Below are positions 1 to 64,000 of a stretch of 64,000 bases of DNA, piece by piece. The number at the start of each line of letters is the position of its first letter. Positions within the stretch are counted from its first letter, which is position 1. Made by a program: the position numbers and the translations under genes. Where the stretch lies: the IMG/VR virus record IMGVR_UViG_3300027759_006101, positions 1 through 64,000 of that record; one strand, given 5' to 3'. Under the pieces are notes generated by a model that was given only the letters and a program-made list of their open reading frames with translations, was not told the origin of the DNA and did no database searches.

Positions 1-2009
1 CTACTGTTTTCTATTTTTGAAAGTTTTATAATTTTTTGGATTTTTGTTTCATCAATTTTTATTTGAGCAACTTGTTTTATCGTGTTGTTTATTTGCTCAA
101 CACTTGAAAGATTTGAAGTTTTTAAGATACTTTGCGATATTAAATTAAAATTTTTAGACACTTCAGAAAAATTAGAGATTGCATAATTTTTTGATAATGA
201 TTCTGTCAAAGATAGCAAATTTTTTACATTAGAAATTTTTTCAGTGCTTAACTTTGCTGATGATATATTATTATTTTTAGTTACATTAATAATTTCAGAA
301 ATTTGCTTGATGTTTGCAGTACTGGAGTTACTTTGCCGCACTAGTGTTGTCAAAGAATTTAAAGTTTCTTCATTGTTTACTGCAGATAATAATTTTTTTA
401 TTTGAGTATTATTGGAGATATTACTTATCTTATTTAAAACAATATTTGAATATTCATCAGACAATTCTTTATTATTTAGAATATTTTTTACATCATTTGA
501 AATCTTATTTTCAGTCTTGTAATTCAATACTGAAACTTTTTGGTTTACGTAGTTTACATTATTTTGAACTACATTTAAACTTTCTTTAATTTTTTCAATA
601 TTATTTTGAATAAGTGTATTTGACTTATTTACAGTTTTTAAAATTGCGCTTCGGAAGTTATAATCAACTAAATTATTTTCAAAATTAATTTCTTTTGTAA
701 GATTTATAACACTCTTATTGTATTGATTTTTTTGCAAGAAATTATGCTGGTGAACATTTTGATAATTATTTCTTATCTTATATTCAGTATTTTTAAACTC
801 TTGATATATTTCATTCATAAAGTTTAAGTTTTGAATAAACTCACGATATCTGTTTTCGATACTTCTGTAAAAATTGTAAACGGAAGTTTGATTTCTTATG
901 TTAGTAGAATATTCTTTGGCAAAAGATTGATTTATTTGAGAAATAAATTCAAAGGAAATATTTCTGCTGTGTAAATTTATTTCTCTGTTGTAAAGATTTG
1001 TAACATCATTGCGTAGATTCAGATCTTTAAGTAGTTTATTAAAAATATCTTTAAAATCTGTCTGCTCTTGTAATACATCTTTTCTAAGTCTAATGTTATT
1101 ATAATTAGAAATATTTTTAGTATTATTGATAGATTGCAATAATATATTTTGGTTATTTTGTGTTGAGAAATTTGTAGCAGAATTTCTTATACTTTTTTCA
1201 ATTCTGTTATTTGAAAATAAATTTATATTATTTACATTCTCAATGTTTGACGTATTACTTATTTTGGTTAAGTTTGTAGATTCTTTTACGTCTTGAAGAA
1301 AAGGTGTAATTTGCTTGTCTTTAGCATTACCTGTTCTTACTTGAAAGTTTTTTTTTACCTTAGTATCATCTGGATTGAAACCTAATTTCTTCAAATGATA
1401 ATTTATCATTGATTGTTCAGAATCAGATGGTACAAAAGATTCTTGTTCTAATTCATCATCATAGTTTAAGTTTCCAGCAACATTTGATGATGAAACTAAC
1501 TGCTCCATATATCTGGGATAAAGTTGAAAAAAACCTTCCATAAGTTTTTCTTCAGTAATTTCAAACTGTTCAATATCCAGTTTTTTACTTACATCTTCAA
1601 CTTTTAAGTTTTTAAGATTCTTAAGTGCTAATAAGAAATCAATTTGGTCTTGGTTTAAGCCCATATCAGAATAATCATTTTCTACTTCTTTAATTTCTTT
1701 AGTAATTGTAGGAAAAATTATTTCAGGATCGACATTAGTTTTATGCAAATGCAATTGTTCTGCATAATTTTTGTGAAAAGGATTTATTCTGTAAAGTTTT
1801 TTAGGAGAGAGCTTGTCTTTTACATCTGGAACTTTATAGTCATTTGGATCTTCAGTTGTGCCAGCAGTATGCTTCTCTTTTTTTATGTTATATGAAAGAG
1901 CTTTAGTTGAGGGAATATATTGAAAATAACAACTCAAATCTTCTGATGTCACAAAGGCATCAGATTGAATTGAAATTTTATCGTAATCGATAAAATTTAT
2001 TTCTGACAT
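1..2009 (-). CDS. Partial (runs off the left edge) Asn/Lys/Ile/Ser-rich hypothetical protein, >=669 aa, absent from the ORF track
   Basis: Manual translation from ATG at 2009 (MSEINFIDYDKISIQSDAF...) stays open to position 1; co-oriented with and 19 nt from 2029-2691. Confidence 0.85.
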   Translation of the reverse strand, partial: MSEINFIDYDKISIQSDAFVTSEDLSCYFQYIPSTKALSYNIKKEKHTAGTTEDPNDYKVPDVKDKLSPKKLYRINPFHKNYAEQLHLHKTNVDPEIIFPTITKEIKEVENDYSDMGLNQDQIDFLLALKNLKNLKVEDVSKKLDIEQFEITEEKLMEGFFQLYPRYMEQLVSSSNVAGNLNYDDELEQESFVPSDSEQSMINYHLKKLGFNPDDTKVKKNFQVRTGNAKDKQITPFLQDVKESTNLTKISNTSNIENVNNINLFSNNRIEKSIRNSATNFSTQNNQNILLQSINNTKNISNYNNIRLRKDVLQEQTDFKDIFNKLLKDLNLRNDVTNLYNREINLHSRNISFEFISQINQSFAKEYSTNIRNQTSVYNFYRSIENRYREFIQNLNFMNEIYQEFKNTEYKIRNNYQNVHQHNFLQKNQYNKSVINLTKEINFENNLVDYNFRSAILKTVNKSNTLIQNNIEKIKESLNVVQNNVNYVNQKVSVLNYKTENKISNDVKNILNNKELSDEYSNIVLNKISNISNNTQIKKLLSAVNNEETLNSLTTLVRQSNSSTANIKQISEIINVTKNNNISSAKLSTEKISNVKNLLSLTESLSKNYAISNFSEVSKNFNLISQSILKTSNLSSVEQINNTIKQVAQIKIDETKIQKIIKLSKIENS

Positions 2010-2028
2010 AAGTTACTTGTAAAGCAGT

Positions 2029-2691
2029 TTATACTTTCTTGAATCTTTGAGATTTTGGTTTTTGACTTGCTTCTGTAGTTAATGTATGATGATAATCTTC
2101 AGGATGTTCTAAGATATCACCATAATTTGGACTACCCTCTGAATCATCATAAAGATCATTGTAATATTTTCTAGTAACTTTGTCTGCTTCTTTATCCATA
2201 TCATCTGCAGTTTTGATAAACAAAGAACTGTTACTTAATTTAGAAAAGCCTTTATTACTTAATAATCTCATCCAATATGCATCTAAAACTGCTCTATTCT
2301 TTTTCACATCACGTATCAAAGCCTGAACTGCTGCGAGTTGTCTCTTTAAGTCTTGTTCTTCGCTTCCATCGTCATAGTCAAGAGTTCTGTTTTGTCCACC
2401 AGTGCTTTTATATAAGTCTGTGTCAGTTATATAATTAAATTGGGATTTATCTGCTTTAGGATACTGAAAGTTAACTATTTTTTGCAATCTTGACTTGAAG
2501 CTCTTGATATCTTCATCAATGCCTTTTTCATTTTTGATAAAAGATTCTCCTGTAGCAATAATCTCATCCAATCTCTTAATTTCATTTGTAATTTTTTCTT
2601 TATTAGAAAGATCATTAGCTGTCAATAATGACTTAGAAAAATCTCTGTAATTAGGATCGTTAAAGTTAGATTGAGAAAACTTGTATTTCAT
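2029..2691 (-). CDS. Hypothetical protein, possibly virion-internal
   Basis: 220 aa ORF tightly packed in the operon; contains IKTAD and ends in RFKKV, a motif shared with head-module proteins. Confidence 0.7.
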   Translation of the reverse strand: MKYKFSQSNFNDPNYRDFSKSLLTANDLSNKEKITNEIKRLDEIIATGESFIKNEKGIDEDIKSFKSRLQKIVNFQYPKADKSQFNYITDTDLYKSTGGQNRTLDYDDGSEEQDLKRQLAAVQALIRDVKKNRAVLDAYWMRLLSNKGFSKLSNSSLFIKTADDMDKEADKVTRKYYNDLYDDSEGSPNYGDILEHPEDYHHTLTTEASQKPKSQRFKKV

Positions 2692-2694
2692 TTC

Positions 2695-5343
2695 TTACTT
2701 CACCATTTCTTGAGTTACTTTACCAGGCTGTCCAAGATTAACTTGACCAGACGTTGCTTGAGAATCTGTCTTAACTTCTGGAATGTTTAAGTTGAGAGGT
2801 GCATTTTTTTGCAAAAGTTCTGCTTCTTTATCTAGTAATTTGTCTAGCTGCACATCAAGATTTCCACGAGCTGCTTTGAAGACTTGAGCAAAACCATTAG
2901 GTTGGCTTATTACACCAAATAAATTAATTCCACCTTCGATAAAAGGTTCAAACTGCTCTTGCATACCTTCCAAAATATATCTCAATCTTTTTTGAAATTC
3001 TATTTCTTCTCTTATTATGTTAGTAGTTTTGTAATCATTGACTTTTTTCAAATATGACGTTAACTCATTTTCATAAGCAGTCATATTATTTACAAGAGTT
3101 CTTTTTTGATTTGCATCTAAAGTTTCAAACTCTCCGACTGACTGAAGCTTTTTATATTCTGCTACTAAAGTTCTTAGTAACTTAACGTGATCTTCTAACT
3201 TTTGAACAAAAAGTTCATAATTTTGTTTTACTTTAGGAGGAAATTCCATAGGAGCGCTTAAATTGCTAGCTTCTCCTAATCCAGTATCAACAGTTTGCTC
3301 AAGTTGAGATTTTATCTTAACTTCAAACTCTTGAAGAGCTTTTTTATTTCTATCTACAAGACTTTTTATCTTGAATATTTCTTGTCCAACTTGACCTAAA
3401 ACAGTCAAAACACTGTCTACTTCTGCAGCATTTTGAATAAGATTAGCACCTTCAGAAGTTAATTTACCTTGATCAAAAATTGATTGATCCTGTGGAGCCA
3501 ATCTTCCTCTTCCACCAACCTGTAAATCAAATTGTTGATAAAATGATTTTGATAAAACATCAAAATTTTGAAATAATTTAACTAAACCCAAATCACCACT
3601 TTGGAGAAATTGAACAATAGCATCAGCACTTAAAACTGTTTTTACTATATTCAACAATCCATTGATATTGCCAGATATAAGCTTGTTTTTATCAACTACT
3701 GCAGGTCTAGATGTCTGAGGCGTACCTTGAGCAATTACCTGTCTGTAATAAGCGGATGCTGGTCTTGTAGATGGATTGCCAAACAATTGCTTGAGAGCAT
3801 CATTATGAGCCTTTTGAAATGATAATGTAGCAGGATCTTGCATTTGTGAAGAAATTGAATCTCTTAATGTTTCAAAATATTTTGAAATAGAGCCTACTAT
3901 ACTCTGTTGGGTGTTTTGCAATTCGCTTGCACCAAGTGCTCTTCCTATTTTGTTTTGTATACTTGAACTATTTGTTGAAAGAAAGTTATCAATTCCATCA
4001 TTAATTTGCTTTATTAAAACAGGCCTGAACTGATCTAATTGACTAACAAACCCTTGAGCAACTTCCAAAATATATTGAGAATTGTCTTGCTCTTGAGCAA
4101 TTTTTACAAATCTTGTCCCATTTGAACTGCTGAAAAAAGTTCTATCTCTTCTTGATGGCATTGAGCTTTGATTTTGATTTTGCGCTCTTCCGGTCATATC
4201 AGAAATACTTTGTGGGTGAGCTCTAGATTCTTGAGGACTCAGACGAGCTGTCATTGGTTGAGTGTCAAGGTAAGTTGTCATCCAGGTATCTACAAGTCTT
4301 CTGCCAGCGTTGATAACATATTGGTATTGCTTCAAAGCTCTAAAAACAGGACTTGTAATAAGAGTTTTATATAACTCTCCGTACTTTTCAATTTCCTTAG
4401 TCAATGCTCTTTCAACTTGATTCGAATCTAAAGCACTAACAAGAGCTCTTTGCAAGTTAGTTCTTTCTTGCATAGATTGCAGAGCGTCACGAACACTTTG
4501 TCTTTCTCTTCGTACAGCTTCATTTTGTTCAACATTTCTGTGCTGAGATAGACTGAATATCATTCTTGCAAGTTCCATATCAGCACGATCATCAATGATA
4601 GCTAACTTGCCAATTTCAGGATTTCTACCTTGAGCGGATTTTCTGAGCATATCAAAAACATTAAGTTCAGGATATTTTTCTTGTAATTGAGCACCACCCT
4701 TAACTAAGTCTACAGTTACACCCTTAGAACGTCTTGTGGTGTAATGCTCTAAAGCAAACAATATAATAGTATCGACACTAGTGCCAGCTTGAACTGCAAT
4801 TTTCAGTATTTCATCAATAAAAGACAATATCTCTGATTGAGGAATACCAGCTTTGAAAATGAAATCAAAAATTTCACCCAAGTTTTGGTCAGAAAGACCA
4901 TAGCCCTTCAATCTATCGATAATAATGCTTCTATCTTCTAAAAGAGTAGAAGCATCTTCGAAAGGCTCATTTATTTTTTCAGCATCGTTTCTAATAGTAT
5001 CGATCACTGACTCAAATTTAGATTTTGCTTTACTTTCAGTTTTGTTTTCAGTTGTTGATTGTTTTGAGCCAATACTGTTAAAAAACTTAGTTTTATTAGC
5101 TTCTGTCCAACCAGAAGCACGTCCAGTGCCACTTTGAACTTCACCAGTAATAGCTAGTTTATCAATATCGGAAGGTGCATTATTATATAAATTAACAATA
5201 GAATTTATATATGAATCATTTGCAGATGTTACTGTCTTATTTTCGAAAATCAAATTTCCAGACACAAAAACAGATGATTCTTTAGTTTGTGTTTTGAACA
5301 AACTAGGATCGGCTGCAAAACTATCATTGAAAACAATTTTCAT
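2695..5343 (-). CDS. Large alpha-helical hypothetical protein, candidate internal virion/ejection protein
   Basis: 882 aa, Q/L/E-rich and coiled-coil-like, contains RFVKIAQ; no catalytic motif recognised. Confidence 0.6.
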   Translation of the reverse strand: MKIVFNDSFAADPSLFKTQTKESSVFVSGNLIFENKTVTSANDSYINSIVNLYNNAPSDIDKLAITGEVQSGTGRASGWTEANKTKFFNSIGSKQSTTENKTESKAKSKFESVIDTIRNDAEKINEPFEDASTLLEDRSIIIDRLKGYGLSDQNLGEIFDFIFKAGIPQSEILSFIDEILKIAVQAGTSVDTIILFALEHYTTRRSKGVTVDLVKGGAQLQEKYPELNVFDMLRKSAQGRNPEIGKLAIIDDRADMELARMIFSLSQHRNVEQNEAVRRERQSVRDALQSMQERTNLQRALVSALDSNQVERALTKEIEKYGELYKTLITSPVFRALKQYQYVINAGRRLVDTWMTTYLDTQPMTARLSPQESRAHPQSISDMTGRAQNQNQSSMPSRRDRTFFSSSNGTRFVKIAQEQDNSQYILEVAQGFVSQLDQFRPVLIKQINDGIDNFLSTNSSSIQNKIGRALGASELQNTQQSIVGSISKYFETLRDSISSQMQDPATLSFQKAHNDALKQLFGNPSTRPASAYYRQVIAQGTPQTSRPAVVDKNKLISGNINGLLNIVKTVLSADAIVQFLQSGDLGLVKLFQNFDVLSKSFYQQFDLQVGGRGRLAPQDQSIFDQGKLTSEGANLIQNAAEVDSVLTVLGQVGQEIFKIKSLVDRNKKALQEFEVKIKSQLEQTVDTGLGEASNLSAPMEFPPKVKQNYELFVQKLEDHVKLLRTLVAEYKKLQSVGEFETLDANQKRTLVNNMTAYENELTSYLKKVNDYKTTNIIREEIEFQKRLRYILEGMQEQFEPFIEGGINLFGVISQPNGFAQVFKAARGNLDVQLDKLLDKEAELLQKNAPLNLNIPEVKTDSQATSGQVNLGQPGKVTQEMVK

Positions 5344-5345
5344 AT

Positions 5346-5522
5346 TTACTCTGCTTTTGTAATTTTAAAAGTTGAGCAGGAACAATGGGGACACTTACCT
5401 TGAAGAGCGTGTCTGCTTGATTTCATAACTACTCTTTTTGGAGCAGTAACCATTACCATAGTTCTACACTTTACACAATACATTTTATGTGTGTTAGCTG
5501 CATCAGATAATTCTGAACTCAT
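5346..5522 (-). CDS. Small zinc-binding protein (DUF5679-like), 58 aa, absent from the ORF track
   Basis: MSSELSDAANTHKMYCVKCRTMVMVTAPKRVVMKSSRHALQGKCPHCSCSTFKITKAE*; YCVKCR...GKCPHC pattern; GGGAG SD upstream; stop 2 nt before the next ATG. Confidence 0.8.
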   Translation of the reverse strand: MSSELSDAANTHKMYCVKCRTMVMVTAPKRVVMKSSRHALQGKCPHCSCSTFKITKAE

Positions 5523-5545
5523 TTTATATTTTCTCCCTAATAGAT

Positions 5546-5572
5546 TTCATAGAATTTTGTACAAGTACCTTC
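5546..5572 (-). promoter_or_regulatory. Putative late promoter, variant GAAGG-N18-TGAA
   Basis: Same GG-N19-GAA geometry as five other intergenic sites; points into 5346-5522. Confidence 0.5.
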
Positions 5573-5574
5573 AT

Positions 5575-5922
5575 ATGCCACGTTATGAATTTGCTTGTAA
5601 TTGTGAAAATGAACCTAAATCTTTTGTAATTTCACTTTCTTTTAGTGAATACAAAGAAGAAATTCCTTGTCCGTGTGGAAAAGGTTTAGCGAAAAGAGTG
5701 TTTAATTCTTTTAATGTTCAAGATGGTCTGACAGCTAAAGAAAAACAATTTGGGACTACTCAAAATAGAAAACATATGGCTGACTTTGTCAAAGAACAAA
5801 AAAACGTAAGAAAACAATCTTACGACCCAAATTCAAGAGAATCTCAATCAAATGAATTATGGACTGGGAAAGAGGGTCTTGATGGTATTACTTCAATGCC
5901 AGTAGAAAGAAAAAAGGAATAA
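5575..5922 (+). CDS. FmdB-family zinc-ribbon protein
   Basis: MPRYEFACNC...IPCPCG...AKRVF matches the FmdB MPxYEYxC pattern; start reassigned from GTG 5491 to ATG 5575. Confidence 0.75.
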   Translation: MPRYEFACNCENEPKSFVISLSFSEYKEEIPCPCGKGLAKRVFNSFNVQDGLTAKEKQFGTTQNRKHMADFVKEQKNVRKQSYDPNSRESQSNELWTGKEGLDGITSMPVERKKE

Positions 5923-5926
5923 GATT

Positions 5927-6700
5927 ATGGAAGAAAATACAGAGCCTGAATCATTTATTGTTCAAAATGTTACTTTAGGTCCTCATTATGTAAGTGATAT
6001 TAGATTAAACTTTGGGCCACTTGAGGCTATTGATTTGACTTGGGAAGATTCTAAAGTTATCAAAGCGTCAAAGGATTTGAGAACATCTTTGCGTATGGGA
6101 TTCTTAAAAAAAATATCATCAGAACAATTTGATAGTATCGAAGAGAAAGCTGCGATTAGAGGAAAGAAAGAATTACTTAGACAGCAGAATGCAAACAACC
6201 TCAGAACAGTTGATGTTGATGGGAAGCAACTCGAAGTAGAAACAATTGATACCGAAAAAGTTTACAAGAAAGAAACTGAGGTATCAACAGCTGGGTATGC
6301 AAATGATTCACTATCATATGCAACAGCCTTTGACATTGCGCAAACACAAGCACAACTAAGGGGAGATGAATTGTCAATTGAAGAGTTTGCTGAACAAGTA
6401 AACAACAACGCAAATTTAGTGCAAAATTTGCTTAGACAACAAAAAAACTTAGATGAAAATTCATCAACTTCAGGTGACAGCAGAAGAGGCAAGGCATTTG
6501 TCGCAGAAGCATCAGACAACCCAGTTAATGGAACATCTGTTAAGCAAGTCAACTTGACGAATTATAACAGAGACAGAGTTGTTGCTGGTGCAGAAATGAA
6601 CTTTTTAGATGCTCCAGATGACGACGGTATTGCTGACACTATCGATTTAGAAACTGAGATTGACCTTGAAAGTGAAAAGGGCTCAATACGACGGGTTTAG
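5927..6700 (+). CDS. Hypothetical protein, probably morphogenesis-related
   Basis: 257 aa ORF with acidic C-terminus, at the head of the neck/tail operon. Confidence 0.7.
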   Translation: MEENTEPESFIVQNVTLGPHYVSDIRLNFGPLEAIDLTWEDSKVIKASKDLRTSLRMGFLKKISSEQFDSIEEKAAIRGKKELLRQQNANNLRTVDVDGKQLEVETIDTEKVYKKETEVSTAGYANDSLSYATAFDIAQTQAQLRGDELSIEEFAEQVNNNANLVQNLLRQQKNLDENSSTSGDSRRGKAFVAEASDNPVNGTSVKQVNLTNYNRDRVVAGAEMNFLDAPDDDGIADTIDLETEIDLESEKGSIRRV

Positions 6701-6702
6701 AA
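6676..6702 (+). promoter_or_regulatory. Exact AAAGG-N18-AGAA match overlapping the end of 5927-6700
   Basis: AAAGG GCTCAATACGACGGGTTT AGAA; could be chance because it lies in coding sequence just before a terminator. Confidence 0.35.
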
Positions 6703-6722
6703 AAGACTTAATAAGACTTGAT

Positions 6723-6755
6723 TAAGGCTATCTTGTCGGTAGCCTTATTTTTTTT
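6723..6755 (+). terminator. Rho-independent terminator
   Basis: TAAGGCTA-loop-TAGCCTTA followed by 8 T. Confidence 0.75.
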
Positions 6756-6764
6756 GGAGAAAAT

Positions 6765-7874
6765 ATGTCAGACGAAATACAAGCAATGTCATATACCCAG
6801 AGTGCATTAGTATATTATAATACTGCTACATCTACACCAGGAATTTTTATAGAATGGGAGCGTTCAGGTGCTAATGGAGTTGAATTTTACAAAATTCAAA
6901 AGTCTGATCAATTTGATGGAACTTACACCACAATAGAGACAGTTCCATTTCCAATCAATGAAGGATGGGATTCAAATGGCCATCCTAGTACTTATTATAG
7001 AATTCAAGAAGTAGATACAAATGGAACTGTACTAAATACAAGTTCTCCATTTTTGGGAGATGAGCTATTAATAAAATCTAGCATTAGATACGAGTTGGAA
7101 CATCTTTTAAATATTTCAATTTATGATGAAGAAGTTGTTTTTAGAAAAGATAGAAAAATTGCAACAGTAGCATTCCCATATTGGAATTATTCTCCAAGAC
7201 CCGATGTTAGAATCAGCGGACCATCAAATCAGGGTGATAGAGACCCAATGATTCAATTATCTGAAACTGCACCAATTTATACCACGATAAATGAAACATT
7301 TGACCCAATCATCAAAAATAGAGATGGGTACGAGTCAGGATTAACAAACGGACACAATTACCCAAATGGTTTAAGATACAAATGTGATTACAAAGGAAAT
7401 ATATATTTCATTGATGCAAATGGAAATTCTGTTTCAATACAATCATACGATAATGTGTTAGTTTCTTACAGTATCAAAATGTTCACAAATGATCATATAA
7501 ACAATGCTTTGTATATGTCTTTACAACAAATCAATGCTCAACCAGGTGCGTCAAAATACCAATCAGTAGCATCTACACCATTTTTCTATGAACCAGCAAT
7601 TGTTTATGGAGCAGTTTATTATCTCTTGAGAAGTCTCCTGATTAGTTTAACAAATAGACAAAGAAGATTATTGATTGAAGACCCTGATGCCCAATTTGTA
7701 GATCAATTAAGACAAACAGCAACTATGTACAAAGAAGATTTTGACAAGATGTTAGAAAAACTTCCAATTGCTACATATCCTGGTGTTAGGTCAGTTGTAG
7801 TTCCAGAATACAATATGCCAGGAGGAAGAAGTAGATTCTTCAGATACATTTGGAACATTGGAACTGGAGGATAG
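6765..7874 (+). CDS. Putative neck/head-completion protein with an N-terminal FN3-like beta segment
   Basis: 369 aa; N-terminal IEW...FYKIQKS..GTYTTIETV; helical C-terminus (YEPAIVYGAVYYLLRSL) resembling adaptor proteins; operon position. Confidence 0.45.
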   Translation: MSDEIQAMSYTQSALVYYNTATSTPGIFIEWERSGANGVEFYKIQKSDQFDGTYTTIETVPFPINEGWDSNGHPSTYYRIQEVDTNGTVLNTSSPFLGDELLIKSSIRYELEHLLNISIYDEEVVFRKDRKIATVAFPYWNYSPRPDVRISGPSNQGDRDPMIQLSETAPIYTTINETFDPIIKNRDGYESGLTNGHNYPNGLRYKCDYKGNIYFIDANGNSVSIQSYDNVLVSYSIKMFTNDHINNALYMSLQQINAQPGASKYQSVASTPFFYEPAIVYGAVYYLLRSLLISLTNRQRRLLIEDPDAQFVDQLRQTATMYKEDFDKMLEKLPIATYPGVRSVVVPEYNMPGGRSRFFRYIWNIGTGG

Positions 7875-8025
7875 ATTTTTTTAAAAATTTCTTTTAAAAT
7901 TAATCATTTAATTAAATTATTCTTTAATTTTTAAATGATCTTTTAAATTTAATGTTAATATATTAATATATACTTCCCTTAATTAATGGGTGTAAAAAAA
8001 CAGACTGAAAAGCAAGGAACACAAA
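7875..8025. other. Extremely AT-rich intergenic stretch with an imperfect inverted repeat
   Basis: ATCATTTAA (7903-7911) / TTAAATGAT (7931-7939) arms; almost no G/C over ~100 nt. Confidence 0.6.
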
Positions 8026-8427
8026 ATGAAGAAAGTAATTCGACTTTTAGAAAATATGCGAACAAAAGTAGCTCAAATGGATCCATCATTAGTAGACAAG
8101 ATTGATGATGCAATGATGACAGATCAACAAGAATTCAATCCAATGGTAAATAATATTCAAAATCCAAAGATTGAATCATTTGCTAAACCAATGTCAGAAG
8201 TGACTGTAAAGTCTGATGACGGTACTGTCCACAGTTTTGCTGTCGAAATCAAAGCTAAACACAATGGACCTATACCTGACACTCAATTGATGTCAAAAAT
8301 CCTTCAATCAATTGAAAGCCATTCTGACAATGTAAGTGAATATGCTTCTGGAGACAGCCCTGCTAATTCTTTTGAAGTAGTCAGTTTCAAATACGAAAGA
8401 AGAGACGATAAAAAGAACTCTAAGTAG
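8026..8427 (+). CDS. Hypothetical protein
   Basis: 133 aa; AAGGA SD; contains RTKVAQ. Confidence 0.75.
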   Translation: MKKVIRLLENMRTKVAQMDPSLVDKIDDAMMTDQQEFNPMVNNIQNPKIESFAKPMSEVTVKSDDGTVHSFAVEIKAKHNGPIPDTQLMSKILQSIESHSDNVSEYASGDSPANSFEVVSFKYERRDDKKNSK

Positions 8428-8433
8428 TATAAT
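8427..8433 (+). promoter_or_regulatory. GTATAAT -10 box 6 nt before ATG (putative leaderless promoter)
   Basis: GTATAAT TTCCTT ATG, no SD. Confidence 0.55.
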
Positions 8434-8439
8434 TTCCTT

Positions 8440-8988
8440 ATGGACGATGATCAGATCAAAGTATTAAGACACTCTTTTACAAACCCGCACCGTGAAGATT
8501 TACCAAAACCAAAAGTAAATAAATTTGGGCATACAGTTCTTGGTGAAGAAATGAAAATGTCTGATCAAGAAATTGATTTCAAAATCGATGAATTTGGGGC
8601 TTTAAGTGCAGAGCCTAAGCAAAGCCTTTTCGACAGCCCAGAATTTCAAAAATGGGCAGAAAATCAGCCTAATGCGAAGACTATTGAGCCTGAAGAACAA
8701 GCAACAGAATCTCAAATTTCAGAAAAAAGTTCAATACTTCCAAATAGTGTCAATATTGCAGATCTAATTTCTGAACTTGATAAAATGGATGGCACTAATG
8801 AACGTAAGCAAACTGAAGAACAATGGTACAAGAATTGCTTAAACAAAGACTGTATGTACAATCTCCCAAAAGATGCTAAATTCTGTCTTGAATGCGGTAC
8901 TCATCAGTTGCCCAAGTTTTGCACTGAATGTGGATATAGTTTCCCAGGAACGGAAAAGTTCTGCCCTGATTGTGGAAAGAAAAGATAA
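8440..8988 (+). CDS. Double zinc-ribbon (DZR) domain protein
   Basis: C-terminal CLNKDC...FCLECG...FCTECG...FCPDCG. Confidence 0.8.
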   Translation: MDDDQIKVLRHSFTNPHREDLPKPKVNKFGHTVLGEEMKMSDQEIDFKIDEFGALSAEPKQSLFDSPEFQKWAENQPNAKTIEPEEQATESQISEKSSILPNSVNIADLISELDKMDGTNERKQTEEQWYKNCLNKDCMYNLPKDAKFCLECGTHQLPKFCTECGYSFPGTEKFCPDCGKKR

Positions 8989-8989
8989 T

Positions 8990-9016
8990 CAAGGAACAAA
9001 AAGCTTAATTTGAGAA
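8990..9016 (+). promoter_or_regulatory. Putative late promoter CAAGG-N18-AGAA
   Basis: Intergenic, 9 nt upstream of ATG 9026. Confidence 0.6.
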
Positions 9017-9025
9017 AAATCTATT

Positions 9026-9703
9026 ATGTCTCCTTGGTACAAAACAGCTAAAGAATGTCTTGCTATTCGTAAAAATGTATTACGAGTTGATCTTTGTGTA
9101 TTTATTGACAAAGAAGAACAATTTACGAATAAAGATTATTTAAACTCAACAATTAAGTCTATTCTTACATCAGCAATAATTAATGGGTTGGACATTATTG
9201 GAGTGATATCTGCTGACAACCCAACTGTTGGATTGCTAGCTCAACAGATGTGTATAGAGCAAAAAATGGACTTAGTAGTAGTGCCTGGGCAAACGTATAT
9301 CACTAGAGATAATGAGTCTTTGTATGTTTACAATTTGTCAACTCCTATGCCTAAAAATCTTACCTTAGATAAAGCTTGTGAATTTGCTCACAAGAAAGGT
9401 GGATTTGTAATGGTTGCAAATGTTTCTAAACAAATTGCACAAAAAATTAATCGTTTGCAAGGAAGTCTTTATGCGCCAGATGCAGTTGAAGTATTCAATG
9501 CACAAACTGGTGGATATAGGGACATAGATATTGATTTCCCAAGATTTGTTTCTTCTGGAGCAACTTCAGCAAGTGACTTAGAAGAAACAAATGTTTTTAC
9601 TTTGTTAGAAAGAAAAAAAGCAGTAGAAATGGGATTTATTCACAATGAGCAAGGTGTAGATTATACGCCTAAATATTTACTGCCAAAAACTGGAGAAATC
9701 TAA
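9026..9703 (+). CDS. Degenerate PHP-fold protein lacking the metal ligands
   Basis: PHP motif order retained (DLCVF, GLDIIGV, VVPGQT, HKKGGFVMVAN, DAVEVFNA) but the His/Glu ligands are replaced. Confidence 0.65.
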   Translation: MSPWYKTAKECLAIRKNVLRVDLCVFIDKEEQFTNKDYLNSTIKSILTSAIINGLDIIGVISADNPTVGLLAQQMCIEQKMDLVVVPGQTYITRDNESLYVYNLSTPMPKNLTLDKACEFAHKKGGFVMVANVSKQIAQKINRLQGSLYAPDAVEVFNAQTGGYRDIDIDFPRFVSSGATSASDLEETNVFTLLERKKAVEMGFIHNEQGVDYTPKYLLPKTGEI

Positions 9704-10197
9704 TGCCAAGATCATATTGTTCAGTAAGTGATGTCAAACAGTATTTGCCGCCTAATGTTGTTACTGAAGGAGATAACCCAGTACCAAACTTTAGAAATCC
9801 TACGCCTGAATCTGCTTCGAATATCAATATTGATTTTTTTATTCAACAGGCTTCAGCAGACATTGACGCTAGTTTAGCAACAATTTATGATGTTCCTCTT
9901 AAACAAATAAATATGGGAGGAGATGTATCTTATCCTCACCCAATACCTGTTATTTGTGCAATATTATCTGCTCAAATGTATTATATGCAAGCATTACAAG
10001 GCTCAGATTCGCAATATTCGGAAGCTCAAAAAGTAAGATTTGATTTTGCACAAAATCAAATTGTAAGAATACAAAATGGAGAAATCAGGCTCTTTGGGCA
10101 GAGAAACCTTAGAGGTGATAGATTTGTCAGATCTACCTTAAGAGGAATATCAATAAATCCAACTGAAGGAAAAAGATCTAAGGGTCAAAATCAATAG
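9703..10197 (+). CDS. Head-tail adaptor, Mu gp36/DUF1320-like
   Basis: YCSVSDVKQYL...IQQASADIDASL..IYDVPL...ICAILS...AQNQIVRIQNGEIRL. Confidence 0.75.
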   Translation: MPRSYCSVSDVKQYLPPNVVTEGDNPVPNFRNPTPESASNINIDFFIQQASADIDASLATIYDVPLKQINMGGDVSYPHPIPVICAILSAQMYYMQALQGSDSQYSEAQKVRFDFAQNQIVRIQNGEIRLFGQRNLRGDRFVRSTLRGISINPTEGKRSKGQNQ

Positions 10198-10207
10198 GTG
10201 ATTATGA

Positions 10208-10984
10208 ATGCTTGAAAGAGTCTATGATACTTTGCGTGGCATTTTATATCACGAACTTCCTAAAAATGCCAAAGATCAGATTGTAATTTTTGACAGACCA
10301 GTTACAGGGTTTTACATTGGTGAGCAAGCGGTAAAACCAAACGGTATATCTTTTACATTTAAGGGTTCAAGTTCCCCGCTTAAAGATATAGCTTTTGGCC
10401 TTCAAGAATTTGAGCATTCAGTTACAATAGACATTACAGTTGGTGCAGATAATATAGAAACTACCGAAAGAGTAACCCAAGAAGCTGTAAGAATTGTTTT
10501 ATCAGTTTTACGTAAACACAGAAGAATGTGGGTTGTAGATGTTTGCCCTATATGCAAAAAATTTACATTGAACCCTCAGCATTTTACAGTTGATCATAAT
10601 GACATTTTGTCCACCTACGTAACTTCAGTAACAAGTGAATTTAATAATTTATGGACAGACACTCATGACCCAGATTTAGCTCCTCCTGCCTTACCTTCAT
10701 CAGGACTTGCAGCTGAAGCATTTATCAGAATGTATAACGATGTAGGAGCTGGCACAAGCGTATCAAACTTGACAACCACTTCAAGAAATAACATCTTAAG
10801 GATGCGAGCTGATAACGTTGAACCTGTTAGATTATTATATGATGTAATTTGCAATGACATCAAAGGTTCAGATGATGCTACAAATAGACAGCTTTTTAGA
10901 AATGGAACAATTACTATAAGAGCTAAAGAATTAGTCAGACAATTGTATTTCGGACCGGATAACGTTCCAACTACTGCATACTAG
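10208..10984 (+). CDS. Putative tail terminator/neck protein with an inserted CxxC
   Basis: Follows the adaptor; beta-rich N- and C-terminal segments (FEHSVTIDIT; FRNGTITIRA) flank an insertion starting CPIC. Confidence 0.45.
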   Translation: MLERVYDTLRGILYHELPKNAKDQIVIFDRPVTGFYIGEQAVKPNGISFTFKGSSSPLKDIAFGLQEFEHSVTIDITVGADNIETTERVTQEAVRIVLSVLRKHRRMWVVDVCPICKKFTLNPQHFTVDHNDILSTYVTSVTSEFNNLWTDTHDPDLAPPALPSSGLAAEAFIRMYNDVGAGTSVSNLTTTSRNNILRMRADNVEPVRLLYDVICNDIKGSDDATNRQLFRNGTITIRAKELVRQLYFGPDNVPTTAY

Positions 10985-10985
10985 A

Positions 10986-13900
10986 ATGAGTCAAGTAAAG
11001 AGAAAAGGACTTAAGTTCATAATCGACCAGATTGGTAAAGCCAAATATGCTTATAAGAATTTGGTTGGAGATTTGGCTGCCAATAGGGGATTGTTTTTAG
11101 ATTATGAAGCAATAGTCCCTAAAATAAAAGGCTCCACAATTTTTCACGATTACGATTTAGCTGGTAAAACTCTTTCAGGCACAATAACAACTCCTTATCA
11201 AATTTATAATTCAAATGAAAATATTTCTTTTGGATTTCAAGGTGGTCAATATGCAGTTGATCCCAAGATAGCAAGTTTTGGAAACTCAGGAGGATGGACT
11301 CCTCAGTATTATAATCCTCCAACAACTGAAGGATGGGAAGTTCTAGATTATAATGCTTGGTCTACTTTTATCCCACCATATAATGCAGCTGGAAATGCAA
11401 ATACAAGCTTAATTATTTACAACATAAATTCAGAACCTAGTACAGGCTCAAATAGAGTAAATTATAATTTTCCAGTAAGATACACAGGGACAGGATACAC
11501 TAGAGTTAATTTATTTAATTCTGCACGTTGGATTTCTCTTAAGAATACGACAGGCTCTTCAAGTGTCAATCAAGCAAGGATTATTATTCCTAAAAAATAT
11601 TTTGAAAATTGCTTACATTTTGACCCAAGAACAAATACTCCTAAAGATTTTGCAGTTTATTCTCATCAATATTTAATTACTGCTGGATTGGGTGCTACAT
11701 TTAGTTTAGCTGGTTCTATGGCTGGAATAGCATTGACTTTACTCCCGTTTACAATTCAAGAAGCAAGTAGTACAGGAAATACAACAGCAAGAATAAGAGA
11801 TAATTATTTAATTAATGTCAAGACACCAACAACTTGGACAAATAATTACTGGTTGCACTTTGGGTTTTACTGGGAAACATATGATTTATTTTTCCGAGAT
11901 TATATACCAGCATTTTCGACTGGCACAGCAACAACTTTTAATAGCAACAATTTAGATACTGTTTGGTCTATATATCCGAGAAAAACATTCTTCCAAAAAG
12001 ATATAACCAATTACTTGACTTTTGAAAAAACTGGAGTCAATGATAGTAGTATTTATTTATTCTCTTCAAACAAGGGTAATAATAATTTTTATGACGGAGA
12101 TAATCCTTATTCATTAAGTCCTTTTAGATATAAGTATCCTGAGACAATTGGTAAGACTTCATTAGGCGACACAAGTTCATTAAGCAATTTTCATACTATA
12201 AATAAAGATGAATTTCTTCCTTTGGTAATTACGTCTTCTAATGTAATTTCTGGAAATGAATTTGAAAATGGCGATAACGAAATATTTTTGTTTTTCGGAA
12301 AACCAATGCCAATTACTATGGCTCCATCAGACTGGGATAAATTTAACAATTATCCTGAAATAGATGAACAATACAATATTATAGCGAAAGTAATTCTTTC
12401 TTATCCATCATTATCAACTTCTAATACAATCAAGAAAATAACTGATACAACTTACAACTTGAACAATGCTTCAATCATCCATATAGATAGAAGAGCTAAT
12501 AACTTTGCAGTACCATCTTTAGGAGATACAGATTTTATTACCTATTGTCTTCAAGAAGTTTTAGCATTCACCCAGTTCACAAGATCTACAGAATTTGAAG
12601 ATAATTTTAATTCTCTTGCAATTAGACTACTTGTGCCATTTTCAAATTTTAAGTCAAAAGGTTTACAAAACATTTCTAACTTAAATGCAAGTAGCTTACA
12701 GTTATTGCATAATTTATTAAAATATCCCAATACTGATTTACTTCGCTCTAATAATGATTTTATATCTTGCCTTGGTTCAATAACAATTTCAGGCGGAACA
12801 AATGTAATTACTGGCACTAAAACTAGATTCCTAAGTGAAATTTCATCTGGAGATTATATTTATAGTTCAGATGGAACGATTTTATATGGGGTAGTTTCAA
12901 CTGTAATAAGCGATACTTATTTGCTTTTAGATACACAATATAAAAAGAATGTGTCAGACCAAAAATACAAAATAAAAACAAGTATATCTTTATTAGAGCC
13001 AGGTTTTATAGATTTTTCTGTAGATGGCAATAAAACCATATCTGATATAGGTGTAAATCCGCCAACTAAAACATTTTTTGAATATTCAAATGATGGTATT
13101 TTCCTGAATAAAGAACGTCTTAATACTGATACGCAATTTGAAGTTTATCAAAAAAACATTCCGCTCAAAGATTTAAGTAATCACCAAAATTCTGGAAATA
13201 AGCTGGTAAAAGACTACTCTATTTCTGTAAAGTTTAGAAATACTGAGCAAAATTTTACTACAAAAAATCTTTATATAAACTCAAGTAAATTTTTGATATC
13301 AGACCAAGAATATCAACAAAGAATTAATAAAAAATTATCATTGAGTGGATATTACAAAAAAGGTACTAGTCAAGAACAAAAAAATGCTTCGTTAGGAACG
13401 TTAAATAGCATAGAGCTTTATAGACTTTATGGTAATTCTTCAATAATTCCTGACTTACAAATGGGCGAAAATAGAACCATTCTAACAAAACAAGTCGCCC
13501 CAACTGATAATACAAAAATATCTAAAACTGATTATGTCAATAACTTAAAATCGACTAACCCAAATATAACACAGTCAGAAATTGATTCAAATGTAGCAAA
13601 TTATGAATTGACTCAATCCTTTTATTCCACTGACACATCTTCTCTGCCAAGTACATTTAATTCAATTGAAGAGTTAGGTATTACAGTTTCCGATTATTCG
13701 AATGTAGAAAACTACTGGATTTCAAATGTAGAACAAATCATCGGAGATTCAAATACCACAAAATTCTATACTCCCAATAATTTAGAAGATATTAGATCCG
13801 ACTCATTTTTGGTATGTATATCTGGTTTTGGTACAGCTGATTATTCAATTAATTCTATAGAAAATATATTTAAACAACAGATAGAAGTTGATAGCAGTGT

Positions 13901-15683
13901 CGGCATCAATGTATCAACAACAGCAGGTACAAAAAATCTGTCTTATCAAAAAATTGCATTTAAGTTTACTTCTGCAGAAAAACAAGACATTAAGTCTTTC
14001 AAACTTAAACTTGCAAAAACAGCATTATGGCTTAATGAACAAGCTTACATTCAATGTTCAATTTATGATAATTACAATAATTTACCATCAAATAAATTAG
14101 TAACAGGAAGTAAAGTTTTTTACAAAGATATTGAAAATGTTTTAAAAGATATTTACTTTTATATCAATTTTTCGCTTACAGAAAACAGAACATACTGGAT
14201 GGTTTTAGAATCCAATACACTGCAACCTCTTTACGATCAAAATACTTTAGGATTGATAAACGTAAATGACACATCAGTCACAGGTATTTATAATTCTGAA
14301 AATAATACATTTACTGATTTTACTAAATATTTAAAAAATGCAGAGATTGGAATTGGTGGCACATTAGCATCACAAATATCAACTTGGTACTCAATATCCA
14401 GCATTGGGTCAAGTACAAGTATGACTATTGCAAGTACTGGCACAACATTTTCAAATCAAAACTATGTTGTAAAGTATCAGTTTAATATTGCTATCCAAGA
14501 ATCATCTCCTAGCGCTGAAAATATTGCAGTTAATGATGGTTATAATTGGTCATATCAAACAGGAACACCTTACAGAATTTTTTACTCAAACGAAGAAGAA
14601 ATTTATGCTTCGTTCAACAGAGATTATAAAAATACTAACCTGACTATGGCTCAAGCTAATAAGACAAGAGAGACCAATGACTATTTTGTAGATGGATTTT
14701 GGTCCCTAAACAATAAAGATATTTTTACTCCAAGTCTTATAAAAATTTACCCAAGAAGTATTGTTCAAAGACTCACAGGCATTGCAGCAACTGGAACTGT
14801 TGGGACTAATTTGATAAATATAAACAAACAATATTTTGATGATATTGTAATGATAGGACTTGGTATAACTAGCACATCATTATCTGCGGGAACAGCCATA
14901 ACAAATATTATTTATGATGAGTCTCTAGAAAATTACAGAGTTTATCTCTCTAACAACACTACTGGTTCTGCAAATACAACATACTATTTTGGCGATAACA
15001 AAATAAGATTAGTCAAAAGAGCTAACGACATTCATTTGTATTTAAAATACTTTGTGAATGACACCTTGAATACATCTTACATAAAATTAGATAAATCACC
15101 AACTTGGATTTCATATTGGTACAAAAAAGAAGACTGGAATTATAACGACTTAAACTTAAATGAAAACTCTGATTTAATATCTACACACAATAAGTTAGAT
15201 ATTTCCAATTTTTCTGGGTTGGGACAAACAAACTATTTTAATGGAAAAATTATAGGTGACTTTATTTCAAAAGCCTCAATAGGTTCAACTTTTGATTTTA
15301 GAATTACTACTAATGGCGGAGTCAAACTTCTTATAAATGACGAAAGCGCTCCCTATATAAATCAATGGAAAAATAATAGCAATAATTCATTTACAACAGC
15401 ATATTCCGCAACTGGTTCTTCGTTGCCAATTAAACTATCAATTGAGTTTTGCAATCTTGAAAATGAACATTCAATTAAAGCAGAATGGAGACAAACAGGT
15501 ACATCAACCTGGTATGACATAGATTCATCGTTTTACTTTGAGTCAGACAATGCTCCAGTGCTCATAAATGCTAATAAAATAAAGAATCTATCTTATCTAG
15601 TAGTTGGAAAAACTTTTGACGAAATCAATACTCCAACTTTGGGATTTGCTGAAACAGATAGGATCGTTATAAGGAATAAGTAA
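10986..15683 (+). CDS. Large tail/baseplate structural protein with a C-terminal PA14-like domain
   Basis: 1565 aa, S/T/N-rich; fibre-type GSITISGGTNVITGTKTRF repeat; C-terminal FDFRITTNGGVKLLIN...INQW...IKLSIEF...IKAEW fits PA14. Confidence 0.6.
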   Translation: MSQVKRKGLKFIIDQIGKAKYAYKNLVGDLAANRGLFLDYEAIVPKIKGSTIFHDYDLAGKTLSGTITTPYQIYNSNENISFGFQGGQYAVDPKIASFGNSGGWTPQYYNPPTTEGWEVLDYNAWSTFIPPYNAAGNANTSLIIYNINSEPSTGSNRVNYNFPVRYTGTGYTRVNLFNSARWISLKNTTGSSSVNQARIIIPKKYFENCLHFDPRTNTPKDFAVYSHQYLITAGLGATFSLAGSMAGIALTLLPFTIQEASSTGNTTARIRDNYLINVKTPTTWTNNYWLHFGFYWETYDLFFRDYIPAFSTGTATTFNSNNLDTVWSIYPRKTFFQKDITNYLTFEKTGVNDSSIYLFSSNKGNNNFYDGDNPYSLSPFRYKYPETIGKTSLGDTSSLSNFHTINKDEFLPLVITSSNVISGNEFENGDNEIFLFFGKPMPITMAPSDWDKFNNYPEIDEQYNIIAKVILSYPSLSTSNTIKKITDTTYNLNNASIIHIDRRANNFAVPSLGDTDFITYCLQEVLAFTQFTRSTEFEDNFNSLAIRLLVPFSNFKSKGLQNISNLNASSLQLLHNLLKYPNTDLLRSNNDFISCLGSITISGGTNVITGTKTRFLSEISSGDYIYSSDGTILYGVVSTVISDTYLLLDTQYKKNVSDQKYKIKTSISLLEPGFIDFSVDGNKTISDIGVNPPTKTFFEYSNDGIFLNKERLNTDTQFEVYQKNIPLKDLSNHQNSGNKLVKDYSISVKFRNTEQNFTTKNLYINSSKFLISDQEYQQRINKKLSLSGYYKKGTSQEQKNASLGTLNSIELYRLYGNSSIIPDLQMGENRTILTKQVAPTDNTKISKTDYVNNLKSTNPNITQSEIDSNVANYELTQSFYSTDTSSLPSTFNSIEELGITVSDYSNVENYWISNVEQIIGDSNTTKFYTPNNLEDIRSDSFLVCISGFGTADYSINSIENIFKQQIEVDSSVGINVSTTAGTKNLSYQKIAFKFTSAEKQDIKSFKLKLAKTALWLNEQAYIQCSIYDNYNNLPSNKLVTGSKVFYKDIENVLKDIYFYINFSLTENRTYWMVLESNTLQPLYDQNTLGLINVNDTSVTGIYNSENNTFTDFTKYLKNAEIGIGGTLASQISTWYSISSIGSSTSMTIASTGTTFSNQNYVVKYQFNIAIQESSPSAENIAVNDGYNWSYQTGTPYRIFYSNEEEIYASFNRDYKNTNLTMAQANKTRETNDYFVDGFWSLNNKDIFTPSLIKIYPRSIVQRLTGIAATGTVGTNLININKQYFDDIVMIGLGITSTSLSAGTAITNIIYDESLENYRVYLSNNTTGSANTTYYFGDNKIRLVKRANDIHLYLKYFVNDTLNTSYIKLDKSPTWISYWYKKEDWNYNDLNLNENSDLISTHNKLDISNFSGLGQTNYFNGKIIGDFISKASIGSTFDFRITTNGGVKLLINDESAPYINQWKNNSNNSFTTAYSATGSSLPIKLSIEFCNLENEHSIKAEWRQTGTSTWYDIDSSFYFESDNAPVLINANKIKNLSYLVVGKTFDEINTPTLGFAETDRIVIRNK

Positions 15684-15684
15684 T

Positions 15685-16533
15685 ATGAATTACGCATCAG
15701 CCCTTATATTAAATAAAATGGTTTTAGCATTAGAGAAAACAAGATCTACTGTAGATTTAGCTTTGTCTTCGAGAGAATATGCTTTGGCAAATAATTCAGA
15801 AGAAAGAGATTTACAACTTTTATATGGATTGTCTGCTCTTAAATCGATAGCTTACAATTCTTATGATGACACTTTGTCTTTTGGAAAATCACTTTTAAAA
15901 TCAATAACATCAACTACTAATTTATCTTTTCCGACTGGCGATCAAATTGGTTTATCAGTTTATGATATGTTAGGGCCAATCGATGAAATGTCTGATGGTT
16001 ACGTATTCGGCGCAATTTACTTAGCTAATGACGAATTCGGAAGCTCACTTTATATTTCTTTAGCCAGACCAGCAAATGACTATAATGGCGACCCTCTTAT
16101 TATTTCAAAAGATATCGACCAAAAAACAGCTGAAGATATTTTATTGAATTCTAATGAAATTGTTTTTCCAGAATACAACCCTGACTATCATATTGTTGTT
16201 TACAAGTTCTTGGCAGACGTTCAATATTACGATCAAACGATAAATAATTCAAGAGTTTTCTTCAAATTATTCGACTTGAGACAGCCTAGAGGATATTTTG
16301 GATTTAATGACCAAACGTTAAATCAGTTTATTACACCAGTAGTAATAAGAAATTACGAACAAATTACAGAAATATATAATAGTCAACATAGTTTAGTCAA
16401 AACTATAATAGCAAATTGGGTTGGCAATTCTGGATGGGACCCAAACTTTACCACTTATTGGTCAGTTTCTGAAGACGGTTTACCAGCTGAACTTGCAGAC
16501 TTTATAGAAAAAGAGTTAGGTATAAATATTTAA
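15685..16533 (+). CDS. Hypothetical tail-module protein
   Basis: 282 aa ORF, 1 nt from both neighbours. Confidence 0.65.
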   Translation: MNYASALILNKMVLALEKTRSTVDLALSSREYALANNSEERDLQLLYGLSALKSIAYNSYDDTLSFGKSLLKSITSTTNLSFPTGDQIGLSVYDMLGPIDEMSDGYVFGAIYLANDEFGSSLYISLARPANDYNGDPLIISKDIDQKTAEDILLNSNEIVFPEYNPDYHIVVYKFLADVQYYDQTINNSRVFFKLFDLRQPRGYFGFNDQTLNQFITPVVIRNYEQITEIYNSQHSLVKTIIANWVGNSGWDPNFTTYWSVSEDGLPAELADFIEKELGINI

Positions 16534-16534
16534 A

Positions 16535-18988
16535 ATGGCCATATCATCAAAAATAGAAGAAATAATTTTAGAATTATCTAAAACAGCTGGTAACATTTAT
16601 GATGCTTTGACCTTAGGATTAGGTGACTTAAGCCAACCTAATTCTTCAATATTTGAAATCAATAACTTGTTAAGCTTAGCTAACACTGGGTACCCATATT
16701 TTGGTGTGGTAGAAACATCTCCTTTGGGATTTGGTCTAACTTATGACATAACAAATGACCCTTACTACCTTACAATAAATGGCGGTCAAGTAGCATATGA
16801 TGGAACAATTTTGCAAACTACAACTCAGAAAATTCCATTGCGAAAAGAATGGTCAAAAGACTATTCTAACACCTTTGTTGGTTCAGATGGATATAAATAT
16901 GGAATAACTATCGGTTTACCATTTGATGAAGTTCAAAAGGCTAAGCAATTTTATTTCACAACTGTTTCTCAAAACACAAATGCTAATTCAACTATTCTAT
17001 ATGTAAACGATACCCTTGTTGCTCAAAATCTTGGCTTTCCAATTCAAGGAGTTGTTGGCAATACAGTAATTACTTTTTCCGGTGTGAATGAAGATGGAAC
17101 TGCTCTTATCATAGATCCTTCTTATTATAATGGAAGTGCATTTGGCAAATTAGCTACTGCAGTTTTTGTAAATACGACGATTACTTTTATCTTTCAGCCA
17201 AAACTTAAATATATAACTGGGTTTCCTGTCGAAGAGCCATTAGAATACATTACTGGCTTTAAATATTTTCCACCACTGCCTCAAAGTTGGTTACCTGTTG
17301 CAAAAGTGTTGTGTAAAAACCCTGAAAATCCATTGGTAATATCTTCAGGAACAGGTTTCACAAGAACAGCTGTAGATATGCCTACATCAACATCTTCTGA
17401 CCCTATTTTAGGCACTGCAGATGACAATAACCTTATTATTCAAAGCTGCAATGATACTTTGAGCATCTTACAAAATTATAAATCAAATGATTATTTAAAT
17501 ATTTTAGTCAATGGGATTTTCAATTATATAAATTTCACCGCAAATAGTAGTGGATTGACTTTAAGGCAATTACTAGCTACACAACCATTTAGACCAAATG
17601 AATATTATTCAAAAGGACTATCAAGCAGTGGATTAGAAAGATTCGAGTTTCCATACAATTTTGCAAAAGCTTATTATCAATCTAGTGGGCAAGATCTCCA
17701 GCACACATTTGCTATTTTCAGAGGAGAATTGAATACTTATAGTTCAGCAATTGGGAGCACAATAAACTTTAGCGCAGTTGGACTTACAAATACAACCTAT
17801 AATTGCTCAAACTACATTTCATCTTTACATAGTGGAACTCAAATTTATGGCATTTCTGCTGTCTATAATATAACGGGCAATGAATATGTAGAGAGTAGCA
17901 ATACATATACCAATTTAATTTCTTCTAATACTACAACTACTAATTATTTGGTTGAGTTAAACTGGACAGGGACAGCTATTTCTAACGTCTTATTTTATAA
18001 CGTTTACAAAAAGCCAAGACTTACAGATGAGCTTTACGAAAGAAAAATTACTAATGTAGATGAAATTCAATATCCGCCATACAATACAATTCCTACATAT
18101 GCAGACGACACTAGTTTGTCTTTAGTAAATGGTCTGAACGCATTTTTATTCCAAGCTCCAGAAGATGCATACGTTGGTGGTGTGACTGTCAAACTATTAT
18201 ATGAAGCTGGTAGTCAAACTAATGGAATAGGAACTACAGGATTGTCAGTTTCAATTTATTCCGCTACTGGTTCAACACCAACATATAACGGAATGCTTTC
18301 AAGCCAAGCGACCTTAAGATATTCAGATATAGTACAAGGCACAAATACTTACACATTGAAATTTGATTCTGGAGTAAACATTACAGAAGATTCATTCTAT
18401 TATGTTATGATAAACAAACCAGAATCTTTCTCTACTGCATTAGGTTCTACTTCTTTATATATTAGAGCTAAAAGTGGTGTAAGTGGAGTCGCTAGAACAT
18501 CTATAGACAACGCCGGGTCTTGGACAGGCACAGGTGGTTCACTTTGGTTTGAAGCAAGAGGTTATTTAGATAATGGCAATATTGCTGGAGAAATAGTAAG
18601 AAAAGGCGTGACTCTTACAAATAGAGTATCTTTTGAACCAAGAAGACTTTCAGTATTTGTTCCTCCAGTAGATGATTTGTCAACCTCAGCAATTAGATTG
18701 AATGGTTCAGCTACAGGAATTGCAACAACTACAGATACCTCAATCAAGAATGATTTAATTGTTTATGTTACTGCTAGAAATGGTGACTTTGGCGAAATAA
18801 AAACTTTATCAGCGACTGTGCCACAAGGTACTTCAAGAAATACAAGATTCAATTTAGGATTGGAAACAGACATATTTGATCATGTTTTAGATGTTTATGT
18901 AGTGCCTGGGACAAATCTCAACAGAGAGAATAACGGCCCAATAATTTGGGATATTTATGACCTTATAACAGTAGAAACTGTTCCATAA
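16535..18988 (+). CDS. Large beta-rich tail/baseplate structural protein
   Basis: 817 aa, S/T/G-rich; shares a beta-sandwich pattern with 10986-15683. Confidence 0.55.
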   Translation: MAISSKIEEIILELSKTAGNIYDALTLGLGDLSQPNSSIFEINNLLSLANTGYPYFGVVETSPLGFGLTYDITNDPYYLTINGGQVAYDGTILQTTTQKIPLRKEWSKDYSNTFVGSDGYKYGITIGLPFDEVQKAKQFYFTTVSQNTNANSTILYVNDTLVAQNLGFPIQGVVGNTVITFSGVNEDGTALIIDPSYYNGSAFGKLATAVFVNTTITFIFQPKLKYITGFPVEEPLEYITGFKYFPPLPQSWLPVAKVLCKNPENPLVISSGTGFTRTAVDMPTSTSSDPILGTADDNNLIIQSCNDTLSILQNYKSNDYLNILVNGIFNYINFTANSSGLTLRQLLATQPFRPNEYYSKGLSSSGLERFEFPYNFAKAYYQSSGQDLQHTFAIFRGELNTYSSAIGSTINFSAVGLTNTTYNCSNYISSLHSGTQIYGISAVYNITGNEYVESSNTYTNLISSNTTTTNYLVELNWTGTAISNVLFYNVYKKPRLTDELYERKITNVDEIQYPPYNTIPTYADDTSLSLVNGLNAFLFQAPEDAYVGGVTVKLLYEAGSQTNGIGTTGLSVSIYSATGSTPTYNGMLSSQATLRYSDIVQGTNTYTLKFDSGVNITEDSFYYVMINKPESFSTALGSTSLYIRAKSGVSGVARTSIDNAGSWTGTGGSLWFEARGYLDNGNIAGEIVRKGVTLTNRVSFEPRRLSVFVPPVDDLSTSAIRLNGSATGIATTTDTSIKNDLIVYVTARNGDFGEIKTLSATVPQGTSRNTRFNLGLETDIFDHVLDVYVVPGTNLNRENNGPIIWDIYDLITVETVP

Positions 18989-18993
18989 TATTT

Positions 18994-20442
18994 ATGAGAA
19001 AACAAAACAATAATGTCAGAGCTTTTGCCGACGTTACGCTTAGTCCTACTGGTATTGCTACATCAGAATCAGTAGCAACTCAACACGTCTACAAAGAATC
19101 CTATGAAAACCTTCAAAGTTTAATTTCGTTTCCAGCTTACGAAATAGGCTCTTTTGATCTGATAGTCATATCTAAAGATTATGGTGAAGATCCAGATTAT
19201 AATCTTAATTTTAACAACATTGATAAAAATTATATTTTTTCTGTCGAGAACTTTACAATTGGAAAAAACCAAACAATTGGCACTGACAGATTTGCTGGAG
19301 AAGGTATCAATCCTCAAACTTTTTCCATTGGACATATTGATAACACTGTAACTATGAGATTCCCATTTAGAGTTGATTCTTGGGGCTATATGGATTTTTC
19401 TTTAGCAGCATTTTTTGATTACTGTATGCAAGCTAAATATGGTTCTCCTACTTCAGTTTTAGGAAGGTTTTCTTCGACTAATTCAGCAGTAGTTGGCTCA
19501 GGCACAACTGTTCTTTATGTGGACAATGTTGCAGAATTTTTGCCTTTGACATTACCTTTTTCAGCAAACATAAAGAATGACGACACTGAAGCAGCTATAA
19601 ATGTTCAAGTTACTGGTATTTCTAAAGCAAATAAAACATTAACTTTATCATCGGGAGCAGGGTCAACATTCAACAGAGATTCTAGTTACATAGCATCTTA
19701 TGTAAGAAATTATTCAAAAGAATCTACTTTCAATTTGTTTTCAGTGAAACAGGGTCTTTTATTTGGATGTATGGTTGATAAGTTTTCTATAAACTTTACT
19801 CCTGGAGAAACAGTCAATGTTGATATTGAACTTAAAGTTTTAGGAGTAGACAGAAAATATCAAACAAGTATTTACAATCAATTTGAAACTATTGTTCAAA
19901 AATACTTACAAAAAAAACCTAGCTACTTATTGAATGGGTACAGCCTTCAAGTAAGTAAAAACACTCCTGACTATGGTTACTTTGGTTTAGGGACAATAAG
20001 TGATAGCAAAGTGTTTCAGGGTTTTCAAAAAAGCAAATTAGATAGTATCTTCGTAGACAGCATTTCGTTATCAATTGAGAACTCTCTTACACCTGTCTAC
20101 ACTATGAATTCTAAATCATCATCTTCCGTCAAGAATAAAATGAAGAACTTGTTACCTTTTGCTTACTATAGTGAAGGAAGAAAAATTTCTGGCACACTTA
20201 CATATACTGGACCTATGAAACCTTATCTGATGGCAGAATTCTTGAGTGGTCCATCAAGCTTAAATAATGGTGGTATAAGTTTCAATATGGGGCCAGTAAA
20301 GCTTGATTTACCAGAAGTTGTTTGGACTGCTCAATCACAAGAACATAGCGCTGAACAATATCAAAAAAATACAGTAAATTTTCAAGTTGTTACTCAAAAT
20401 TATAATCAAGATTACACTCTTGAATCAACAGGAAATTATTGA
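18994..20442 (+). CDS. Tail tube-like protein with an inserted beta domain
   Basis: FGCMVDKFSINFTPGETVNVDIE...SISLSIENSL...GRKISGTLTY pattern typical of tail tube proteins. Confidence 0.65.
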   Translation: MRKQNNNVRAFADVTLSPTGIATSESVATQHVYKESYENLQSLISFPAYEIGSFDLIVISKDYGEDPDYNLNFNNIDKNYIFSVENFTIGKNQTIGTDRFAGEGINPQTFSIGHIDNTVTMRFPFRVDSWGYMDFSLAAFFDYCMQAKYGSPTSVLGRFSSTNSAVVGSGTTVLYVDNVAEFLPLTLPFSANIKNDDTEAAINVQVTGISKANKTLTLSSGAGSTFNRDSSYIASYVRNYSKESTFNLFSVKQGLLFGCMVDKFSINFTPGETVNVDIELKVLGVDRKYQTSIYNQFETIVQKYLQKKPSYLLNGYSLQVSKNTPDYGYFGLGTISDSKVFQGFQKSKLDSIFVDSISLSIENSLTPVYTMNSKSSSSVKNKMKNLLPFAYYSEGRKISGTLTYTGPMKPYLMAEFLSGPSSLNNGGISFNMGPVKLDLPEVVWTAQSQEHSAEQYQKNTVNFQVVTQNYNQDYTLESTGNY

Positions 20443-20852
20443 TGAGTATTTTCGTAGATGCCAGTAAAAGATTCGAATTAAAACTTAAGTGTGACATTAT
20501 CAAAGATCCAAATAATGAAATTATTTGTTACAAAATACATCAAAACGGAGAGACTGATATTTCTTGCGATGTAAAGGCAAGAAGTTTTAGTGAAATGTCA
20601 CATATTATTGAAGAATCTACAATTATAAATTCAGTAACAGGTAATCCTTTACTGAGAACTTCTGTCTTGTGCAAGATGATAGTTTACACTTTTTTTTCTA
20701 GCATACGAATAACTTCAAAAGTATTAATTGATGACGAGTTGAAAGAACAAACAGAAGTGCATTATCCTGATATCAATAATGTTAATTATATAAGATACGA
20801 ATTAGTCAAAGCTTTAGCTAAAAAATGGTTGGAGCTTACAGGCGGAAAGTAA
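20439..20852 (+). CDS. Hypothetical protein, possible tail assembly chaperone
   Basis: 137 aa directly after the tube-like gene, with overlapping stop/start. Confidence 0.45.
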   Translation: MMSIFVDASKRFELKLKCDIIKDPNNEIICYKIHQNGETDISCDVKARSFSEMSHIIEESTIINSVTGNPLLRTSVLCKMIVYTFFSSIRITSKVLIDDELKEQTEVHYPDINNVNYIRYELVKALAKKWLELTGGK

Positions 20853-20853
20853 A

Positions 20854-22179
20854 TTGCCAAACTATGTTTCAAATGTAATTAATAATACTCCAGCAGCTTC
20901 ACACAATATTTATTTATCAGATTTATTGAATAAATTTGATCCATTAGTTAATAATGTTGTTCCAGCTTTTCAAATGAAGTTATCCTATGGTGGGCATAGA
21001 GTTAACAAAGCTTCTAATGGCTCGAGAGCTTACATTTGGGACTTATATAGATTAGGATATTCTGCATCTAATAATAATAGAGAATTTGGTTTTTTTTCAA
21101 GATTTCCAATCATATCAGATCCAATGTTCAGTGATCCTGGAAATTTACTTGGAGCTCAAACTAATTACCATCCACTTTATTGTTCTCAATATACTGATAA
21201 TGCAGGCTCTTCTATATACGCACAATTAAAAAACTTTACCAAATTAGGAATTACAAACGTTCCTGTTTTTTCAAATCAAAAATTTACAGCAAATTTATCA
21301 TTTAGCCCACTTTTCTCTACTTCAAGAAATGTACAGTATCCCGCTGAAGCTTTAATTTATAAAGCTACAGTAATACCTTTCTATCCTATTATTTGTGCTT
21401 CTTCAATTCCAACTCACAGAACTTTTGGCCCAGCATTTGTAAGTAGATTTAGCATTAGTGTTGACGGTACTGATTCTCTCGGAGATGTACAAATACAAGT
21501 TAGTTTAGTTGGAGGCAAGTCGATGATTTCTCCAACAAACTTGCCTGCATACAAACCGTTTCAAAATCCAGAATTAAGAACTCCGATGGTCGATTTGTAT
21601 GGAAACAATTTACCTGAAACTAATTTTATTTTGCAAAATATAGGTCTACCCTCATCACCATTTTCGAATTATTATAGACCTACAAACTTATCAGATTGTT
21701 TTTTTGATGCTTCTAGATTTCACTTAAATTATGGTTCTTTTGTAAACTTTGTCCGAAATAGCAAAAATGTAAATTTCAGATTGATAAATATGACTTTAAA
21801 TGTTGAACAAAATATAAGTTTTGATTTTACTATGCCAGGTGGAGATCTTCTAGGAACAGGATCACCACCAGTTTATTTTGGAGATGTAGTTGGGCCAAGA
21901 TTTGCTCATTTAGAAAGCAGAGAAGTAACTGGTTCGATAAAAATTTTCAGCTATGTAAATACAAGTATAATTAACAAAAATACAACCTCATTAGCTATGG
22001 CATTTGGTCCAGTTTATTTTTACACAATAAAAAATGTAGATTGGTCAAATCCAGAAATAAGCATCAATCCTTCTGGTGGATATACTCACGAATACAATTT
22101 TATTGCAAGATTTGGAGAATTTACTACATTTTACAATTCTAATAATAATAGGCAGGTTTCGGAATTTTGGATACAATGA
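20854..22179 (+). CDS. Second tail tube-like protein (TTG start)
   Basis: FVSRFSISVD...VQIQVSLVG...MTLNVEQN...REVTGSIKIF mirrors the 18994 pattern. Confidence 0.5.
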   Translation: MPNYVSNVINNTPAASHNIYLSDLLNKFDPLVNNVVPAFQMKLSYGGHRVNKASNGSRAYIWDLYRLGYSASNNNREFGFFSRFPIISDPMFSDPGNLLGAQTNYHPLYCSQYTDNAGSSIYAQLKNFTKLGITNVPVFSNQKFTANLSFSPLFSTSRNVQYPAEALIYKATVIPFYPIICASSIPTHRTFGPAFVSRFSISVDGTDSLGDVQIQVSLVGGKSMISPTNLPAYKPFQNPELRTPMVDLYGNNLPETNFILQNIGLPSSPFSNYYRPTNLSDCFFDASRFHLNYGSFVNFVRNSKNVNFRLINMTLNVEQNISFDFTMPGGDLLGTGSPPVYFGDVVGPRFAHLESREVTGSIKIFSYVNTSIINKNTTSLAMAFGPVYFYTIKNVDWSNPEISINPSGGYTHEYNFIARFGEFTTFYNSNNNRQVSEFWIQ

Positions 22180-22763
22180 AAGAATTTATCGATTTTTATA
22201 ATACAGTAAAGTCTAATTACGTGCATATCTTAGAAGTTGATCCTGTAAAATTTATAATCAAAGAAATTACTTGGAAAGATGGCTTACTAATAGATGCCAA
22301 GTCTTTTAGAAAAAAAGATAATATAGTATACCAAAATACAGAGTTTGAAAAAAGAGAAATCTTGAATATAGCTATCTTGGGTGCTTTTGATACTCAGGAT
22401 AGTAAAATGTACTATCCTGAATTTAAAAGTTCATTAATCGATTTATTAGACCACACAATTGTTGAAAAACTTTGGGTCGAGTACCAAAAACATCTTTATC
22501 TTTCTGCAGATGAAGCAAACTTTTACTACATAGCAGCTAAAAAGTATTTCAATCCTAATGATCATGAAACATATCCAGTGCCACCAATAGTAGTTGAAAT
22601 TGACTATATGCTTAGAGGCTTGGTATCATTCAGCAAAGAAGAATTTTCAAATCTTAGTATGAAAGAATTTGAAACAATGCAACTTATTTTAGCTACTAAA
22701 AATGAATCTAAGCAAAAGTCTCTTGCTGATATTGATATTGATCTAGAGAAAGAACTTAAGTAA
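22176..22763 (+). CDS. Tail assembly chaperone-like protein
   Basis: DLLDHTIVEKLW and EFSNLSMKEFE segments resemble chaperone G/T-type motifs; start moved to the ATGA overlap at 22176. Confidence 0.45.
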   Translation: MKEFIDFYNTVKSNYVHILEVDPVKFIIKEITWKDGLLIDAKSFRKKDNIVYQNTEFEKREILNIAILGAFDTQDSKMYYPEFKSSLIDLLDHTIVEKLWVEYQKHLYLSADEANFYYIAAKKYFNPNDHETYPVPPIVVEIDYMLRGLVSFSKEEFSNLSMKEFETMQLILATKNESKQKSLADIDIDLEKELK

Positions 22764-23549
22764 ATCAGAACTTTCTTCTTTACGAATTTTATCAGCCACA
22801 GGAGTTCTATCCCATTGGTGAAAAACGTAATACTCTTCATCATTAGTACTTAGTACTTTCTTGTCATTATATTTGACTTGAACATTGTTTCTCTTGATAG
22901 CTTCTCCAGTTGCGCAAAAATTATCAACGTTTGGATTTGTAATTAATACTTTTGGATTCATAGCATAATATTGAGACAAATACCCCATAACTTGTTGGTC
23001 CTGAACTAAATACTTAGCTACTCTGTTTGTATTAGAGAAAAGCATCAAACAATGATTTACAAAATGCTCAATTTTTCCAGCAAACATTCCACCACTTAGT
23101 ACTAAATTATCAAGATAAGATTCATTGTGTGATCTTAGCAATGGACGATATGAATTTTCCCACATACTATTGCAATCGTTTTCAAGAATTTTCATTCCTT
23201 CTGCAACAAGAAATAAATTGTATTGCGGTCTTGACATCATAAACTCAAATGGGTCTCTTTGAAAAATAACATCTCTCAAATCTGTATTCATAACATATTC
23301 AAATTGGTCTTGTTTGTCAGATAGCCAATCATAAAATGCCATATATCCAGTATATAAGTTTTCTTCAGTTTCAATAATATAATCAAAGTATTTTTTCAAT
23401 TTCTCAATATTGTAAGGGCTAACTGATTTTACAAAAATTGCTTTTTTGAATGACTTAAACTTTGAAATAGACTCTAAAAATAAATCACCATCTCTTGAGT
23501 CTAAGCATTTGTCTCCAAAAGAATAGTTTATAAGTAAATTTTTTTTCAT
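22743..23549 (-). CDS. GT-A-like glycosyltransferase
   Basis: TDLRDVIFQRDPF (DxxD), LSGGMFAG, DQQVMG, HQWDR; start moved to the ATGA overlap at 23549. Confidence 0.65.
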   Translation of the reverse strand: MKKNLLINYSFGDKCLDSRDGDLFLESISKFKSFKKAIFVKSVSPYNIEKLKKYFDYIIETEENLYTGYMAFYDWLSDKQDQFEYVMNTDLRDVIFQRDPFEFMMSRPQYNLFLVAEGMKILENDCNSMWENSYRPLLRSHNESYLDNLVLSGGMFAGKIEHFVNHCLMLFSNTNRVAKYLVQDQQVMGYLSQYYAMNPKVLITNPNVDNFCATGEAIKRNNVQVKYNDKKVLSTNDEEYYVFHQWDRTPVADKIRKEESSDLLKFFL

Positions 23550-24379
23550 AAGTTTGTCTCCAATTTGATTTTTTTGTAACACTCTTCTATACCAGAAATG
23601 AGTCCTTTGAGGGATATATTCATTTTGTGCAAATCATACTTGCCTATATATGAATTCTTAAGCTCAGTGTTATCAAGGTCTATTTCAACTTTATGTTTGT
23701 CTAAATTGTTGATAATCTGTGCAATATCATATAGGGTGTACTTTTGTTGATAACTGCAATTACAATCTTTTTGAGGATTTTCTGATTCTATGTAATGTTT
23801 GATAATTTGCATAAAATCATCAAAAAACATAAAGTCCATATATCTATTGTCAAAAACACTAATATTTTCATTATTGATATATCTTAAGATGTTGCCTTTA
23901 ATCATCCGTGTCTTGAGTTCATTGTAATTGAAGATATTGAATATTCTAATGTTGTAAAACTTATCACAAAAATATCCTGATTTTGCAATTAAGTTTTTGC
24001 TAATTCCATATGGATCAAGTGGAAGTGAAGATAAATAATTTGAACTTTCATTCATTTGAAAAGCTCTGTCTAATTCAGCTCCAGAACCAAAAGATATATA
24101 TTTACCATAATGTTTTTCATTTCTTAGAATATTGAAATGCATAGAAAGATTAGTGTGGACATATTCTGGTAAATCTTCTGATAATCTGCTGCCACCTTTT
24201 ATCGCAGTGTGAAATACTACGTCAAAATATTTATCTTTGAAAAAATTATCAACTTGTTCAGCATTTGTAACTTCTAAATTTTGTCTTGTAGTTAAGGTCA
24301 AGTTGTAATCGTTCTTTAAGTTTTCTGCAATGTTTGAAGCAATATATCCATTAGCCCCTGTAATCAAAATAGATTTCAT
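23546..24379 (-). CDS. NAD-dependent epimerase/reductase (extended SDR)
   Basis: ITGANGYIA, YGISK; start at the TAATG overlap. Confidence 0.85.
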   Translation of the reverse strand: MKSILITGANGYIASNIAENLKNDYNLTLTTRQNLEVTNAEQVDNFFKDKYFDVVFHTAIKGGSRLSEDLPEYVHTNLSMHFNILRNEKHYGKYISFGSGAELDRAFQMNESSNYLSSLPLDPYGISKNLIAKSGYFCDKFYNIRIFNIFNYNELKTRMIKGNILRYINNENISVFDNRYMDFMFFDDFMQIIKHYIESENPQKDCNCSYQQKYTLYDIAQIINNLDKHKVEIDLDNTELKNSYIGKYDLHKMNISLKGLISGIEECYKKIKLETNL

Positions 24380-26106
24380 TACCAGTTTTCCGACCAAGAA
24401 ATATTTTCAAGCAAGCCTGGAATAAAGTTTCCATTTTCATCTAAACGAGCAATTACTTTAGGTTCATGAACTTCGTCAGGATGAGTCATAACTTCACAAA
24501 TAGCAGGACCGTCTATTTGAAAAAATTGTTGTAACTTTTCATCTATTTCATCATTGTTATAAACTCTAATGAACGGAAGATTGTATACATCTGCAACTTT
24601 TTCATAATCAGGGAATGTAACTCCACTGTTCCTATCAGCTGCAACTAATCTACCATTGAAGAAAATATTTTGTGTAATCTTCATAGAGAGATATCCGTCG
24701 TTGTTAATAAGTAATATCTTTAATGGCAAATTATTGTGTCTAACTGTCTGAAGCTCGTGGACATTCAAGTGAAGACTTCCATCACCTTCCATACAAAGAA
24801 TATTATGGTGTGTCGCAGCTCCCACAGCACATGGCAATCCATATCCAAGCGGAGCACCACCAGTATTTGTTATTAATCTTTGCCCATCTTTAAGCTTACA
24901 TACTTGCATAGTTACAACATTTGCAGAACCATCACTGGTTACAATATGATAATCGGATGGAATGTGATTGTTGAGTTTTTCAACTAATGCATACACAGAA
25001 GCTACGTCTTTCATATTCCTGTGTCTGTCTAAAACTACAGGTGCCTTGAAAGTATCGCAATGCTTTAGCCATGAATTAGATGCTGGTGTGATATTTTTTG
25101 AATTTAATTCTTTTAAAAATTCTTTTGCATCAGCAAGAACTTTAATATTTGGGAAAATAGTTGGCTTGTCAAGTTCCGCTGCGTCAATATCTACAACAAT
25201 TCTTTTTGCATTTTTAGCAAAGTTTTTAAAATTGTATCCAATTTGTCTTACATACAATCTACTGCCAATAGAAAGCATCAAGTCACATTCATTTAGTAAC
25301 TTATTTGCACACATTTGAGCATGTGTCCCAAATCTTCCATAGTATGATTGGTAAGATTCATTTACTAAATCATTGCCATTTACAGCTGTAATTACTGGTA
25401 TTTGAGTTTTTTCTAAGAGAGCGAATAGTTCGTCTACTCCTCCACTCAACCTAATTCCATTACCTAATACAAACAATGGTTTTTGAGCAGAATTAATAGC
25501 TTCTACAACCCTGTCAATCAATTCTGAATCAATCTTCAATGGTTCGGGTATATCAAAACCCTCAAGCTCTTCAGGTTCAATTTGCACAGTTTGTACATCC
25601 AAAGGAATATCTACCCAAACTGGCCCTGGTCTCCCAGATGTAGCTAAATAACACGCCTTTTCAAGTTCATACCTAATTCTTAAAGGATCGTTGACTTGGA
25701 CAGCATATTTTGTCATCGTTTTGACAGTTTCAATAATATTGAATTCTTGGTCACCTAATTGCCTTAAGGGTAAACCTGTAAAATTAGTACTCATAGGTCT
25801 ATTGACTTGCCCACTAAGATTCAACACAGGAATAGAATCTAGCCAGCTGCATAAAGTACCTGTCAGGGCATTTGTGCCTCCAGGGCCAGATGTCAATAAA
25901 CAAACTCCAAGTTTGTTGTTCATTCTTGCGTAGCCTTCAGCAGCTAATGCAGAAGCTTGCTCGTGATGGTTTGCAATAAAATTTACACCTTCTGCATTTC
26001 CCAAAGAATCAAGCAAGTGCATACAACCCGCACCACATAATGTAAAAATTGTGTCTACATTATAAGTGTCTCTTAAAAACTTAATTACATAATCAGATAA
26101 CTTCAT
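24379..26106 (-). CDS. ThDP-dependent enzyme, acetolactate synthase-like/YerE-like carboligase
   Basis: HHEQASALAAEGYAR, TSGPGGTN, RPGPVWVDIP, EGDGSLHLN...NNDGY. Confidence 0.9.
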   Translation of the reverse strand: MKLSDYVIKFLRDTYNVDTIFTLCGAGCMHLLDSLGNAEGVNFIANHHEQASALAAEGYARMNNKLGVCLLTSGPGGTNALTGTLCSWLDSIPVLNLSGQVNRPMSTNFTGLPLRQLGDQEFNIIETVKTMTKYAVQVNDPLRIRYELEKACYLATSGRPGPVWVDIPLDVQTVQIEPEELEGFDIPEPLKIDSELIDRVVEAINSAQKPLFVLGNGIRLSGGVDELFALLEKTQIPVITAVNGNDLVNESYQSYYGRFGTHAQMCANKLLNECDLMLSIGSRLYVRQIGYNFKNFAKNAKRIVVDIDAAELDKPTIFPNIKVLADAKEFLKELNSKNITPASNSWLKHCDTFKAPVVLDRHRNMKDVASVYALVEKLNNHIPSDYHIVTSDGSANVVTMQVCKLKDGQRLITNTGGAPLGYGLPCAVGAATHHNILCMEGDGSLHLNVHELQTVRHNNLPLKILLINNDGYLSMKITQNIFFNGRLVAADRNSGVTFPDYEKVADVYNLPFIRVYNNDEIDEKLQQFFQIDGPAICEVMTHPDEVHEPKVIARLDENGNFIPGLLENISWSENW

Positions 26107-27127
26107 AAACGTTTTCCAGTGCCTCTTTAATTATAGAATAATCTTCAATTTTTTGAATTAATGGTTGGTTATCTTTAATTAGCACCATGTTAACACAGCC
26201 AGTATTTTTCTTATCTGACATGACACATTCCATAAGGCTTTCATAATCAAACCATTCTTGATTAAAAGATACTGTATTTTCTAGAAGTTTTTTGACAATA
26301 TTTAATGTTGCAGAATAATCTTTGTAATTGTAGTTATAAAATAGTTCACTTACCCTCAAGGCTACAAGACATCCAATTGCCACTGCATATCCATGCGATA
26401 ACTTGTACTTTGAGGTAATTTCTAAAGCATGACCAAATGTATGACCAAAGTTCAGAAATTTACGTTCTTTTTTATCAAACTCATCAATCTCTAAAACAGA
26501 AATTTTATAATTAAGACTTTCATAAATGTGATGCAGAACATTTTTATTTTCAGAAATCAAATCAATGACTTTTGATTCTTGAATTTTATTTCTTAAGATA
26601 TCAAACTTCATTAATTCGCCTAAACCACTACAAAAGTTTTCTTTACTTAAGCCATCAAGCCATTCTTCACAAATAAGAATTTCACACGGAGGATAAAATG
26701 TACCAAGAATATTTTTTCTTGACCCATAATTGATAGAAGTTTTACCACCAATACAACTATCAATTTGAGAAAGCAATGTTGTTGGAACTAAATAATATTC
26801 AATGCCTCTACAATAAACAGAAGCACAAAAGCCCACTGCATCTTGTAAAACTCCACCACCAATAACTACAAGCTTAGTTTGCGTATTGACTTTTTTTTCA
26901 GCAAATTTATCAAATATTTTTTCTAGACCACGCCATGATTTTAAGTCTTCATTTGTGTCTGTAACTATGAGATCACCTAATCCAAATTCAGGAAAACAGT
27001 GAGCAACATTTTTGTCAACTACTGCAAGATGATAATCTTCTCCAATGAGTTTATATATTTCGCTCAAGCTTACAAAATTTACAGAATAATCTTTGATTTT
27101 TGATTTGACATTTATTTGGCTGTACAT
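26093..27127 (-). CDS. 3-dehydroquinate synthase-like sugar-phosphate cyclase
   Basis: GGGVLQD, VPTTLLSQIDSCIGGKT, KNILGTF, LNFGHTFGHALE, HGYAVAIG. Confidence 0.9.
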   Translation of the reverse strand: MYSQINVKSKIKDYSVNFVSLSEIYKLIGEDYHLAVVDKNVAHCFPEFGLGDLIVTDTNEDLKSWRGLEKIFDKFAEKKVNTQTKLVVIGGGVLQDAVGFCASVYCRGIEYYLVPTTLLSQIDSCIGGKTSINYGSRKNILGTFYPPCEILICEEWLDGLSKENFCSGLGELMKFDILRNKIQESKVIDLISENKNVLHHIYESLNYKISVLEIDEFDKKERKFLNFGHTFGHALEITSKYKLSHGYAVAIGCLVALRVSELFYNYNYKDYSATLNIVKKLLENTVSFNQEWFDYESLMECVMSDKKNTGCVNMVLIKDNQPLIQKIEDYSIIKEALENVYEVI

Positions 27128-27750
27128 GAATAACCACCATCTATAACTATATTTTGTCCTGATATATATGAATTTTGCACTGTCAAAAAATATACTAAAT
27201 CTGCAACTTCTTTTGTATATCCCAATCTACCAAGTGGAATTTTACTTCTTAAATTCTTCAAATCTTCTTCTGTATTATTTTGAAAAGTCATATCAGTGAT
27301 GAAAAATCCAGGAGACACAGTATTTGCCAAAATATTATAAGTACCATATTCAGCAGTTATAGCTTTTGTAAGAGAGTGTAAGGCATTTTTACTAGCACTA
27401 TATGAGGATCTTCCAGGTTTTGCATAATCTACCCATACGCTTCCAATATTTACAACCCTGCCATAATTTTGTTTTTTCATATAAGGTAAGCAAAGTTTGA
27501 ATAATCTCAAAGGTGAGAAATAATTTACTGTCATCATTTCTTCATATTTCTCACCTTCAAATATAGAGTCTATTATGTTAATTCCAGCATTATTTATCAA
27601 GATATCAATTTTGTCTGGAATAAAAGAAAAGGCTTGAGATAAATCAAGTTCTTCACGAGTTGGAGCAATAACTTCGTGACCATTTTTTTTGAAAATTTCA
27701 GAAATATCACTGCCTATGCCTCTTGACCCACCAGTGATAAGTATTTTCAT
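27112..27750 (-). CDS. Classical SDR oxidoreductase (FabG-like)
   Basis: TGGSRGIG, INNAG, YSASK, NTVSPG, IVIDGG. Confidence 0.9.
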   Translation of the reverse strand: MKILITGGSRGIGSDISEIFKKNGHEVIAPTREELDLSQAFSFIPDKIDILINNAGINIIDSIFEGEKYEEMMTVNYFSPLRLFKLCLPYMKKQNYGRVVNIGSVWVDYAKPGRSSYSASKNALHSLTKAITAEYGTYNILANTVSPGFFITDMTFQNNTEEDLKNLRSKIPLGRLGYTKEVADLVYFLTVQNSYISGQNIVIDGGYSCTAK

Positions 27751-28547
27751 AGTTCTGAAGCAGCTTGATTGATCCTAAATTGTATCATTTTAATTCTATT
27801 TTCATCTTGCAGTGAAAGTTTCTGATACAACTCCATTTTGTTAGTAAGCCATTCATATTCAAACATTTGAGCTTTAAAAAGAGCTCTTGATAAATTTTTC
27901 AACGCAACAGATGGATCAAAAATTGCATATCTTGTTTCAAATTTGTCTAAAAGTTTTTGTGAATGTAGTTTTTTCAAAAAATCTAAAGACTCAATAGATA
28001 CAGCTCCGCCAATACAAGCCTTGGCACCTAATTTCTTTGTTCTTTCAAAAACGTCATGAGCAATTTGGTAAACTTCTTCAGAATTTACAAAAGTTCTATC
28101 CTTTTTCATAGAAGATACTAAGTCAACTCTTCCCAATGTAACACCATATAATGATTCTGCAGCTTTTTGAGAAAGAATTTTATCAATGTTTGCAACAGCT
28201 GTTTGTGTTTCTATATTTACGTTCAATTGCAATGAATTTACTACTTCTGATGGCAGATTATTATGAATGGCATTTATGAATTTAGTTAGCCCAAATTCAG
28301 ACTCAACCATTGGAGCCACTAAACCCTTAACTCCAATTACCATTGAATCTTTAATATCTCTAATTGCTTCTGGACCACCAATTTTTAATGTGACTTTTGT
28401 ATTAGATTGATTGCAAATTTCTTTCAACCTTAAGACTTCGTTAAAAGTTGCACCCTCATCTTCAAAACTTGTTTTAATCCCAACTAGCCCATAGTTTTCA
28501 ACTAAATCTGTAAGGATATTTACGCACTTGAATTCTCTGTTGTTCAT
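27747..28547 (-). CDS. HpcH/HpaI aldolase/citrate lyase-family protein
   Basis: GIKTSFEDEG, VAPMVES, VNIET, VTLGRVDL. Confidence 0.8.
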   Translation of the reverse strand: MNNREFKCVNILTDLVENYGLVGIKTSFEDEGATFNEVLRLKEICNQSNTKVTLKIGGPEAIRDIKDSMVIGVKGLVAPMVESEFGLTKFINAIHNNLPSEVVNSLQLNVNIETQTAVANIDKILSQKAAESLYGVTLGRVDLVSSMKKDRTFVNSEEVYQIAHDVFERTKKLGAKACIGGAVSIESLDFLKKLHSQKLLDKFETRYAIFDPSVALKNLSRALFKAQMFEYEWLTNKMELYQKLSLQDENRIKMIQFRINQAASEL

Positions 28548-28556
28548 AGTTTTATT

Positions 28557-29507
28557 TTACCAAATGAATTTATTTTTGTAATAATTGACTATGTTTAAAA
28601 TCTCATTGTCAAAATTTACTTGTGGAGACCAACCTAAATTTTTAAGTTTAGAATCATCAATTGCATATCTGACATCTTGCCCTGGTCTCATAACGTCATA
28701 AGAGATATAATCATCATAGTTTACAGAAGATTCAAAGTATGCATCTATAATTTTTTTAATTGTATCAATATTCGATTGTTCAAAACCTCCGGCTACATTG
28801 TAAATCTCATTAGACTTACCTTTCTCTATAATTGCAATTATTGCTGATGCAGTATCACTTGCATGTAACCAATTACGTATAGGAGTTCCGTGATTGTGTA
28901 ATGGGATTTTTCTTTTCAAAGTTAAAAACTTACAAGCTTTAGGGATAAGTTTTTCAACATATTGACCAATACCGTAATTGTTAGTTGGTCTGACAATATT
29001 GTAATTTAGATCGAAAGTTCTAGCCCAAGCCACAATTAACATATCTGCAGAAGCTTTAGTTGCAGAGTAAGGATTGCTTGGTTTCAATAAGTCAGTTTCT
29101 TTATGACTCCCATCAACCACATCTCCGTATACTTCGTCAGTGCTGAAGTGAATAAATCTTGGTATTACATATCCTTCTGTTTTGTAATTTTTAAGAAGCT
29201 CTAAAATATTGTGAACACCTGTAATGTTTGAGTGTAAAAAAACATCACTTTTACGTATTGAGTTATCTACGTGAGTTTCTGCAGCAGTATTTATAAAAAC
29301 ATCACAATCAACTAATCTTTTTATATCGCAAATATCAGTTTTCTCAAATTTGAATTTTGGATTACAGAAAAAATCATCCAAAACACTTACATCAGAAGCA
29401 TAAGTACAGCTATCGATGCCATAAACATACCAGCCTTTGTCTAAACAAGCCTTAGTAATATATCTGCCTATAAAACCTAAGCATCCAGTTATATAAACGA
29501 TTTTCAT
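28557..29507 (-). CDS. rmlB: NDP(dTDP)-glucose 4,6-dehydratase
   Basis: TGCLGFIG, AAETHVDNSI, STDEVYG, PYSATK, RPTNNYG, EKLIP, RPGQD.RYA. Confidence 0.9.
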   Translation of the reverse strand: MKIVYITGCLGFIGRYITKACLDKGWYVYGIDSCTYASDVSVLDDFFCNPKFKFEKTDICDIKRLVDCDVFINTAAETHVDNSIRKSDVFLHSNITGVHNILELLKNYKTEGYVIPRFIHFSTDEVYGDVVDGSHKETDLLKPSNPYSATKASADMLIVAWARTFDLNYNIVRPTNNYGIGQYVEKLIPKACKFLTLKRKIPLHNHGTPIRNWLHASDTASAIIAIIEKGKSNEIYNVAGGFEQSNIDTIKKIIDAYFESSVNYDDYISYDVMRPGQDVRYAIDDSKLKNLGWSPQVNFDNEILNIVNYYKNKFIW

Positions 29508-29514
29508 TTAAAAT

Positions 29515-29538
29515 ATTATACGTTATAAGCGGTATAAT
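29515..29538. promoter_or_regulatory. Back-to-back divergent GTATAAT -10 boxes forming an inverted repeat
   Basis: ATTATAC-N10-GTATAAT; 7 nt from the left-arm ATG (29507) and 6 nt from the right-arm ATG (29545). Confidence 0.7.
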
Positions 29539-29544
29539 AAGTTT

Positions 29545-29946
29545 ATGAATCGCAAATATCTCCCAACTCTTTCCGAATTGATTGATAGGCTTTCGATTGT
29601 TCAACTAAAAGAAGTTTTTATTTCAGAACATAAAGCCGAATATGCTAAAGAAATATCAGATATTCTCCATGATATTCAAGAACATATTGATGAAAATAAT
29701 GCAGAAATTACAGCTGAAGTAATCCGAGCAGTAGTTGTCTTGTCACAGATGAATTTGCATATTTGGCACAATGAAACAAATTACCGCAAGGGAATCAAGG
29801 ATGGAAATAATCTTGAATTGACTCACGGCTTGAATGGAATTAGAAACACGGCAAAAAATAAAATTCAAGAAGTAGTTGGTGGACGAAAAGACTACAAAAT
29901 TGACTGTTTAGCTGCTGATTTTAAGGACTGGGAGATAAGCTGGTGA
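29545..29946 (+). CDS. DUF6165-like all-alpha protein
   Basis: SELIDRLSIVQLK...NLHIWHNETNYR...NGIRNTAKNKI. Confidence 0.5.
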   Translation: MNRKYLPTLSELIDRLSIVQLKEVFISEHKAEYAKEISDILHDIQEHIDENNAEITAEVIRAVVVLSQMNLHIWHNETNYRKGIKDGNNLELTHGLNGIRNTAKNKIQEVVGGRKDYKIDCLAADFKDWEISW

Positions 29947-30956
29947 ACAGACGTAAGGCTTTGTTGATTTACAGTAGATGGCAATACGGTGGACCTCCTG
30001 TGCTGTCTAATTTTGTAAATAATCTGACTGGCTCATATGAATATTTTTCTGCTGATAAGCCTGAATATGAAATTGAAAATGTTTATATTGGTCCTGAACC
30101 TGGTGAAATAAGCACAACAAAAGAATTGTCAGAAATTTTACTTACAAAAGATTATGACATAGCTGTTGTAAGCGAACTTGAAGATTGTGTCATTGATATA
30201 GATGTTGCAAAAAAAATTGGAAAAAAGTTATTTCTTTTAAATTGGGATTGCAATGTGAATATTTCTTCTCATTTAGAAACAAACTTTAGACTATTTTTGA
30301 AAAAACCTATAAATATTTCTTTTTTGAGAACTAAACATTCTTTGTGGGAATTGTCGCAATATTGCAATGTGCTCAATATGGATTATGGATATGGAGAAAT
30401 GTATCCAAATATTTATTGTTTTTCTACCCCGCAAGATGAAAGAATTTTCAAGAAAACTCCTGAGTCTGAAAAAGAATATGATGTTTTATTTTGCGGCTCA
30501 CTTCATATGCAAGAAAGAAATTCAATATTAAGTAAACTAATAAATTCTGGAGTAAACGTAAAGATTTCTGGAGGAAGATGGCCAGCAGAAAATACGATAC
30601 AGAATTTTGAAGATTATGCAAAAGAATTTGGCAAAGCTAAAATTTCTTTAAATTTTGCAGCTAGCCCTTATTGTAGATATTCACGTAAGGGAAGAGTTTT
30701 AGAGTCCCTATCTACAGGATCGTTATGTATTTCAACATATCCAGACATTTTTAAGTCAAGGCTTGGAACTTGGTTTGAGGTAGATAAACATTTTGCTGAA
30801 TTCAATTTAGATAATTGTGTTGATGTTGTAAATTACTATATCAATAATCAGACAGAAAGAAGAAGAATTGCTGATTCAGGTTATGAGCATTGGAAGAAAA
30901 CTTGTTCAGCTGATGTGTTTTGGCCAAAGCTTTTTGAAATTGCAGGTGTATTATGA
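29943..30956 (+). CDS. GT-B glycosyltransferase, CgeB/Glyco_trans_1_2-like (paralog 1)
   Basis: YDVLFCGS...ER...AKISLN...RKGRVLESL.TG...YINNQTERRRIA. Confidence 0.8.
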   Translation: MNRRKALLIYSRWQYGGPPVLSNFVNNLTGSYEYFSADKPEYEIENVYIGPEPGEISTTKELSEILLTKDYDIAVVSELEDCVIDIDVAKKIGKKLFLLNWDCNVNISSHLETNFRLFLKKPINISFLRTKHSLWELSQYCNVLNMDYGYGEMYPNIYCFSTPQDERIFKKTPESEKEYDVLFCGSLHMQERNSILSKLINSGVNVKISGGRWPAENTIQNFEDYAKEFGKAKISLNFAASPYCRYSRKGRVLESLSTGSLCISTYPDIFKSRLGTWFEVDKHFAEFNLDNCVDVVNYYINNQTERRRIADSGYEHWKKTCSADVFWPKLFEIAGVL

Positions 30957-31894
30957 TGGAAAAAGTTCTTATAACGGGTGGTGCTGGTTACCTTGGATCT
31001 GTGTTGACTGAAGTGCTACTTTTGAAAGGCTACGCAGTAACAGTTTTAGACAGCCTGGTTTACAAACAACTATCATTAACTTCTTTTTGCTACAATAAGA
31101 ATTTTAATTTAGTCGTTGGAGATGTACGAGATACAAAACTTCTTACAAGTCTGGTAGAAACTCATGACATCATCATTCCATTAGCTGCAATTGTAGGGAT
31201 GCCTGCTTGTAAAAAAGATCCAGAACTTACTGTAGCTGTAAATTATCAACAAATTAAAAACATTATTGAGATAATTCAGCCAAGTCAGAAATTGTTAGTT
31301 CCTAATACAAACTCTCAATATGGAAGTTCTGAAACAATTATCACAGAAGAAAGTCCTTTTAATCCACTGTCTCTATATGCTCAAACAAAATGTGATGCAG
31401 AAAAGCGTGTTTTAGAATCTGGTAATGGTATTTCTTTAAGACTTGCTACAGTCTTCGGTGTTTCATATAGACAAAGAATGGATTTACTTGTAAATGATTT
31501 TGTTTACCGAGCATTTACAGATGAATTTTTAGTTTTATTTGAATCACATTTCTTACGAAATTATGTTCACGTAAGAGACGTTGCTAAAGCATTTGTTCAT
31601 CTTATTGAGAACTACCATTCGCTAAATTTCAATGCCTATAATGTTGGTCTTACTTCAGCAAATATGTCAAAGCTTCAATTGGCTCAAAAAATCAAAGAAT
31701 ATGTTCCAAATTTAGTCATCATTGAAGAGCAATTCAAGGAAGATTTTGATAAGAGAAATTATGTCGTATCAAATGAAAAACTTGAAAAGACTGGATGGCA
31801 TTGTGACTTCTCTTTAGATTCAGGTATTGAAGAATTACTTTCTGCTTACAAGATGATTTCTAACTACAAGAATAAGGATTTCACAAATCTTTAA
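30953..31894 (+). CDS. NAD-dependent epimerase/dehydratase
   Basis: ITGGAGYLG, LAAIVG, LYAQTK, LRLATVFG, YVHVRD. Confidence 0.9.
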   Translation: MMEKVLITGGAGYLGSVLTEVLLLKGYAVTVLDSLVYKQLSLTSFCYNKNFNLVVGDVRDTKLLTSLVETHDIIIPLAAIVGMPACKKDPELTVAVNYQQIKNIIEIIQPSQKLLVPNTNSQYGSSETIITEESPFNPLSLYAQTKCDAEKRVLESGNGISLRLATVFGVSYRQRMDLLVNDFVYRAFTDEFLVLFESHFLRNYVHVRDVAKAFVHLIENYHSLNFNAYNVGLTSANMSKLQLAQKIKEYVPNLVIIEEQFKEDFDKRNYVVSNEKLEKTGWHCDFSLDSGIEELLSAYKMISNYKNKDFTNL

Positions 31895-32886
31895 TGAAAG
31901 TTTTATTTGTTTACAATCCCTGGAACACACGAAGGCCTAATGAGTCATCTTATGATATGAAGCTTAAAGGGAGTTTTGAAGCAGCTTTTGGTGAGACAAA
32001 CGAGCATACATATGAAGTTTTGCATTATGGTTTCGAAAATGATGTCATAAGAGATAATAAAACTCTCAATGAAGAAATATTGAAAAGAGATTTTGATGCA
32101 GTTTTTGTAAGTGAAGAGATGCAATTTCACATTACAAAAGAGACAGCAAAAAAACTTGGTAAAAAGCTTTTCAATATGCTTTGGGATACTTGGATTTCTA
32201 TATCTTCTAGTCCAGAAATAAACTTACGAATTGCTCTTAAACAACCTAAAATTTGGGGAGAACATTATAACCCTTGCTCTATGAAAGAATTATCTGAATA
32301 TTGCAATGTAATTGTATCTGATACTGCATATGGGAAAATAGACACTAACATTTATGCAATGTCATCCCCATATGATACTAGAATTTATTACCCAAATTTT
32401 GATGAAGAAAAAAGTATAGATATTTCTCACAATGGTAATATGTATATTCCAGAAAGAATTGAATTTGCAAAAATATTTCACAATGCTGGAGTTGATATTG
32501 ACTATGGCTCTAAAGCTAAGGGATATCTAACTAACTCTGACTATGCAAAAATTCATCGTTCTGCTAAAATATCATTGTGCTATACAAATTCAATATTTGG
32601 CCCAAATCATAAACAAAGAAAAGGAAGAATTGACGAAATCGCAGCTTGTGGCGGTTTTATGTTAATGACTAATCCTGAAGTAATGAAATGGAGAAATAAT
32701 TATTGGTTTAAGGATGGCGTACATTATGTTTCAATGGATCAGAGTAATTGTGTTGATAAAGTAAAATATTATCTTTCTAATGCTGATGAAAGATCAAGAA
32801 TTAGTAAGAATTTTTATGATGAGTGGAATACAAAATATTCACCAAGACCATATTGGGAAAAACTTTTTTCATTTATAAAGGATTAA
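31894..32886 (+). CDS. GT-B glycosyltransferase, CgeB-like (paralog 2)
   Basis: SAKISL...RKGRIDEIAACGGFMLM...KVKYYLSNADERSRI; clear similarity to 29943-30956. Confidence 0.8.
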   Translation: MKVLFVYNPWNTRRPNESSYDMKLKGSFEAAFGETNEHTYEVLHYGFENDVIRDNKTLNEEILKRDFDAVFVSEEMQFHITKETAKKLGKKLFNMLWDTWISISSSPEINLRIALKQPKIWGEHYNPCSMKELSEYCNVIVSDTAYGKIDTNIYAMSSPYDTRIYYPNFDEEKSIDISHNGNMYIPERIEFAKIFHNAGVDIDYGSKAKGYLTNSDYAKIHRSAKISLCYTNSIFGPNHKQRKGRIDEIAACGGFMLMTNPEVMKWRNNYWFKDGVHYVSMDQSNCVDKVKYYLSNADERSRISKNFYDEWNTKYSPRPYWEKLFSFIKD

Positions 32887-32892
32887 TTTTTA

Positions 32893-33864
32893 ATGTTTGA
32901 AGGCAAAAACGTTCTTATCACAGGTGGAGCTGGAATGATTGGAAGAGCTCTAACTGAAAAGTTGATAAATCTAAAAGCAAATATTACAATAGCTGATCTA
33001 CATTTTCCACTTGATTTAGAAAATAAAGTAAATTTTGTAAATAAGGACTTGAGATACTTACATAATTGTGAAGAAATTTGTCAAGGACAAGATTTTATTT
33101 TTAACTGCATTGGCGTAAAAGGTTCTCCTCAAGTATGTGCTTCACAGCCAGCAGATTTTATGGTACCAATGCTTCAATTCAACACAAATATGATGGAAGC
33201 TGCAAGAAGAGCTAATGTTCAGTGGTATTTATATACAAGCTCAGTAGGCGTTTATTCTCCTGCTGAAATCTTTTATGAAGATGATGTATGGTCAACTTTT
33301 CCATCTCCTAATGACAGATTTGCTGGGTGGGCAAAAAGAATGGGAGAATTGCAAGCTGAAGCATATTCAATCCAATATGGTTGGAATAAAGTTTCAATTG
33401 TCAGACCTGCAAATGTCTATGGAAAATTCGATAATTTCAATCCTGTAAATTCTATGGTGATTCCTTCACTTATTAGAAAAGTTCAAGAAAATGAAACTTT
33501 AGAAGTTTGGGGTGACGGTTCTCCAATTAGAGATTTTATTTTTGCTGATGATGTTGCTGAAGGTATGATTACCTGTGTTGAAAATAAAATCACAGAACCA
33601 ATTAATTTAGGTTCTGGTTCTGGTTATTCAATAAAGCAAATTGTTGACTTAGTGATAAAAGCTTCTAATAAAAACCCAAACGTAGAATGGCTTACTGACA
33701 AACCTTCTGGTGACAAAATTAGAATACTTAGTTCAACAAGAGCTAATTCACACGGTGTATTTCCAAAGACTAATTTGGAAAATGGTATCAAGATAGTTAC
33801 AGATTGGTTTGTTGAAAATAAGCAAGACATAGACAAAAAATATAATGTTTTTGTGAACCATTGA
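32893..33864 (+). CDS. Extended SDR, GDP-fucose synthase-like, catalytic Tyr position is Ala
   Basis: TGGAGMIG, FAGWAK, RPANVYG, VIPSLIRK, VWGDGSPIRDF. Confidence 0.8.
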   Translation: MFEGKNVLITGGAGMIGRALTEKLINLKANITIADLHFPLDLENKVNFVNKDLRYLHNCEEICQGQDFIFNCIGVKGSPQVCASQPADFMVPMLQFNTNMMEAARRANVQWYLYTSSVGVYSPAEIFYEDDVWSTFPSPNDRFAGWAKRMGELQAEAYSIQYGWNKVSIVRPANVYGKFDNFNPVNSMVIPSLIRKVQENETLEVWGDGSPIRDFIFADDVAEGMITCVENKITEPINLGSGSGYSIKQIVDLVIKASNKNPNVEWLTDKPSGDKIRILSSTRANSHGVFPKTNLENGIKIVTDWFVENKQDIDKKYNVFVNH

Positions 33865-33872
33865 GGATTTGT

Positions 33873-34826
33873 ATGAATTACTTTGAAAATAAAAAAATAG
33901 TTGTTACTGGAGGCAGTGGTTTTCTGGGAAGCAATTATATTGAGGGTTTACTCAAAAAAGGTGCAAGCGTCAAAACAAATACGCATAAGCGTTCTTTGCA
34001 AGTAAATGCTGAAAATCTCACGGTGCTTGAAAACTGTGATTTGACCCAATTAGATCATTGTATTGAATTAGTTGATGGGGCAGATTATGTAATTCATAGC
34101 GCAGGTAACATTGCACATCCTAGTACTGTAGCAACAGACATCCAAATATCTATTCAAAACATCAATGTTCTTGGAAATGTTTTAGATGCATGTAACAAAT
34201 GTTCAGTTAAAAAATTCTTAGACCTCAATAGTTCAACTGGATATCCTGATAGAAGATTACCAATTACAGAAGAAGAATTTTGGGAAGATGAGCCTTACGT
34301 TTCTTATTTTGGGTATGGATGGATGAGACGTTATAGAGAAAAGCTAATGGAGCATGTATCAAGATTCTCCAAAACCGAAATCTTAGTAACAAGAGGTACT
34401 GCGATTTTTGGCCCTTATGACAATTTTAACATTAAGACTTGCCATGTAGTACCAGCTCTGATTAATAGAGTCTTATCTGATGAAAATCCATTTATTGCTT
34501 GGGGTAGTCCAGATGTAGTAAGAGATTTTTTGTTTGTAGAGGATGTTGTAAACGCTTCTTTGCTTGTTCTTGAAAAAGGCGTACCTATGAGACCCTATAA
34601 TGTTGGGGCTGGCAAAGCAATTACTATCGGAGAAATTCTGGATGTCATATTGAAAACCACCAAAAAGTCACCAGAAATTATATGGGATAATTCTAAGCCT
34701 ACTACAATTCCTTTTAGAATGGTTAGCACAGAAAGAATTACAAATGAGTTGGGATTTTATCCAGAATACACATTTGAACAAGGCATTGAAAAAACTGTGG
34801 AATGGTACAAAAAAGTTTATAAATGA
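33873..34826 (+). CDS. Extended SDR, GDP-fucose synthase-like, YxxxR variant
   Basis: TGGSGFLG, YGWMR, HVVPALI, WGSPDVVRDF; start moved to ATG 33873 after a GAGG SD. Confidence 0.8.
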   Translation: MNYFENKKIVVTGGSGFLGSNYIEGLLKKGASVKTNTHKRSLQVNAENLTVLENCDLTQLDHCIELVDGADYVIHSAGNIAHPSTVATDIQISIQNINVLGNVLDACNKCSVKKFLDLNSSTGYPDRRLPITEEEFWEDEPYVSYFGYGWMRRYREKLMEHVSRFSKTEILVTRGTAIFGPYDNFNIKTCHVVPALINRVLSDENPFIAWGSPDVVRDFLFVEDVVNASLLVLEKGVPMRPYNVGAGKAITIGEILDVILKTTKKSPEIIWDNSKPTTIPFRMVSTERITNELGFYPEYTFEQGIEKTVEWYKKVYK

Positions 34827-35521
34827 TGAAGCAATTTTTAGTAACTGGAGTATCTGGAGGTTTGGGTAAATATTTATTTGATAATTTACCTGATTGCTCT
34901 GGGCTGCACAGAACAAATTTTGATGAAGTAAGTTCAGAATCTTACGATACTATAATTCACTGTGCCTACAATAAAGAAAATATAATTACTGATTACAAGC
35001 AGTATATTGAAGATAATATTTTTTTATTGCAAAAAGTTAAAAAAATTAAACATAAAAAATTTGTTTATATATCATCAATTGATGTTTATAATGAGCAGAA
35101 AAACAATTACTCATTATTTAAAATGTTTGCTGAATCTCTCTTAAATAGTGATGACTTAATTTTACGTCTTTCTTGTTTATTAGGTAAAACTTCAAAACCA
35201 AATCACGTTTCTAAAATAATTTCTAATGTTGAATATATAAGTCTTGAAGAAAATTCAACTTTCAATTACACACTTTATTCTGAGCTTTTAAGTTTTTTTT
35301 CTGAAAACCTACATATCAATAAAATTGGAATTTGTGATTTTGTTGCAAATGATTTTGTGTACTTAAAAGATGTCATCAGCTTTGCTAAATCTGATACCAA
35401 GACTGGGCAATATTGCTATAACTCAAAATATCAATTTGTAAATCCTATATACTTAGATCATCCAGAGTATAATAAAAGCTCTTTAGAAAAATTAAATCTC
35501 TTTATTAACAATCCTGAGTAA
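34823..35521 (+). CDS. Short NAD-dependent epimerase/reductase (RmlD-like)
   Basis: TGVSGGLG, SSIDVY, YSLFK. Confidence 0.75.
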   Translation: MMKQFLVTGVSGGLGKYLFDNLPDCSGLHRTNFDEVSSESYDTIIHCAYNKENIITDYKQYIEDNIFLLQKVKKIKHKKFVYISSIDVYNEQKNNYSLFKMFAESLLNSDDLILRLSCLLGKTSKPNHVSKIISNVEYISLEENSTFNYTLYSELLSFFSENLHINKIGICDFVANDFVYLKDVISFAKSDTKTGQYCYNSKYQFVNPIYLDHPEYNKSSLEKLNLFINNPE

Positions 35522-35542
35522 TTACAAAAAACAATTTCCACG

Positions 35543-35549
35543 GTATAAA
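35543..35549 (+). promoter_or_regulatory. Internal GTATAAA -10-like box 7 nt before ATG 35557
   Basis: CGGTATAAAT GTATTG ATG in a short intergenic gap. Confidence 0.45.
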
Positions 35550-35556
35550 TGTATTG

Positions 35557-36162
35557 ATGGAAAAATACTTACCTGAAGACCTAATTGCATTTGAAACAGA
35601 TATTGCAAATTGTTTCAATGAAGGCATTATCAAAGCACCCGTTCATTTATATGATGGCAATGAAGAACAAATCATAAAAGTTTTTCAAGATGTATCAGAA
35701 GATGATTGGGTTTTTTGCACTTGGCGTTCACATTATCAATGTTTGTTGAAAGGTGTGCCAAAAGAACAAGTGAAAACCGATATTTTAAATGGTAAATCTA
35801 TAACTTTATGCTATCCTGAACACAAAGTTTATTCTTCTGCTATTGTAACAGGAAGTATTCCAATTGCTACAGGGGTAGCTTTAGATATAAAGCGTAAAAA
35901 TCAAAATAACAAAGTATGGTGTTTTGTTGGAGATATGTCTTCTGAAACTGGTGTTTTTTTTGAAAACTGGAAATACGCAGTTAATCACGACTTACCAATT
36001 ACTTACGTAATTGAAGACAACAATAAATCAGTTTGTTCAGAAACTCGTAAGGTGTGGAATTGTGATAAGTTATTTTTTGAAAACGAAAATAGAAAAATAA
36101 TTTACTACTCATACACTTCTAAATATCCTCACGCTGGGGCTGGAAAAAGGATTCAATTTTAA
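35557..36162 (+). CDS. Minimal ThDP dehydrogenase E1-alpha-like subunit
   Basis: APVHL, TWRSHY, SAIVTG, GDMSSETG...EDNN; only ~200 aa. Confidence 0.85.
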   Translation: MEKYLPEDLIAFETDIANCFNEGIIKAPVHLYDGNEEQIIKVFQDVSEDDWVFCTWRSHYQCLLKGVPKEQVKTDILNGKSITLCYPEHKVYSSAIVTGSIPIATGVALDIKRKNQNNKVWCFVGDMSSETGVFFENWKYAVNHDLPITYVIEDNNKSVCSETRKVWNCDKLFFENENRKIIYYSYTSKYPHAGAGKRIQF

Positions 36163-36698
36163 TGAAATACTTTGATGAACTTAAAAGATCAATGGAATGG
36201 CTTGCTGAAAAAGAAGATACTTTATTTTTAGGCCAAGCTGTTGAGTATCCAGGCACAGCACTTACAAATACTATTGCAAATGTAGACAAAAGTAAGTTGC
36301 TAGAAATGCCAGTAAACGAAGAAATGCAAATGGGTATGACTTTAGGTATGGCGTTAAATGGTAGTGTTCCTGTATCTTTTTTCCCAAGATGGAATTTTCT
36401 TATATTAGCAGCCAATCAACTAGTAAATCACATCGATAAAATAAATATAATGTCAGATGGTGGATATAAGCCAAAAATCATTATCAGAACAGCTATAGGT
36501 TCACAAAGACCATTGCATCCTCAACACCAACATATTTCCGATTTTACTGCAGGTTTTAAGGCTCTTTGTGATTATGTTGATATAATTAGACTGGAAGAAC
36601 CACATCAAGTTTTTAATGCTTATAAATATGCCTATGAAAGAACAGATAATAGGCCAACATTATTGGTAGAATGGGGAGATTTTTACAGTGAAAAATAA
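36162..36698 (+). CDS. Minimal E1-beta/transketolase pyrimidine-binding subunit, no C-terminal domain
   Basis: FLGQAV, LEMPVNEEMQMG, NQLVN, HPQH; 178 aa. Confidence 0.85.
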   Translation: MKYFDELKRSMEWLAEKEDTLFLGQAVEYPGTALTNTIANVDKSKLLEMPVNEEMQMGMTLGMALNGSVPVSFFPRWNFLILAANQLVNHIDKINIMSDGGYKPKIIIRTAIGSQRPLHPQHQHISDFTAGFKALCDYVDIIRLEEPHQVFNAYKYAYERTDNRPTLLVEWGDFYSEK

Positions 36699-37863
36699 CT
36701 TATCTCATCCTCTTATGAATGACAATATTGATAGAGAAGATATTAATTCTGTAATTGATTTCTTGTCAGGTGAAAATATCCCCAAGCTTACAAATGGACC
36801 TAAAGTTGTTGAATTTGAAAACGCTTGGGGCAACTGGCTTGGAACTAAATATAATCTTTTTGTAAATTCAGGAGCTTCAGCAAATGAGTTAACTATGCTG
36901 GCAATTGCTCATATGATAGGTGAGGGAGAAATTATTGTCCCACCTCTTACTTGGATTTCTGACATTTCTTCAGTCTTATTCGCAGGGCATAAATTAGTTT
37001 TTGTGGATGTAAATTTCACAAATCTTTCTTTTGATATAGACAAGCTTAAAGCAGCAATTACACCAAACACTAAAGCAATTTTCTTAACTCATGTTCTTGG
37101 AATTAACGCTATCACAAAAGAACTCTTAGAAATTTGTGAAAAAAATAATATTCTGCTAATCGAAGATGTATGCGAATCTCACGGTACAACTTATCAAGGA
37201 TGCAAAGTTGGTAATTTTGGATTCGCAAGTAATTTTAGTTTTTATTTTGCACATCATATGTCAACAATTGAAGGTGGCATGATATCCACTAACAATTTTG
37301 AATTTTATCAAGTTTGTCGTGCATTAAGATCTCATGGTATGGTTAGAGAAATGACAAGTTCAGCTATGAAAAACTCTGTCATTGAAGCTAATCCAGACTT
37401 AAATCCTGATTTTATTTTCTTGCGTCCAGCTCATAATTTTAGAAGCACTGAAATCAATGCTGTCATTGGCTTATCACAGTTACCAAAGCTTGATGATAAA
37501 AATCAAGAAAGAATAGATAATTTTGATTTATTTATATCAAATTTAAATTCTGAAAAGTATCATATCGCAATTAACACTGAAGGCAATTGTAACTATGCTT
37601 TTATAGTGATTCTGAAAGAGCCAAATTTTGATAAACGAAATGCTCTGGAAAATAAACTTGCTGAAAATGGAATTGAGTTTAGAAGAGGACTGTCTGGTGG
37701 TGGCAATCAAATGAGACAGCCTTTTTTCAAATCTATTTATCAAGACTTTTCTGATTATCCAGTTATTGAGCATGTGCATAATTTTTCTTGGTATATTGGA
37801 AACTACCCAGGTCTGGAAAAAGAAAAGATTAATTTTTTACTTGAGATTTTAAATAGTGACTAA
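36688..37863 (+). CDS. DegT/DnrJ-family PMP-dependent 3-dehydratase (ColD-type)
   Basis: NSGASAN, IEDVCESHG, SFYFAHHMSTIEGG (His at the Schiff-base Lys position); no Fe-S Cys insertion. Confidence 0.85.
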   Translation: MKNNLSHPLMNDNIDREDINSVIDFLSGENIPKLTNGPKVVEFENAWGNWLGTKYNLFVNSGASANELTMLAIAHMIGEGEIIVPPLTWISDISSVLFAGHKLVFVDVNFTNLSFDIDKLKAAITPNTKAIFLTHVLGINAITKELLEICEKNNILLIEDVCESHGTTYQGCKVGNFGFASNFSFYFAHHMSTIEGGMISTNNFEFYQVCRALRSHGMVREMTSSAMKNSVIEANPDLNPDFIFLRPAHNFRSTEINAVIGLSQLPKLDDKNQERIDNFDLFISNLNSEKYHIAINTEGNCNYAFIVILKEPNFDKRNALENKLAENGIEFRRGLSGGGNQMRQPFFKSIYQDFSDYPVIEHVHNFSWYIGNYPGLEKEKINFLLEILNSD

Positions 37864-37865
37864 AA

Positions 37866-38636
37866 ATGAAAAAAAATTACAGTAATATTAAGATATTAGT
37901 CATAGGCGATTCTTGCACAGATGTTTTTGTGTATGGTAATGCCTTTAGATTAGCACCCGAAGGCCCAGTACCCGTATTCAATCCGGAATCTGAAAAACAG
38001 AATGGGGGAATGGCTTTAAATGTCAAGCATAATATCGAAGCAATTGGGGCAAATGCAACACTCTTGACTCAAAATGAAGACATATTCAAAACAAGATATG
38101 TTGACTCAAGAACAAATAGTCTTTTACTACGTGTAGATACTAATGACACAGCCACTAGAATAAGTAGAGATGTTATTCAAAGCATCACTAATAACACATA
38201 TTTAGATGTTGTATATGATGCAATCATTATTAGTGATTATTGCAAAGGTTTTTTGACAGAAGAAGATATTGATGAAATTTCACTTAATAATTTTAACATT
38301 TTTTTAGATACAAAAAAAATACTAGGTGATTGGTGCAAATACGTTACTTTTATAAAAATTAACTTTTCAGAGTTTGAGCGAACCAAACATACAATTGATA
38401 AATTAGATATTTCTGAAAAACTTATAATAACTAAGTCTGACGATGGTTGTGATTATCAAGGTGAAAATTTTCCAGTAGAAAAAGTGAATATCAAAGATGT
38501 TTCCGGAGCTGGTGATACATTTATTTCTGGGCTTGTATGTGAATATGTCAATTCTTATTCTGTAAAAAATGCGATATTGTTTGCTCAAGAATGTGCCACT
38601 AAAGTTGTTCAAAAAAAGGGAGTTTGTACTATATGA
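37866..38636 (+). CDS. PfkB-family sugar kinase, HldE/RfaE kinase domain only
   Basis: ILVIGD, LAPEGPVPV, GGMALNV, ISDYCKG, KDVSGAGDTF. Confidence 0.85.
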   Translation: MKKNYSNIKILVIGDSCTDVFVYGNAFRLAPEGPVPVFNPESEKQNGGMALNVKHNIEAIGANATLLTQNEDIFKTRYVDSRTNSLLLRVDTNDTATRISRDVIQSITNNTYLDVVYDAIIISDYCKGFLTEEDIDEISLNNFNIFLDTKKILGDWCKYVTFIKINFSEFERTKHTIDKLDISEKLIITKSDDGCDYQGENFPVEKVNIKDVSGAGDTFISGLVCEYVNSYSVKNAILFAQECATKVVQKKGVCTI

Positions 38637-38923
38637 TTATGAAAGAATATTACGCTATGTATTTGACACTTCACCAAAATAAAGTTTGTAGAAGACTTCA
38701 CGTACTTGGCCAAATCATGACTTTATTGTGGATTGCCGGATGTTTGAATTATGGCTATTTTTGGTTTTTGTTATTGACGCCATTTATTGTTTATCCTTTT
38801 GCTTGGAGCGGACACTATTTTTTTGAAAAGAATCAACCAGCAGCATTTAAAGATCCAGTCAAGGCTAAAATTAGTGATTGGATGATGCTTTTTGATATCT
38901 TAAGAGGAAAAATAGATTTTTAA
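38633..38923 (+). CDS. DUF962/Mpo1-like small membrane protein
   Basis: YLTLHQNKVCRRLHV...FAWSGHYFFEKNQPAAF...SDW; start at the ATGA overlap. Confidence 0.8.
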   Translation: MIMKEYYAMYLTLHQNKVCRRLHVLGQIMTLLWIAGCLNYGYFWFLLLTPFIVYPFAWSGHYFFEKNQPAAFKDPVKAKISDWMMLFDILRGKIDF

Positions 38924-39795
38924 TGTCTAACTTAGATTCTTTGATTAGAAACAATTTAGATTTGCCAATATCTGAAGATGTCTCCATTTATAAGGATGTT
39001 GAAAACAGAAAAAAGTTCACAAACGAAATATGTAAAGTTGTAAACACAGAAATTGATAAAACTTTGCATCCCTATGATAAAGATATACTTGAAGATATCA
39101 GAACTAATGGATACGCTATAGTTGAAAATTTTATATCTCCAGACGAAATAGAAGAACTCAAGAAGTACATAAGTAATTTTAAGGGTTACCAATTTCATAT
39201 TCCAAATAGATCCTTTAACAAAATACCTGAAAAATATTCATCTGATTTAAATTGGAATGTTTGCTCTTATAAAACAAATCACTTATTACATAATCCTTTT
39301 TTGCTCAAGCTAATGACAAAACCTGATATAATCTCTTTAGTTCAAGAGTATTTAGGCTGTCTTCCAATGATATCGGGCTTAAATATCTGGTGGAATAAAT
39401 ATACAGGACAAGAGTTTCACACTCAAAAGCTACACAGAGACTATGATGATTTCAAGTTCATAACTATGTTTATTTATCTCACTGATGTAAACACTAAGAA
39501 CGGTCCTCACGTTTACTATCCGAAGACCCATAATGGCGAAGAACCATCTACAGAACCAATCGAAATTACAGCAAAAGCAGGCACAGCAATTTTTGGTGAC
39601 ACATATGCTTTACACTATGGAAAACCCCTAGAAGAAGGCGAAAGGCTTATGTTTTGGACAAGATTCTCTTTGCATAAAAATAATAATTTTTACAGAGATG
39701 GGTCTGAAGAATATATTCAAGAGCCAAGTGTTTTTTTTGATGTTATTGATGACAGTGATATCAATAGACATGTTTTGAGAGCATTTACTAAATAA
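38923..39795 (+). CDS. PhyH-like Fe(II)/2-oxoglutarate dioxygenase
   Basis: NGYAIVENF, LHRDYD (HxD), YLTDV..KNGPH, GDTYALHYG. Confidence 0.8.
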   Translation: MSNLDSLIRNNLDLPISEDVSIYKDVENRKKFTNEICKVVNTEIDKTLHPYDKDILEDIRTNGYAIVENFISPDEIEELKKYISNFKGYQFHIPNRSFNKIPEKYSSDLNWNVCSYKTNHLLHNPFLLKLMTKPDIISLVQEYLGCLPMISGLNIWWNKYTGQEFHTQKLHRDYDDFKFITMFIYLTDVNTKNGPHVYYPKTHNGEEPSTEPIEITAKAGTAIFGDTYALHYGKPLEEGERLMFWTRFSLHKNNNFYRDGSEEYIQEPSVFFDVIDDSDINRHVLRAFTK

Positions 39796-39804
39796 GGAGA
39801 AAAT

Positions 39805-40395
39805 ATGGAAGAAATAGATTATCTTAAAGTTAATCCGGAATACGGAGACACAATGATGGATCTTGTTTTTGCTCAAAGAGTTAAAGAAATTATTGATGAG
39901 TATAAAATTACAACTTGGTTTGAAACTGGAGTTGATGTAGGAACAACAGCATTAACAGTTACAAAAATGGTCGAAAAGTGGATTGGTGTTGAAATTCGTG
40001 AAACTTCTTGTGAAAGAGTAGCTAAAAGATTTTCTGACAATAATGTAACTAATGTTGAAATAATTCAAGGAAACTCTCCTATCGTATTATTGAATAAAAT
40101 GCATACATTAGATGTTGACCATACTATATTTTTTCTGGATGCTCATTGGGGAGCCTACTGGCCACTATTAGATGAAATTGACACAATTTCAAGGGGTAAA
40201 GGAATACTCATAATGCACGATGTGCAAGTACCAGGTCACCCAGAACTAGGCTATGACCAATATGGTGGAAAAATATTAAATTACGATTATGTCAAGGATG
40301 CTCTCGCAAGATGGAGTCCTACGCACAGAATTGAATATAATTCTGAGACTAAGTATATTCATCCCAGGGGAATAATGTACGCATTTCCAAAATAA
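39805..40395 (+). CDS. Class I SAM-dependent methyltransferase-like protein
   Basis: WFETGVDVGTT, IIQGNSP, IFFLDAHW, ILIMHD. Confidence 0.75.
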   Translation: MEEIDYLKVNPEYGDTMMDLVFAQRVKEIIDEYKITTWFETGVDVGTTALTVTKMVEKWIGVEIRETSCERVAKRFSDNNVTNVEIIQGNSPIVLLNKMHTLDVDHTIFFLDAHWGAYWPLLDEIDTISRGKGILIMHDVQVPGHPELGYDQYGGKILNYDYVKDALARWSPTHRIEYNSETKYIHPRGIMYAFPK

Positions 40396-40430
40396 AAAAA
40401 GAGGAGTAAAAAATACTCCTCTTTTTTTTT
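40394..40430. terminator. Bidirectional Rho-independent terminator between the island and MCP
   Basis: A7-GAGGAGTA-AAAAA-TACTCCTC-T9. Confidence 0.9.
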
Positions 40431-40445
40431 GTGACTAGTTTAGAA

Positions 40446-41300
40446 TTAGCTTACGGTAATTCTTGAAACTGCATAGTCATTGATGAGCGCAAAACCGAGC
40501 TCTTCGTAAACAACCCATCCAAGTCTAAGTCTCTTTGGATCGTCTGCTGGGAGAACAGTAATGTCTTGGCGAACTGGCATTGCACCAACGAATTGGGCAG
40601 GAGCAAGAACGTAAACACTGTTCTTTGGAACCATTGTGGAGACATGGATGTCTGCGGAATAAATATGTCCGTAGAGACCAGTCATAAGGATATCTCTTTG
40701 AGTTGCCTCATCGAAGAATTCCTTACCCCAGTTTCTGATATCCTTGTATCTTTGCGGGTGAAGAACAACCTTAGCGCCGATTAACTCGTGCTCTTCGATG
40801 AGGGTCAACGCAAGGTTGACGTTCTCTGGTTGAAGAGTACCAGAAACGGAGATTGATTGGTCAGTTGGAACACCAGCATTGATGACCTTGAAGACTTCAG
40901 TATCTTCTTGTCTTTGGAGGGAGTCCTTAGCACGGACTTGAGCTCTATCGACGATGTAGAATCTTCTTTGGCGAATCTCATTGAGTCTGATCTGTGGATG
41001 AGCAGCCAACTCAATGGTTGGAACAAGAAGCTCTTCTGCTTCAACTTCTGCAGCAGGAACAGCACCACGCTTAGGAATAACGTATGACTTTACAGCCACG
41101 TCTCTCTCATAGCGAGCTAAAGCACCTTGTGGGAGCTCATCGACCATAAGAAGCTTACGGCCAATTGCTTGGTACATAAGGGAGGTCTTGATTGGCTCAA
41201 CCATTGCTTGTGCAAGTGCTGTGCGTCCCTCTGGAGTCTCAAGAGCCATTGCAATAATGGACTCTCTTTGCTCATTTGTGTTTCTCTTAATCATTGACAT
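40446..41300 (-). CDS. Major capsid protein, HK97 fold
   Basis: 284 aa, last gene of the head operon, AGGAG SD; VVLHPQRYKDIR, GLYGHIYSADIHVS and GWVVYEELG fit the HK97 A/P-domain pattern. Confidence 0.85.
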   Translation of the reverse strand: MSMIKRNTNEQRESIIAMALETPEGRTALAQAMVEPIKTSLMYQAIGRKLLMVDELPQGALARYERDVAVKSYVIPKRGAVPAAEVEAEELLVPTIELAAHPQIRLNEIRQRRFYIVDRAQVRAKDSLQRQEDTEVFKVINAGVPTDQSISVSGTLQPENVNLALTLIEEHELIGAKVVLHPQRYKDIRNWGKEFFDEATQRDILMTGLYGHIYSADIHVSTMVPKNSVYVLAPAQFVGAMPVRQDITVLPADDPKRLRLGWVVYEELGFALINDYAVSRITVS

Positions 41301-41332
41301 TTGATTTTTTCTCCTTTAATTTACGCTACTGA

Positions 41333-41986
41333 TTATCTTGCACCAAGTTGGGTGAAGTAAATAAGACCAGCGGCTGAATCGTATGAATCGACTCTACCAA
41401 CGATGATTCCATCGGTTCCAACTGCACCTGGGTCTAATTGAACAAGTTTACCTGCACTACCAGAAGCTGCTGCAACGGTAAGAAGGTCACCAATAGCAGG
41501 GACCCAAGTACCACCGTCAGCGGAAACAGTTGAGGATGCAGTGCCTGACCATCTGTCAGTAACGAATTGACCGCCAGGAGTATTGAAAACTCCAACGCCT
41601 CTTCTTGGGCCTTCATATCCTGAAGAACCTGCAGTTGGGTTTGTAACACCATTGACGTTCTCAGCTAAGAAGTCGCCAATAGCTCTCTTTGATACAACAT
41701 AGAAACCATTGTTGTTAGCAACAAAGTTACCTGATGTATCAGTGTAAGAAGAACCAACTGGATCTGCTAAGATCATTGTGTTACCAGTTCTTGCTGTATC
41801 ATCAGCGGAAAATCCAACGAATCTACCTAATTGCTCAGCAACTGTGTCGAATGCACCTGCAGCTCTATAAGCAGCAGCAACATTACCATCAGTTCCGATC
41901 ATAAGAGCATCGCCTGCAAGGAATGAAGCGCTTGATGCTGTTGGGTAGTTAGCAACAATTGCAGTATTTAATGCACGAATAGCCAT
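41333..41986 (-). CDS. Capsid decoration/cement protein
   Basis: Directly upstream of MCP; A/G-rich; FLAGDALMI...GRFVGF...IGDLLTV...IIVGRV; AGGAG SD. Confidence 0.65.
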   Translation of the reverse strand: MAIRALNTAIVANYPTASSASFLAGDALMIGTDGNVAAAYRAAGAFDTVAEQLGRFVGFSADDTARTGNTMILADPVGSSYTDTSGNFVANNNGFYVVSKRAIGDFLAENVNGVTNPTAGSSGYEGPRRGVGVFNTPGGQFVTDRWSGTASSTVSADGGTWVPAIGDLLTVAAASGSAGKLVQLDPGAVGTDGIIVGRVDSYDSAAGLIYFTQLGAR

Positions 41987-42019
41987 TTTCTATTTCTCCT
42001 AAATTTTTAAGTGAGGAAA

Positions 42020-43708
42020 CTAATCCTCGAGTTTTGGCATTGTCCAAGTGCCCTTGAGAGCACCTTGGATGTCAAGAGCTGCACTGTTAGAAGCAAAGCT
42101 TCCGTGGAATGCAGGGGATGTAGATACGCCTAAAGTTGAAGCAGTTTTTGTCATTTTTTCTGCAGCAGCAGCAGCGACTCTTTCAGTTGATGTTTGTGCA
42201 GACTTGAGTAAAAGTTTAGTTTGTCTAATCATTGAATCTGCTTTCAAGCCATCATTAAGCATTTGCTCTGCATATGAATCTACTTCGTCAGAAGTGATAA
42301 TTCCTGCAAGTGCAAGTTTAGATGCACAACCATAAGATGTTTTGATTCTAGCTAAGTCGAGTGAACTAGCGGCTAATTCTTTTCCAACATCTTGTGTCAT
42401 TTTATTGACTTCAATCGCTGTGTTTTTACCTTGTTGCATAGTCATTGATGCATCACCGATTTGTTTTGTATCAATTGTTGCAGATGCTTTTTCCATATCA
42501 TGGTCTTTGCCAGATTCTTTGTTGGTTGGACAGTCGTTATTTGCACATCTGGTAGAATCTCTTTCCATTTCTTCATCAGACATAGACATTCTTGTACCGC
42601 AAGAAGTGCACTCAACTGTGTTTTTCTTGTCTTTCTCAGCAATTCTGTTGTTACCAGCATTTGCACGAGTGGTCTTGTGTGGCATATTTGGCATTTGAGT
42701 TGGAACTTCAAAAAGATTTGCATCTTCAAGTCCCTCTGATGGATTCTCGAGAGATTCCCAATTAACAACGTACTCTAATGAGCCATCGCCTGAACCTTCA
42801 AACTTCATAGGCTTTGTTACATCTGGAAATTGAAGTGAATCTGGGTTGTTTGTAGGAACTCTTTGCTCAGCCCAGCTTGGGTTTTGCTCTTTGAGTGAGT
42901 TGCCTTCGCCACCCTCAAAACTCATTGAAGGGTAATCGATTTCACCTTCCATATTAACCATATCTTCGTTGTATTTGAATGTGCTGTGCGCTGGATATGC
43001 CTCTTCTTCAGCAGCGAGCTTCATAAGAATTTCTTCTCTTTCTGCTCTTCTTAAAAGGGCTTCTCTTTGTGCCTTGCGCTCAGCTAATGCTTGTTTAGTC
43101 ATATTTCTAACCTCATTGCTGTTTTTTGTAAATTTTTCAGTATTTTCATCTTCAATTTCATCTTCATCATCAGAATCCATATCTTCCATGTCATCCATGT
43201 CTTCCATTTCATCTTCTGAAGAATCTAAATCTCCGCCAAGAAGATTATCTAGCGCCTCTTGCACAGCTTTTTGTGCTTGATCAACCATATCAGCGGGAAC
43301 TTCAATTTCAAAAGTTGCTACATCGTCACTTTCATCTGCTTCGTCACTGTCTTCCATGTCATCATCTGACATCTCATCATCATCTTCATCAAGTTCTTCT
43401 TCATCACTTTCAAAGTGATGAAATTCCATTTCTTCATCGTCGGATTCATCGTTTGCGAAGTCAACAGTCTCTTTGCCATCCTCTAAATCTAAACCAGCAA
43501 GCTTTATTCCGGCTTGTTTAGCAATATTAGGAAGATACTTTGCTCTGATTGCACTTGCCACAACTACAGCTTCATCATCATTCAATGATGCAGTTCTAGC
43601 CATATCATTTGTACATTGAACAAAATCTTCTTTGTCTGTTGCTTGAATTTCTGCCAATTTTAAAGCTGCAAATTTAGCATTTTCGGCATTTTTCGAATTT
43701 TTATTCAT
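42020..43708 (-). CDS. Putative capsid scaffolding protein
   Basis: Between protease and decoration/MCP; long D/E tract, Zn ribbon (CTSC..C..C), Ala-rich C-terminus, multiple KxAS-like motifs. Confidence 0.6.
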   Translation of the reverse strand: MNKNSKNAENAKFAALKLAEIQATDKEDFVQCTNDMARTASLNDDEAVVVASAIRAKYLPNIAKQAGIKLAGLDLEDGKETVDFANDESDDEEMEFHHFESDEEELDEDDDEMSDDDMEDSDEADESDDVATFEIEVPADMVDQAQKAVQEALDNLLGGDLDSSEDEMEDMDDMEDMDSDDEDEIEDENTEKFTKNSNEVRNMTKQALAERKAQREALLRRAEREEILMKLAAEEEAYPAHSTFKYNEDMVNMEGEIDYPSMSFEGGEGNSLKEQNPSWAEQRVPTNNPDSLQFPDVTKPMKFEGSGDGSLEYVVNWESLENPSEGLEDANLFEVPTQMPNMPHKTTRANAGNNRIAEKDKKNTVECTSCGTRMSMSDEEMERDSTRCANNDCPTNKESGKDHDMEKASATIDTKQIGDASMTMQQGKNTAIEVNKMTQDVGKELAASSLDLARIKTSYGCASKLALAGIITSDEVDSYAEQMLNDGLKADSMIRQTKLLLKSAQTSTERVAAAAAEKMTKTASTLGVSTSPAFHGSFASNSAALDIQGALKGTWTMPKLED

Positions 43709-43789
43709 TTTATTGCTGCTTCCCTTAATAAAATCAAATCTTTTATCAAAGTGTGTTATAAAAGTATTCCTTTATAAACTGATTATTTT

Positions 43790-43816
43790 TTCTTGATAAA
43801 TAGGTTTTACACCTTT
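43790..43816 (-). promoter_or_regulatory. Putative late promoter AAAGG-N18-AGAA
   Basis: AAAGG TGTAAAACCTATTTATCA AGAA, intergenic upstream of the scaffold. Confidence 0.7.
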
Positions 43817-43823
43817 TTTATCT

Positions 43824-43853
43824 ATTTACGGGGAGATAAATCTCCCCATAAAT
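43824..43853 (-). terminator. Stem-loop after the protease gene
   Basis: GGGGAGA-4 nt-TCTCCCC with an extended AT stem; no clear U tract on the minus strand. Confidence 0.5.
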
Positions 43854-43854
43854 C

Positions 43855-46800
43855 TTAGTCAATCCAAGTAATTGAGACATCCAATTTTGATGGATCTTTT
43901 TTGCTTGTTTTTACAGATGTTCTAGAATAGTTTCCACAGCTATGGCAGAAAGTATTATTCTTTACTTTATTTGCTTTTCTATTTCCACAACTTGGACAAA
44001 TCATACCGACAGGAAGCATTTTAGATGCTGTTCTGTCAAAGTCAGGCATTGCAGTTTTTAAGTAAACATCTGAATCAACTGTTGCTGAAAGTCTAACCAT
44101 TGTCTTGATTGAGTTTGCAACTGTTCCTAAAGCAGGAGGCGCAGGAGAAGCAGCTGGAACCTCAGTTGGAGCTGTTGCTGCACCAAGGCCCATATCAGGT
44201 CCTAAACCACCAAGGTCTTCAGACTCTGGAGATTCTTTACCCTTGTCACCCATAGATATAAGCTCAATTGATTGAAGAATCTTGTATGTTGTTCCGCAGT
44301 TTTGACAATCTGCATTTGATTCAGAAATATTTACATCATCTGATCCGCAAACTGGGCAAACACTTCCCCAAGGTTTCTTTTCACCTGGCTCTGTCATTGC
44401 ATCAAGATCTGATGTTTCGTTCATTTCTGTACCAGTCATAGCAGAGATTCCTAAATCTCCGCCAATAGGAGCCATAGCGCCTAAATTAGGGTCTACAGGG
44501 CCTGCAGCAGGAGAAGCGGGAGCTGGAGCACCCATAGGAGGAGCTACTTGTGCATATTTAGATAAAACTTCATCTCTTCTATTTTTTCTAGCAATTCTTG
44601 CACCTTCAGTCATTACTACAGGTAATTCTTCAGCAATTACTTCTGCATCCGCATTTTCTTCGTCAACCTTGAAAGTTTTGGATGACATTGTTGAAACTGT
44701 TGCGGTTACATCACCATTTTCTGAAACAACTAAATCAGTAAATGAGAAAGTGTTTGGATCTACTGTAAATCCGTGACCTTGAAGAACTTCCATTGCTTTT
44801 TGTTTGAATGCTTCATCAAAGCTATCGTCTCCAGGAGACATTCCGTTCAAATCTTCAGCAACGCACATAAATCTAAGGCAATCTGATTTTGTGTGTGTAA
44901 CAGTCATTCCAGCAGTTCTGTCTGCTTCTTGTTTTGCTTCAATAGCTCTTGAAACTAATTTTTCTGCCAAATCGAAATCTTGGCAAAGTCTTTTTGCTGC
45001 TAATGCAATTTTGCGAGTTGGAATATTGAAGTTTGTTGAATAATCAGCAAGCCATCCAATCAAATTATTCTCAATTTTTTCTGCACTGGCAGTCTTGACT
45101 CCCCAAAACTCTCTTCTTGCTCTAGATCTTAATCTACCTTCAGTTGCAGTGGTGGTTTTTGCTCTATCAATTGCTGCCATAAGTTGTTTTTCTGGCATTG
45201 AGTCAACGACATCAACACCTTCACCTGGTGCAGTTCTTGTTTCTTCAGAGGACATTGCCATAGCACTAATTGCAGATTTCAAATCGTCTTTAGAAATTAA
45301 GTCACCAGCTCCGTCTACAGCTGATCTAAGCGCTGATCTGAGTTCTTCATTCTTTGAAGGTTGAGTATCAACATCAAGGCCAGTTTCAGGAGCAGCAGCC
45401 CCAGCCATCAAAAGTTCTGCAATTCTAGTGACACCTTCTTTGGTGATTTCGCCTTCTTCAACAGCAACCGAAAGTGCTTGCGAAAGGTCTTGAGCAGTTA
45501 CTTCTGAAGTTACAGCAGCGCCTAATTGTTTGAGGACAGCTGTGACTGGATTATCAACAGAAGATTGTCCAAAAAATTCTTCTTTCTCAGTATTTGCTGC
45601 ATCCATTTCTGTACCAGCAGCAGCAGTTCCAATCATTTCTGGAAGCATTGGTTCTTCAGATAAAACTTGTGCAACTCTCAAAATTGTCTTTGGAGTTTCA
45701 AACGAAGAAACAACTGCTTTGCCTAATGCTTCAATTGTCTTGACCATGATAAGTTGTGCAGGAGCACTTCCTTCAGATCTGTGCTTAGAAAGTCTATTTT
45801 CTAAAACTTCAGTTGGAACACCCTTAGTTACTTCATCAACAAGTTCAGTCAGAGATTTTCTAACTTCATCATCCTTGACTCTTCTTCCATAAAGTCCAGC
45901 TTTACCAAGTAAAATTTCCTTGACAGCTTCGGCACCTTCGCCTGTTCTTTTAGTATCAAGTTGTTGTTCTTTGCCAACAGTAGGAGCACCAGTATTTTTA
46001 GTTTTCACACCGTCTTGTAAATTACTATATGACTCACCAGATCTTACTTCTTCTAAAAGACTTTCTCTGTCGCCATCTCTGTCCTTAACATCAAGTAAAG
46101 CTGTTCTGACAAATGATGAATAATCTTTTAACAGTTCTGCAGCAACTCTTGTGCCTTGTCCTGATTCCATCATAGAAATTTGATTTTCATTGAGGATAGG
46201 TTCCCAAGAAGTTCTTTTACCATTAGTAAATCCGGTTATCGATCCATCAGTTGAAAGAACAACTCTATTACCCGCACTGTCTTCAACCTTAAAATCGATT
46301 GTGACAGCAGCAGCTAATTTTTTTCTTTGCTCTGATGCAATCTTAGCAAAATGATCCATTTGATTTCTGCTCCCCGCCTCTATAGGCTTGTTTGTTTTTA
46401 TGTTTTTATTTCTCTCATTAGCAATTCTAATGACATTTTGAATACTTTGATTGACTTGTTCTACGTTATTCAAATTATTTTTTAAACTCAGAATACTTTG
46501 TGCAAAGTTTCCAAATTTATCAACAGTTTTATGATTTGTACTTGCAAAAACTTCTCTTCTACCATCTTTAGAAGCCCAAACTAAATTATAGTTTGTAGAT
46601 GCTAATGCAACTCCACTTCCAATAGGATTTGGATTACTGAAGTTAGTCATATCCATAACTTTTCCAACTGATTCAGTTGGAGAATAATTAGCTAAACCAA
46701 TTTGTGGGCTTGCCATTTGTTGCGATGGATTTGGTTGTGCAGCTTGTGGCATACTTTGAGGTTGATTTATTGGCTGTGGTCTTTGACCACTACCAACGTC

Positions 46801-47994
46801 AACTCCATCGTCGATCATGTCTTGCATAGTAGACTGAAGTTCAGCCATTGACTTAGTGATTTTGCCTACGTGTCCTAAATCAACATTGTCTTTACGTGCA
46901 AACATATTCATTACAGCAACTTCTAAAAAGTTCAAAGAAAGATTGATAAGATCAAGAATGTTAAGGCCAGATCTTGGATCAATTCCTAAGGCTCCCAAAA
47001 CTGCTGCAACTGTTGAATTTTGATTAGCTCCCTGACCAGCTAATAGTTGTCCGCCAACTAATGTGCCTGCTTGTTGTGCAAGTCTGATAGCAACATTGGT
47101 AGTTTGATTTGCTTGTCTCAAACAGCTTTCATATGCTGTTCTTTCATTAATATTTTCAGGGATTTCTTGTAAAGCTAAAACAATATTTGAATTTATTTCA
47201 TTAGCTTTCTTTTCTAAATTTGTTGCTGCACTTAAAACGTCATCAACATCATAAATTTCTTGAATTTCACAAGACTCAAAAGCACCATCACCTACACAGC
47301 TTAATTCTATAAACTTAACTCCATAGTTTTTTTCATAAGCTTTCTTGCCGGTTTCAGGATAAGTCTTGCCTTTATATTTTTTCAAGTGCTCACAATAGTC
47401 TCTTTCAGTATAGGCTTTATTGTTACAAATGGAACAAACGCCCCACTCAACACTTGCACCCATACTTACATCGTGAATAACACCTGTTCTAATATTTCTT
47501 GCGATATCAGGATATGCTTCCTCATCTACAAAGAAAGTACAGTAAACACAGTTTTCTTTTTCGTCCCATTCAGCGTAAACAACCATTCCTTTAGCTTGTT
47601 CAATATCATCATTTTTATGATTTGTATATATTGGAACACCTTCGAAAGATTTATATGCTGGGATTTTTTGACCTTTTAATTCAACTTCTTTAAGTAATTC
47701 TTCTTTAGAAAACAAGTCACCGTTTGCATTAACAACGTCTGCATCAATTGCTCTGGCTCTTACCCAAAGTAATTTAGCACCTTTACGAGCTTGCATTTCT
47801 TTAACGATATCAAAATCTTTGTATTTTTCTAATACTTCTTTAGGATCAGCATAGAGTGATTGTAAACCAATTTTTGCTGCTTCCCTCATATTTGAAGAAG
47901 CAGTTTTTATTAAGTGCTCTCTTGCCGCAACTCTGTCGTTTTCATTAAGAAAACTTTGCACAGTTATAGCACCACCTTTTGCAACTCTATACAT
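43855..47994 (-). CDS. Prohead (maturation) serine protease polyprotein with a long C-terminal extension
   Basis: N-terminal NANGDLF...YTNH...GMV...IRTGVIHDVSMG...IELSCV assemblin/HK97-like domain; ~1100 aa extension ending in two CxxC pairs. Confidence 0.75.
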   Translation of the reverse strand: MYRVAKGGAITVQSFLNENDRVAAREHLIKTASSNMREAAKIGLQSLYADPKEVLEKYKDFDIVKEMQARKGAKLLWVRARAIDADVVNANGDLFSKEELLKEVELKGQKIPAYKSFEGVPIYTNHKNDDIEQAKGMVVYAEWDEKENCVYCTFFVDEEAYPDIARNIRTGVIHDVSMGASVEWGVCSICNNKAYTERDYCEHLKKYKGKTYPETGKKAYEKNYGVKFIELSCVGDGAFESCEIQEIYDVDDVLSAATNLEKKANEINSNIVLALQEIPENINERTAYESCLRQANQTTNVAIRLAQQAGTLVGGQLLAGQGANQNSTVAAVLGALGIDPRSGLNILDLINLSLNFLEVAVMNMFARKDNVDLGHVGKITKSMAELQSTMQDMIDDGVDVGSGQRPQPINQPQSMPQAAQPNPSQQMASPQIGLANYSPTESVGKVMDMTNFSNPNPIGSGVALASTNYNLVWASKDGRREVFASTNHKTVDKFGNFAQSILSLKNNLNNVEQVNQSIQNVIRIANERNKNIKTNKPIEAGSRNQMDHFAKIASEQRKKLAAAVTIDFKVEDSAGNRVVLSTDGSITGFTNGKRTSWEPILNENQISMMESGQGTRVAAELLKDYSSFVRTALLDVKDRDGDRESLLEEVRSGESYSNLQDGVKTKNTGAPTVGKEQQLDTKRTGEGAEAVKEILLGKAGLYGRRVKDDEVRKSLTELVDEVTKGVPTEVLENRLSKHRSEGSAPAQLIMVKTIEALGKAVVSSFETPKTILRVAQVLSEEPMLPEMIGTAAAGTEMDAANTEKEEFFGQSSVDNPVTAVLKQLGAAVTSEVTAQDLSQALSVAVEEGEITKEGVTRIAELLMAGAAAPETGLDVDTQPSKNEELRSALRSAVDGAGDLISKDDLKSAISAMAMSSEETRTAPGEGVDVVDSMPEKQLMAAIDRAKTTTATEGRLRSRARREFWGVKTASAEKIENNLIGWLADYSTNFNIPTRKIALAAKRLCQDFDLAEKLVSRAIEAKQEADRTAGMTVTHTKSDCLRFMCVAEDLNGMSPGDDSFDEAFKQKAMEVLQGHGFTVDPNTFSFTDLVVSENGDVTATVSTMSSKTFKVDEENADAEVIAEELPVVMTEGARIARKNRRDEVLSKYAQVAPPMGAPAPASPAAGPVDPNLGAMAPIGGDLGISAMTGTEMNETSDLDAMTEPGEKKPWGSVCPVCGSDDVNISESNADCQNCGTTYKILQSIELISMGDKGKESPESEDLGGLGPDMGLGAATAPTEVPAASPAPPALGTVANSIKTMVRLSATVDSDVYLKTAMPDFDRTASKMLPVGMICPSCGNRKANKVKNNTFCHSCGNYSRTSVKTSKKDPSKLDVSITWID

Positions 47995-48032
47995 ATAAAA
48001 ATTCCTTTAAAATAAAGTTTCTGATACCTGTA

Positions 48033-48059
48033 TTCTAAAAATGTACTCTTTAAACCTTT
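48033..48059 (-). promoter_or_regulatory. Putative late promoter AAAGG-N18-AGAA
   Basis: AAAGG TTTAAAGAGTACATTTTT AGAA, intergenic upstream of the protease. Confidence 0.7.
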
Positions 48060-48072
48060 GATTACTTAAAGC

Positions 48073-48098
48073 TAAACCCGTCGGTTTCGACGGGTTTA
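48073..48098. terminator. Perfect 11-bp stem-loop after the portal gene
   Basis: TAAACCCGTCG-GTTT-CGACGGGTTTA. Confidence 0.75.
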
Positions 48099-48117
48099 TT
48101 GTACAGTTTAGTTAAAA

Positions 48118-50499
48118 TTATAAATATTTTTCACCATCTCCATTTGAACTTTGACCTGTACGTTTTTTAATTGCATTTATCAAGACGTTCAAACAATCTT
48201 GAGGATGATCTTGTAGCTCTTTATCAGTAAATCTAATTATAATCCAACCATTGACTGCTAATTCTGAATCTCTTCTCTTATCTTTAGCAATTTTATCTGG
48301 ATTGTTGTGCCAAATTTCTCCATCTGCTTCAACACCAATTTTCAAGTTTGGAATTGCTCCATCCAATTGATAATCCATTGTTGGACCAGCTGAATATTGA
48401 GCATAAAGTGGGAAAGGCATATTCAATGACATCAATAATCCATATAATTTCTTTTCTAAAGACGTAAACATCTTTGGTTGATTAATGTTTTCTAATTTTT
48501 TTGCAATAACCTGTCTGATAGATTCATTTTTGTTATTTGCATAATGATGCATTTCATTCATAGCATAATTATTCAATGGGTAAGAAAGCGAACCGCCAAT
48601 AAACGGTGTATCAATTACTCCAAAAAGACCATCATACTCAACTGGCAGAGGGCCTAAATTAGCTCTACCAGTAACAGGTTTCAGACTCATTAAGAAAGCT
48701 TCGTGAGCTGAAGATTTTATTTTCTTACTTGCGGTTCTAATTTTATCTGATTTATTTAAGTCGTCTAGTCTATTTTGATATATACTATTTACAATGTCTG
48801 ATGCGAGCCTATAATTTTCAAGCATAGATTTTGCTGTAGGCGCTGGAGCTTCTGGCATTGGGGCCGGAGGAGCTGCTCCAGCTGGAGAAGCACCAGGAGC
48901 TCCACCAACACCAAGGTCTGGTGCAGGAGGGGCTGCGCCCATGTCTGCACCTCCAGATGCGCCAAACCCTTGACCTGTTACGCCACCACTTTGAAAACTT
49001 AATGATATATTTGGTGTTCCAAAACTTTGGTCGCTCATAAAATTAGCGCCTTGTTCATATCTAAGTCTTTCAATTTCTTGGTCAGAATCAAGACCAAATG
49101 CTTCAATCAAGGAAACATTTGAAATTACACCATTCTGATTTGCTGTTACAAGCATCTGCAATTTGCCAGTGTCGTCTCTTAACTGCAGGTCATCAAATTT
49201 AATACGTGGATAAACAATTTCTTCTTGCCCACGTTCTCCTTCAATAACAAATCCATTCCATTTTGCAACGGGCATGAAAATATTCATTTCTACCCAGTGA
49301 GCAACTTCTCTTCGGAATGTTTCTAGTCTTTGAGCCATTGCAAGAAGACCAACTTGAGCGTTTCCGTAAGTAGGTCCTTCACCATTCAACAAGGCTTTAT
49401 TAAGCATGACACCATCAAGAATTTCTTGTTCGATAAGTTCAAATTCACCAGTCAAAGGGTGAATTTTTCCAGTTGCACCATACCACTCTAGATCAAAGTT
49501 ATGGTGAGTAACAAGAGTTAGGTTTGGATCATTCGCAATTGACGCTAATTCATCTTGAACATTGTCGATGTCTTCTTGAGATGCTGGTCTTGTATCGCTA
49601 CCAATCTTTACAACTTTGATTGGTAAAATAAGGCGTTCAGCAATCATATACTGAGCTTGTCTCAGTTTATCTTTGTATGTCAAAATTGGGAATAATGGTC
49701 TTATCATAGAGATGCCATAATCTTCCCAAGGATTTGAACCATACTTAAAGTGATGTATGGAAATCTGGTTTAATTTGATAGGATCGCCCTTGAGAATAAG
49801 TTTCTTAATTCCGTCTGGGATAGAATCATAAATATCTTTAGGATGTCTTTCGTTTACAATTCGGATTTCTTCAGCAGACGGTCTGTAAGCATAGCTACCC
49901 TGCTGGTCAATCATCCCTGGAGTCTTAATTACATTATCAGGGTTTAAAATAGAAATGGATTTCCAAGAAGCTCCATCGTGTTGACATTCTTGATTTTTAT
50001 CTTCGTCCCAGTTTGAACCGTGGCAGTGAGGGCAATCAATAGATAACAGAACAAAAGCATCACCTAATAAATGATATACTTTTGAAATTTCAGGAAGCCA
50101 TTTTTGAAAATTAAGTTTTTCTACTAATTTTTCAAAATAATCTTTAACGTAAGAAGATGAACATTCTAATTTCCAACCAGAGAATGGATAATTGGTATAG
50201 AAGTTAATTGCTGCAGAAACTTTTGGTTCATTGTTCTTCCACCAGTTTGCCCATAGATACACTTCACGTCGAGCATTTGGGATTTGAAATGAAGATGGAG
50301 TAAGGAATGGAGAATAGAAGTTAGGAGCAGTTGTGATAGAATTGATACTGGCAGATCTTGTAACACCAGGACCTAATCCTAAGCCAATACGACTACTTGC
50401 ATATGCTTGTTTTGATTCTGAAGTGGCTGTACTAGTCGAGCCTGAAACTTGTGTTGCTGCTGTTCTAATAGCAGATGCAAGAGATGTTTTTGTTGCCAT
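48118..50499 (-). CDS. Portal protein fused to a C-terminal DUF559/Vsr-like endonuclease
   Basis: Portal-like core (KVSAAINFYTNYP, YHLLGDAF, HHFKY...PWEDYGISMI, IKFDDLQL), P/A/G linker, then FTSLEKKL...QY...LDGAI...VEADGEIWH...DKRRD..L..NGWIIIRF. Confidence 0.8.
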   Translation of the reverse strand: MATKTSLASAIRTAATQVSGSTSTATSESKQAYASSRIGLGLGPGVTRSASINSITTAPNFYSPFLTPSSFQIPNARREVYLWANWWKNNEPKVSAAINFYTNYPFSGWKLECSSSYVKDYFEKLVEKLNFQKWLPEISKVYHLLGDAFVLLSIDCPHCHGSNWDEDKNQECQHDGASWKSISILNPDNVIKTPGMIDQQGSYAYRPSAEEIRIVNERHPKDIYDSIPDGIKKLILKGDPIKLNQISIHHFKYGSNPWEDYGISMIRPLFPILTYKDKLRQAQYMIAERLILPIKVVKIGSDTRPASQEDIDNVQDELASIANDPNLTLVTHHNFDLEWYGATGKIHPLTGEFELIEQEILDGVMLNKALLNGEGPTYGNAQVGLLAMAQRLETFRREVAHWVEMNIFMPVAKWNGFVIEGERGQEEIVYPRIKFDDLQLRDDTGKLQMLVTANQNGVISNVSLIEAFGLDSDQEIERLRYEQGANFMSDQSFGTPNISLSFQSGGVTGQGFGASGGADMGAAPPAPDLGVGGAPGASPAGAAPPAPMPEAPAPTAKSMLENYRLASDIVNSIYQNRLDDLNKSDKIRTASKKIKSSAHEAFLMSLKPVTGRANLGPLPVEYDGLFGVIDTPFIGGSLSYPLNNYAMNEMHHYANNKNESIRQVIAKKLENINQPKMFTSLEKKLYGLLMSLNMPFPLYAQYSAGPTMDYQLDGAIPNLKIGVEADGEIWHNNPDKIAKDKRRDSELAVNGWIIIRFTDKELQDHPQDCLNVLINAIKKRTGQSSNGDGEKYL

Positions 50500-50506
50500 A
50501 ACATAT

Positions 50507-50513
50507 ATTATAC
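50507..50513 (-). promoter_or_regulatory. GTATAAT -10 box 7 nt before the portal ATG
   Basis: CGGTATAAT ATATGTT ATG, no SD. Confidence 0.6.
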
Positions 50514-50527
50514 CGTTCTATTTTTTA

Positions 50528-51055
50528 TTAGAACCAAGTTTGATTAGATGGAAGTTGTCCGAAGAGTTTTGGATCTTGTTTGCCACTTAATGCTTGTGTA
50601 TAACCTTCACCATTCTTTAAGTGCAAAAATCCTTCACCTTTTTTGTAAGCATTAGAATCTGCTGGACTGACATTATTGTTTTGTTGCCTTGAGCCATCTA
50701 AAAGATTTTCAAGAGTAGTTTCTTCAGGGTTGGAGTGATGTTCAGAATGTCTTCTCGCTTCATTGGATGCTGACTGTGGACCAGTAATAAATTGACCATT
50801 ATTGTCCATATTCATTCTATGAGGTCTCTTTACAAGTAACTCCCAAATTTCTGCCTGCTGCTCTTTTGTCATATGATAATAATCATCGACAGTTTTGTTC
50901 ATTTTTTTAAGAATACCAGGTAGTTCATCGTAAAGACCTTGTGGCTGATTGTCAATATCTTTAACAATGTCAATTCCGGCATTTTGCTCATTAGTAGATT
51001 CATTTCTTGAAAAATCTACTCCACCGCCAAATGATACGACTTTTCTATACCACAT
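50528..51055 (-). CDS. Hypothetical head-associated protein
   Basis: 175 aa, starts MWYRKVVS. Confidence 0.65.
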   Translation of the reverse strand: MWYRKVVSFGGGVDFSRNESTNEQNAGIDIVKDIDNQPQGLYDELPGILKKMNKTVDDYYHMTKEQQAEIWELLVKRPHRMNMDNNGQFITGPQSASNEARRHSEHHSNPEETTLENLLDGSRQQNNNVSPADSNAYKKGEGFLHLKNGEGYTQALSGKQDPKLFGQLPSNQTWF

Positions 51056-52628
51056 CGTCGTATTCTTCTCTTTTAGATTGCATTACATAATCTAAGCCGA
51101 GTTCATTTGCAAAGTTTTTAAGATCGTCTTCAGAAAATTGATGACCCCAATCATCATCATCAGTATCACTCAATAGTTGTTCGATACTTTTGTCATTTTT
51201 GTTGTTTTGTCTATGGGATTCTAATTCTTCTTCTTTTGAATCTTCGCTAACTTTCTTTGATGCAGATATATTTTTATTGAGTAAATTACTTACTGACTCT
51301 TTAGGCTCAGCTTTATTTTTATTGAGTTCATTTCTATAATTCTTTGGTTCTTTGCTATCAAGCAGTTGTTCAGCGTATGATTTCTCCATTTCGCCTTTTC
51401 TTGAATAAAGACCATCTTCGAGTTGTTCTTCTCGAGTAGTCTCAGTATCAGAATCTACATCATTGAGTTTTCTTAATAAAGCCTCAAGATAGTCACTACC
51501 GCTTTGCTCTTCTCTAGGTAATTGAGAATCTATAGTTTTCATAGAATCAGATTGAGCTTGCTTTGGTCTTAGAACAGGTTTACTACCTTGCTGATGGCCA
51601 TAACTTGACTCTTTTGTCTCAGAAAGTTGTTTTTCTCTAGAGTCTGATTCGTTATGTTTACCTCTAACTTTATTTGCGCCTCTATCAGAATTCTCAAATC
51701 TTGCTTCAAAACCAACTTCACCGTCAGTCAGTTTTTTAGATCTTTCACCTTCAGCAAGATTAAGTAAATTGGCTTCATTATCAGGATGCCTATGGACATC
51801 AAGTTTGCCCATAACTTGATCATGTGATTGGAAAGCTGTTTTCATCCAGTCAGCATATGCACAAGTCACAGTTCCATCTTTACCAATTCTTGAGTCAATG
51901 CAGTTTTCTCTACACTTAGAAATCTCCATTGGTACAGGGCCTTTACCTTGAAGTTTTCCTTTAGGGCATAAAAGATAAGGCTCATTGTCTTGTGTTGATA
52001 ATGTAGTGTATGCAACTCTTTTCATTTCAGATGGAGTTATGCTTGAAAATGTCTGTTTTACTTTTTCGGCAACTTCTGATACGGCTTCTTTGTTGCCAGA
52101 AAGAACTAAAGTTCTTGCTTTATCTAAAAATGATTTAGAAATAACATTATCAGCAAATCTATACAAATTATCTAAAGAATTAATGGACTCAATCTGCCAA
52201 TATCCAGTAGATTTGTCTTCTTTTTTGTATGCAACTCTTTCAAATTTAACAGCAGAGGATTCTTTGTTTAAAAAACTTTGAAGAGACACGTATGCATATC
52301 TTAGAAGATTTCTTTGTTGTGCTAATTTGATATTATTTAATGTTTTGTATGCGCTATGAACTTTTGATGCTGGTAAAGCAACAATAATTTCAGGTCCACC
52401 CATTGACTTAAAGCTATTTGTTATAGGATCGTCACCAAAATCATCAGCACTTAAAACATGAAAAGGAGAAGAGTGTGGAATTCTTTCTCCATCACCAACA
52501 TTTGACAAAGTATCTTGGAGCATTTGCAACAATCCCATACCGCCAATCTTGGAATTCCCCAAAATTTTCTCAACTTTGTTTGGATCGTGTGTTTCATACT
52601 TAGTAGTGATTTTGTATCCGTGTTCCAT
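51045..52628 (-). CDS. Hypothetical head-associated protein with a Cys cluster and repeated ExQL motifs
   Basis: 527 aa; LLCPKG...CRENC...C; KLAQ and RVAY x2. Confidence 0.65.
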   Translation of the reverse strand: MEHGYKITTKYETHDPNKVEKILGNSKIGGMGLLQMLQDTLSNVGDGERIPHSSPFHVLSADDFGDDPITNSFKSMGGPEIIVALPASKVHSAYKTLNNIKLAQQRNLLRYAYVSLQSFLNKESSAVKFERVAYKKEDKSTGYWQIESINSLDNLYRFADNVISKSFLDKARTLVLSGNKEAVSEVAEKVKQTFSSITPSEMKRVAYTTLSTQDNEPYLLCPKGKLQGKGPVPMEISKCRENCIDSRIGKDGTVTCAYADWMKTAFQSHDQVMGKLDVHRHPDNEANLLNLAEGERSKKLTDGEVGFEARFENSDRGANKVRGKHNESDSREKQLSETKESSYGHQQGSKPVLRPKQAQSDSMKTIDSQLPREEQSGSDYLEALLRKLNDVDSDTETTREEQLEDGLYSRKGEMEKSYAEQLLDSKEPKNYRNELNKNKAEPKESVSNLLNKNISASKKVSEDSKEEELESHRQNNKNDKSIEQLLSDTDDDDWGHQFSEDDLKNFANELGLDYVMQSKREEYDDVV

Positions 52629-52630
52629 AA

Positions 52631-53497
52631 TTAATTTCCTAACCCAAGCATTGACAATTCTTCTTTATCAAATCCTCTGTCAGTTAATGCTTTTTTGATT
52701 TCTGCCAATTCTTCTTTAGCACCCTTTTTATTTGCTGGATCCTTGAAATCACCTTGAGGAGTTGACTTACTGTAATCAAGTAAATCCATCAAGAAACAAG
52801 CTCTTAAAATTAATTCTGAAGTAGATCTTTTGTGGAAATTTGGAGATTCGTCATAATTCAAAGATGCAGTTTTGACAGCTTCTTTTTTTGAATCTTCTTT
52901 TTCGTCTTTATCGTCATCTTTTTTTAGTTTCCTGTTATAATCTTTGACGATATCTACCGCACGTTCAATTGTTTCTTTATTCCAATACTTAAGCTTGGCA
53001 ATATATCTTACAATATCGTTTTTCTCTACACCGTGATCTAGAAGTTTTCCAACCTTGCCCATCAAAACTCTGAATGGATTTCCACGAGTTTTTTTCTTTT
53101 TCTTTTGTGCTGCTCTTGAATTATTGTACACTTTGTCTTCCTTCTTAGATGTGATATAGAGTTCATATATTTCTCTACCAATATCTTGATAAGTAGGGTC
53201 CAATTCACCTGTAAGTGGGTCTTTAGTTCTAGTTCTTCCACTATTAGAATGCATTAATGCTTTAGATAATTTATCAAGTTTATGTTTAAGATTTTCATCA
53301 ACAATTCTTACGCTTACATTTGCAACTTGATCTGCCATTACTTGAAAATCGTCTTTACATGCTAATACTTCTTGCAGTAAAGTTTGCAATTCTGATTCTG
53401 TAACGCCTTCAATTTGTTCCCCTCCAAGTGGAATATTATTGATTCCATTTGCAGGATTTGATGCTAATGCCGGTCCTTCAGAATTGTTTGGTTCCAT
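52631..53497 (-). CDS. Hypothetical head-associated protein
   Basis: 288 aa; basic KKKKKTRGNPFRVLMG segment; VKTAS. Confidence 0.65.
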   Translation of the reverse strand: MEPNNSEGPALASNPANGINNIPLGGEQIEGVTESELQTLLQEVLACKDDFQVMADQVANVSVRIVDENLKHKLDKLSKALMHSNSGRTRTKDPLTGELDPTYQDIGREIYELYITSKKEDKVYNNSRAAQKKKKKTRGNPFRVLMGKVGKLLDHGVEKNDIVRYIAKLKYWNKETIERAVDIVKDYNRKLKKDDDKDEKEDSKKEAVKTASLNYDESPNFHKRSTSELILRACFLMDLLDYSKSTPQGDFKDPANKKGAKEELAEIKKALTDRGFDKEELSMLGLGN

Positions 53498-53499
53498 TT

Positions 53500-54306
53500 T
53501 TATCTTAAGTCTAAATCAATATTGTTGTAAATGTCAGAAACAGTTTGCGCTCTATTTTTAGATTTTTCTATCATTTGATCTTGAAAATTCTTTTGTATGG
53601 AGAGTCTTTCATTTCTAACACGGTCTTGGTTAGCAATACGCATACTTTCTCTTTGGTCTAAACTTTCAGGATCAATCATTCCAAATGTTGAGTTGAATTC
53701 ATTATCTGATGAAGTTCTCAAAATAGAATGAGCTCTGGAATTAACAACATTTGCTTTCTTAATTTTGTTAATGTTTTTCTCTTCCCAAGATTGATGCCTA
53801 GATGCTTTAGCTTCTCTCAATCTTTGTTGTTCTACAACTGCTTGTTCAGTTGTTGATTCTTGGGAATTCAAAAATTCTTTTGAAATTGAAATCATATCAG
53901 GATTGAAAATATTAGAAGATCCTCTGAGCATACAATCCATATATTCCTCAGATGAATATGCCTTCAAACCACTTGTTGTAGTTCTTGCACTTTCACCGTC
54001 ATCATAAAAAGAACCTGATCTCTTAATAGCAGAAAAATCTTGTGCTAAAAGTCTATCTTCTACAGTTTCTTGTCTTAAGTCATTGTAAAGAGATGGGCCG
54101 GAAATTTTTTCCCATGATTTGCTGAAAGAATTAGCTTCTTTAGTAAATCCTATGTTTTGCTTAGAAATTTTCATTCTATTTTCAGCAGAATTCATTCTCA
54201 ATTCAGCATATGGGTCTTCTTCAACTTCAACTTGAGCACCAACAAATTTTTTCTCTAAAAAACTTGGTATATTTTCAATTTCTGATACTTTTTTAAATCT
54301 ACTCAT
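53500..54306 (-). CDS. Hypothetical head-associated protein
   Basis: 268 aa, starts MSRFKKVS. Confidence 0.65.
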   Translation of the reverse strand: MSRFKKVSEIENIPSFLEKKFVGAQVEVEEDPYAELRMNSAENRMKISKQNIGFTKEANSFSKSWEKISGPSLYNDLRQETVEDRLLAQDFSAIKRSGSFYDDGESARTTTSGLKAYSSEEYMDCMLRGSSNIFNPDMISISKEFLNSQESTTEQAVVEQQRLREAKASRHQSWEEKNINKIKKANVVNSRAHSILRTSSDNEFNSTFGMIDPESLDQRESMRIANQDRVRNERLSIQKNFQDQMIEKSKNRAQTVSDIYNNIDLDLR

Positions 54307-54333
54307 TTTTTCATCCTTAATTTATTCAAGAAT

Positions 54334-54357
54334 GTCCCAAGGCCTAAACCTTGGGAC
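54334..54357. terminator. Stem-loop between 54374-55408 and 53500-54306
   Basis: GTCCCAAGG-CCTAAA-CCTTGGGAC. Confidence 0.65.
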
Positions 54358-54373
54358 TTTTCTTCTTGAGGAA

Positions 54374-55408
54374 TTAATTTTTCTTGTCGTATTTCTTGGT
54401 AAATAAGGCGTCGATCCAATCTTGGTCGCCATAGCCTAAATCATTTTTCCAATAATCAATGAGTCTTGAATAATCAGCATCAGAAAGTGTTGCTGTCTTA
54501 ATCATTGATGACGCTGCAGCAATCTTAGTACTGTGATCGAGCTTTGATGCTAAAACACTTCTGATTTTTGCTGTATTGTCAACCTTTTTAGTAGCAACTT
54601 CGCCAATTCTTGCTTGGATATACTCAACTGGGAAACCCTCTGCAAGAGCCTTTTGTGCAAAAGCTGTTTTCATAGCAGGAGTCATTCCAGAATTTTGAGT
54701 CTTTCTAGATGCAGTCTTAACTGGTTGTGGTTGAACTGATTGCTCTTCAACACTTTGAACAAGTGCTTCTCTGTAAGCTCTTCTTTGTGCTAATCTAACA
54801 GACTTTTCTTTTTCAGAAGCAATTCTTGTTTCAATTTGTGAAGCAAGTCTGATTCTTCTGTCGTGTCTAGCAGCAAGAATAGCACTCTTTAAGTGCTCAT
54901 CGCCAGCAGCTTCTGCAGCTTCAACTGCTTCTGCGGAAAGTTGTGAAGGATGGTTGAAGACATATGCTTTCTTAACTTTCTCATCTTTCTTAGGACCTTT
55001 TCTCTTCATCGGGCCCTTTGCATGATCTTCGTGATCTTCTTCTTCTTCGTCTTCGTGATCTTCGTCTTCGTGATCTTCAGATTTGTTTTTCTTGCCTTTC
55101 TTGTTCTCTTCAAGCCACTTAGCTAAGCCAGGATTAAGGCCTTTCTTAGCCATTTTGGTTGAATTGTGATACATAGATTCATCTTCCACATCTTCATTTG
55201 CGTAAGAAGAACCAGCTTCTTGTAACATATCAACCTTTTCTTTGCCAATAGAGTCTAAGAGTGCTTTAAGACCTTTATCTTTGTCTTCCTCACCATTTTC
55301 AGCAGCTGCTAATCTTTGGTTAAAGTTATCCCAGTCAATTCCTTGAAAAACAAGGTCAGAATCAAGAGGGTCTTCTTGATATCTGTTTGGGAAAATTCTA
55401 TCTGCCAT
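54374..55408 (-). CDS. Highly charged head-associated (scaffold-like) protein
   Basis: 344 aa; DHEDE repeats; RLAS, RLAQ, KTAS, KTAT; GAGGAG SD. Confidence 0.65.
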   Translation of the reverse strand: MADRIFPNRYQEDPLDSDLVFQGIDWDNFNQRLAAAENGEEDKDKGLKALLDSIGKEKVDMLQEAGSSYANEDVEDESMYHNSTKMAKKGLNPGLAKWLEENKKGKKNKSEDHEDEDHEDEEEEDHEDHAKGPMKRKGPKKDEKVKKAYVFNHPSQLSAEAVEAAEAAGDEHLKSAILAARHDRRIRLASQIETRIASEKEKSVRLAQRRAYREALVQSVEEQSVQPQPVKTASRKTQNSGMTPAMKTAFAQKALAEGFPVEYIQARIGEVATKKVDNTAKIRSVLASKLDHSTKIAAASSMIKTATLSDADYSRLIDYWKNDLGYGDQDWIDALFTKKYDKKN

Positions 55409-55448
55409 AATTTTGTTTTCTCCTCAAGAAAAAATACATTAAAAAAAC

Positions 55449-55475
55449 TTCTTAAATTTAAAGGGTAATTCCTTT
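55449..55475 (-). promoter_or_regulatory. Putative late promoter AAAGG-N18-AGAA
   Basis: AAAGG AATTACCCTTTAAATTTA AGAA. Confidence 0.7.
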
Positions 55476-55482
55476 AATGCAT

Positions 55483-55866
55483 CTATTTATTTTCTTTATC
55501 TAAAATCAGTTTGTTGCCCTTCATTATAAGCTTATCGCCTATTTTTATACCCAATTTGTCAAAAGTTCCCTTATTTGCTTCTACAACAAAAATAATCTTT
55601 GAACTTTCAGGATAAACAGATTTAGGATCATCTGCTTCCATATCTTTAATGTCTCGAATTCTGTACTTATCATCTAAAAAAGCTAATGATAATGGAAAAC
55701 TAACATTTTTATTCCAAAAAGAGTAACAGTCAGGATAATCAAACTTGAAAACGACAACTTCGAAGTTTTCTAAAGGCTCCGCAAACATTAAGCCTTTTGT
55801 TCGTAATTTGTCATTATTTGCTAAAAATCTAATTTCAAATTCATCACGGAATTTGTCTTTAGTGAG
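55483..55866 (-). CDS. DUF192-family domain whose N-terminus lies upstream of the first ATG, in frame after the UGA of the previous gene
   Basis: LTKDKFRDEFEIRFLANNDKLRTKGL-MFAEPL...FWNKNVSFPLSLAFLD...VVEANKG...IKIGD. Confidence 0.75.
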   Translation of the reverse strand, partial: LTKDKFRDEFEIRFLANNDKLRTKGLMFAEPLENFEVVVFKFDYPDCYSFWNKNVSFPLSLAFLDDKYRIRDIKDMEADDPKSVYPESSKIIFVVEANKGTFDKLGIKIGDKLIMKGNKLILDKENK

Positions 55867-56358
55867 TCAAGAACCAACTTTCTTAAATTTATTAGCAGAA
55901 GCCTTTACACTTCTTGCAGCTTCTAAATCAAATCTATCTTTAGTTCTTTGTTTTCTAAACTCATTGACATTTTCTGTTGAGAGAAAATGATCTCTAAGAG
56001 CTAATTTTGCCCTATCTGTCAGTTCTACAGATCTGCCATAGCCTGTTATTAATCCAGCTGTTTTCAATGCAAGCAAATCATTATCAGAAATATTGTTTGG
56101 AACACTGCAGACTTTTCCATCTTTGTTTAAGGCCAATTGAGACGCTGCAGTAACAAGTTCGTCAGTAGAAGCATCTATAGTCCTAAGCATATCAATATAT
56201 CTAGTGCTCAATTTAGCTGCTTCTGCCTTTTTAGGTTGTTGGGAAACTCCTAATAGTTGAATTTGGATGTCTGATAATCCAAGTCCTTCCATTGATGGGC
56301 CGTCAAATAATTCTGCGTGTAAATCTAAACTATGTACTGGTTTAATTGGTATTGGCAT
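55867..56358 (-). CDS. Hypothetical head-associated protein, possible read-through fusion to DUF192
   Basis: Start moved to ATG 56358 after an AAGGAG SD; winged-helix-like LLALKTAGLITGYGRSVELTDRAK; ends KFKKVGS-TGA. Confidence 0.7.
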   Translation of the reverse strand: MPIPIKPVHSLDLHAELFDGPSMEGLGLSDIQIQLLGVSQQPKKAEAAKLSTRYIDMLRTIDASTDELVTAASQLALNKDGKVCSVPNNISDNDLLALKTAGLITGYGRSVELTDRAKLALRDHFLSTENVNEFRKQRTKDRFDLEAARSVKASANKFKKVGS

Positions 56359-56368
56359 AATAATCTCC

Positions 56369-56809
56369 TTATCTGTTTGGTAATCTATTTTTCCAAGCAT
56401 TGCCTTCGTCTACATTTTTCTGATATGTTTCTTCCCAAGTAAAAGATAAAGTATCTCCCGCCATAGATGGGCTTGATGCTAAATTTCCTGGATCGATATA
56501 TGCTGGACCTGGAACACTATCTGGGCCGTGCAATAAGCCTTCAATGTTTGGACCATCTTGCTCTCCACCCAAATCAAAATAATCTCTAACAAATCTATTG
56601 GGTTTTATCTTTTGTCTAAAGTAGTCATTTTCTTTATATTCATCTTCAATTTCTTCATATTCAACAAAATGAACGTGTGGCACCTTAGTTACCGACTGTT
56701 GAGGATAGTATTGAGCAAATTTGTTGAATAATTTGTCAGACTGAGCGAATTTGCCTGATGAATCTAATTTTTCACAAAGGTCCAGCAAAAGTAAAATTTG
56801 TTTATTCAT
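56369..56809 (-). CDS. Hypothetical protein
   Basis: Start moved to ATG 56809, 1 nt after the upstream stop; MNKQILLLLDLCEKLDSSGKFAQSDKLFNKFAQ. Confidence 0.65.
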   Translation of the reverse strand: MNKQILLLLDLCEKLDSSGKFAQSDKLFNKFAQYYPQQSVTKVPHVHFVEYEEIEDEYKENDYFRQKIKPNRFVRDYFDLGGEQDGPNIEGLLHGPDSVPGPAYIDPGNLASSPSMAGDTLSFTWEETYQKNVDEGNAWKNRLPNR

Positions 56810-56810
56810 T

Positions 56811-57800
56811 TTAAAATGTTGGTCCCATAAATCCACTTAATAATGTGTCATATTGCTCTTCGACACTTGCATCTTCAGTTGGTGTTGGTTTTACAAAATT
56901 AAAATAAGAAGAAGGCATTTTTGGTTGACGTATATTACTTTCAATAGATTGGAATGGGTCTATTTGTTTTAATTCTGCACTTTCTTCACCAGTAAACTTT
57001 CTAGGAGTTAAATTGACATTTGCATCAGGATTTGGATAAGTCAATAAGGTGTCTTTCAATTGGTATTCTTGATAACCGTCTTGATCTGGTGTATTGACAT
57101 TTATCAAATCATCAAAGTATTGTTCTAAATCAGATCCGTGTTCTAACAATGGGGTTTTACCTAACGGTTCATTACTGATTTGTTCTACATCATATCTATT
57201 TCTTGGCTCAGCATATTCTTCAGTAATTCTATTTCTTCTTTTGATTTGATAGTCTTCTGCTACACGGTTTATGTCATTTTCTGAAATTGCAAAGTGAATT
57301 CTTGATGGTTTGTCTGGATCTTTGTATTCTTCTCCCATAAACTTATAATCTTTTTTGTATTTATGCCTGTCTTCTAAAGACTGTTCCATAGTCATAAGAT
57401 GCTCAGGTTTAGCATTAAAATTTTGTTTTATGTACTGGGGAGAGTTTTTATGTAAATCGTTAGCTGCATTTTCTAAAGACTGTTTGTAATTATGAAGTTG
57501 AGCACGAAGTTTAGCTCTCATTCTTTCTTCAGGGGTTAAATTGTATGGAATTGATTCTTCGTAATGTTTATGTTGTGGAGTAAGACGGCTTTCGATATTT
57601 GCATCTCTGCCATCAAATTCCATATGGGTTTTACGGAGCAACTTATCAAAATTTGCGTCTTCATCGACATACAAATTTATCTCATGTCCGCCTCTATTGT
57701 TACCACCCTTACCAATAGGACTTTTTCCAGGCATGAATGGAGACACTTGTCCGCCGCCACCAACGCCTCCAAATTGTGCTATACGAATATTTTCAGACAT
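56811..57800 (-). CDS. Hypothetical head-associated protein
   Basis: 329 aa, starts MSENIRIAQFGG. Confidence 0.65.
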   Translation of the reverse strand: MSENIRIAQFGGVGGGGQVSPFMPGKSPIGKGGNNRGGHEINLYVDEDANFDKLLRKTHMEFDGRDANIESRLTPQHKHYEESIPYNLTPEERMRAKLRAQLHNYKQSLENAANDLHKNSPQYIKQNFNAKPEHLMTMEQSLEDRHKYKKDYKFMGEEYKDPDKPSRIHFAISENDINRVAEDYQIKRRNRITEEYAEPRNRYDVEQISNEPLGKTPLLEHGSDLEQYFDDLINVNTPDQDGYQEYQLKDTLLTYPNPDANVNLTPRKFTGEESAELKQIDPFQSIESNIRQPKMPSSYFNFVKPTPTEDASVEEQYDTLLSGFMGPTF

Positions 57801-57809
57801 AATGATTTT

Positions 57810-57836
57810 TTCTTATTTTAAAATTTATAATCCTTT
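57810..57836 (-). promoter_or_regulatory. Putative late promoter AAAGG-N18-AGAA
   Basis: AAAGG ATTATAAATTTTAAAATA AGAA, 9 nt before ATG 57800. Confidence 0.7.
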
Positions 57837-57845
57837 ATACTTTAA

Positions 57846-59957
57846 TCATCTTCTGTTCAAATTGACCATTTTTGATTTAGGCAATCTTGCGATAATTTTA
57901 GAAGTAAGACATTCAAAAGAAACTGCGGCAACACAGTCACATATGTCGTCTTTGTAACCAGACAATGCTTCGATATAGTATCTTTTGCCTTTCCATTTTT
58001 TTTGCAAGAATAAAAACTGAGTTTTTGCTTCTTGAACTTCATTTAGTGGTTGTAGTGTATTGTGCATATCTGCGTAACTACCACCTGATAAATCATAGAC
58101 ATCAATCCTGTCATCTCTAATTAATTGAGCTAATTCTGTATAGATTTTTTCTTTATATTCTTTATTAAATTGTCTCTCTATAATTGGAACGCCATAACTT
58201 TGAAGCTTTATAACTGATGATTGTGAATTCCAGTGATCAATTGAAACTTGCTTAAATCTAAATCTACGATGTAAATCAATTACATAGTCTTCAACTTCTT
58301 TTTCTTTGACAGGTTGATTTCTTGTAAGAGGATTCCAAAAATGGATATGATCTATGACAACTCTCTTAAGAGGTGTATGGTCAGGCCCAATAGTCCCATA
58401 CATTGTCTCTGTATGAGCAATGACAAGAGCATAATAGTCAGATGTTCTCGCAGGGTCAATATGGCAAAAATATTCGAAAAGACCGTCTGGCATTTCTTTT
58501 CTTTTAACCATATTTTGACTTTTGAACATTTTATCTATATCTTCGGACATAAACATAGGGTCTGATGATGAAGCACCAAACTCAGCTCCATATTGCATTT
58601 GAAATTCTTGTGGGTCTTTTCTCTTTTGCCCATCAAGCCATTCTTTATCAATGTTTGGATTAGTAAGCCAAGTAGGAAGTCTCATCACAAGAGTTGTTGG
58701 ATCTTCCTGTCTATTTTCATGCAAGTCATATAGCAATCCAATAGGGCCTTTGGGGTTGGAAAGAAGCATCATTTTGCCATCTTTACCAAATGTAGCTAGT
58801 GATGGCTTCAAATCATCATAAAGACCGTAGTCAACGCCAGAATCTGGATTATCTCCTGCCATGGCTGCAACTTCGTCCATAATAATAGACCAACAAGTAA
58901 GACCAACAAGACCTGAAGCATTACTACTACCACATCTTAGGACTAATGATCCAGCAAAAGGATTGATTTTATCTTCTGCTCTTCTGACATTTTCTTCCCT
59001 ATCGTGTTCAGTATAAAACCTCATTTCAAGTTCAGTATCTTTACCTATATATGGAGCAAAAAATGGAGAAGCCAGAACTGTCTGTTTGATTTTTGAGAAG
59101 ATTGCTTTTTTAGCCTGTTCTTCATTTCTAGCAACGTTCAAGAGTACAATCTCATCAAATTCCATTAGTCCATATCTTGCTTGTGGATGACCCATAGATA
59201 TTAAACGATATAATTCATAAAGAGCCATAGCAGATACAAGGAACGATTTGCCAGAACGTCTCCCCAGTACTAAGACTAATTCTTCAAACTTGTATCTTTT
59301 TGTGCATTTTTCTTGAACTTGCATCCTTAGTTTTGGATCAAATTCCTCAGAATACAATAAATCGTTTTCTGTTTGAAACCCATCTATTATTGGCCTTGAT
59401 TCTAATACTTCTACCTGTCTTTCAGCATCTGGATTAGTTGCTTCTTGACGAGCATATCTATATCTTTCATCTCTTACGTTACTGTCAAGCCTAGAACACT
59501 GTAAACAAGGCGAATTTACAACGTTAAAAATAGTTTTAAATTGCTTTTCTTGTTCTCTAGCTTTAAAGAAAGCAGTTTCATTTTTATGGACATAATTCCA
59601 TACGCAACCATTACATCCAGAATCTGATTTATCATCTAAAATTGTAAGACTGGTATTTCCTTCCTGACCCATATAAAAACATTTCAAAATTAATTTTTGC
59701 CAAGGATAAGGCCTTAAATTACAAAAATACGGATGCTCAATAAATGTAATAATGTCTACAATTTGGTCAGGATTGAATCTATCTTTTGCAGGTTTGGCAG
59801 GAGGTGCAACTTCTTGTCTTCTTGCTGGAACAATTTCATCAGCAAAATCATTTGCATATTCAGTATCTTTGAAAAGTTCAGTTACAGAATTGGCTTGTTG
59901 TAGAAGCTGACTTCTAAGTTCATTGGAAGACTTGACTACAGGAGTTGGTTTTCTCAT
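57846..59957 (-). CDS. terL: Terminase large subunit
   Basis: Walker A LGRRSGKS, Walker B IIMDE, LSNP coupling motif, FQMQYGAEF, nuclease HIDPA and KDDICD. Confidence 0.95.
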   Translation of the reverse strand: MRKPTPVVKSSNELRSQLLQQANSVTELFKDTEYANDFADEIVPARRQEVAPPAKPAKDRFNPDQIVDIITFIEHPYFCNLRPYPWQKLILKCFYMGQEGNTSLTILDDKSDSGCNGCVWNYVHKNETAFFKAREQEKQFKTIFNVVNSPCLQCSRLDSNVRDERYRYARQEATNPDAERQVEVLESRPIIDGFQTENDLLYSEEFDPKLRMQVQEKCTKRYKFEELVLVLGRRSGKSFLVSAMALYELYRLISMGHPQARYGLMEFDEIVLLNVARNEEQAKKAIFSKIKQTVLASPFFAPYIGKDTELEMRFYTEHDREENVRRAEDKINPFAGSLVLRCGSSNASGLVGLTCWSIIMDEVAAMAGDNPDSGVDYGLYDDLKPSLATFGKDGKMMLLSNPKGPIGLLYDLHENRQEDPTTLVMRLPTWLTNPNIDKEWLDGQKRKDPQEFQMQYGAEFGASSSDPMFMSEDIDKMFKSQNMVKRKEMPDGLFEYFCHIDPARTSDYYALVIAHTETMYGTIGPDHTPLKRVVIDHIHFWNPLTRNQPVKEKEVEDYVIDLHRRFRFKQVSIDHWNSQSSVIKLQSYGVPIIERQFNKEYKEKIYTELAQLIRDDRIDVYDLSGGSYADMHNTLQPLNEVQEAKTQFLFLQKKWKGKRYYIEALSGYKDDICDCVAAVSFECLTSKIIARLPKSKMVNLNRR

Positions 59958-60637
59958 TAATTGTCTTGTTGAATTTTATTTCTAAGAGCAACAATCTCTT
60001 CTCTGATGATTCTCTTATCGTTTTCATTTTCCATTCTTTCATGCAATGTGGCAAGAATTTCGAAAATATTGATGTTGTAGATTCCTTGATTATCTCTTGA
60101 ATCTTTGACCATTAATATTTTGGTGATAAGTTTTTCTACCATTGATGCTCTTTTAAGTTTCATTTCTGAATTTTTTGAGCAATCAATTCCTCTTACATCA
60201 TCAAGTTCTACAAGCAAAGCCGTTAGCGCTAAATGATGTTCTCTAAATATCCAAGGAGCAATAAGTTCTTCTCTTTGCTCGTAGTTTTTTAATCCTGATG
60301 TGGAAATCTTTTTTAAATCGCAGTGTTGCTCCATATGGGTATTGATCTGCATCCAGTTTAATTGGGCATCATAATACTCGGCAAAAAATCTTATAACTGC
60401 TTGGTTTTTTCTTCCAGATTCAAGATAAACGTGTTCTAATAAATCACGGAATGGAGATGTGCATAAAGCGCATCTTGGCTCGACAAATTGAGGATAAGAA
60501 ATATCGCTCATACTGTCAGGAGGAAGAGGCTTGAGTGGCTTGTCTGTTTCTTTTAGATCTCTGAAATATCTAGTGGGTTTTTTTGGACCATCATCGGGAA
60601 CAATCAAAGCGTCAATTGTTTCTTTATTATCTTCCAT
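59957..60637 (-). CDS. Putative terminase small subunit
   Basis: Stop overlaps the TerL start (TAATG); CALC...H...HC Zn motif followed by a helical region. Confidence 0.55.
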   Translation of the reverse strand: MEDNKETIDALIVPDDGPKKPTRYFRDLKETDKPLKPLPPDSMSDISYPQFVEPRCALCTSPFRDLLEHVYLESGRKNQAVIRFFAEYYDAQLNWMQINTHMEQHCDLKKISTSGLKNYEQREELIAPWIFREHHLALTALLVELDDVRGIDCSKNSEMKLKRASMVEKLITKILMVKDSRDNQGIYNINIFEILATLHERMENENDKRIIREEIVALRNKIQQDN

Positions 60638-60643
60638 TTACTC

Positions 60644-60650
60644 ATTATAC
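60644..60650 (-). promoter_or_regulatory. GTATAAT -10 box 6 nt before the TerS-candidate ATG
   Basis: TTGTATAAT GAGTAA ATG. Confidence 0.55.
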
Positions 60651-60652
60651 AA

Positions 60653-60686
60653 AATAAACAAGCCGCATATTTGCGGCTTGTTTATT
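60653..60686. terminator. Rho-independent terminator, 15-bp perfect stem
   Basis: AATAAACAAGCCGCA-TATT-TGCGGCTTGTTTATT. Confidence 0.85.
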
Positions 60687-60701
60687 AATTTCAAGATATA
60701 A

Positions 60702-61415
60702 CTAATCTGCTAAAGCTCTTTTAAGCCTTTGATATGGAGAAACTGAATCTGCTGCCTTGACAAGATACTCATCTGCTAGGCCGAAATCAGCGTAGTTCCC
60801 TTCGTTAAATTTATTGCTTGAAGAAGTTGCTGAAGACAAATCAACTTCAGCTGTGCCTTTTCTCATTGATACAACATACTTATTGTTTGATGCTGTTTTG
60901 ATTTCTGCATCTTGTGATTGAGCAATTAAGACATTGTTCAATAAAGTTTCTTCAATGAAAGGCTTGAGGGCAACGTGTAAATTGTCCATGCCAACTCTTG
61001 TAGACTTAGCCATTTCAGCCCATCTTTGCCATTGAGATAAACCCTTTTCATCTGTCTTAACAATTGAATGTGGTCCAGTGCAAAGTTTCTTGACAAATTC
61101 TTTAGCTGACAATTTAGTAAGAGTTTTTTCAATTATAGGAGCGCAATCAGAGTACCTAGTAGGAACGACAGAAACTTCAATCGCATCTCTTTGTTTGACT
61201 TTTTCAGCAGAGTCAAATAACTTGGAAGCAACTCTATTAGCAATGTCCAAATCAAAATTGTCGGCTGCAAGTAATTCTACAACTTCGGACTTATCAAAAC
61301 CTTGATTTTTATATTTTTGTGCTTGGCTATTGGCTACAACAAAAACACCATCATGATGTGAGCGTAATTCATTGCGCCAGTTGTAAATCATGTCATTTGA
61401 ATTGTTTTCAGACAT
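60702..61415 (-). CDS. Hypothetical protein with KxAS motifs
   Basis: 237 aa; NRVASK, IKTASN; GGGGA SD. Confidence 0.7.
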   Translation of the reverse strand: MSENNSNDMIYNWRNELRSHHDGVFVVANSQAQKYKNQGFDKSEVVELLAADNFDLDIANRVASKLFDSAEKVKQRDAIEVSVVPTRYSDCAPIIEKTLTKLSAKEFVKKLCTGPHSIVKTDEKGLSQWQRWAEMAKSTRVGMDNLHVALKPFIEETLLNNVLIAQSQDAEIKTASNNKYVVSMRKGTAEVDLSSATSSSNKFNEGNYADFGLADEYLVKAADSVSPYQRLKRALAD

Positions 61416-61469
61416 TATCTTTCCCCTAAGATTTTTTTTTGAATTCCACTAAAAAGGACTTAAATAAAT

Positions 61470-61507
61470 AAAACCTCTAGACGTACTTTTAATGTCTCAG
61501 AGGTTTT
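61470..61507. other. Interrupted stem-loop in the divergent intergenic region
   Basis: AAAACCTCT AGAC-N11-GTCT C AGAGGTTTT. Confidence 0.55.
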
Positions 61508-61552
61508 TGTGGAACATATTTATATAATACGAGAATTTCAAAAATATATTCC

Positions 61553-61579
61553 AAAGGTTAAGATAGTAGATTTGTAAAA
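61553..61579 (+). promoter_or_regulatory. Near-match late promoter AAAGG-N18-AAAA
   Basis: One mismatch to the motif, 10 nt before ATG 61590. Confidence 0.4.
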
Positions 61580-61589
61580 TAAGAAATGT

Positions 61590-64000
61590 ATGTGGTACTC
61601 AAGAATTATCGAATCTGCAACAGCGTGGGACGTTTTATCTACTAAAGAAGTAACTTGGGCTGGATCCTTCTCCAGAACATTCAAAGATTTTTCATTTTAC
61701 GATGCAAATGAAATGCCAACAATGACTGCTTTGCTAAAACTCATAGGAGAAGTTGAAAAAGGCAAGGGCAATGATTCAATACTAGAAAAATATTTTGAAA
61801 AAGCAAAAGTCGATATTAATGCTTTATCAGATATTTCTATATTTTGTCATAGTATGTCAAAATTTATTGATAGTGAGATGAAAAAACAAGGAAGTTCTGC
61901 AAATACAGATATGATGAAAGTTTTAGACTTTCTTGGAAAACTTAATGAATTTATTAGGTCGCAAGGCCAAGAAGGTTTGGAATTAGGTCAAAAAATTACA
62001 GACTATAATAGTCTGAAGTATTCTGTAAATAGTACATTAGGTATGGGCTACACCACACTTAACTTACTTTTACGAAAAGGCACAAATCTAAATGAATCTT
62101 TAGCTATGTTTGTTTTACGTGGAGATGATATCACGAGATTAGGATATCCATCAAGCGAACAGAGAGATTTGCTCCTTGATCAAATTATAGAGGCTAAACC
62201 AGAATTACAATATTTTCAAGATCATACAAGTGTAATCAACTTAATCAGACGTGGTGAAGGAAATTTTTACTTACCGCAAATAGAAGAATATATTTATTCA
62301 GGAATTGATGAAAGCAAAGTTTTAGAAGTTCTTTTTAAATTATTGTTACATGGTACTCCACAAGATAAAGTTGCATCATTATTATCTTTACTTCCTAACA
62401 AATATAGACTAGCAGTTGCAATAAAAATAGATGAGTACAAAGATTTTGAAAACTTCTCTAAAATTATGGCTTCTAAACTGTATTCAAGCATATCTGAACA
62501 TGATTTCAATAGTGAAACTTCTTTTCTTGCAAAATTAAAATCTTTCAAAACTTTTCTTGAACTAATTTACAGTAAAGGAGACGAATGTACTCCGCTTTTC
62601 ATACAAATGGGGCTTGCAAAACCTGAAGTTATAATTAGATATTTAGAAAAAAATCCAGAAGACTTTGAAAAATTTTCTGAGGATATTTTAGATAGTCTTG
62701 GTGCTGAAGTTAAAAATAAAGTTGTTAAAAATGGTGTTCAAGCAAAAACAAGAATACAAAATGATGGTTTTGCTGCTTTAGAAAAAGCACAATCAGAAAA
62801 AGTTATTGAAGTTAAAAAAGCAACTGAAACTTCCCTTAACTGGGCATATGGTAAAAATCCAAATAAAGTGACTGCTCCTAATGGTATGTCTGAAAGTGAG
62901 CTCAGACAGAAACAAAAAACAGATGAAGTTTTCGATAAATTTATGATTTCTTACGAAGACCGTATGAAGCAAGAATCACCTTTTGCTGGTGTCAGTGAAG
63001 AAAACATTGAAAAATATTCTGATCAAATGGTCATTATAGAGTTTAGCACTTGGGCTCTCAAAGATTTTATGAGAAGGAATAATATTCCTAAGTTGAAATT
63101 AGGTCCAGTTGATTTCACCGAAGAAAAATGGGGAGGATTATTTGTACCAAGATTTCCAACAAAGGATAGAGGTCCTGTTCCTGCAATCATTATCAAAACA
63201 GATATATGGCAACAATTAGCATATCACAAAGCATTAGCAGAAAATATAGGTATGGATGCTCAGCATTATCTTGAAGCAACAAAAAGACACGAAGTTGCTC
63301 ACGCCTTACAATATCTTCAGTCTGGTGATTTTTCATTGCAAGATTCTGTTGAATTAAATCCAGAATTAACTCCAGAAGAAGCATATATTGCAAACCCGTC
63401 AGAACTTTATGCAAGAGTTCACGGAGATATTCCTTATCTCTCTAAAATATTTGATGCTCATATTGGTAAATTAATGTCAGATCCAAAGATATATCAAGCA
63501 GCCAAAGAACAATGGATACTTGATATTCAAGACGAAATGGTTCACTTAATGTCTGGTGGCACTAACGCCAAAAGATTACTTGAGGATATGGAAACTGGCA
63601 GATTTGGTAGTTACACAACATCTACTGGTCAAACAATAAAATTATCAGATCCTCTTGAAGCAATTAATAAAATGTTGCAACGTCAAAGGAATAGATTAGA
63701 AATGATCTTCCATGAGACATTCCAAATTCAAGGAAGAAGAGATTATAGAAGAGGTTTAATAGGTAAAAAAAATCAACTTGCTAGACAAATTGAATCTTCT
63801 CCAATTGATAGTCCTGAAAGAACAAAATTAGAAAAAGAATTAAAAGAAGTGCAATCAAAATTAGTTGAATCTGGAAAAATGTTAATCTTTGACGTAAAGG
63901 ATGTTACTGAAGGAGTGATCGAAGGATACCTAGCAGATTACTTTGGTAAAATTGCAAAGGCCGTAGCAGATGGTTTGCTCACTACTGATGTTGTAAATCC
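61590..64000 (+). CDS. Partial (runs off the right edge) large protein with a zincin HExxH metallopeptidase motif, >=803 aa, absent from the ORF track
   Basis: Manual translation MWYSRIIESATAW... open to 64000; EATKRHEVAHALQY (HEVAH at 63288-63302) then NPSELYAR. Confidence 0.8.
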   Translation, partial: MWYSRIIESATAWDVLSTKEVTWAGSFSRTFKDFSFYDANEMPTMTALLKLIGEVEKGKGNDSILEKYFEKAKVDINALSDISIFCHSMSKFIDSEMKKQGSSANTDMMKVLDFLGKLNEFIRSQGQEGLELGQKITDYNSLKYSVNSTLGMGYTTLNLLLRKGTNLNESLAMFVLRGDDITRLGYPSSEQRDLLLDQIIEAKPELQYFQDHTSVINLIRRGEGNFYLPQIEEYIYSGIDESKVLEVLFKLLLHGTPQDKVASLLSLLPNKYRLAVAIKIDEYKDFENFSKIMASKLYSSISEHDFNSETSFLAKLKSFKTFLELIYSKGDECTPLFIQMGLAKPEVIIRYLEKNPEDFEKFSEDILDSLGAEVKNKVVKNGVQAKTRIQNDGFAALEKAQSEKVIEVKKATETSLNWAYGKNPNKVTAPNGMSESELRQKQKTDEVFDKFMISYEDRMKQESPFAGVSEENIEKYSDQMVIIEFSTWALKDFMRRNNIPKLKLGPVDFTEEKWGGLFVPRFPTKDRGPVPAIIIKTDIWQQLAYHKALAENIGMDAQHYLEATKRHEVAHALQYLQSGDFSLQDSVELNPELTPEEAYIANPSELYARVHGDIPYLSKIFDAHIGKLMSDPKIYQAAKEQWILDIQDEMVHLMSGGTNAKRLLEDMETGRFGSYTTSTGQTIKLSDPLEAINKMLQRQRNRLEMIFHETFQIQGRRDYRRGLIGKKNQLARQIESSPIDSPERTKLEKELKEVQSKLVESGKMLIFDVKDVTEGVIEGYLADYFGKIAKAVADGLLTTDVVN

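What the first reader, a model, noticed from the sequence alone, without database searches (positions are those of the whole stretch)
48118..48960. Portal protein carries a C-terminal DUF559/Vsr-like endonuclease behind a cleavable linker
After the portal core come a G/A/P-rich linker, RLAS and RTAS sites (~48730), and a nuclease-like domain (~48150-48470) with QY, DG, ExDGxxWH and DxxRDxxLxxxGW motifs apparently intact. I saw no Hint splice motifs. A portal ring would display multiple nuclease copies inside the prohead or release them on maturation. Possible roles: packaging termination, an ejected anti-host nuclease, or a domesticated EDxHD-type homing endonuclease.
Basis: partly seen in the sequence, partly recalled or inferred. 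Interest (0 to 1): 0.72.

Follow-up and report, generated by a model that had tools for sequence, protein, structure and literature searches.

The report
Phage portal with built-in DNA-cutting domain
The portal protein of this uncultivated 358-kb freshwater phage ends in an intact-looking DNA-cutting enzyme on a floppy tether. All its close and middle-distance relatives have kept this arrangement under strong selection, so these phages probably carry about a dozen nuclease copies inside the head; what the nuclease cuts is still unknown.

Summary
ORF 48118-50499 (-), 793 aa, consists of:
- a Mu/phage-G-type portal core (res 55-495);
- a 60-aa linker, 63% Gly/Ala/Pro;
- a 120-aa helical module;
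- a DUF559/Vsr/EDxHD-type nuclease (res 676-782).

The best structural match is the homing endonuclease I-Bth0305I (PDB 3R3P, TM 0.74).

It is not an assembly artefact. 102 of 112 representative portal clusters carry the nuclease. These form one clade, and all 32 full-length IMG/VR loci are fused.

The six active-site residues (E682, D713, E724, D726, H731, D740) are essentially invariant in 183 portals. dN/dS of the nuclease (0.025) equals that of the portal core (0.023). The two parts co-diverge (Mantel r 0.75). In at least six, probably ten, distant relatives an intein sits inside the ExDG catalytic motif.

The "RLAS/RTAS cleavage sites" are not supported: they lie in a helix found only in the near clade. 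C-terminal portal trimming does have a precedent in phage Mu.

TerL keeps its own nuclease motifs, so a role in ending packaging is unlikely.

My preferred reading is a capsid-internal nuclease, probably released by the prohead protease and delivered with the DNA. Location, cleavage and substrate are inferred, not shown.

Novelty: a new variant of the known portal-enzyme fusions.

The parts
48118..50499 (-). Portal-nuclease fusion gene, 793 aa, one open frame
   Evidence: ORF list. Pfam Portal_Mu, DUF559 and MTES_1575. PHROG portal. More than 100 homologous clusters at 49-93% identity have the same architecture.
50338..50499 (-). N-terminal extension, res 1-54: Ser/Thr/Ala-rich, basic (pI 11), variable
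   Evidence: Conservation profile; composition; dN/dS 0.16.
49015..50337 (-). Portal core, res 55-495 (clip/stem/wing/crown equivalent)
   Evidence: PHROG and Pfam portal hits. 28% identity to Bacillus phage G gp14 portal over res 59-487. Mean identity to the query about 0.8-0.9 per 20-residue block. dN/dS 0.023.
48835..49014 (-). Flexible linker, res 496-555: 63% Gly/Ala/Pro, no Lys or Arg, variable in length
   Evidence: Composition. Indels and low identity in 110 aligned sequences. dN/dS 0.11. Distant relatives and phage G gp14 have comparable Gly-rich low-complexity tails: G/M/P/A-rich in the distant relatives, G/P-rich in phage G.
48475..48834 (-). 'Mid' helical module, res 556-675, basic (pI 9.2); contains RLAS (48799-48810) and RTAS (48727-48738); no known family
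   Evidence: The AlphaFold2 model shows helices at res 559-588, 597-605, 644-654 and 659-671, mostly pLDDT 70-90. No Pfam hit; only weak Atlas leads. Present in near relatives only. dN/dS 0.087.
48154..48474 (-). Vsr-like / DUF559 / EDxHD-type endonuclease domain, res 676-782
   Evidence: Pfam and NCBIfam DUF559. phmmer hit to 3R3P. Foldseek: 3r3p TM 0.74, 3hrl 0.71, Vsr 1cw0/1vsr. dN/dS 0.025.
48280..48456 (-). Span holding the predicted catalytic codons: E682 (48454-48456), D713 (48361-48363), E724 (48328-48330), D726 (48322-48324), H731 (48307-48309), D740 (48280-48282)
   Evidence: They correspond to I-Bth0305I E170, D196, an acidic residue, N208, H213 and D222, which equal Vsr E25, D51, F62, H64, H69 and D97. 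E724, D726, H731 and D740 rest on the phmmer alignment read against PMC3239194. E682 and D713 lie outside that alignment and are assigned from motif order and the structural match. All six are invariant or nearly so in 183 portals.
43855..47994 (-). Next gene downstream: 1379-aa protein with an N-terminal HK97-type prohead protease (res ~52-242) and a long tail; candidate enzyme for clipping the portal tail
   Evidence: phrog_18299 head maturation protease E 4e-20 and phrog_2774. Weak NCBIfam hit to a prohead protease/MCP fusion model. That it cleaves the portal is inference only.
57846..59957 (-). Large terminase, 703 aa, with its own nuclease-type C-terminal domain
   Evidence: phrog_2 TerL E 1e-28 over res 213-677. 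Walker A GRRSGKS is visible in the sequence. Invariant in the TerL alignment: MDE of the IIMDE motif; D501/D507 (IDPARTSD); D574; D670/D671/D674 (YKDDICD). Aligns over res 224-701 with annotated terminases.
40446..41300 (-). HK97-fold major capsid protein, 284 aa; completes the head module
   Evidence: phrog_2522 E 5e-68; NCBIfam capsid_Caudo_2 E 2e-56.

Best explanation
The gene encodes a true two-part structural protein. The first part is a Mu/phage-G-type portal. It is followed by a disordered Gly/Ala/Pro tether and a 27-kDa module that ends in a catalytically competent, Mg2+-dependent endonuclease of the Vsr/DUF559/EDxHD kind.

Portal C-termini (the crown side) point into the head. Assembly of the dodecamer therefore places up to twelve nuclease modules inside the prohead, at the inner mouth of the DNA channel.

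Phage Mu's portal loses its C-terminal 124 residues to its prohead protease. By analogy, the HK97-type protease encoded by the next gene probably cuts the tether. At 27 kDa the freed module is presumably too large to escape the shell. It would then stay with the packaged genome, leave with it at infection, and nick or cut DNA in the newly infected cell (host or rival DNA). The phage's own DNA would be spared by sequence or methylation specificity.

Shown here: the architecture, the fold, the conserved active site, a single ancient origin, strong purifying selection, and co-divergence with the portal.

Inferred: the position inside the head, cleavage of the tether, ejection, and the substrate.
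For: Architecture and fold.

The fusion is real and old:
- 102 of 112 representative clusters with a complete portal core carry the nuclease.
- They form one clade with support 0.92; the only two exceptions inside it are a frameshifted copy and a 1.9-kb low-coverage contig.
- All 32 full-length IMG/VR loci are fused.

The domain is functional:
- Catalytic residues are kept in 173/173 to 180/183 portals.
- dN/dS is 0.025 for the nuclease against 0.023 for the portal core.
- Core and nuclease distances correlate, Mantel r 0.75, 0 of 999 permutations reached it.
- In distant relatives a canonical intein sits between the catalytic Glu and Asp (VE|C...HN|CDG). Both junctions were read in 6 clusters; only the C-side junction was read in 4 more. 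Such placement is typical of conserved functional sites.

Topology: crown and wing stay inside the capsid (PMC11445458).

Precedents:
- C-terminal portal trimming: Mu gp29 (PMC11915804).
- Portal or MuF domains fused to enzymes predicted to be packaged and injected (PMC5512222; PMC5576092).

Possible self-protection: the genome encodes two N6/N4 DNA methyltransferases.
Against: - There are no virion proteomics, no structure and no assay. No cultured phage among 50,697 records has the fusion.
- No conserved cleavage motif was found in the linker. R.AS is confined to the near clade.
- Injected effectors fused to MuF or portal domains are usually polymorphic and are followed by an immunity gene (PMC5576092). 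This nuclease is monomorphic, as conserved as the portal itself, and is followed by the protease gene. That fits a housekeeping role at least as well.
- A nuclease sharing a capsid with its own genome needs a sparing mechanism, and none has been demonstrated.
- The homodimer prediction gave no answer, so whether it nicks or makes double-strand cuts is open.
Confidence: 0.4

Rival explanations
1. The nuclease stays tethered to the portal and works on the phage's own chromosome from inside the head. It might nick the DNA at specific sites, or process a DNA end, as the DNA passes the inner mouth of the channel during packaging or at the end of ejection. This would be a housekeeping morphogenetic role.
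For: - Conservation equals that of the portal core, the two parts co-diverge strictly, and there is no clean loss in 103 clusters. That pattern suits a core function better than an arms-race effector.
- The only universal element between portal and nuclease is a long flexible tether.
- Nucleases needed for head morphogenesis are known: T4 gp4, a restriction-endonuclease-fold head-completion protein (PMC7824862).
- Vsr-type enzymes are nickases (PMC3239194).
Against: - No precedent exists for a nuclease acting on DNA from inside a capsid.
- Nothing is known about nicks in these genomes.
- Twelve nucleases next to densely packed DNA would need tight control.
Confidence: 0.25
2. It is a homing-type endonuclease gene that landed at the 3' end of the portal gene and still acts selfishly. 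Made late in the cytoplasm, it would cut the genomes of related co-infecting phages (marker exclusion). The portal fusion would be incidental.
For: - The best PDB match is the EDxHD homing endonuclease I-Bth0305I.
- Its relatives in cultured phages include annotated homing endonucleases.
- Portal genes of this clade are heavily invaded by mobile inteins: 86 of 112 clusters.
Against: - It is fixed in the whole clade, has a single origin, and co-diverges with the portal.
- dN/dS is 0.025 over deep divergence. Selfish endonucleases normally show patchy distribution and decay once fixed.
- No NUMOD or HTH DNA-binding region was detected.
- It is the only copy in the genome.
Confidence: 0.1
3. The domain has lost catalysis and serves as a DNA-binding anchor or plug for a genome end at the inner portal.
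For: - Its location next to the DNA channel.
- The basic mid module, pI 9.2.
- SPP1 gp7 is a portal-bound DNA-binding protein inside the head (PMC5576092).
Against: All six catalytic positions are kept in about 98-100% of 183 sequences. That is not expected for a binding-only domain.
Confidence: 0.07
4. The portal nuclease makes the packaging (headful or termination) cut in place of the terminase.
For: - The nuclease sits on the packaging vertex.
- HNH nucleases assist terminases in other phages (title and abstract of PMC3592412, listed).
Against: - The portal C-terminus lies inside the head, while the terminase docks outside.
- TerL is full length. Its C-terminal domain aligns with annotated terminases and has invariant acidic motifs.
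Confidence: 0.03
5. Assembly or gene-calling artefact: two separate genes wrongly joined.
For: One MAG contig (L003) shows the portal and a 260-aa DUF559 ORF as separate genes.
Against: - That case is a single frameshift inside the G-rich linker.
- 32 of 32 complete IMG/VR loci and more than 100 clusters from independent samples are fused in frame.
Confidence: 0.01

Closest known systems
I-Bth0305I and the EDxHD homing endonucleases (PDB 3R3P; PMC3239194)
   Same: It is the best sequence hit (E 0.004) and the best structural hit (TM 0.74). The composite active site is shared: Glu, Asp, an acidic residue plus one more position, His, Asp.
   Different: This domain has no NUMOD or HTH DNA-binding region. 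It is not in an intron or intein and is not free-standing. It is fused to a portal, fixed in its clade and co-diverging with it, not patchy. Position 726 is Asp where I-Bth0305I has Asn208.
DUF559 (PF04480; E. coli YcjD type, N. gonorrhoeae NGO0050 = PDB 3HRL) and REase_MTES_1575 (PF18741)
   Same: DUF559 scores above its Pfam gathering cutoff. NCBIfam PRK09767 covers nearly the whole model (positions 16-113 of 117). The fold matches 3hrl at TM 0.71.
   Different: Those are small free-standing bacterial proteins or C-terminal domains of helicases, also in cultured phages. None is fused to a portal, and their function is untested.
Vsr very-short-patch-repair endonuclease (PDB 1VSR, 1CW0)
   Same: Same divergent PD-(D/E)xK fold, and residues corresponding to D51, H69 and D97. 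JGI auto-annotation gives homologues this name.
   Different: There is no Pfam Vsr (PF03852) hit at E <= 0.1. The genome has no partner C5 cytosine methyltransferase. The regions that recognise the T:G mismatch were not examined, so the auto-annotation should not be taken as function.
Portal- or MuF-domain fusions to enzymes (polyvalent proteins, MuF polymorphic toxins; PMC5512222, PMC5576092)
   Same: An enzymatic domain is appended to a capsid-internal, portal-associated protein and predicted to be packaged and delivered with the DNA. More than half of the MuF toxins carry nuclease domains.
   Different: The portal fusions named in the passages I read carry PBECR RNase, 2H phosphoesterase, InPase or lysozyme domains, not Vsr/DUF559. 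Those are polymorphic, mostly from temperate phages, and often followed by immunity genes. This one is monomorphic, ancient, found in jumbo phages, and followed by the protease gene.
Phage Mu portal gp29 (gpH), prototype of Pfam Portal_Mu
   Same: Same Pfam portal family. Its last 124 residues are missing from the virion structure, attributed to cleavage by protease I (PMC11915804). This is the precedent for trimming a portal's C-terminal tail.
   Different: The paper does not attribute a nuclease to Mu's tail. The relationship of the two portal cores is distant (E 5e-7).
T4 gp4 head-completion nuclease (TnsA-like restriction-endonuclease fold; PMC7824862 citing Benler 2020)
   Same: A virion-morphogenesis nuclease of the restriction-endonuclease superfamily, linked to packaging and head completion.
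   Different: It is a separate protein from a different branch of the fold, found in T4-like phages, and not fused to the portal.
Bacillus phage G portal gp14 (nearest cultured relative)
   Same: 28% identity over the portal core. It also ends in a long Gly/Pro-rich low-complexity tail.
   Different: At 648 aa it has no nuclease domain and falls outside the nuclease-bearing clade.

Membership tests
Phage portal protein (Portal_Mu PF06074 / phage-G-like) | Sequence membership in a portal family | tested here: met
   PF06074 29.8 bits against a cutoff of 23.9. phrog_16240 portal E 1e-28 plus five other portal PHROGs. Phage G portal E 1e-55.
Phage portal protein (Portal_Mu PF06074 / phage-G-like) | Position in a head-morphogenesis module (terminase ... 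portal, protease, capsid protein) | tested here: met
   TerL 57846-59957, portal, protease fusion 43855-47994 and MCP 40446-41300 all lie on the minus strand.
Phage portal protein (Portal_Mu PF06074 / phage-G-like) | Dodecameric ring at one capsid vertex | not testable with these tools
   Needs cryo-EM or a multimer model.
DUF559 / Vsr-like branch of the PD-(D/E)xK nucleases | Profile match above the curated threshold | tested here: met
   PF04480 27 bits against 20.6. PF18741 36.2 bits against 38.2, just under. NCBIfam PRK09767 covers model positions 16-113 of 117.
DUF559 / Vsr-like branch of the PD-(D/E)xK nucleases | Vsr-like alpha/beta fold | tested here: met
   Model pLDDT 83.6. Foldseek: 3r3p TM 0.74, 3hrl 0.71, 1cw0/1vsr about 0.5, plus RAP and PvuRts1I domains.
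DUF559 / Vsr-like branch of the PD-(D/E)xK nucleases | Catalytic Asp, His and Asp (Vsr D51/H69/D97) plus an N-terminal Glu | tested here: met
   D713, H731, D740 and E682 are present and kept in at least 181 of 183 relatives.
DUF559 / Vsr-like branch of the PD-(D/E)xK nucleases | Metal-dependent nucleic-acid cleavage | not testable with these tools
   Needs an enzyme assay.
EDxHD homing endonucleases | Composite E-D-x-H-D active site | tested here: met
   Residues alignable to I-Bth0305I E170, D196, H213 and D222.
EDxHD homing endonucleases | N-terminal NUMOD/HTH DNA-binding region | tested here: not met
   No Pfam family on res 556-680 even at E <= 5. Only weak Atlas leads. Distant relatives have no module at all between linker and nuclease.
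EDxHD homing endonucleases | Mobile context (intron, intein or free-standing) with patchy distribution | tested here: not met
   In-frame C-terminal domain of the portal, one clade, no clean losses, co-divergence. Single copy in the genome.
EDxHD homing endonucleases | Site-specific cleavage of an allele lacking the element | not testable with these tools
   Needs an assay.
Intein / Hint-mediated splicing element | Hint splicing blocks (N-terminal Cys/Ser, C-terminal His-Asn followed by Cys/Ser/Thr) | tested here: not met
   No Hint or intein family in this protein or in the genome. Relatives do carry inteins at other positions and inside the nuclease motif.
Vsr mismatch-repair endonuclease proper | Vsr family profile (PF03852) and a partner Dcm-type C5 methyltransferase | tested here: not met
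   PF03852 was not among the hits at E <= 0.1. No PF00145 match in the 358-kb genome.
Portal/MuF-enzyme fusions (packaged effectors, polyvalent proteins) | Portal or MuF domain followed by a C-terminal enzymatic domain | tested here: met
   class described in PMC5512222.
Portal/MuF-enzyme fusions (packaged effectors, polyvalent proteins) | Polymorphic C-terminal domains and an adjacent immunity gene | tested here: not met
   One nuclease type throughout the clade. The next gene is the prohead protease.
Portal/MuF-enzyme fusions (packaged effectors, polyvalent proteins) | Presence in virions and delivery into the host | not testable with these tools
   No cultured representative. Needs virion proteomics.

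The most novel reading that the evidence does not exclude
Twelve portal-tethered nucleases act on the phage's own chromosome from inside the capsid. They would nick it at defined sites, or process a genome end, as the DNA slides past the inner mouth of the portal channel. That would be a step of DNA packaging or ejection not recognised before, and it would be obligatory in a large clade of freshwater jumbo phages.
Probability: 0.2. Interest if true: 0.85.

Novelty: new variant of a known kind. Interest (0 to 1): 0.6.

Why it matters
Portals are usually seen as passive rings, valves and headful sensors. Here an entire, deeply branching clade of uncultivated jumbo phages has kept an active-looking DNA endonuclease on the capsid-internal end of the portal. 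Contigs in this clade reach 316 kb and this genome is 358 kb. The nuclease is as conserved as the portal itself.

Either main outcome would be informative:
- If the enzyme is delivered into the host, it is a conserved, stoichiometrically packaged "first-strike" nuclease, unlike the variable toxins fused to MuF proteins.
- If it acts on the phage genome inside the head, it defines a new step in packaging.

It is also the first strongly conserved biological context I found for the uncharacterised DUF559 family. It offers a compact Vsr-type nuclease whose specificity could be tested directly.

The same portal genes are remarkable intein hot-spots, with up to about five or six per gene. That may interest people who study mobile-element ecology.

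Tried and rejected
1. Assembly artefact: rejected.
2. Natural split into separate portal and nuclease genes: the one apparent case (P0125 on L003) is a frameshift in the G-rich linker. The short "nuclease-only" proteins P0244 and P0260 looked up, and all 32 short hits, which sit on short contigs, look like contig-end fragments.
3. Vsr-Dcm repair pair: no C5 methyltransferase and no Vsr profile hit.
4. Hypermodified DNA as self-protection: no thymidylate-synthase-type enzyme; only two N6/N4 methyltransferases.
5. Nuclease-less terminase:
   - The AlphaFold2 model of TerL failed (pLDDT 39).
   - PDB sequence and profile searches found nothing.
   - Pfam found nothing on the TerL C-terminal part.
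   - The question was settled only by motifs, the PHROG hit and tblastn coverage.
6. Protease type and specificity: no PDB hit and only a weak NCBIfam hit. No cleavage motif could be derived, and R.AS is not conserved in distant members.
7. Identity of the mid module: Pfam and Atlas gave nothing usable.
8. Homodimer prediction for res 556-793: no answer.
9. Literature: no paper in the library mentions a portal-DUF559 or portal-EDxHD fusion.
Full report
**What is there**

The window is the first 64 kb of a 358,269-bp linear IMG/VR virus record, estimated 89% complete. The flagged stretch is the 3' third of one uninterrupted ORF, 48118..50499 on the minus strand, 793 aa.

Pfam finds Portal_Mu (res 229-468) and DUF559 (res 706-776), both above their gathering scores, and REase_MTES_1575 just below its score. 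PHROGs gives six portal families, the best at E 1e-28. NCBIfam's DUF559 model covers res 678-780.

The gene sits in a head module on the same strand:
- large terminase, 57846-59957;
- portal;
- a 1379-aa protein whose N-terminus is an HK97-type prohead protease, 43855-47994;
- an HK97-fold major capsid protein, 40446-41300.

No intein signature exists in the gene or in the genome.

**Anatomy**

An alignment of 110 full-length sequences, the query plus 109 homologues, divides the protein as follows:
- A variable basic N-terminal extension, res 1-54.
- A highly conserved portal core, res 55-495.
- A 60-residue linker, res 496-555. It is 63% Gly/Ala/Pro, has no Lys or Arg, and is full of indels.
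- A moderately conserved, basic, helical "mid" module, res 556-675. It holds RLAS and RTAS.
- A nuclease domain, res 676-782, as conserved as the core.

AlphaFold2 on res 556-793 with 53 aligned sequences gave a confident model, pLDDT 83.6 and pTM 0.79. Foldseek against the PDB ranks first the catalytic domain of the EDxHD homing endonuclease I-Bth0305I (3r3p, TM by target 0.74). Next come the DUF559 protein NGO0050 (3hrl, 0.71), Vsr (1cw0/1vsr), RAP domains and PvuRts1I-type enzymes. 3R3P is also the only PDB hit by sequence.

I read that alignment against the I-Bth0305I paper (PMC3239194). It covers res 719-765, so it directly supports four of the correspondences:

| This protein | I-Bth0305I / Vsr equivalent |
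|---|---|
| E724 | the extra conserved acidic residue (Vsr F62 position) |
| D726 | N208 / Vsr H64 |
| H731 | H213 / Vsr H69 |
| D740 | D222 / Vsr D97 |

E682 (E170 / Vsr E25) and D713 (D196 / Vsr D51) lie upstream of that alignment. I assign them from the order of the motifs and the structural match.

**Is the fusion real, and how old is it?**

- A word-indexed search of 5.8 billion proteins returned more than 100 clusters at 49-93% identity, 762-817 aa long, carrying both the portal and the DUF559/MTES_1575 Pfam marks. Some sit on contigs of up to 204 kb.
- An exhaustive HMMER scan of 1.84 billion representatives returned 3,920 relatives.
- I scored all fetched proteins with my own HMMs for core, mid and nuclease. 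Of 112 representative clusters with a complete core, 102 have the nuclease.
- Eight of the ten without it are portals at 35% identity or less. On a tree of the portal core rooted with phage G gp14, these eight fall outside the nuclease-bearing clade (support 0.92).
- The two exceptions inside the clade are weak. P0125 has a single frameshift in the G-rich linker and the nuclease frame continues directly afterwards. P0188 is on a 1.9-kb contig at 2.5x coverage.
- All 32 complete loci fetched from IMG/VR are fused in frame, 766-798 aa.
- The nearest cultured relative, Bacillus phage G gp14 (648 aa), has a Gly/Pro-rich tail but no nuclease.
- None of 50,697 phage records has the fusion. There, the nuclease's relatives at 21-33% identity are helicase C-termini, annotated homing endonucleases and small DUF559 proteins.

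The fusion therefore arose once and has been kept throughout a large, uncultivated clade. Samples include freshwater lakes. One fragment was binned into an Actinomycetota MAG, which is at most a weak hint about the host.

**Is the nuclease functional?**

- Across 183 nuclease-bearing portals the six active-site positions are kept as follows: E682 173/173, D713 183/183, E724 182/183, D726 180/183, H731 181/183, D740 181/183.
- Nei-Gojobori dN/dS over 182-186 pairs, depending on the region, is 0.025 for the nuclease and 0.023 for the core. It is 0.087 for mid and 0.113 for the linker.
- Core and nuclease distances are correlated: Mantel r 0.75, reached by 0 of 999 permutations. The two parts have evolved together.
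- Many distant relatives are 1,100-3,003 aa long because they carry inteins (Hint, Intein_splicing, LAGLIDADG and Hom_end domains) at recurrent portal sites.
- In ten clusters an intein appears to sit inside the nuclease motif. In six of them both junctions were read as ...VE | C...(intein)...HN | CDG..WH, between the catalytic Glu and Asp. In the other four only the C-side junction was read.
- Inteins characteristically occupy conserved functional sites. This is established knowledge, used here as inference. Splicing would be needed to rebuild the site.

Together these results make a dead or decaying domain very unlikely.

- *Cleavable linker at RLAS/RTAS.* Both motifs belong to the mid module's long helix. 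R.AS occurs in 100 of 123 near-clade spacers but only 4 of 79 distant ones. In the distant ones the spacer is just a 92-186-aa low-complexity tether running into the nuclease. I found no conserved acidic or other candidate P1 position in the linker. So these specific sites are not supported.
- *Cleavage as such remains plausible.* In phage Mu, the prototype of this Pfam family, the last 124 portal residues are absent from the virion and are attributed to protease I (PMC11915804). Here the protease gene is the immediate neighbour.
- *Packaging termination.* Crown and wing domains stay inside the capsid (PMC11445458). TerL aligns over res 224-701 with annotated terminases. Its Walker A motif (GRRSGKS) is visible in the sequence, and the IIMDE motif and three acidic motifs (D501/D507, D574, D670/D671/D674) are invariant in the TerL alignment. 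This role is unlikely. My attempts to confirm the TerL fold failed.
- *Domesticated EDxHD homing endonuclease.* The kinship is the best available match. The defining mobile context and the DNA-binding region are absent. If that was its origin, it has long been domesticated.

**How it most likely works**

Shown:
- a portal with a disordered tether and an active-looking Vsr/DUF559-type nuclease;
- a single ancient origin;
- selection as strong as on the portal core.

Inferred from established portal topology: up to twelve copies hang in the prohead interior, at the inner mouth of the channel.

Two mechanisms then compete.

1. *Preferred (0.40).* The neighbouring protease clips the tether as in Mu. 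The 27-kDa module remains in the head, exits with the DNA, and cuts or nicks DNA early in the infected cell. This fits the known class of portal- and MuF-enzyme fusions predicted to be packaged and injected (PMC5512222, PMC5576092). The two N6/N4 methyltransferases in the genome could mark self DNA.
2. *Rival (0.25).* The nuclease stays tethered and processes the phage's own DNA, by nicking or end processing, during packaging or ejection. The monomorphic, core-like conservation and the universal tether fit this at least as well. T4 gp4 shows that morphogenesis can require a restriction-endonuclease-fold nuclease (PMC7824862).

Selfish homing activity (0.10), a non-catalytic DNA anchor (0.07), a substitute for the terminase nuclease (0.03) and an artefact (0.01) are less likely, for the reasons given above. 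The homodimer prediction gave no answer, so nickase versus double-strand cutter is open.

**Comparison with what is known, and novelty**

The domain is a member of DUF559, the Vsr-like branch of the PD-(D/E)xK nucleases: profile, fold and catalytic residues were all met. It works like, but is not a member of, the EDxHD homing endonucleases, because two defining features were not met. It is not Vsr proper, having neither the profile nor a Dcm partner.

Portal-enzyme fusions are a described theme. The passages I read name PBECR RNase, 2H phosphoesterase, InPase and lysozyme fusions. I found no paper on a Vsr/DUF559 nuclease fused to a portal. The ESM Atlas holds only an automatically named cluster.

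I therefore rate it a new variant of a known kind. It is unusual in being ancient, fixed in its clade and as constrained as the portal itself.

Interest is 0.6.

Noticed in passing
Relatives P0121-P0264 (for example P0229, 3003 aa; P0175, 1854 aa); sites correspond to window portal res ~80-90, ~100, ~330-345 and ~370-380: Portal genes of this clade are intein hot-spots. 86 of 112 representative clusters carry one to four or more insertions of over 100 aa (median 346 aa) with Hint, Intein_splicing, LAGLIDADG_3 or Hom_end domains at a few recurrent sites. The window's own portal and genome have none.
   Followed up: partly
P0170, P0190, P0203, P0225, P0231, P0238 (both junctions read); P0160, P0191, P0218, P0229 (C-side junction only); equivalent to window 48322-48330: A canonical intein (starts with Cys, ends His-Asn, +1 Cys) sits between the catalytic Glu and Asp of the nuclease motif (VE|C...HN|CDG..WH). 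In these proteins the Ala of ExDG is replaced by the +1 Cys.
   Followed up: yes
window 43855-47994 (-): A 1379-aa protein: an HK97-type prohead protease at res ~52-242, followed by about 1,100 residues of mostly low-complexity sequence. Near the C-terminus are two CxxC...CxxC zinc-ribbon-like motifs (CPVCG..CQNCG and CPSCG..CHSCG). It may be a protease-scaffold or internal-protein fusion.
   Followed up: partly
window ~22743-40395, both strands: A roughly 17-kb sugar-nucleotide or glycan biosynthesis island inside the phage. It has five NAD-dependent epimerase/dehydratases (several paralogous), a 3-dehydroquinate-synthase-like enzyme, a thiamine-pyrophosphate enzyme, an HpcH-type aldolase, a short-chain dehydrogenase, a glycosyltransferase and a DegT-type aminotransferase.
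   Followed up: partly
L003:5500-5620 (NCBI GCA_040384225.1, contig JAWVHC010001365.1): In one MAG contig a single frameshift in the G-rich linker splits the gene into a 522-aa portal and a 260-aa DUF559 ORF. I could not tell whether this is a sequencing error in a homopolymer-rich stretch or a real variant.
   Followed up: partly
L002:5791-7737 (Bacillus phage G gp14): The phage G portal also ends in about 140 residues of Gly/Pro-rich low-complexity tail, without a nuclease. A disordered capsid-internal portal tail therefore seems older than the nuclease fusion.
   Followed up: partly
G000:C1:131541-132191 (+) and 174468-175076 (-), outside the window: The genome encodes two N6/N4 DNA methyltransferases. 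It has no C5 methyltransferase and no thymidylate-synthase-family enzyme.
   Followed up: no
window 49015-48943, portal res ~493-514: The first third of the 'linker' is not random. A motif close to F-G-x-P-x-F-S-x-x-F-Q-S-G-x-V-T-G-x-G-F-G-A is well conserved in the near clade (G509 and G511 in 109 of 110, F512 in 106 of 110). Its role is unknown.
   Followed up: no
window 1-2000, and 2695-22179: The contig start is very AT-rich (GC 24.6% against about 33% elsewhere). Seven of the large ORFs between 2.7 and 22 kb, including ones of 1565, 882 and 817 aa, gave no PHROG hit at E <= 1e-5. The 882- and 817-aa ones also gave no Pfam hit at E <= 0.01.
   Followed up: no
P0272 (161-aa fragment, 95% identical to res 676-793): A contig-end fragment of this portal-nuclease is deposited as part of an 'Actinomycetota bacterium' MAG. 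This could be a binning artefact or a weak hint about the host.
   Followed up: no

Follow-up and report, generated by a model that had tools for sequence, protein, structure and literature searches.

In a family of uncultured freshwater jumbo phages, one in-frame UGA stop codon has been kept for a long time between a small gene and a start-less DUF192 domain. This arrangement is best explained by programmed, partial read-through of the stop, giving a 163-aa and a 291-aa product, although the case is comparative and no protein-level evidence exists. The site lies in a 64,000-nucleotide window (positions 1 to 64,000 of IMG/VR record IMGVR_UViG_3300027759_006101), which is the start of a 358-kb jumbo phage that uses the standard genetic code. 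The original prediction, that an in-frame UGA joins an upstream gene to an otherwise headless DUF192 domain by read-through in a leaky UGA-C context, was confirmed as to the sequence and supported as to the interpretation. Its description of the upstream gene as a head gene is unsupported: the gene only lies between the terminase and the portal, and its product weakly resembles a winged helix.

The locus is on the minus strand. A Shine-Dalgarno sequence, AAGGAG (56370-56365), lies 6 nt before the ATG at 56358; SD-like 4-mers precede 36% of starts in this genome against 7% of random sites. ORF1 (56358-55870) has 163 sense codons (MPIPIKPVH...NKFKKVGS) and ends at TGA 55869-55867. The frame continues for 127 codons (55866-55486) that form a complete DUF192 domain, and ends at TAG 55485-55483. 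The first 26 of these codons (55866-55789; LTKDKFRDEFEIRFLANNDKLRTKGL) contain no ATG, GTG or TTG, and the first canonical start in the frame is the ATG of Met27 (55788-55786). Pfam DUF192 (PF02643) matches residues 15-113 of the 127 post-TGA residues, covering profile positions 5-94 of 96 (E 8.7e-21, 74.3 bits against a cut-off of 27), and a search of the genome agrees. The domain thus starts before Met27. An AF2 model of the extension (pLDDT 92) places strand 1 (residues 9-16) and helix 1 (residues 19-24) before Met27, and matches the solved DUF192 structures 3m7a and 3pjy by Foldseek with TM 0.72-0.74, rmsd 1.2 A and 25-32% identity. Met27 is invariant as part of the GLM motif of the domain; a product started there would lack strand 1 and helix 1, and it is not a plausible start of a functional protein.

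The function of ORF1 is unknown. Its N-terminus is conserved in all relatives and distant homologs end with the same KFKKVG-type tail, but there is no Pfam or PHROG hit, and the Atlas gave only weak leads with scores of 0.88 and below. The AF2 model is of low confidence (pLDDT 62, with the 83-126 region at 72-82). Only weak Foldseek hits (E > 0.1, TM about 0.3) were found, nearly all to MarR, PadR or FtsK-gamma winged helices, and a winged-helix core around residues 83-126 is possible. No cultured relative was found for ORF1. For DUF192 there were only hits of 28-33% identity, in Synechococcus phages and one annotation-free gut-metagenome phage record, and blastn found nothing. Prediction of a complex of ORF1 with DUF192 gave no answer (score 0.00), which is neither support for nor evidence against binding.

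One stop-free run of 26 codons would not be remarkable alone (roughly 0.14 by chance at this base composition); it is the conservation of the run that makes it more than chance. About 54 distinct relatives (46 + 7 + 1 distinct junction variants), spanning at least 7 supported subclades and down to 56% ORF1 identity, all carry TGA followed by CT(C/G/A), and all keep DUF192 in the frame of ORF1. A metagenome scan in which the codon was left free added 19 family hits, also all TGA. None of these sequences has a sense codon or another stop at the site. By contrast, the terminal stop of the same DUF192 frame varies (TAG, TAA or TGA) among the same relatives. Contigs from two DNA runs and two metatranscriptome runs show no other letter at 55867-55869, with synonymous differences on both sides, and a metatranscriptome contig spans both parts with the TGA intact.

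The 26-29 codons between the TGA and the Met evolve like coding sequence. Their dN/dS is 0.23, against 0.15 and 0.20 for the flanks, and the indels come only in multiples of 3 (-2, +1 and +3 codons). Synonymous variation is reduced around the stop. No start-like codon is conserved in the spacer: the codon directly after the stop (55866-55864, CTC in the window) is CTC, CTG or CTA, and the ATT at 55833-55831, ATT being the original prediction's example of a non-canonical start that would refute it, is GTT, GTA, GTC or ATA in relatives. More distant relatives have two separate, translationally coupled genes, in which the DUF192 ATG overlaps or follows the ORF1 stop. In three of these, L129, L211 and L213, the initiator Met of the stand-alone DUF192 protein aligns with the codon after the TGA, and L211 reads aaaATGCTAG, with the start overlapping the ORF1 stop. 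The arrangement arose from two adjacent, coupled genes; in the window's clade the ATG is gone and the two frames coincide.

A candidate stimulatory hairpin, CAAAUUC-CGUGAU-GAAUUUG (55855-55836), starts 11-12 nt after the UGA. On 46 junctions the named structure is 84.7% paired, against 21-42% for slid controls; six pairs show double changes (GC to AU, CG to UA), and 0 of 500 shuffles reach the score. Other lineages have different hairpins at the same place, 10-16 nt after the UGA. The mean MFE minimum of the whole locus starts right after the stop, and a synonymous-recoding control gives a combined p of 0.008, although it is only modest for each lineage taken singly. In the window itself the hairpin is weak and not significant on its own (-6.7 kcal/mol, z -0.77). 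RNAalifold predicted no consensus structure on the 46-junction alignment because the lineages' hairpins are out of register. A second possible hairpin, AAAGGN...NCCUUU, enclosing ATG 55788, is mostly explained by the conserved K-G...P-L residues; its only free pair is complementary in 23 of 44 sequences, and it is not claimed.

TGA is a true stop elsewhere in the 358-kb genome. Of 379 long ORFs, 80 end in TGA and 30 of those overlap the next start as NTGA; Trp is TGG at 1.1% of codons, and translation table 11 gives 93.5% coding coverage. Of 31 in-frame ORF/ORF junctions in the genome, only this one on a coding strand combines TGA with a start far downstream. No suppressor tRNA and no phage-encoded release factor were found, although the record is estimated to be 89% complete and a suppressor tRNA in the missing part cannot be formally excluded.

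Taken together, these data make site-specific, programmed read-through the probable explanation. In this model, most ribosomes that translate ORF1 terminate at the UGA and release the 163-aa protein. A minority decode the UGA, most likely with near-cognate Trp-tRNA competing against RF2 in the poor UGA-C context, and continue for 127 codons to make a 291-aa protein consisting of ORF1, one inserted residue, a short linker and a complete DUF192 domain. DUF192 has no start codon of its own in this clade, so read-through would be its only route to expression and would set the ratio of long to short form. UGA followed by C is documented as inefficient termination in bacteria (PMC5289835; PMC7026636), but TGA-C is not avoided at ordinary gene ends in this genome (12 of 80), so context alone cannot make the site special. 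The hairpin, which would sit at the mRNA entrance of a ribosome paused on the stop, may raise the read-through rate. Hairpin stimulation of near-cognate read-through does not appear to have been established in bacteria, and that a simple 3' hairpin acts here as such a signal is possible but slightly less likely than not.

Selenocysteine insertion, in which the host's SelB and Sec-tRNA decode the UGA and the hairpin acts as a bacterial SECIS, is an unlikely rival but is not excluded. The geometry is SECIS-like by loose, permissive criteria: a stem-loop of about 18 nt begins 10-16 nt after the UGA inside the coding sequence, and every lineage has a G in the first two loop positions (CGUGAU, AGGG, AGUU, GUU, AGUUC, UGGAU). 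A conserved hairpin appears to be required for Sec insertion but is not a known requirement for near-cognate read-through in bacteria. However, the UGA sits in an inter-domain linker, exactly where the ancestral ORF1 stop and DUF192 start lay, and not in a redox motif. No relative has Cys (TGT or TGC) at the site among about 54 + 19 sequences, and none is found there in the two-gene relatives. Loop and stem sequences differ strongly between subclades that share about 80% protein identity, which fits a generic roadblock better than a SelB ligand. The phage record holds no tRNA-Sec, SelA or SelB (the host being unknown), and an Rfam scan of the junction gave only chance-level hits and no SECIS family. 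If this reading were nevertheless correct, Sec insertion would serve not for catalysis but as a gate tying production of the long isoform to host selenium and SelB status, and the long product would be the first phage selenoprotein.

It is also unlikely that there is no recoding and that DUF192 is made separately, from Met27 or by termination-reinitiation at a non-canonical start (the CUN after the stop, or AUU 55833), with the shared frame incidental. The two proteins are separate and coupled in relatives, the Leu codon after the TGA aligns with the ancestral Met, and AAAGG, 4 nt before ATG 55788, could serve as a weak SD. But the frame is shared in all of about 54 junctions despite indels, where chance would give one in three, and CTC, the commonest codon after the stop, mismatches the initiator anticodon at two positions and varies in its third base. 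This model does not explain the purifying selection on the 26 codons before Met27, nor why the stop is always TGA and always followed by CT. A +1 frameshift as at prfB (CUU UGA C) was rejected because the +1 frame closes after 15 codons and is not the DUF192 frame. A stop-hop of the T4 gene 60 type was rejected because the codon before the stop (TCT, TCA, GGC, AAA or ACT) does not match the CTN after it; in addition, the residues directly after the stop are conserved as protein. Sequencing or assembly error, a recent TGG-to-TGA mutation and genome-wide reassignment of TGA are refuted by the TGA in every independent assembly, the continued purifying selection on the downstream domain (dN/dS 0.20) and the normal use of TGA as a stop; the one public gene call with W at the junction (P0001, 289 aa) translates to that sequence only with TGA read as W, its W coming from a code-4 gene call.

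The site appears to be maintained across a whole family of abundant freshwater jumbo phages, and the ancestral two-gene state can still be seen in relatives. It offers a candidate natural bacterial read-through signal, UGA-CU plus a movable hairpin, and links the uncharacterised DUF192 domain to a specific partner protein in a packaging and head gene block. It also warns that DUF192 in these phages is mis-called as a 101-aa fragment, or fused by a wrong code-4 call, and suggests that more such cases could be found among conserved in-frame stops in phage genomes.

The textbook case of programmed stop-codon read-through in phages is the ssRNA phage Qbeta and its relatives; for tailed dsDNA phages the known recoding events are frameshifts, and no read-through case in a dsDNA phage was found in the literature searched, which was incomplete. 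In Qbeta, a single in-frame UGA likewise ends an abundant short protein, the coat protein, and a minority of ribosomes (about 5%; PMC7026636) read on to add a folded C-terminal domain, giving A1, so that two products are made in a set ratio from one cistron. Qbeta is, however, a small ssRNA phage and A1 is a defined capsid component, whereas here the genome is a 358-kb dsDNA phage, the proteins are unrelated to those of Qbeta and of unknown role, the context is UGA-CU with a candidate 3' hairpin, and nothing has been shown experimentally. Read-through signals of eukaryotic viruses and genes (UGA-CUA or UGA-CGG contexts with 3' stem-loops or pseudoknots, e.g., alphaviruses and MuLV; PMC7026636 and Firth et al. 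2011 cited there) also have a UGA followed by C, usually CU, and an RNA structure a few nucleotides downstream that varies in sequence but keeps its place. Those systems work with eukaryotic ribosomes and eRF1; whether such elements act on bacterial ribosomes and RF2 is not established, and the similarity may be convergent or coincidental. The programmed frameshifts of dsDNA phages (tail assembly chaperone G/GT, T7 gene 10A/10B; reviewed in PMC5009743) are recoding events in a tailed-phage morphogenesis region that yield a short and a C-terminally extended protein in a fixed ratio and are conserved across divergent relatives, but they change frame at a slippery sequence, whereas here both parts share one frame and no slippery site is needed. 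Bacterial selenoprotein genes of the fdhF type share the in-frame UGA followed by C and a small stem-loop about 11 nt downstream inside the coding sequence, but here there are no Cys homologs, no redox context and no Sec machinery in the phage, and the loop sequence is not conserved. Finally, phages with genome-wide stop-codon recoding (e.g., TAG=Gln in crAss-like phages; PMC9523058) also have an in-frame stop inside a late-region gene of an uncultured phage, but those genomes have many recoded stops and often carry suppressor tRNAs, whereas here there is no suppressor tRNA in the record, exactly one site is present, and TGA ends 80 other genes.

The window covers the first 64 kb of a 358,269-bp IMG/VR virus record with 33.7% GC, estimated to be 89% complete by CheckV. 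The virus is a jumbo tailed phage from lake metagenomes. The in-frame stop lies on the minus strand in a packaging and head block that runs from the large terminase (57846-59957), through eight genes of unknown function, to the portal (48118-50499). The portal is followed by a 1379-aa protein (43855-47994, minus strand), two further unassigned ORFs of 562 and 217 aa, and the major head protein (40446-41300). Residues 52-243 of the 1379-aa protein match head-maturation-protease PHROGs, and the remaining 1100 or so residues are unassigned. The 793-aa portal protein (minus strand; PHROG portal families, Pfam Portal_Mu) carries a C-terminal region of about 70 aa, residues 706-777, that matches the DUF559 / MTES_1575 restriction-endonuclease-like domains (E 4e-6 and 6e-9), an unusual fusion for a portal. 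Relatives L129 (34-1152) and L210 (2413-3522) carry a UDP-galactopyranose mutase (GLF) gene two genes upstream of ORF1, the gene ending at the in-frame stop, inside the terminase-portal block; the window has a 329-aa unassigned gene at the corresponding place.

The sequence at the junction is as described in the original prediction. The ATG at 56358, preceded by a strong Shine-Dalgarno sequence, opens 163 codons ending KKVGS, and TGA follows at 55869-55867. Then come 26 in-frame sense codons without ATG, GTG or TTG, then ATG 55788, and the frame closes at TAG 55485-55483. The 127 residues after the TGA match Pfam DUF192 from residue 15 to 113 (profile positions 5-94 of 96, E 8.7e-21), so the domain begins upstream of the first possible canonical start. 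An AlphaFold model built on 23 relatives (pLDDT 92.2) places strand 1 at residues 9-16 and helix 1 at residues 19-24, both before Met27, and superposes on the solved DUF192 structures 3m7a and 3pjy with TM 0.72-0.74 and rmsd 1.2 A. A protein started at ATG 55788 would therefore lack two elements of the fold.

The genetic code is standard. Under table 11, ORFs of at least 70 codons cover 93.5% of the genome; of 379 such ORFs, 231 end in TAA, 80 in TGA and 68 in TAG. Thirty of the TGA-ended ORFs overlap the next start as NTGA, and Trp is TGG at 1.1% of codons. ARAGORN finds nine tRNAs and no suppressor or tRNA-Sec in the record, and no release factor, SelA or SelB gene is present. There are 31 places where two open frames of at least 80 codons follow each other in one frame. 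On coding strands, all but three of these have a start within 0-6 codons of the stop, and only 55869 combines TGA with a start far downstream. The other two exceptions use TAA or TAG. One, at 202816-202818 on the minus strand, outside the window, has TAA-CTT with 178 codons before and 130 after and the first start at codon 17; it is probably an ordinary 51-nt intergenic gap that happens to be in frame. The other, a TAG at 166795-166797, has a start at codon 6 and its first ATG at codon 21.

Searches of IMG/VR with the two halves and with a profile of ORF1 returned more than 100 loci. Across 46 + 7 distinct junction sequences, plus one more from a JGI metagenome, with ORF1 identity running from 100% down to 56%, the codon is always TGA. 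The next two bases are always CT (CTC, CTG or CTA), and DUF192 is always in the frame of ORF1. A metagenome scan that allowed any codon at the site returned, among its 120 hits, 19 family members, all TGA. One public protein, P0001 (289 aa; L210:4001-4870, a contig of JGI sample 3300032238), shows Trp at the junction, but its contig gives that protein only if TGA is read as Trp; the W is thus a code-4 gene call over the same TGA. The DNA has TGA-CTG and a strong hairpin (GAAUUCC-AGGG-GGAAUUC, -17.9 kcal/mol for 66 nt), and a neighbouring call on this contig (3482-3991) contains two internal stops under table 11, presumably from the same wrong code. In another relative (L216:669-689, metagenome contig Ga0102828_1032206) ORF1 seems to have an internal deletion, with ...NVNEFRK joined directly to VGS, yet TGA-CTC and the in-frame DUF192 are kept. 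By contrast, the stop that ends the DUF192 frame in the same relatives is TAG, TAA or TGA; ordinary stops do drift at this divergence, where dS is about 1. Contigs of two DNA runs and two metatranscriptome runs show no alternative letter at 55867-55869. One RNA contig of 1028 nt, from a related strain with 31 differences, spans the junction with the TGA intact and synonymous changes on both sides. Sequencing error and recent nonsense mutation are excluded.

The spacer evolves as sequence translated in the ORF1 frame. Over 40 complete relatives, Nei-Gojobori dN/dS is 0.15 for ORF1, 0.23 for the codons between the TGA and the Met, and 0.20 for the rest of DUF192. Spacer indels are -2, +1 and +3 codons, and none breaks the frame. 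No start-like codon is conserved: the window's ATT (55833) is GTT, GTA, GTC or ATA elsewhere, and a TTG just before the Met occurs only in a few lineages.

A profile search of 1.8 billion representative proteins found 87 clusters of ORF1 homologs, mostly 130-250 aa. In more distant phages the two genes are separate. In one of these, L211, ORF1 ends ...KSKYKKC-TAG and a 126-aa DUF192 gene starts at an ATG overlapping that stop (aaaATGCTAG); in L129 and L213 another gene lies between them and DUF192 has its own ATG. In a joint alignment, the initiator Met of these stand-alone proteins falls in the column of the Leu that follows the TGA, and some distant homologs of ORF1 end with the same KFKKVG-type tail. 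Thus, the TGA is the ancestral ORF1 stop, and the extension is collinear with a whole ancestral DUF192 protein. In a tree of ORF1, the 49 distinct fused proteins fall into at least seven supported subclades, and a single origin is not ruled out. The simplest history is that two coupled genes lost the DUF192 start and came into one frame, and that DUF192 has since depended on passage through the TGA.

Single-sequence folds place a hairpin 10-16 nt after the TGA in every lineage, with different sequences: (G/A)AAUUC-CGUGAU-GAAUU(C/U), GAAUUCC-AGGG-GGAAUUC, CAUCAA-AGUU-UUGAUG, GAACCUA-GUU-UAGAGUUC, AAUUCUA-GUU-UAGAAUU, UUGACAAUCA-GUU-UGAUGUCAG and ACGA(G/A)C-UGGAU-GUUCGU. For a named two-helix structure on the 46-junction alignment, 84.7% of cells pair, against 21-42% when partners are slid. 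Six pairs have changes on both sides, for example G-C to A-U, where a Lys/Glu replacement is matched by a synonymous Phe change, and C-G to U-A; no shuffle of 500 reaches the score. A selected RNA structure is considered likely, though with only moderate confidence, and its role as a stimulator is inferred. Against this structure, the window's own hairpin is weak (-6.7 kcal/mol, z -0.77) and RNAalifold on the mixed alignment finds nothing. The mean MFE of 42-nt windows over 47 relatives has its minimum for the whole locus in the window starting just after the stop (-8.4 against a mean of -4.35 with sd 1.5); a second dip near +63 is almost as deep. This dip, at +60 to +69, coincides with a possible 6-bp stem, AAAGGC...GCCUUU (55772-55797, minus strand), enclosing ATG 55788 and the SD-like AAAGG, which would disfavour internal initiation; however, the complementarity is largely forced by the conserved K-G and P-L residues, and the one free pair is complementary in 23 of 44 relatives. 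Against synonymous recodings that keep the peptide, the native sequence is more stable in 10 of 12 lineage representatives (combined p 0.008; single values from 0.03 to 0.75). Synonymous variation is reduced to 0.56-0.74 of expectation from about -10 to +10 codons. The lowest synonymous variation of the whole locus (0.30-0.36 of expectation), however, lies inside DUF192, at about 55570-55590 (minus strand; codons about 92-97 of the extension), and is unexplained.

ORF1 has no family assignment. Its model is poor (pLDDT 62), and the better-predicted core, about residues 83-126, gives only weak matches, nearly all to winged-helix proteins. The original prediction called it a head gene, which is not supported beyond genomic position. 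DUF192 is an uncharacterised fold which, besides the two structural-genomics entries, weakly matches a chain in trypanosome mitoribosome assembly intermediates. The conserved neighbourhood and the fusion suggest, by inference only, that the two proteins act together; a complex prediction of the two parts gave no answer.

Of the alternatives to read-through, selenocysteine insertion is unlikely. The hairpin geometry and a G early in every loop are compatible with the loose rules for bacterial SECIS elements. However, the site is a linker at an ancestral gene boundary, no relative has Cys there, the loops are not conserved between close subclades, no Sec machinery is present in the phage record, and the junction has no Rfam match. 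Independent initiation of DUF192 fails to explain the invariant shared frame, the invariant TGA-CT and the selection on the spacer. Bypass, stop-hop and +1 frameshift are excluded by the non-matching flanking codons and by the closed +1 frame.

The best reading, as originally predicted, is programmed read-through, which is supported by strong comparative evidence but is unproven at the protein level. In this model, RF2 terminates most ribosomes at UGA-C, a context documented as inefficient in bacteria (PMC5289835; PMC7026636), while a minority insert a residue, most likely Trp by near-cognate tRNA, and go on to make a 291-aa protein. Strict retention of TGA argues that both forms, or their ratio, matter: TGG would make only the long form, and TAA or TAG, which are less leaky, would largely abolish it. 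Recoding by stop-codon read-through is already known, but its place here is unexpected. The closest known analogue in function is the A1 protein of Qbeta, made by 5% read-through of UGA (PMC7026636, Table 1).

Follow-up and report, generated by a model that had tools for sequence, protein, structure and literature searches.

A predicted zincin-type metallopeptidase of uncultured jumbo phages, encoded beside the large terminase gene and beginning with a peptide common to unrelated phage proteins

What does a very long open reading frame at the edge of a phage sequence encode when its clearest mark is a HExxH motif, and why does its protein begin with the same few residues as a set of other proteins of the same phage? 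These are the questions raised by the locus described here. It lies at the end of the window, that is, the whole stretch of 64,000 nucleotides that was analysed, which is the first 64 kb of a linear IMG/VR record of 358,269 bp (IMGVR_UViG_3300027759_006101). The record belongs to an uncultured freshwater jumbo phage, has a composition of 33.7% G+C and is estimated by CheckV to be 89% complete.

The initial annotation, made from the letters of the window, had proposed an uninterrupted reading frame of more than 800 codons starting with a tag, MWY, and coding for a zincin metalloprotease. The frame itself was borne out by machine translation, which gives 803 residues and zero stops over 61590-64000 on the + strand. 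When the contig was extended to the full record, the frame was found to run on to genome position 64334, so that the protein has 914 aa. The ATG at 61590 is four codons past the preceding in-frame stop, and this, together with an N-terminus common to the orthologues, indicates that the start is sound. For this phage the standard reading sufficed, and an alternative genetic code was unnecessary. The parts of the gene discussed below are as follows.

61590..64000, + strand: zincin-candidate ORF, first 803 of 914 residues, continuing beyond the window end to 64334
61590..61607, + strand: N-terminal MWY tag, MWYSRI, at the start of the protein
61647..62849, + strand: predicted all-helical N-terminal domain, about aa 20-420, with no recognisable relative outside the family
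63030..63470, + strand: predicted zincin core, aa 481-627 (strand, backing helix, two strands, short helix, HExxH helix, Glu helix)
63177..63197, + strand: strand VPAIIIK, aa 530-536, with P531 invariant; candidate substrate-binding edge strand
63288..63302, + strand: HEVAH, aa 567-571, inside model helix 558-583; H567 and H571 presumed Zn ligands, E568 presumed general base
63393..63416, + strand: NPSELYAR, aa 602-609; E605 presumed third Zn ligand, with invariant Y599, A608 and G612 close by
63651..63881, + strand: predicted long helical hairpin, aa 688-764, C-terminal to the zincin core

The motif on which the first reading was built, RHEVAHALQY, occupies residues 566-575. When 29 sequences, reaching down to 18% identity, are aligned over residues from about 465 to 800, only eight columns are invariant: P531, H567, E568, H571, Y599, E605, A608, and G612. 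They include the two His and the Glu of HEVAH, and also the Glu of NPSELYAR, which had been named as the third-ligand Glu about 25 residues farther on. In the model that Glu does lie at the start of a helix (603-627), as proposed, but the spacing has to be corrected: N602 comes 31 residues after H571, and E605 comes 34 after it. At the level of sequence, an invariant HExxH followed by a downstream Glu is the signature of gluzincins.

The question then becomes whether the predicted fold agrees. In the whole-protein model, residues from about 20 to 420 are all helix with a pLDDT around 90, in line with the long helical N-terminal region expected from the first reading, and the remainder is poorly modelled. 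A domain model made with a deeper alignment (pLDDT 78.3, pTM 0.66) has the order strand 481-485, helix 487-496, strand 516-522, strand 530-536, a short helix, helix 558-583 carrying HExxH, and helix 603-627 carrying E605. HEVAH thus lies in the modelled active-site helix, and the three-stranded sheet with its backing helix is predicted ahead of it at a pLDDT of 66-90. The published zincin core consists of a three-stranded sheet, an N-terminal helix, the HExxH helix, and the Glu helix (Iyer et al. 2017, PMC5512222), and the modelled topology matches it, which supports the assignment.

Comparisons of shape point in the same direction with little force. With the domain model, Foldseek against the PDB gave anthrax LF as its best row at an E of 0.19, with DPP III and YbeY among the weak top rows, and neither the PDB nor BFVD returned a row below E 0.05. 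With the whole model, the PDB yielded generic helical repeats only. In a shape search, three of the ten rows were zincin-fold clusters, all over model residues 8-178; by target, the TM values were 0.59 for Zincin_1 (101 aa, rmsd 3.6), 0.50 for YbeY, and 0.37 for Zincin_2, while by query they were only 0.23-0.30. In three VIA-align searches the helical hairpin at 713-770 drowned out all else, so that they are uninformative on the core, and a search on language-model features offered leads for the core only (LPD23, 0.90; SprT-like, 0.86). For the N-terminal domain, neither fold nor feature searches returned anything beyond generic helical matches. The fold call therefore draws on weak convergent signals and a model of moderate confidence, with no structural match that is significant. 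As regards the enzyme class, the proposed zincin metalloprotease is well supported as a prediction, in that the HExxH...E pattern is invariant, the topology fits and the recurring matches, weak as they are, lead only to zincin-fold proteins.

Is the protein a member of a family that is already described? Scans of Pfam, PHROGs and NCBIfam with the protein and with its domain gave zero matches (in Pfam, none at E <= 1), so that the description of the protein as unreported holds. Sequence searches of the PDB with the protein and with a domain profile gave coiled-coil noise only, and neither megablast nor tblastn had a match in 50,697 phage records. The HMMs that might have lent support did not: MPTase-PolyVal (PF18818, cut-off 27.5 bits) has no candidate genome-wide at E <= 10, Zincin_1 finds nothing genome-wide, and LPD23 has one weak match below cut-off elsewhere in the genome and none on this ORF. 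There is likewise no match for the protein among the head-maturation protease families of PHROGs. SprT-like (PF10263, cut-off 25.6 bits) does not match the 914-aa protein itself, and among the relatives it alone of the Pfam families comes up repeatedly below threshold, in three of 29, on the HExxH helix (13.7-14.8 bits, best E 0.026); in relatives, this helix also has single sub-threshold matches to M48 (E 0.056) and M50B. Given the weak convergent matches and the empty MPTase-PolyVal and Zincin_1 searches, the protein was filed as zincin-fold, gluzincin-type, and without a described family.

Relatives do exist in metagenomes. A word-index search recovered 59 full-length relatives of ~900 aa, at 34-91% identity, all of them unnamed. 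Since the family scans had left the protein open, an exhaustive profile search of 1.84 billion proteins was run, and it returned only 39 representatives, all metagenomic. This search was local and had no length filter, so that both domains were also covered separately; the matches to the N-terminal domain only were short fragments. In the more distant full-length relatives, similarity lies mainly in residues from about 465 to 800, and one distant orthologue, P0084, fuses the zincin family to a PcfJ-like domain.

The gene lies beside the TerL/head module of the phage.

40446-41300: major head protein (MCP), farther upstream of the zincin gene
43855-47994: 1378-aa protein with a prohead-protease domain, farther upstream of the zincin gene
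48118-50499: portal gene, farther upstream of the zincin gene
50528..51055, - strand: MWY-tagged ORF of 175 aa (MWYRKV...), the second tagged ORF of the window, placed in the head module immediately upstream of the portal gene
57846-59957, - strand: large terminase subunit (TerL), upstream of the zincin gene
61416..61589: divergent intergenic region of 174 bp, 5' of the zincin gene, with a hairpin at 61470-61507 between an A-run and a T-run

The zincin gene is a lone + strand gene with - strand blocks on both sides. Two - strand genes without assignment separate it from TerL, and on its 3' side are a sigma factor, a sliding clamp, a PurZ-like adenylosuccinate synthetase, a second sigma factor, and a clamp loader. 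A 44%-identical relative has the same order and orientation (TerL, 229 aa, 253 aa, the zincin gene on the + strand, sigma factor), and the gene sits next to TerL in two lineages. The intergenic hairpin was not called by a consensus terminator scan, and the scan for sigma-70 promoters and terminators stayed at background level. Among the 50,697 phage records the closest TerL is 26% identical and comes from a 485-kb uncultured phage. The DNA of the phage is present in many freshwater metagenomes, and short contigs from four metatranscriptome libraries (river, wetland, lake) match parts of the zincin gene, two of them at 100% identity; these contigs establish presence in RNA libraries and are no proof of transcription.

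The first residues of the protein open a second line of evidence. In this genome 15 ORFs start with MWY, where composition predicts 0.21 among 409 genes, and the tag recognised at the outset is thereby substantiated. Their consensus is M-W-Y-[RKS]-x-[AS]-[IQ]. The genome has 17 ATGTGGTAY sites, and 15 of them open an ORF of 74 aa or more, never farther than 15 codons from the stop before it; in 39 related loci, an ORF begins at 46 of the 47 sites. Could this be a signal in the DNA? Codons 3, 4, and 6 (Tyr, Arg, and Ala) vary synonymously and the DNA upstream is not conserved, which rules out ATGTGGTAY as a nucleotide-level signal and indicates that selection acts on the peptide. The peptide is also durable: all orthologues of the tagged ADP-ribosyltransferase (ART), at 39-91% identity, begin MWY[KR], and MWY is kept in the distant zincin orthologues P0064, P0068, P0079, P0082, P0087, and P0094, at about 20-37% identity.

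The bearers of the tag include an ART-PolyVal ADP-ribosyltransferase, a NUDIX hydrolase, and a PcfJ-like protein, and BLAST among the 15 finds no detectable paralogy. Several tags are followed by low-complexity linkers, and many tagged proteins are laid out as tag, flexible linker, and globular domain. Seven of the 15 genes are oriented against their neighbours, and five stand in one tandem cluster. The k-mer TAGTA occurs upstream of 5 of the 15 as against 15 of 394 other genes (uncorrected p 3.6e-4), an enrichment too fragile under multiple testing to count as more than a lead. By eye, no consistent cleavage site of the T4 type (L/I-x-E) or the phiKZ type (S/A/G-x-E) was seen after the tags. 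The MWY peptide looks like a sorting signal that the zincin shares with 14 unrelated proteins, and one of which the literature searched gives no description.

A further terminal motif belongs to the same story. In the distant orthologues P0080, P0084, P0085, P0086, and P0091, a helix-Gly-helix motif, LAxxLDxxGxxxxADxxD, replaces MWY at one or both termini. Three proteins of this genome bear it terminally too, and the gene for one of these lies immediately upstream of the MWY cluster. The two tags therefore look interchangeable: at a given position, zincin orthologues from different lineages have either the one or the other. A broader idea builds on this, namely that MWY[RK]xA and LAxxLDxxGxYxxSDxxF might be interchangeable sorting tags that mark individually encoded, virion-delivered effectors of freshwater jumbo phages, the equivalent of a disassembled polyvalent protein, and that the tagged zincin might release or activate them. 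We consider it doubtful, though worth stating.

Taken together, how might these observations be explained? The reading that we prefer, and to which we give about an even chance, is that the protein is a zinc-dependent, gluzincin-type metallopeptidase founding a new family confined to one lineage of uncultured, mostly freshwater jumbo phages, and that the MWY tag loads procapsid cargo. H567 and H571 of the HExxH helix, with E605 of the next helix, would hold the zinc; E568 would activate water, and the strand VPAIIIK (530-536) would align the substrate. The helical N-terminal domain of ~400 residues and the C-terminal hairpin and tail may give specificity for a substrate or a partner. MWYSRI would serve as a sorting or recognition tag acting at the peptide level, shared with 14 otherwise unrelated phage proteins, and would most likely load the whole set into the procapsid for ejection together with the DNA. 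Among the set are types of enzyme (ART-PolyVal and PcfJ-like domains, and a NUDIX hydrolase) that in other phages are fused into injected polyvalent proteins. The zincin might then cleave host proteins, or else its fellow cargo or their tags.

Several points favour loading and co-ejection. In T4, Alt (an ART) and the internal proteins use a short N-terminal capsid-targeting sequence, and this is the model for the proposed route. Alt itself is packaged in the head and injected (PMC5512222), and ART, PcfJ-like, and zincin domains belong to the usual repertoire of polyvalent proteins thought to be packaged (PMC5512222). The fusion of a PcfJ-like domain to the zincin family in P0084, and the tagged gene that adjoins the portal gene, argue for the same route. 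By analogy and context, the functions put forward in the initial annotation, delivery of the zincin with the virion or a second maturation protease, are plausible. Two further genes of the phage, given by genome position, could offer another use for terminal tags.

206392-206925: ClpP gene (E 3.9e-68)
286277-287632: Clp-type AAA+ ATPase of 450 aa, with an AAA_2 domain

The alternatives differ in what they ask of the zincin and of the tag. Short motifs such as HExxH often arise by chance, and the motif could in principle belong to a non-coding or mis-framed stretch. This has practically no probability left, since H567, E568, H571, and E605 show no variation even at 18% identity: the motif sits in an ORF of 914 codons with full-length orthologues, 34-91% identical, that retain its residues and so refute a chance origin, and synteny is conserved in the 44%-identical relative. 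If the motif is real, is the protein still something other than a protease? A zincin-like fold might serve as a metal-dependent nuclease or hydrolase like YbeY, or have a structural or scaffolding role with the metal for stability only. YbeY clusters do appear among the nearest shapes, and the 914 residues are mostly helical and non-catalytic. The YbeY motif, however, is HxxxHxxxxxH. What the present family keeps is a strict HExxH, including the catalytic Glu, plus the downstream Glu, which is the peptidase pattern of PMC5512222, and we regard a non-protease as improbable.

The remaining two alternatives concern the partners of the enzyme. One makes it a tag-processing or maturation peptidase, which would strip the tag and linker from the co-targeted proteins or trim head proteins, as a second morphogenetic protease besides the domain at 43855-47994. 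The layout of many tagged proteins would suit such an enzyme, as would the position of the gene next to TerL and the head module; moreover, a role in processing cargo, either before packaging or after it, has been suggested for polyvalent MPTase domains (PMC5512222), and phiKZ-like phages have an extra conserved zincin to which maturation cleavages have been tentatively assigned (PMC7824862). On the other side, the sequences behind the tags show no conserved cleavage motif and a dedicated prohead protease domain is already encoded, so this is unlikely, though it deserves to be kept in view. The other alternative takes MWY as a degron, or as an unfolding or translocation signal, for the Clp-type AAA+ ATPase and ClpP of the phage, and the zincin as an effector in the cytoplasm, with regulated proteolysis fixing how long it and the other tagged enzymes persist. 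Short terminal peptides are what AAA+ unfoldases recognise, both Clp genes are present, and the second tag of the lineage is found at either terminus. ClpS, however, is absent from the genome, which weakens the idea of an N-degron, MWY[RK]xA is unlike the N-terminal motifs of ClpX known to us, and one tagged gene sits inside the head module. We take this to be less probable again than the processing peptidase.

What does the preferred reading of a tagged, virion-delivered gluzincin add to the picture of jumbo phages? The enzyme class itself is unsurprising, since phages often use zincin peptidases for counter-defence and maturation. What is new is a zincin family that no curated library detects, with a large N-terminal domain of its own, conserved beside the terminase in uncultured phages of the 300-kb class. 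New as well is a six-residue N-terminal peptide carried on about 4% of the phage genes, among them those for an ADP-ribosyltransferase and a NUDIX hydrolase, and kept down to ~20% identity. Should the peptide prove to be a signal for loading or recognition, the sequence of an uncultured phage could by itself disclose which proteins are its cargo or clients, and MWY would be a short, portable tag open to experimental testing.

Comparison with known systems places the protein near several of them. The SprT-like/Wss1 group (PF10263) and the M48 minigluzincin type resemble it through the sub-threshold matches on the HExxH helix of its relatives. In SprT the third residue is a His. In the present family the conserved third residue is a Glu, and the scores are far below the 25.6-bit cut-off. 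Zincin_1 (PF06262), Zincin_2 (PF10103), and YbeY (PF02130) are nearest in shape to model residues 8-178, but they are small single-domain proteins without a sequence match to the zincin protein. The phiKZ-like (group 1) jumbo phages have an extra, conserved, and uncharacterised zincin, AMR59696.1, for which a part in virion maturation has been proposed (Iyer and Aravind 2021, PMC7824862). Both proteins are conserved within a jumbo-phage lineage, but the lineages differ: the protein studied here has no tblastn match in the 50,697 phage records, and the TerL nearest to that of its phage in these records, 26% identical, is the one from the 485-kb uncultured phage.

With regard to the tag, the likeness to the capsid-targeting sequence of T4 is that of a short N-terminal peptide on unrelated proteins, one of which is an ADP-ribosyltransferase. 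MWY differs in being unrelated in sequence and in having no recognised cleavage site, and the set that bears it shows no detectable paralogy, unlike many sets of internal head proteins. The comparison with the zincin-like MPTase-PolyVal domain of phage and plasmid polyvalent proteins (PF18818; PMC5512222) joins both sides of the story. The zincin protein differs from it as a stand-alone protein of 914 aa with its own N-terminal domain, a short terminal tag, and no PF18818 match. The two are alike in the HExxH and Glu helices behind a three-stranded sheet, in their phage context, and in their association with ART and PcfJ-like domains, which here takes the form of separate tagged genes and, in P0084, of a direct PcfJ-like fusion.

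The MWY tag is not confined to the zincin: across the full virus record (G000:C1), 14 other ORFs also begin with MWY[RKS]x[AS], and their products include a NUDIX hydrolase as well as proteins of the PcfJ-like and ART-PolyVal types. Of the 15 tagged genes in all, seven run opposite to their neighbours.

MWY-tagged ORFs of G000:C1 besides the zincin gene
50528-51055, minus strand, one ORF
72482-72823, plus strand, one ORF
72846-74630, plus strand, one ORF
80599-81075, plus strand, one ORF
137894-138271, plus strand, one ORF
139862-140947, plus strand, one ORF
151680-152708, minus strand, one ORF
225735-229228, minus strand, five genes
235909-236355, minus strand, one ORF
289367-289849, minus strand, one ORF

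A 29-codon ORF at about 118970-119056 (minus strand) starts with MWYSRIKLAISK and could be either a tagged gene of very small size or what is left of a longer one.

A second motif of the helix-Gly-helix type, LAxxLDxxGxYxx[SA]Dxx[FL], lies at the N- or C-termini of proteins. Its regular expression gave four matches, three of them terminal, versus 0.75 in shuffles.

ORFs with the helix-Gly-helix motif
G000:C1 195233-196294, plus strand
G000:C1 229228-229989, minus strand
G000:C1 298703-299284, plus strand
L048 (a further DNA stretch) 13305-13943, minus strand

The motif also occurs in the distant metagenomic zincin orthologues P0080, P0084, P0085, P0086, and P0091, and in some lineages the orthologues carry it in place of MWY. 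In P0084 (1633 aa), the zincin family is fused to a PcfJ-like domain and also to a long extension at the N-terminus, and the motif is present in three copies.

As for the other end of the protein, P0002 (the zincin) and its relatives share a C-terminal tail motif, PPTAxDI...PIPxGR...P..G, apparently disordered; in P0002, the tail features lie at aa 826-870 and in the last ~20 residues. Several relatives finish with an aromatic-basic end, e.g., ...WYRR, ...GWYRI, or ...RWVK.

Two sigma-70-family factors are encoded close downstream of the zincin gene, the first of which is convergent with it and reaches 33 bp into its 3' end.

Sigma-70-family factors in G000:C1
64302-64868, minus strand, first factor
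68634-69344, minus strand, second factor

On the other flank, the divergent intergenic region holds a hairpin (window 61470-61507; AAAACCTCT ... AGAGGTTTT) with nine perfect pairs, arms 20 nt apart, and an A-run and a T-run on its flanks. It looks like a bidirectional terminator; a consensus terminator scan made no call for it.

Elsewhere, the phage has its own ClpP (206392-206925, minus strand; E 3.9e-68). It also encodes a Clp-type AAA+ ATPase of 450 aa with an AAA_2 domain (286277-287632, minus strand); no ClpS was found. LPD23, one of the domains that accompany large polyvalent proteins, has a weak, below-cut-off match (E 0.004) at 149680-149811 (plus strand) within a 261-aa frame. The initial ~240 residues of a 1378-aa protein (window 43855-47994, minus strand) match head-maturation protease families, and because the ~1100 residues beyond have no assignment, it may be a protease-scaffold fusion. 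Lastly, the PurZ-like adenylosuccinate synthetase at 66973-67968 (minus strand; 2973-3968 of the stretch L002; phrog_1211, E 3e-68) hints that 2-aminoadenine may replace adenine in this phage.
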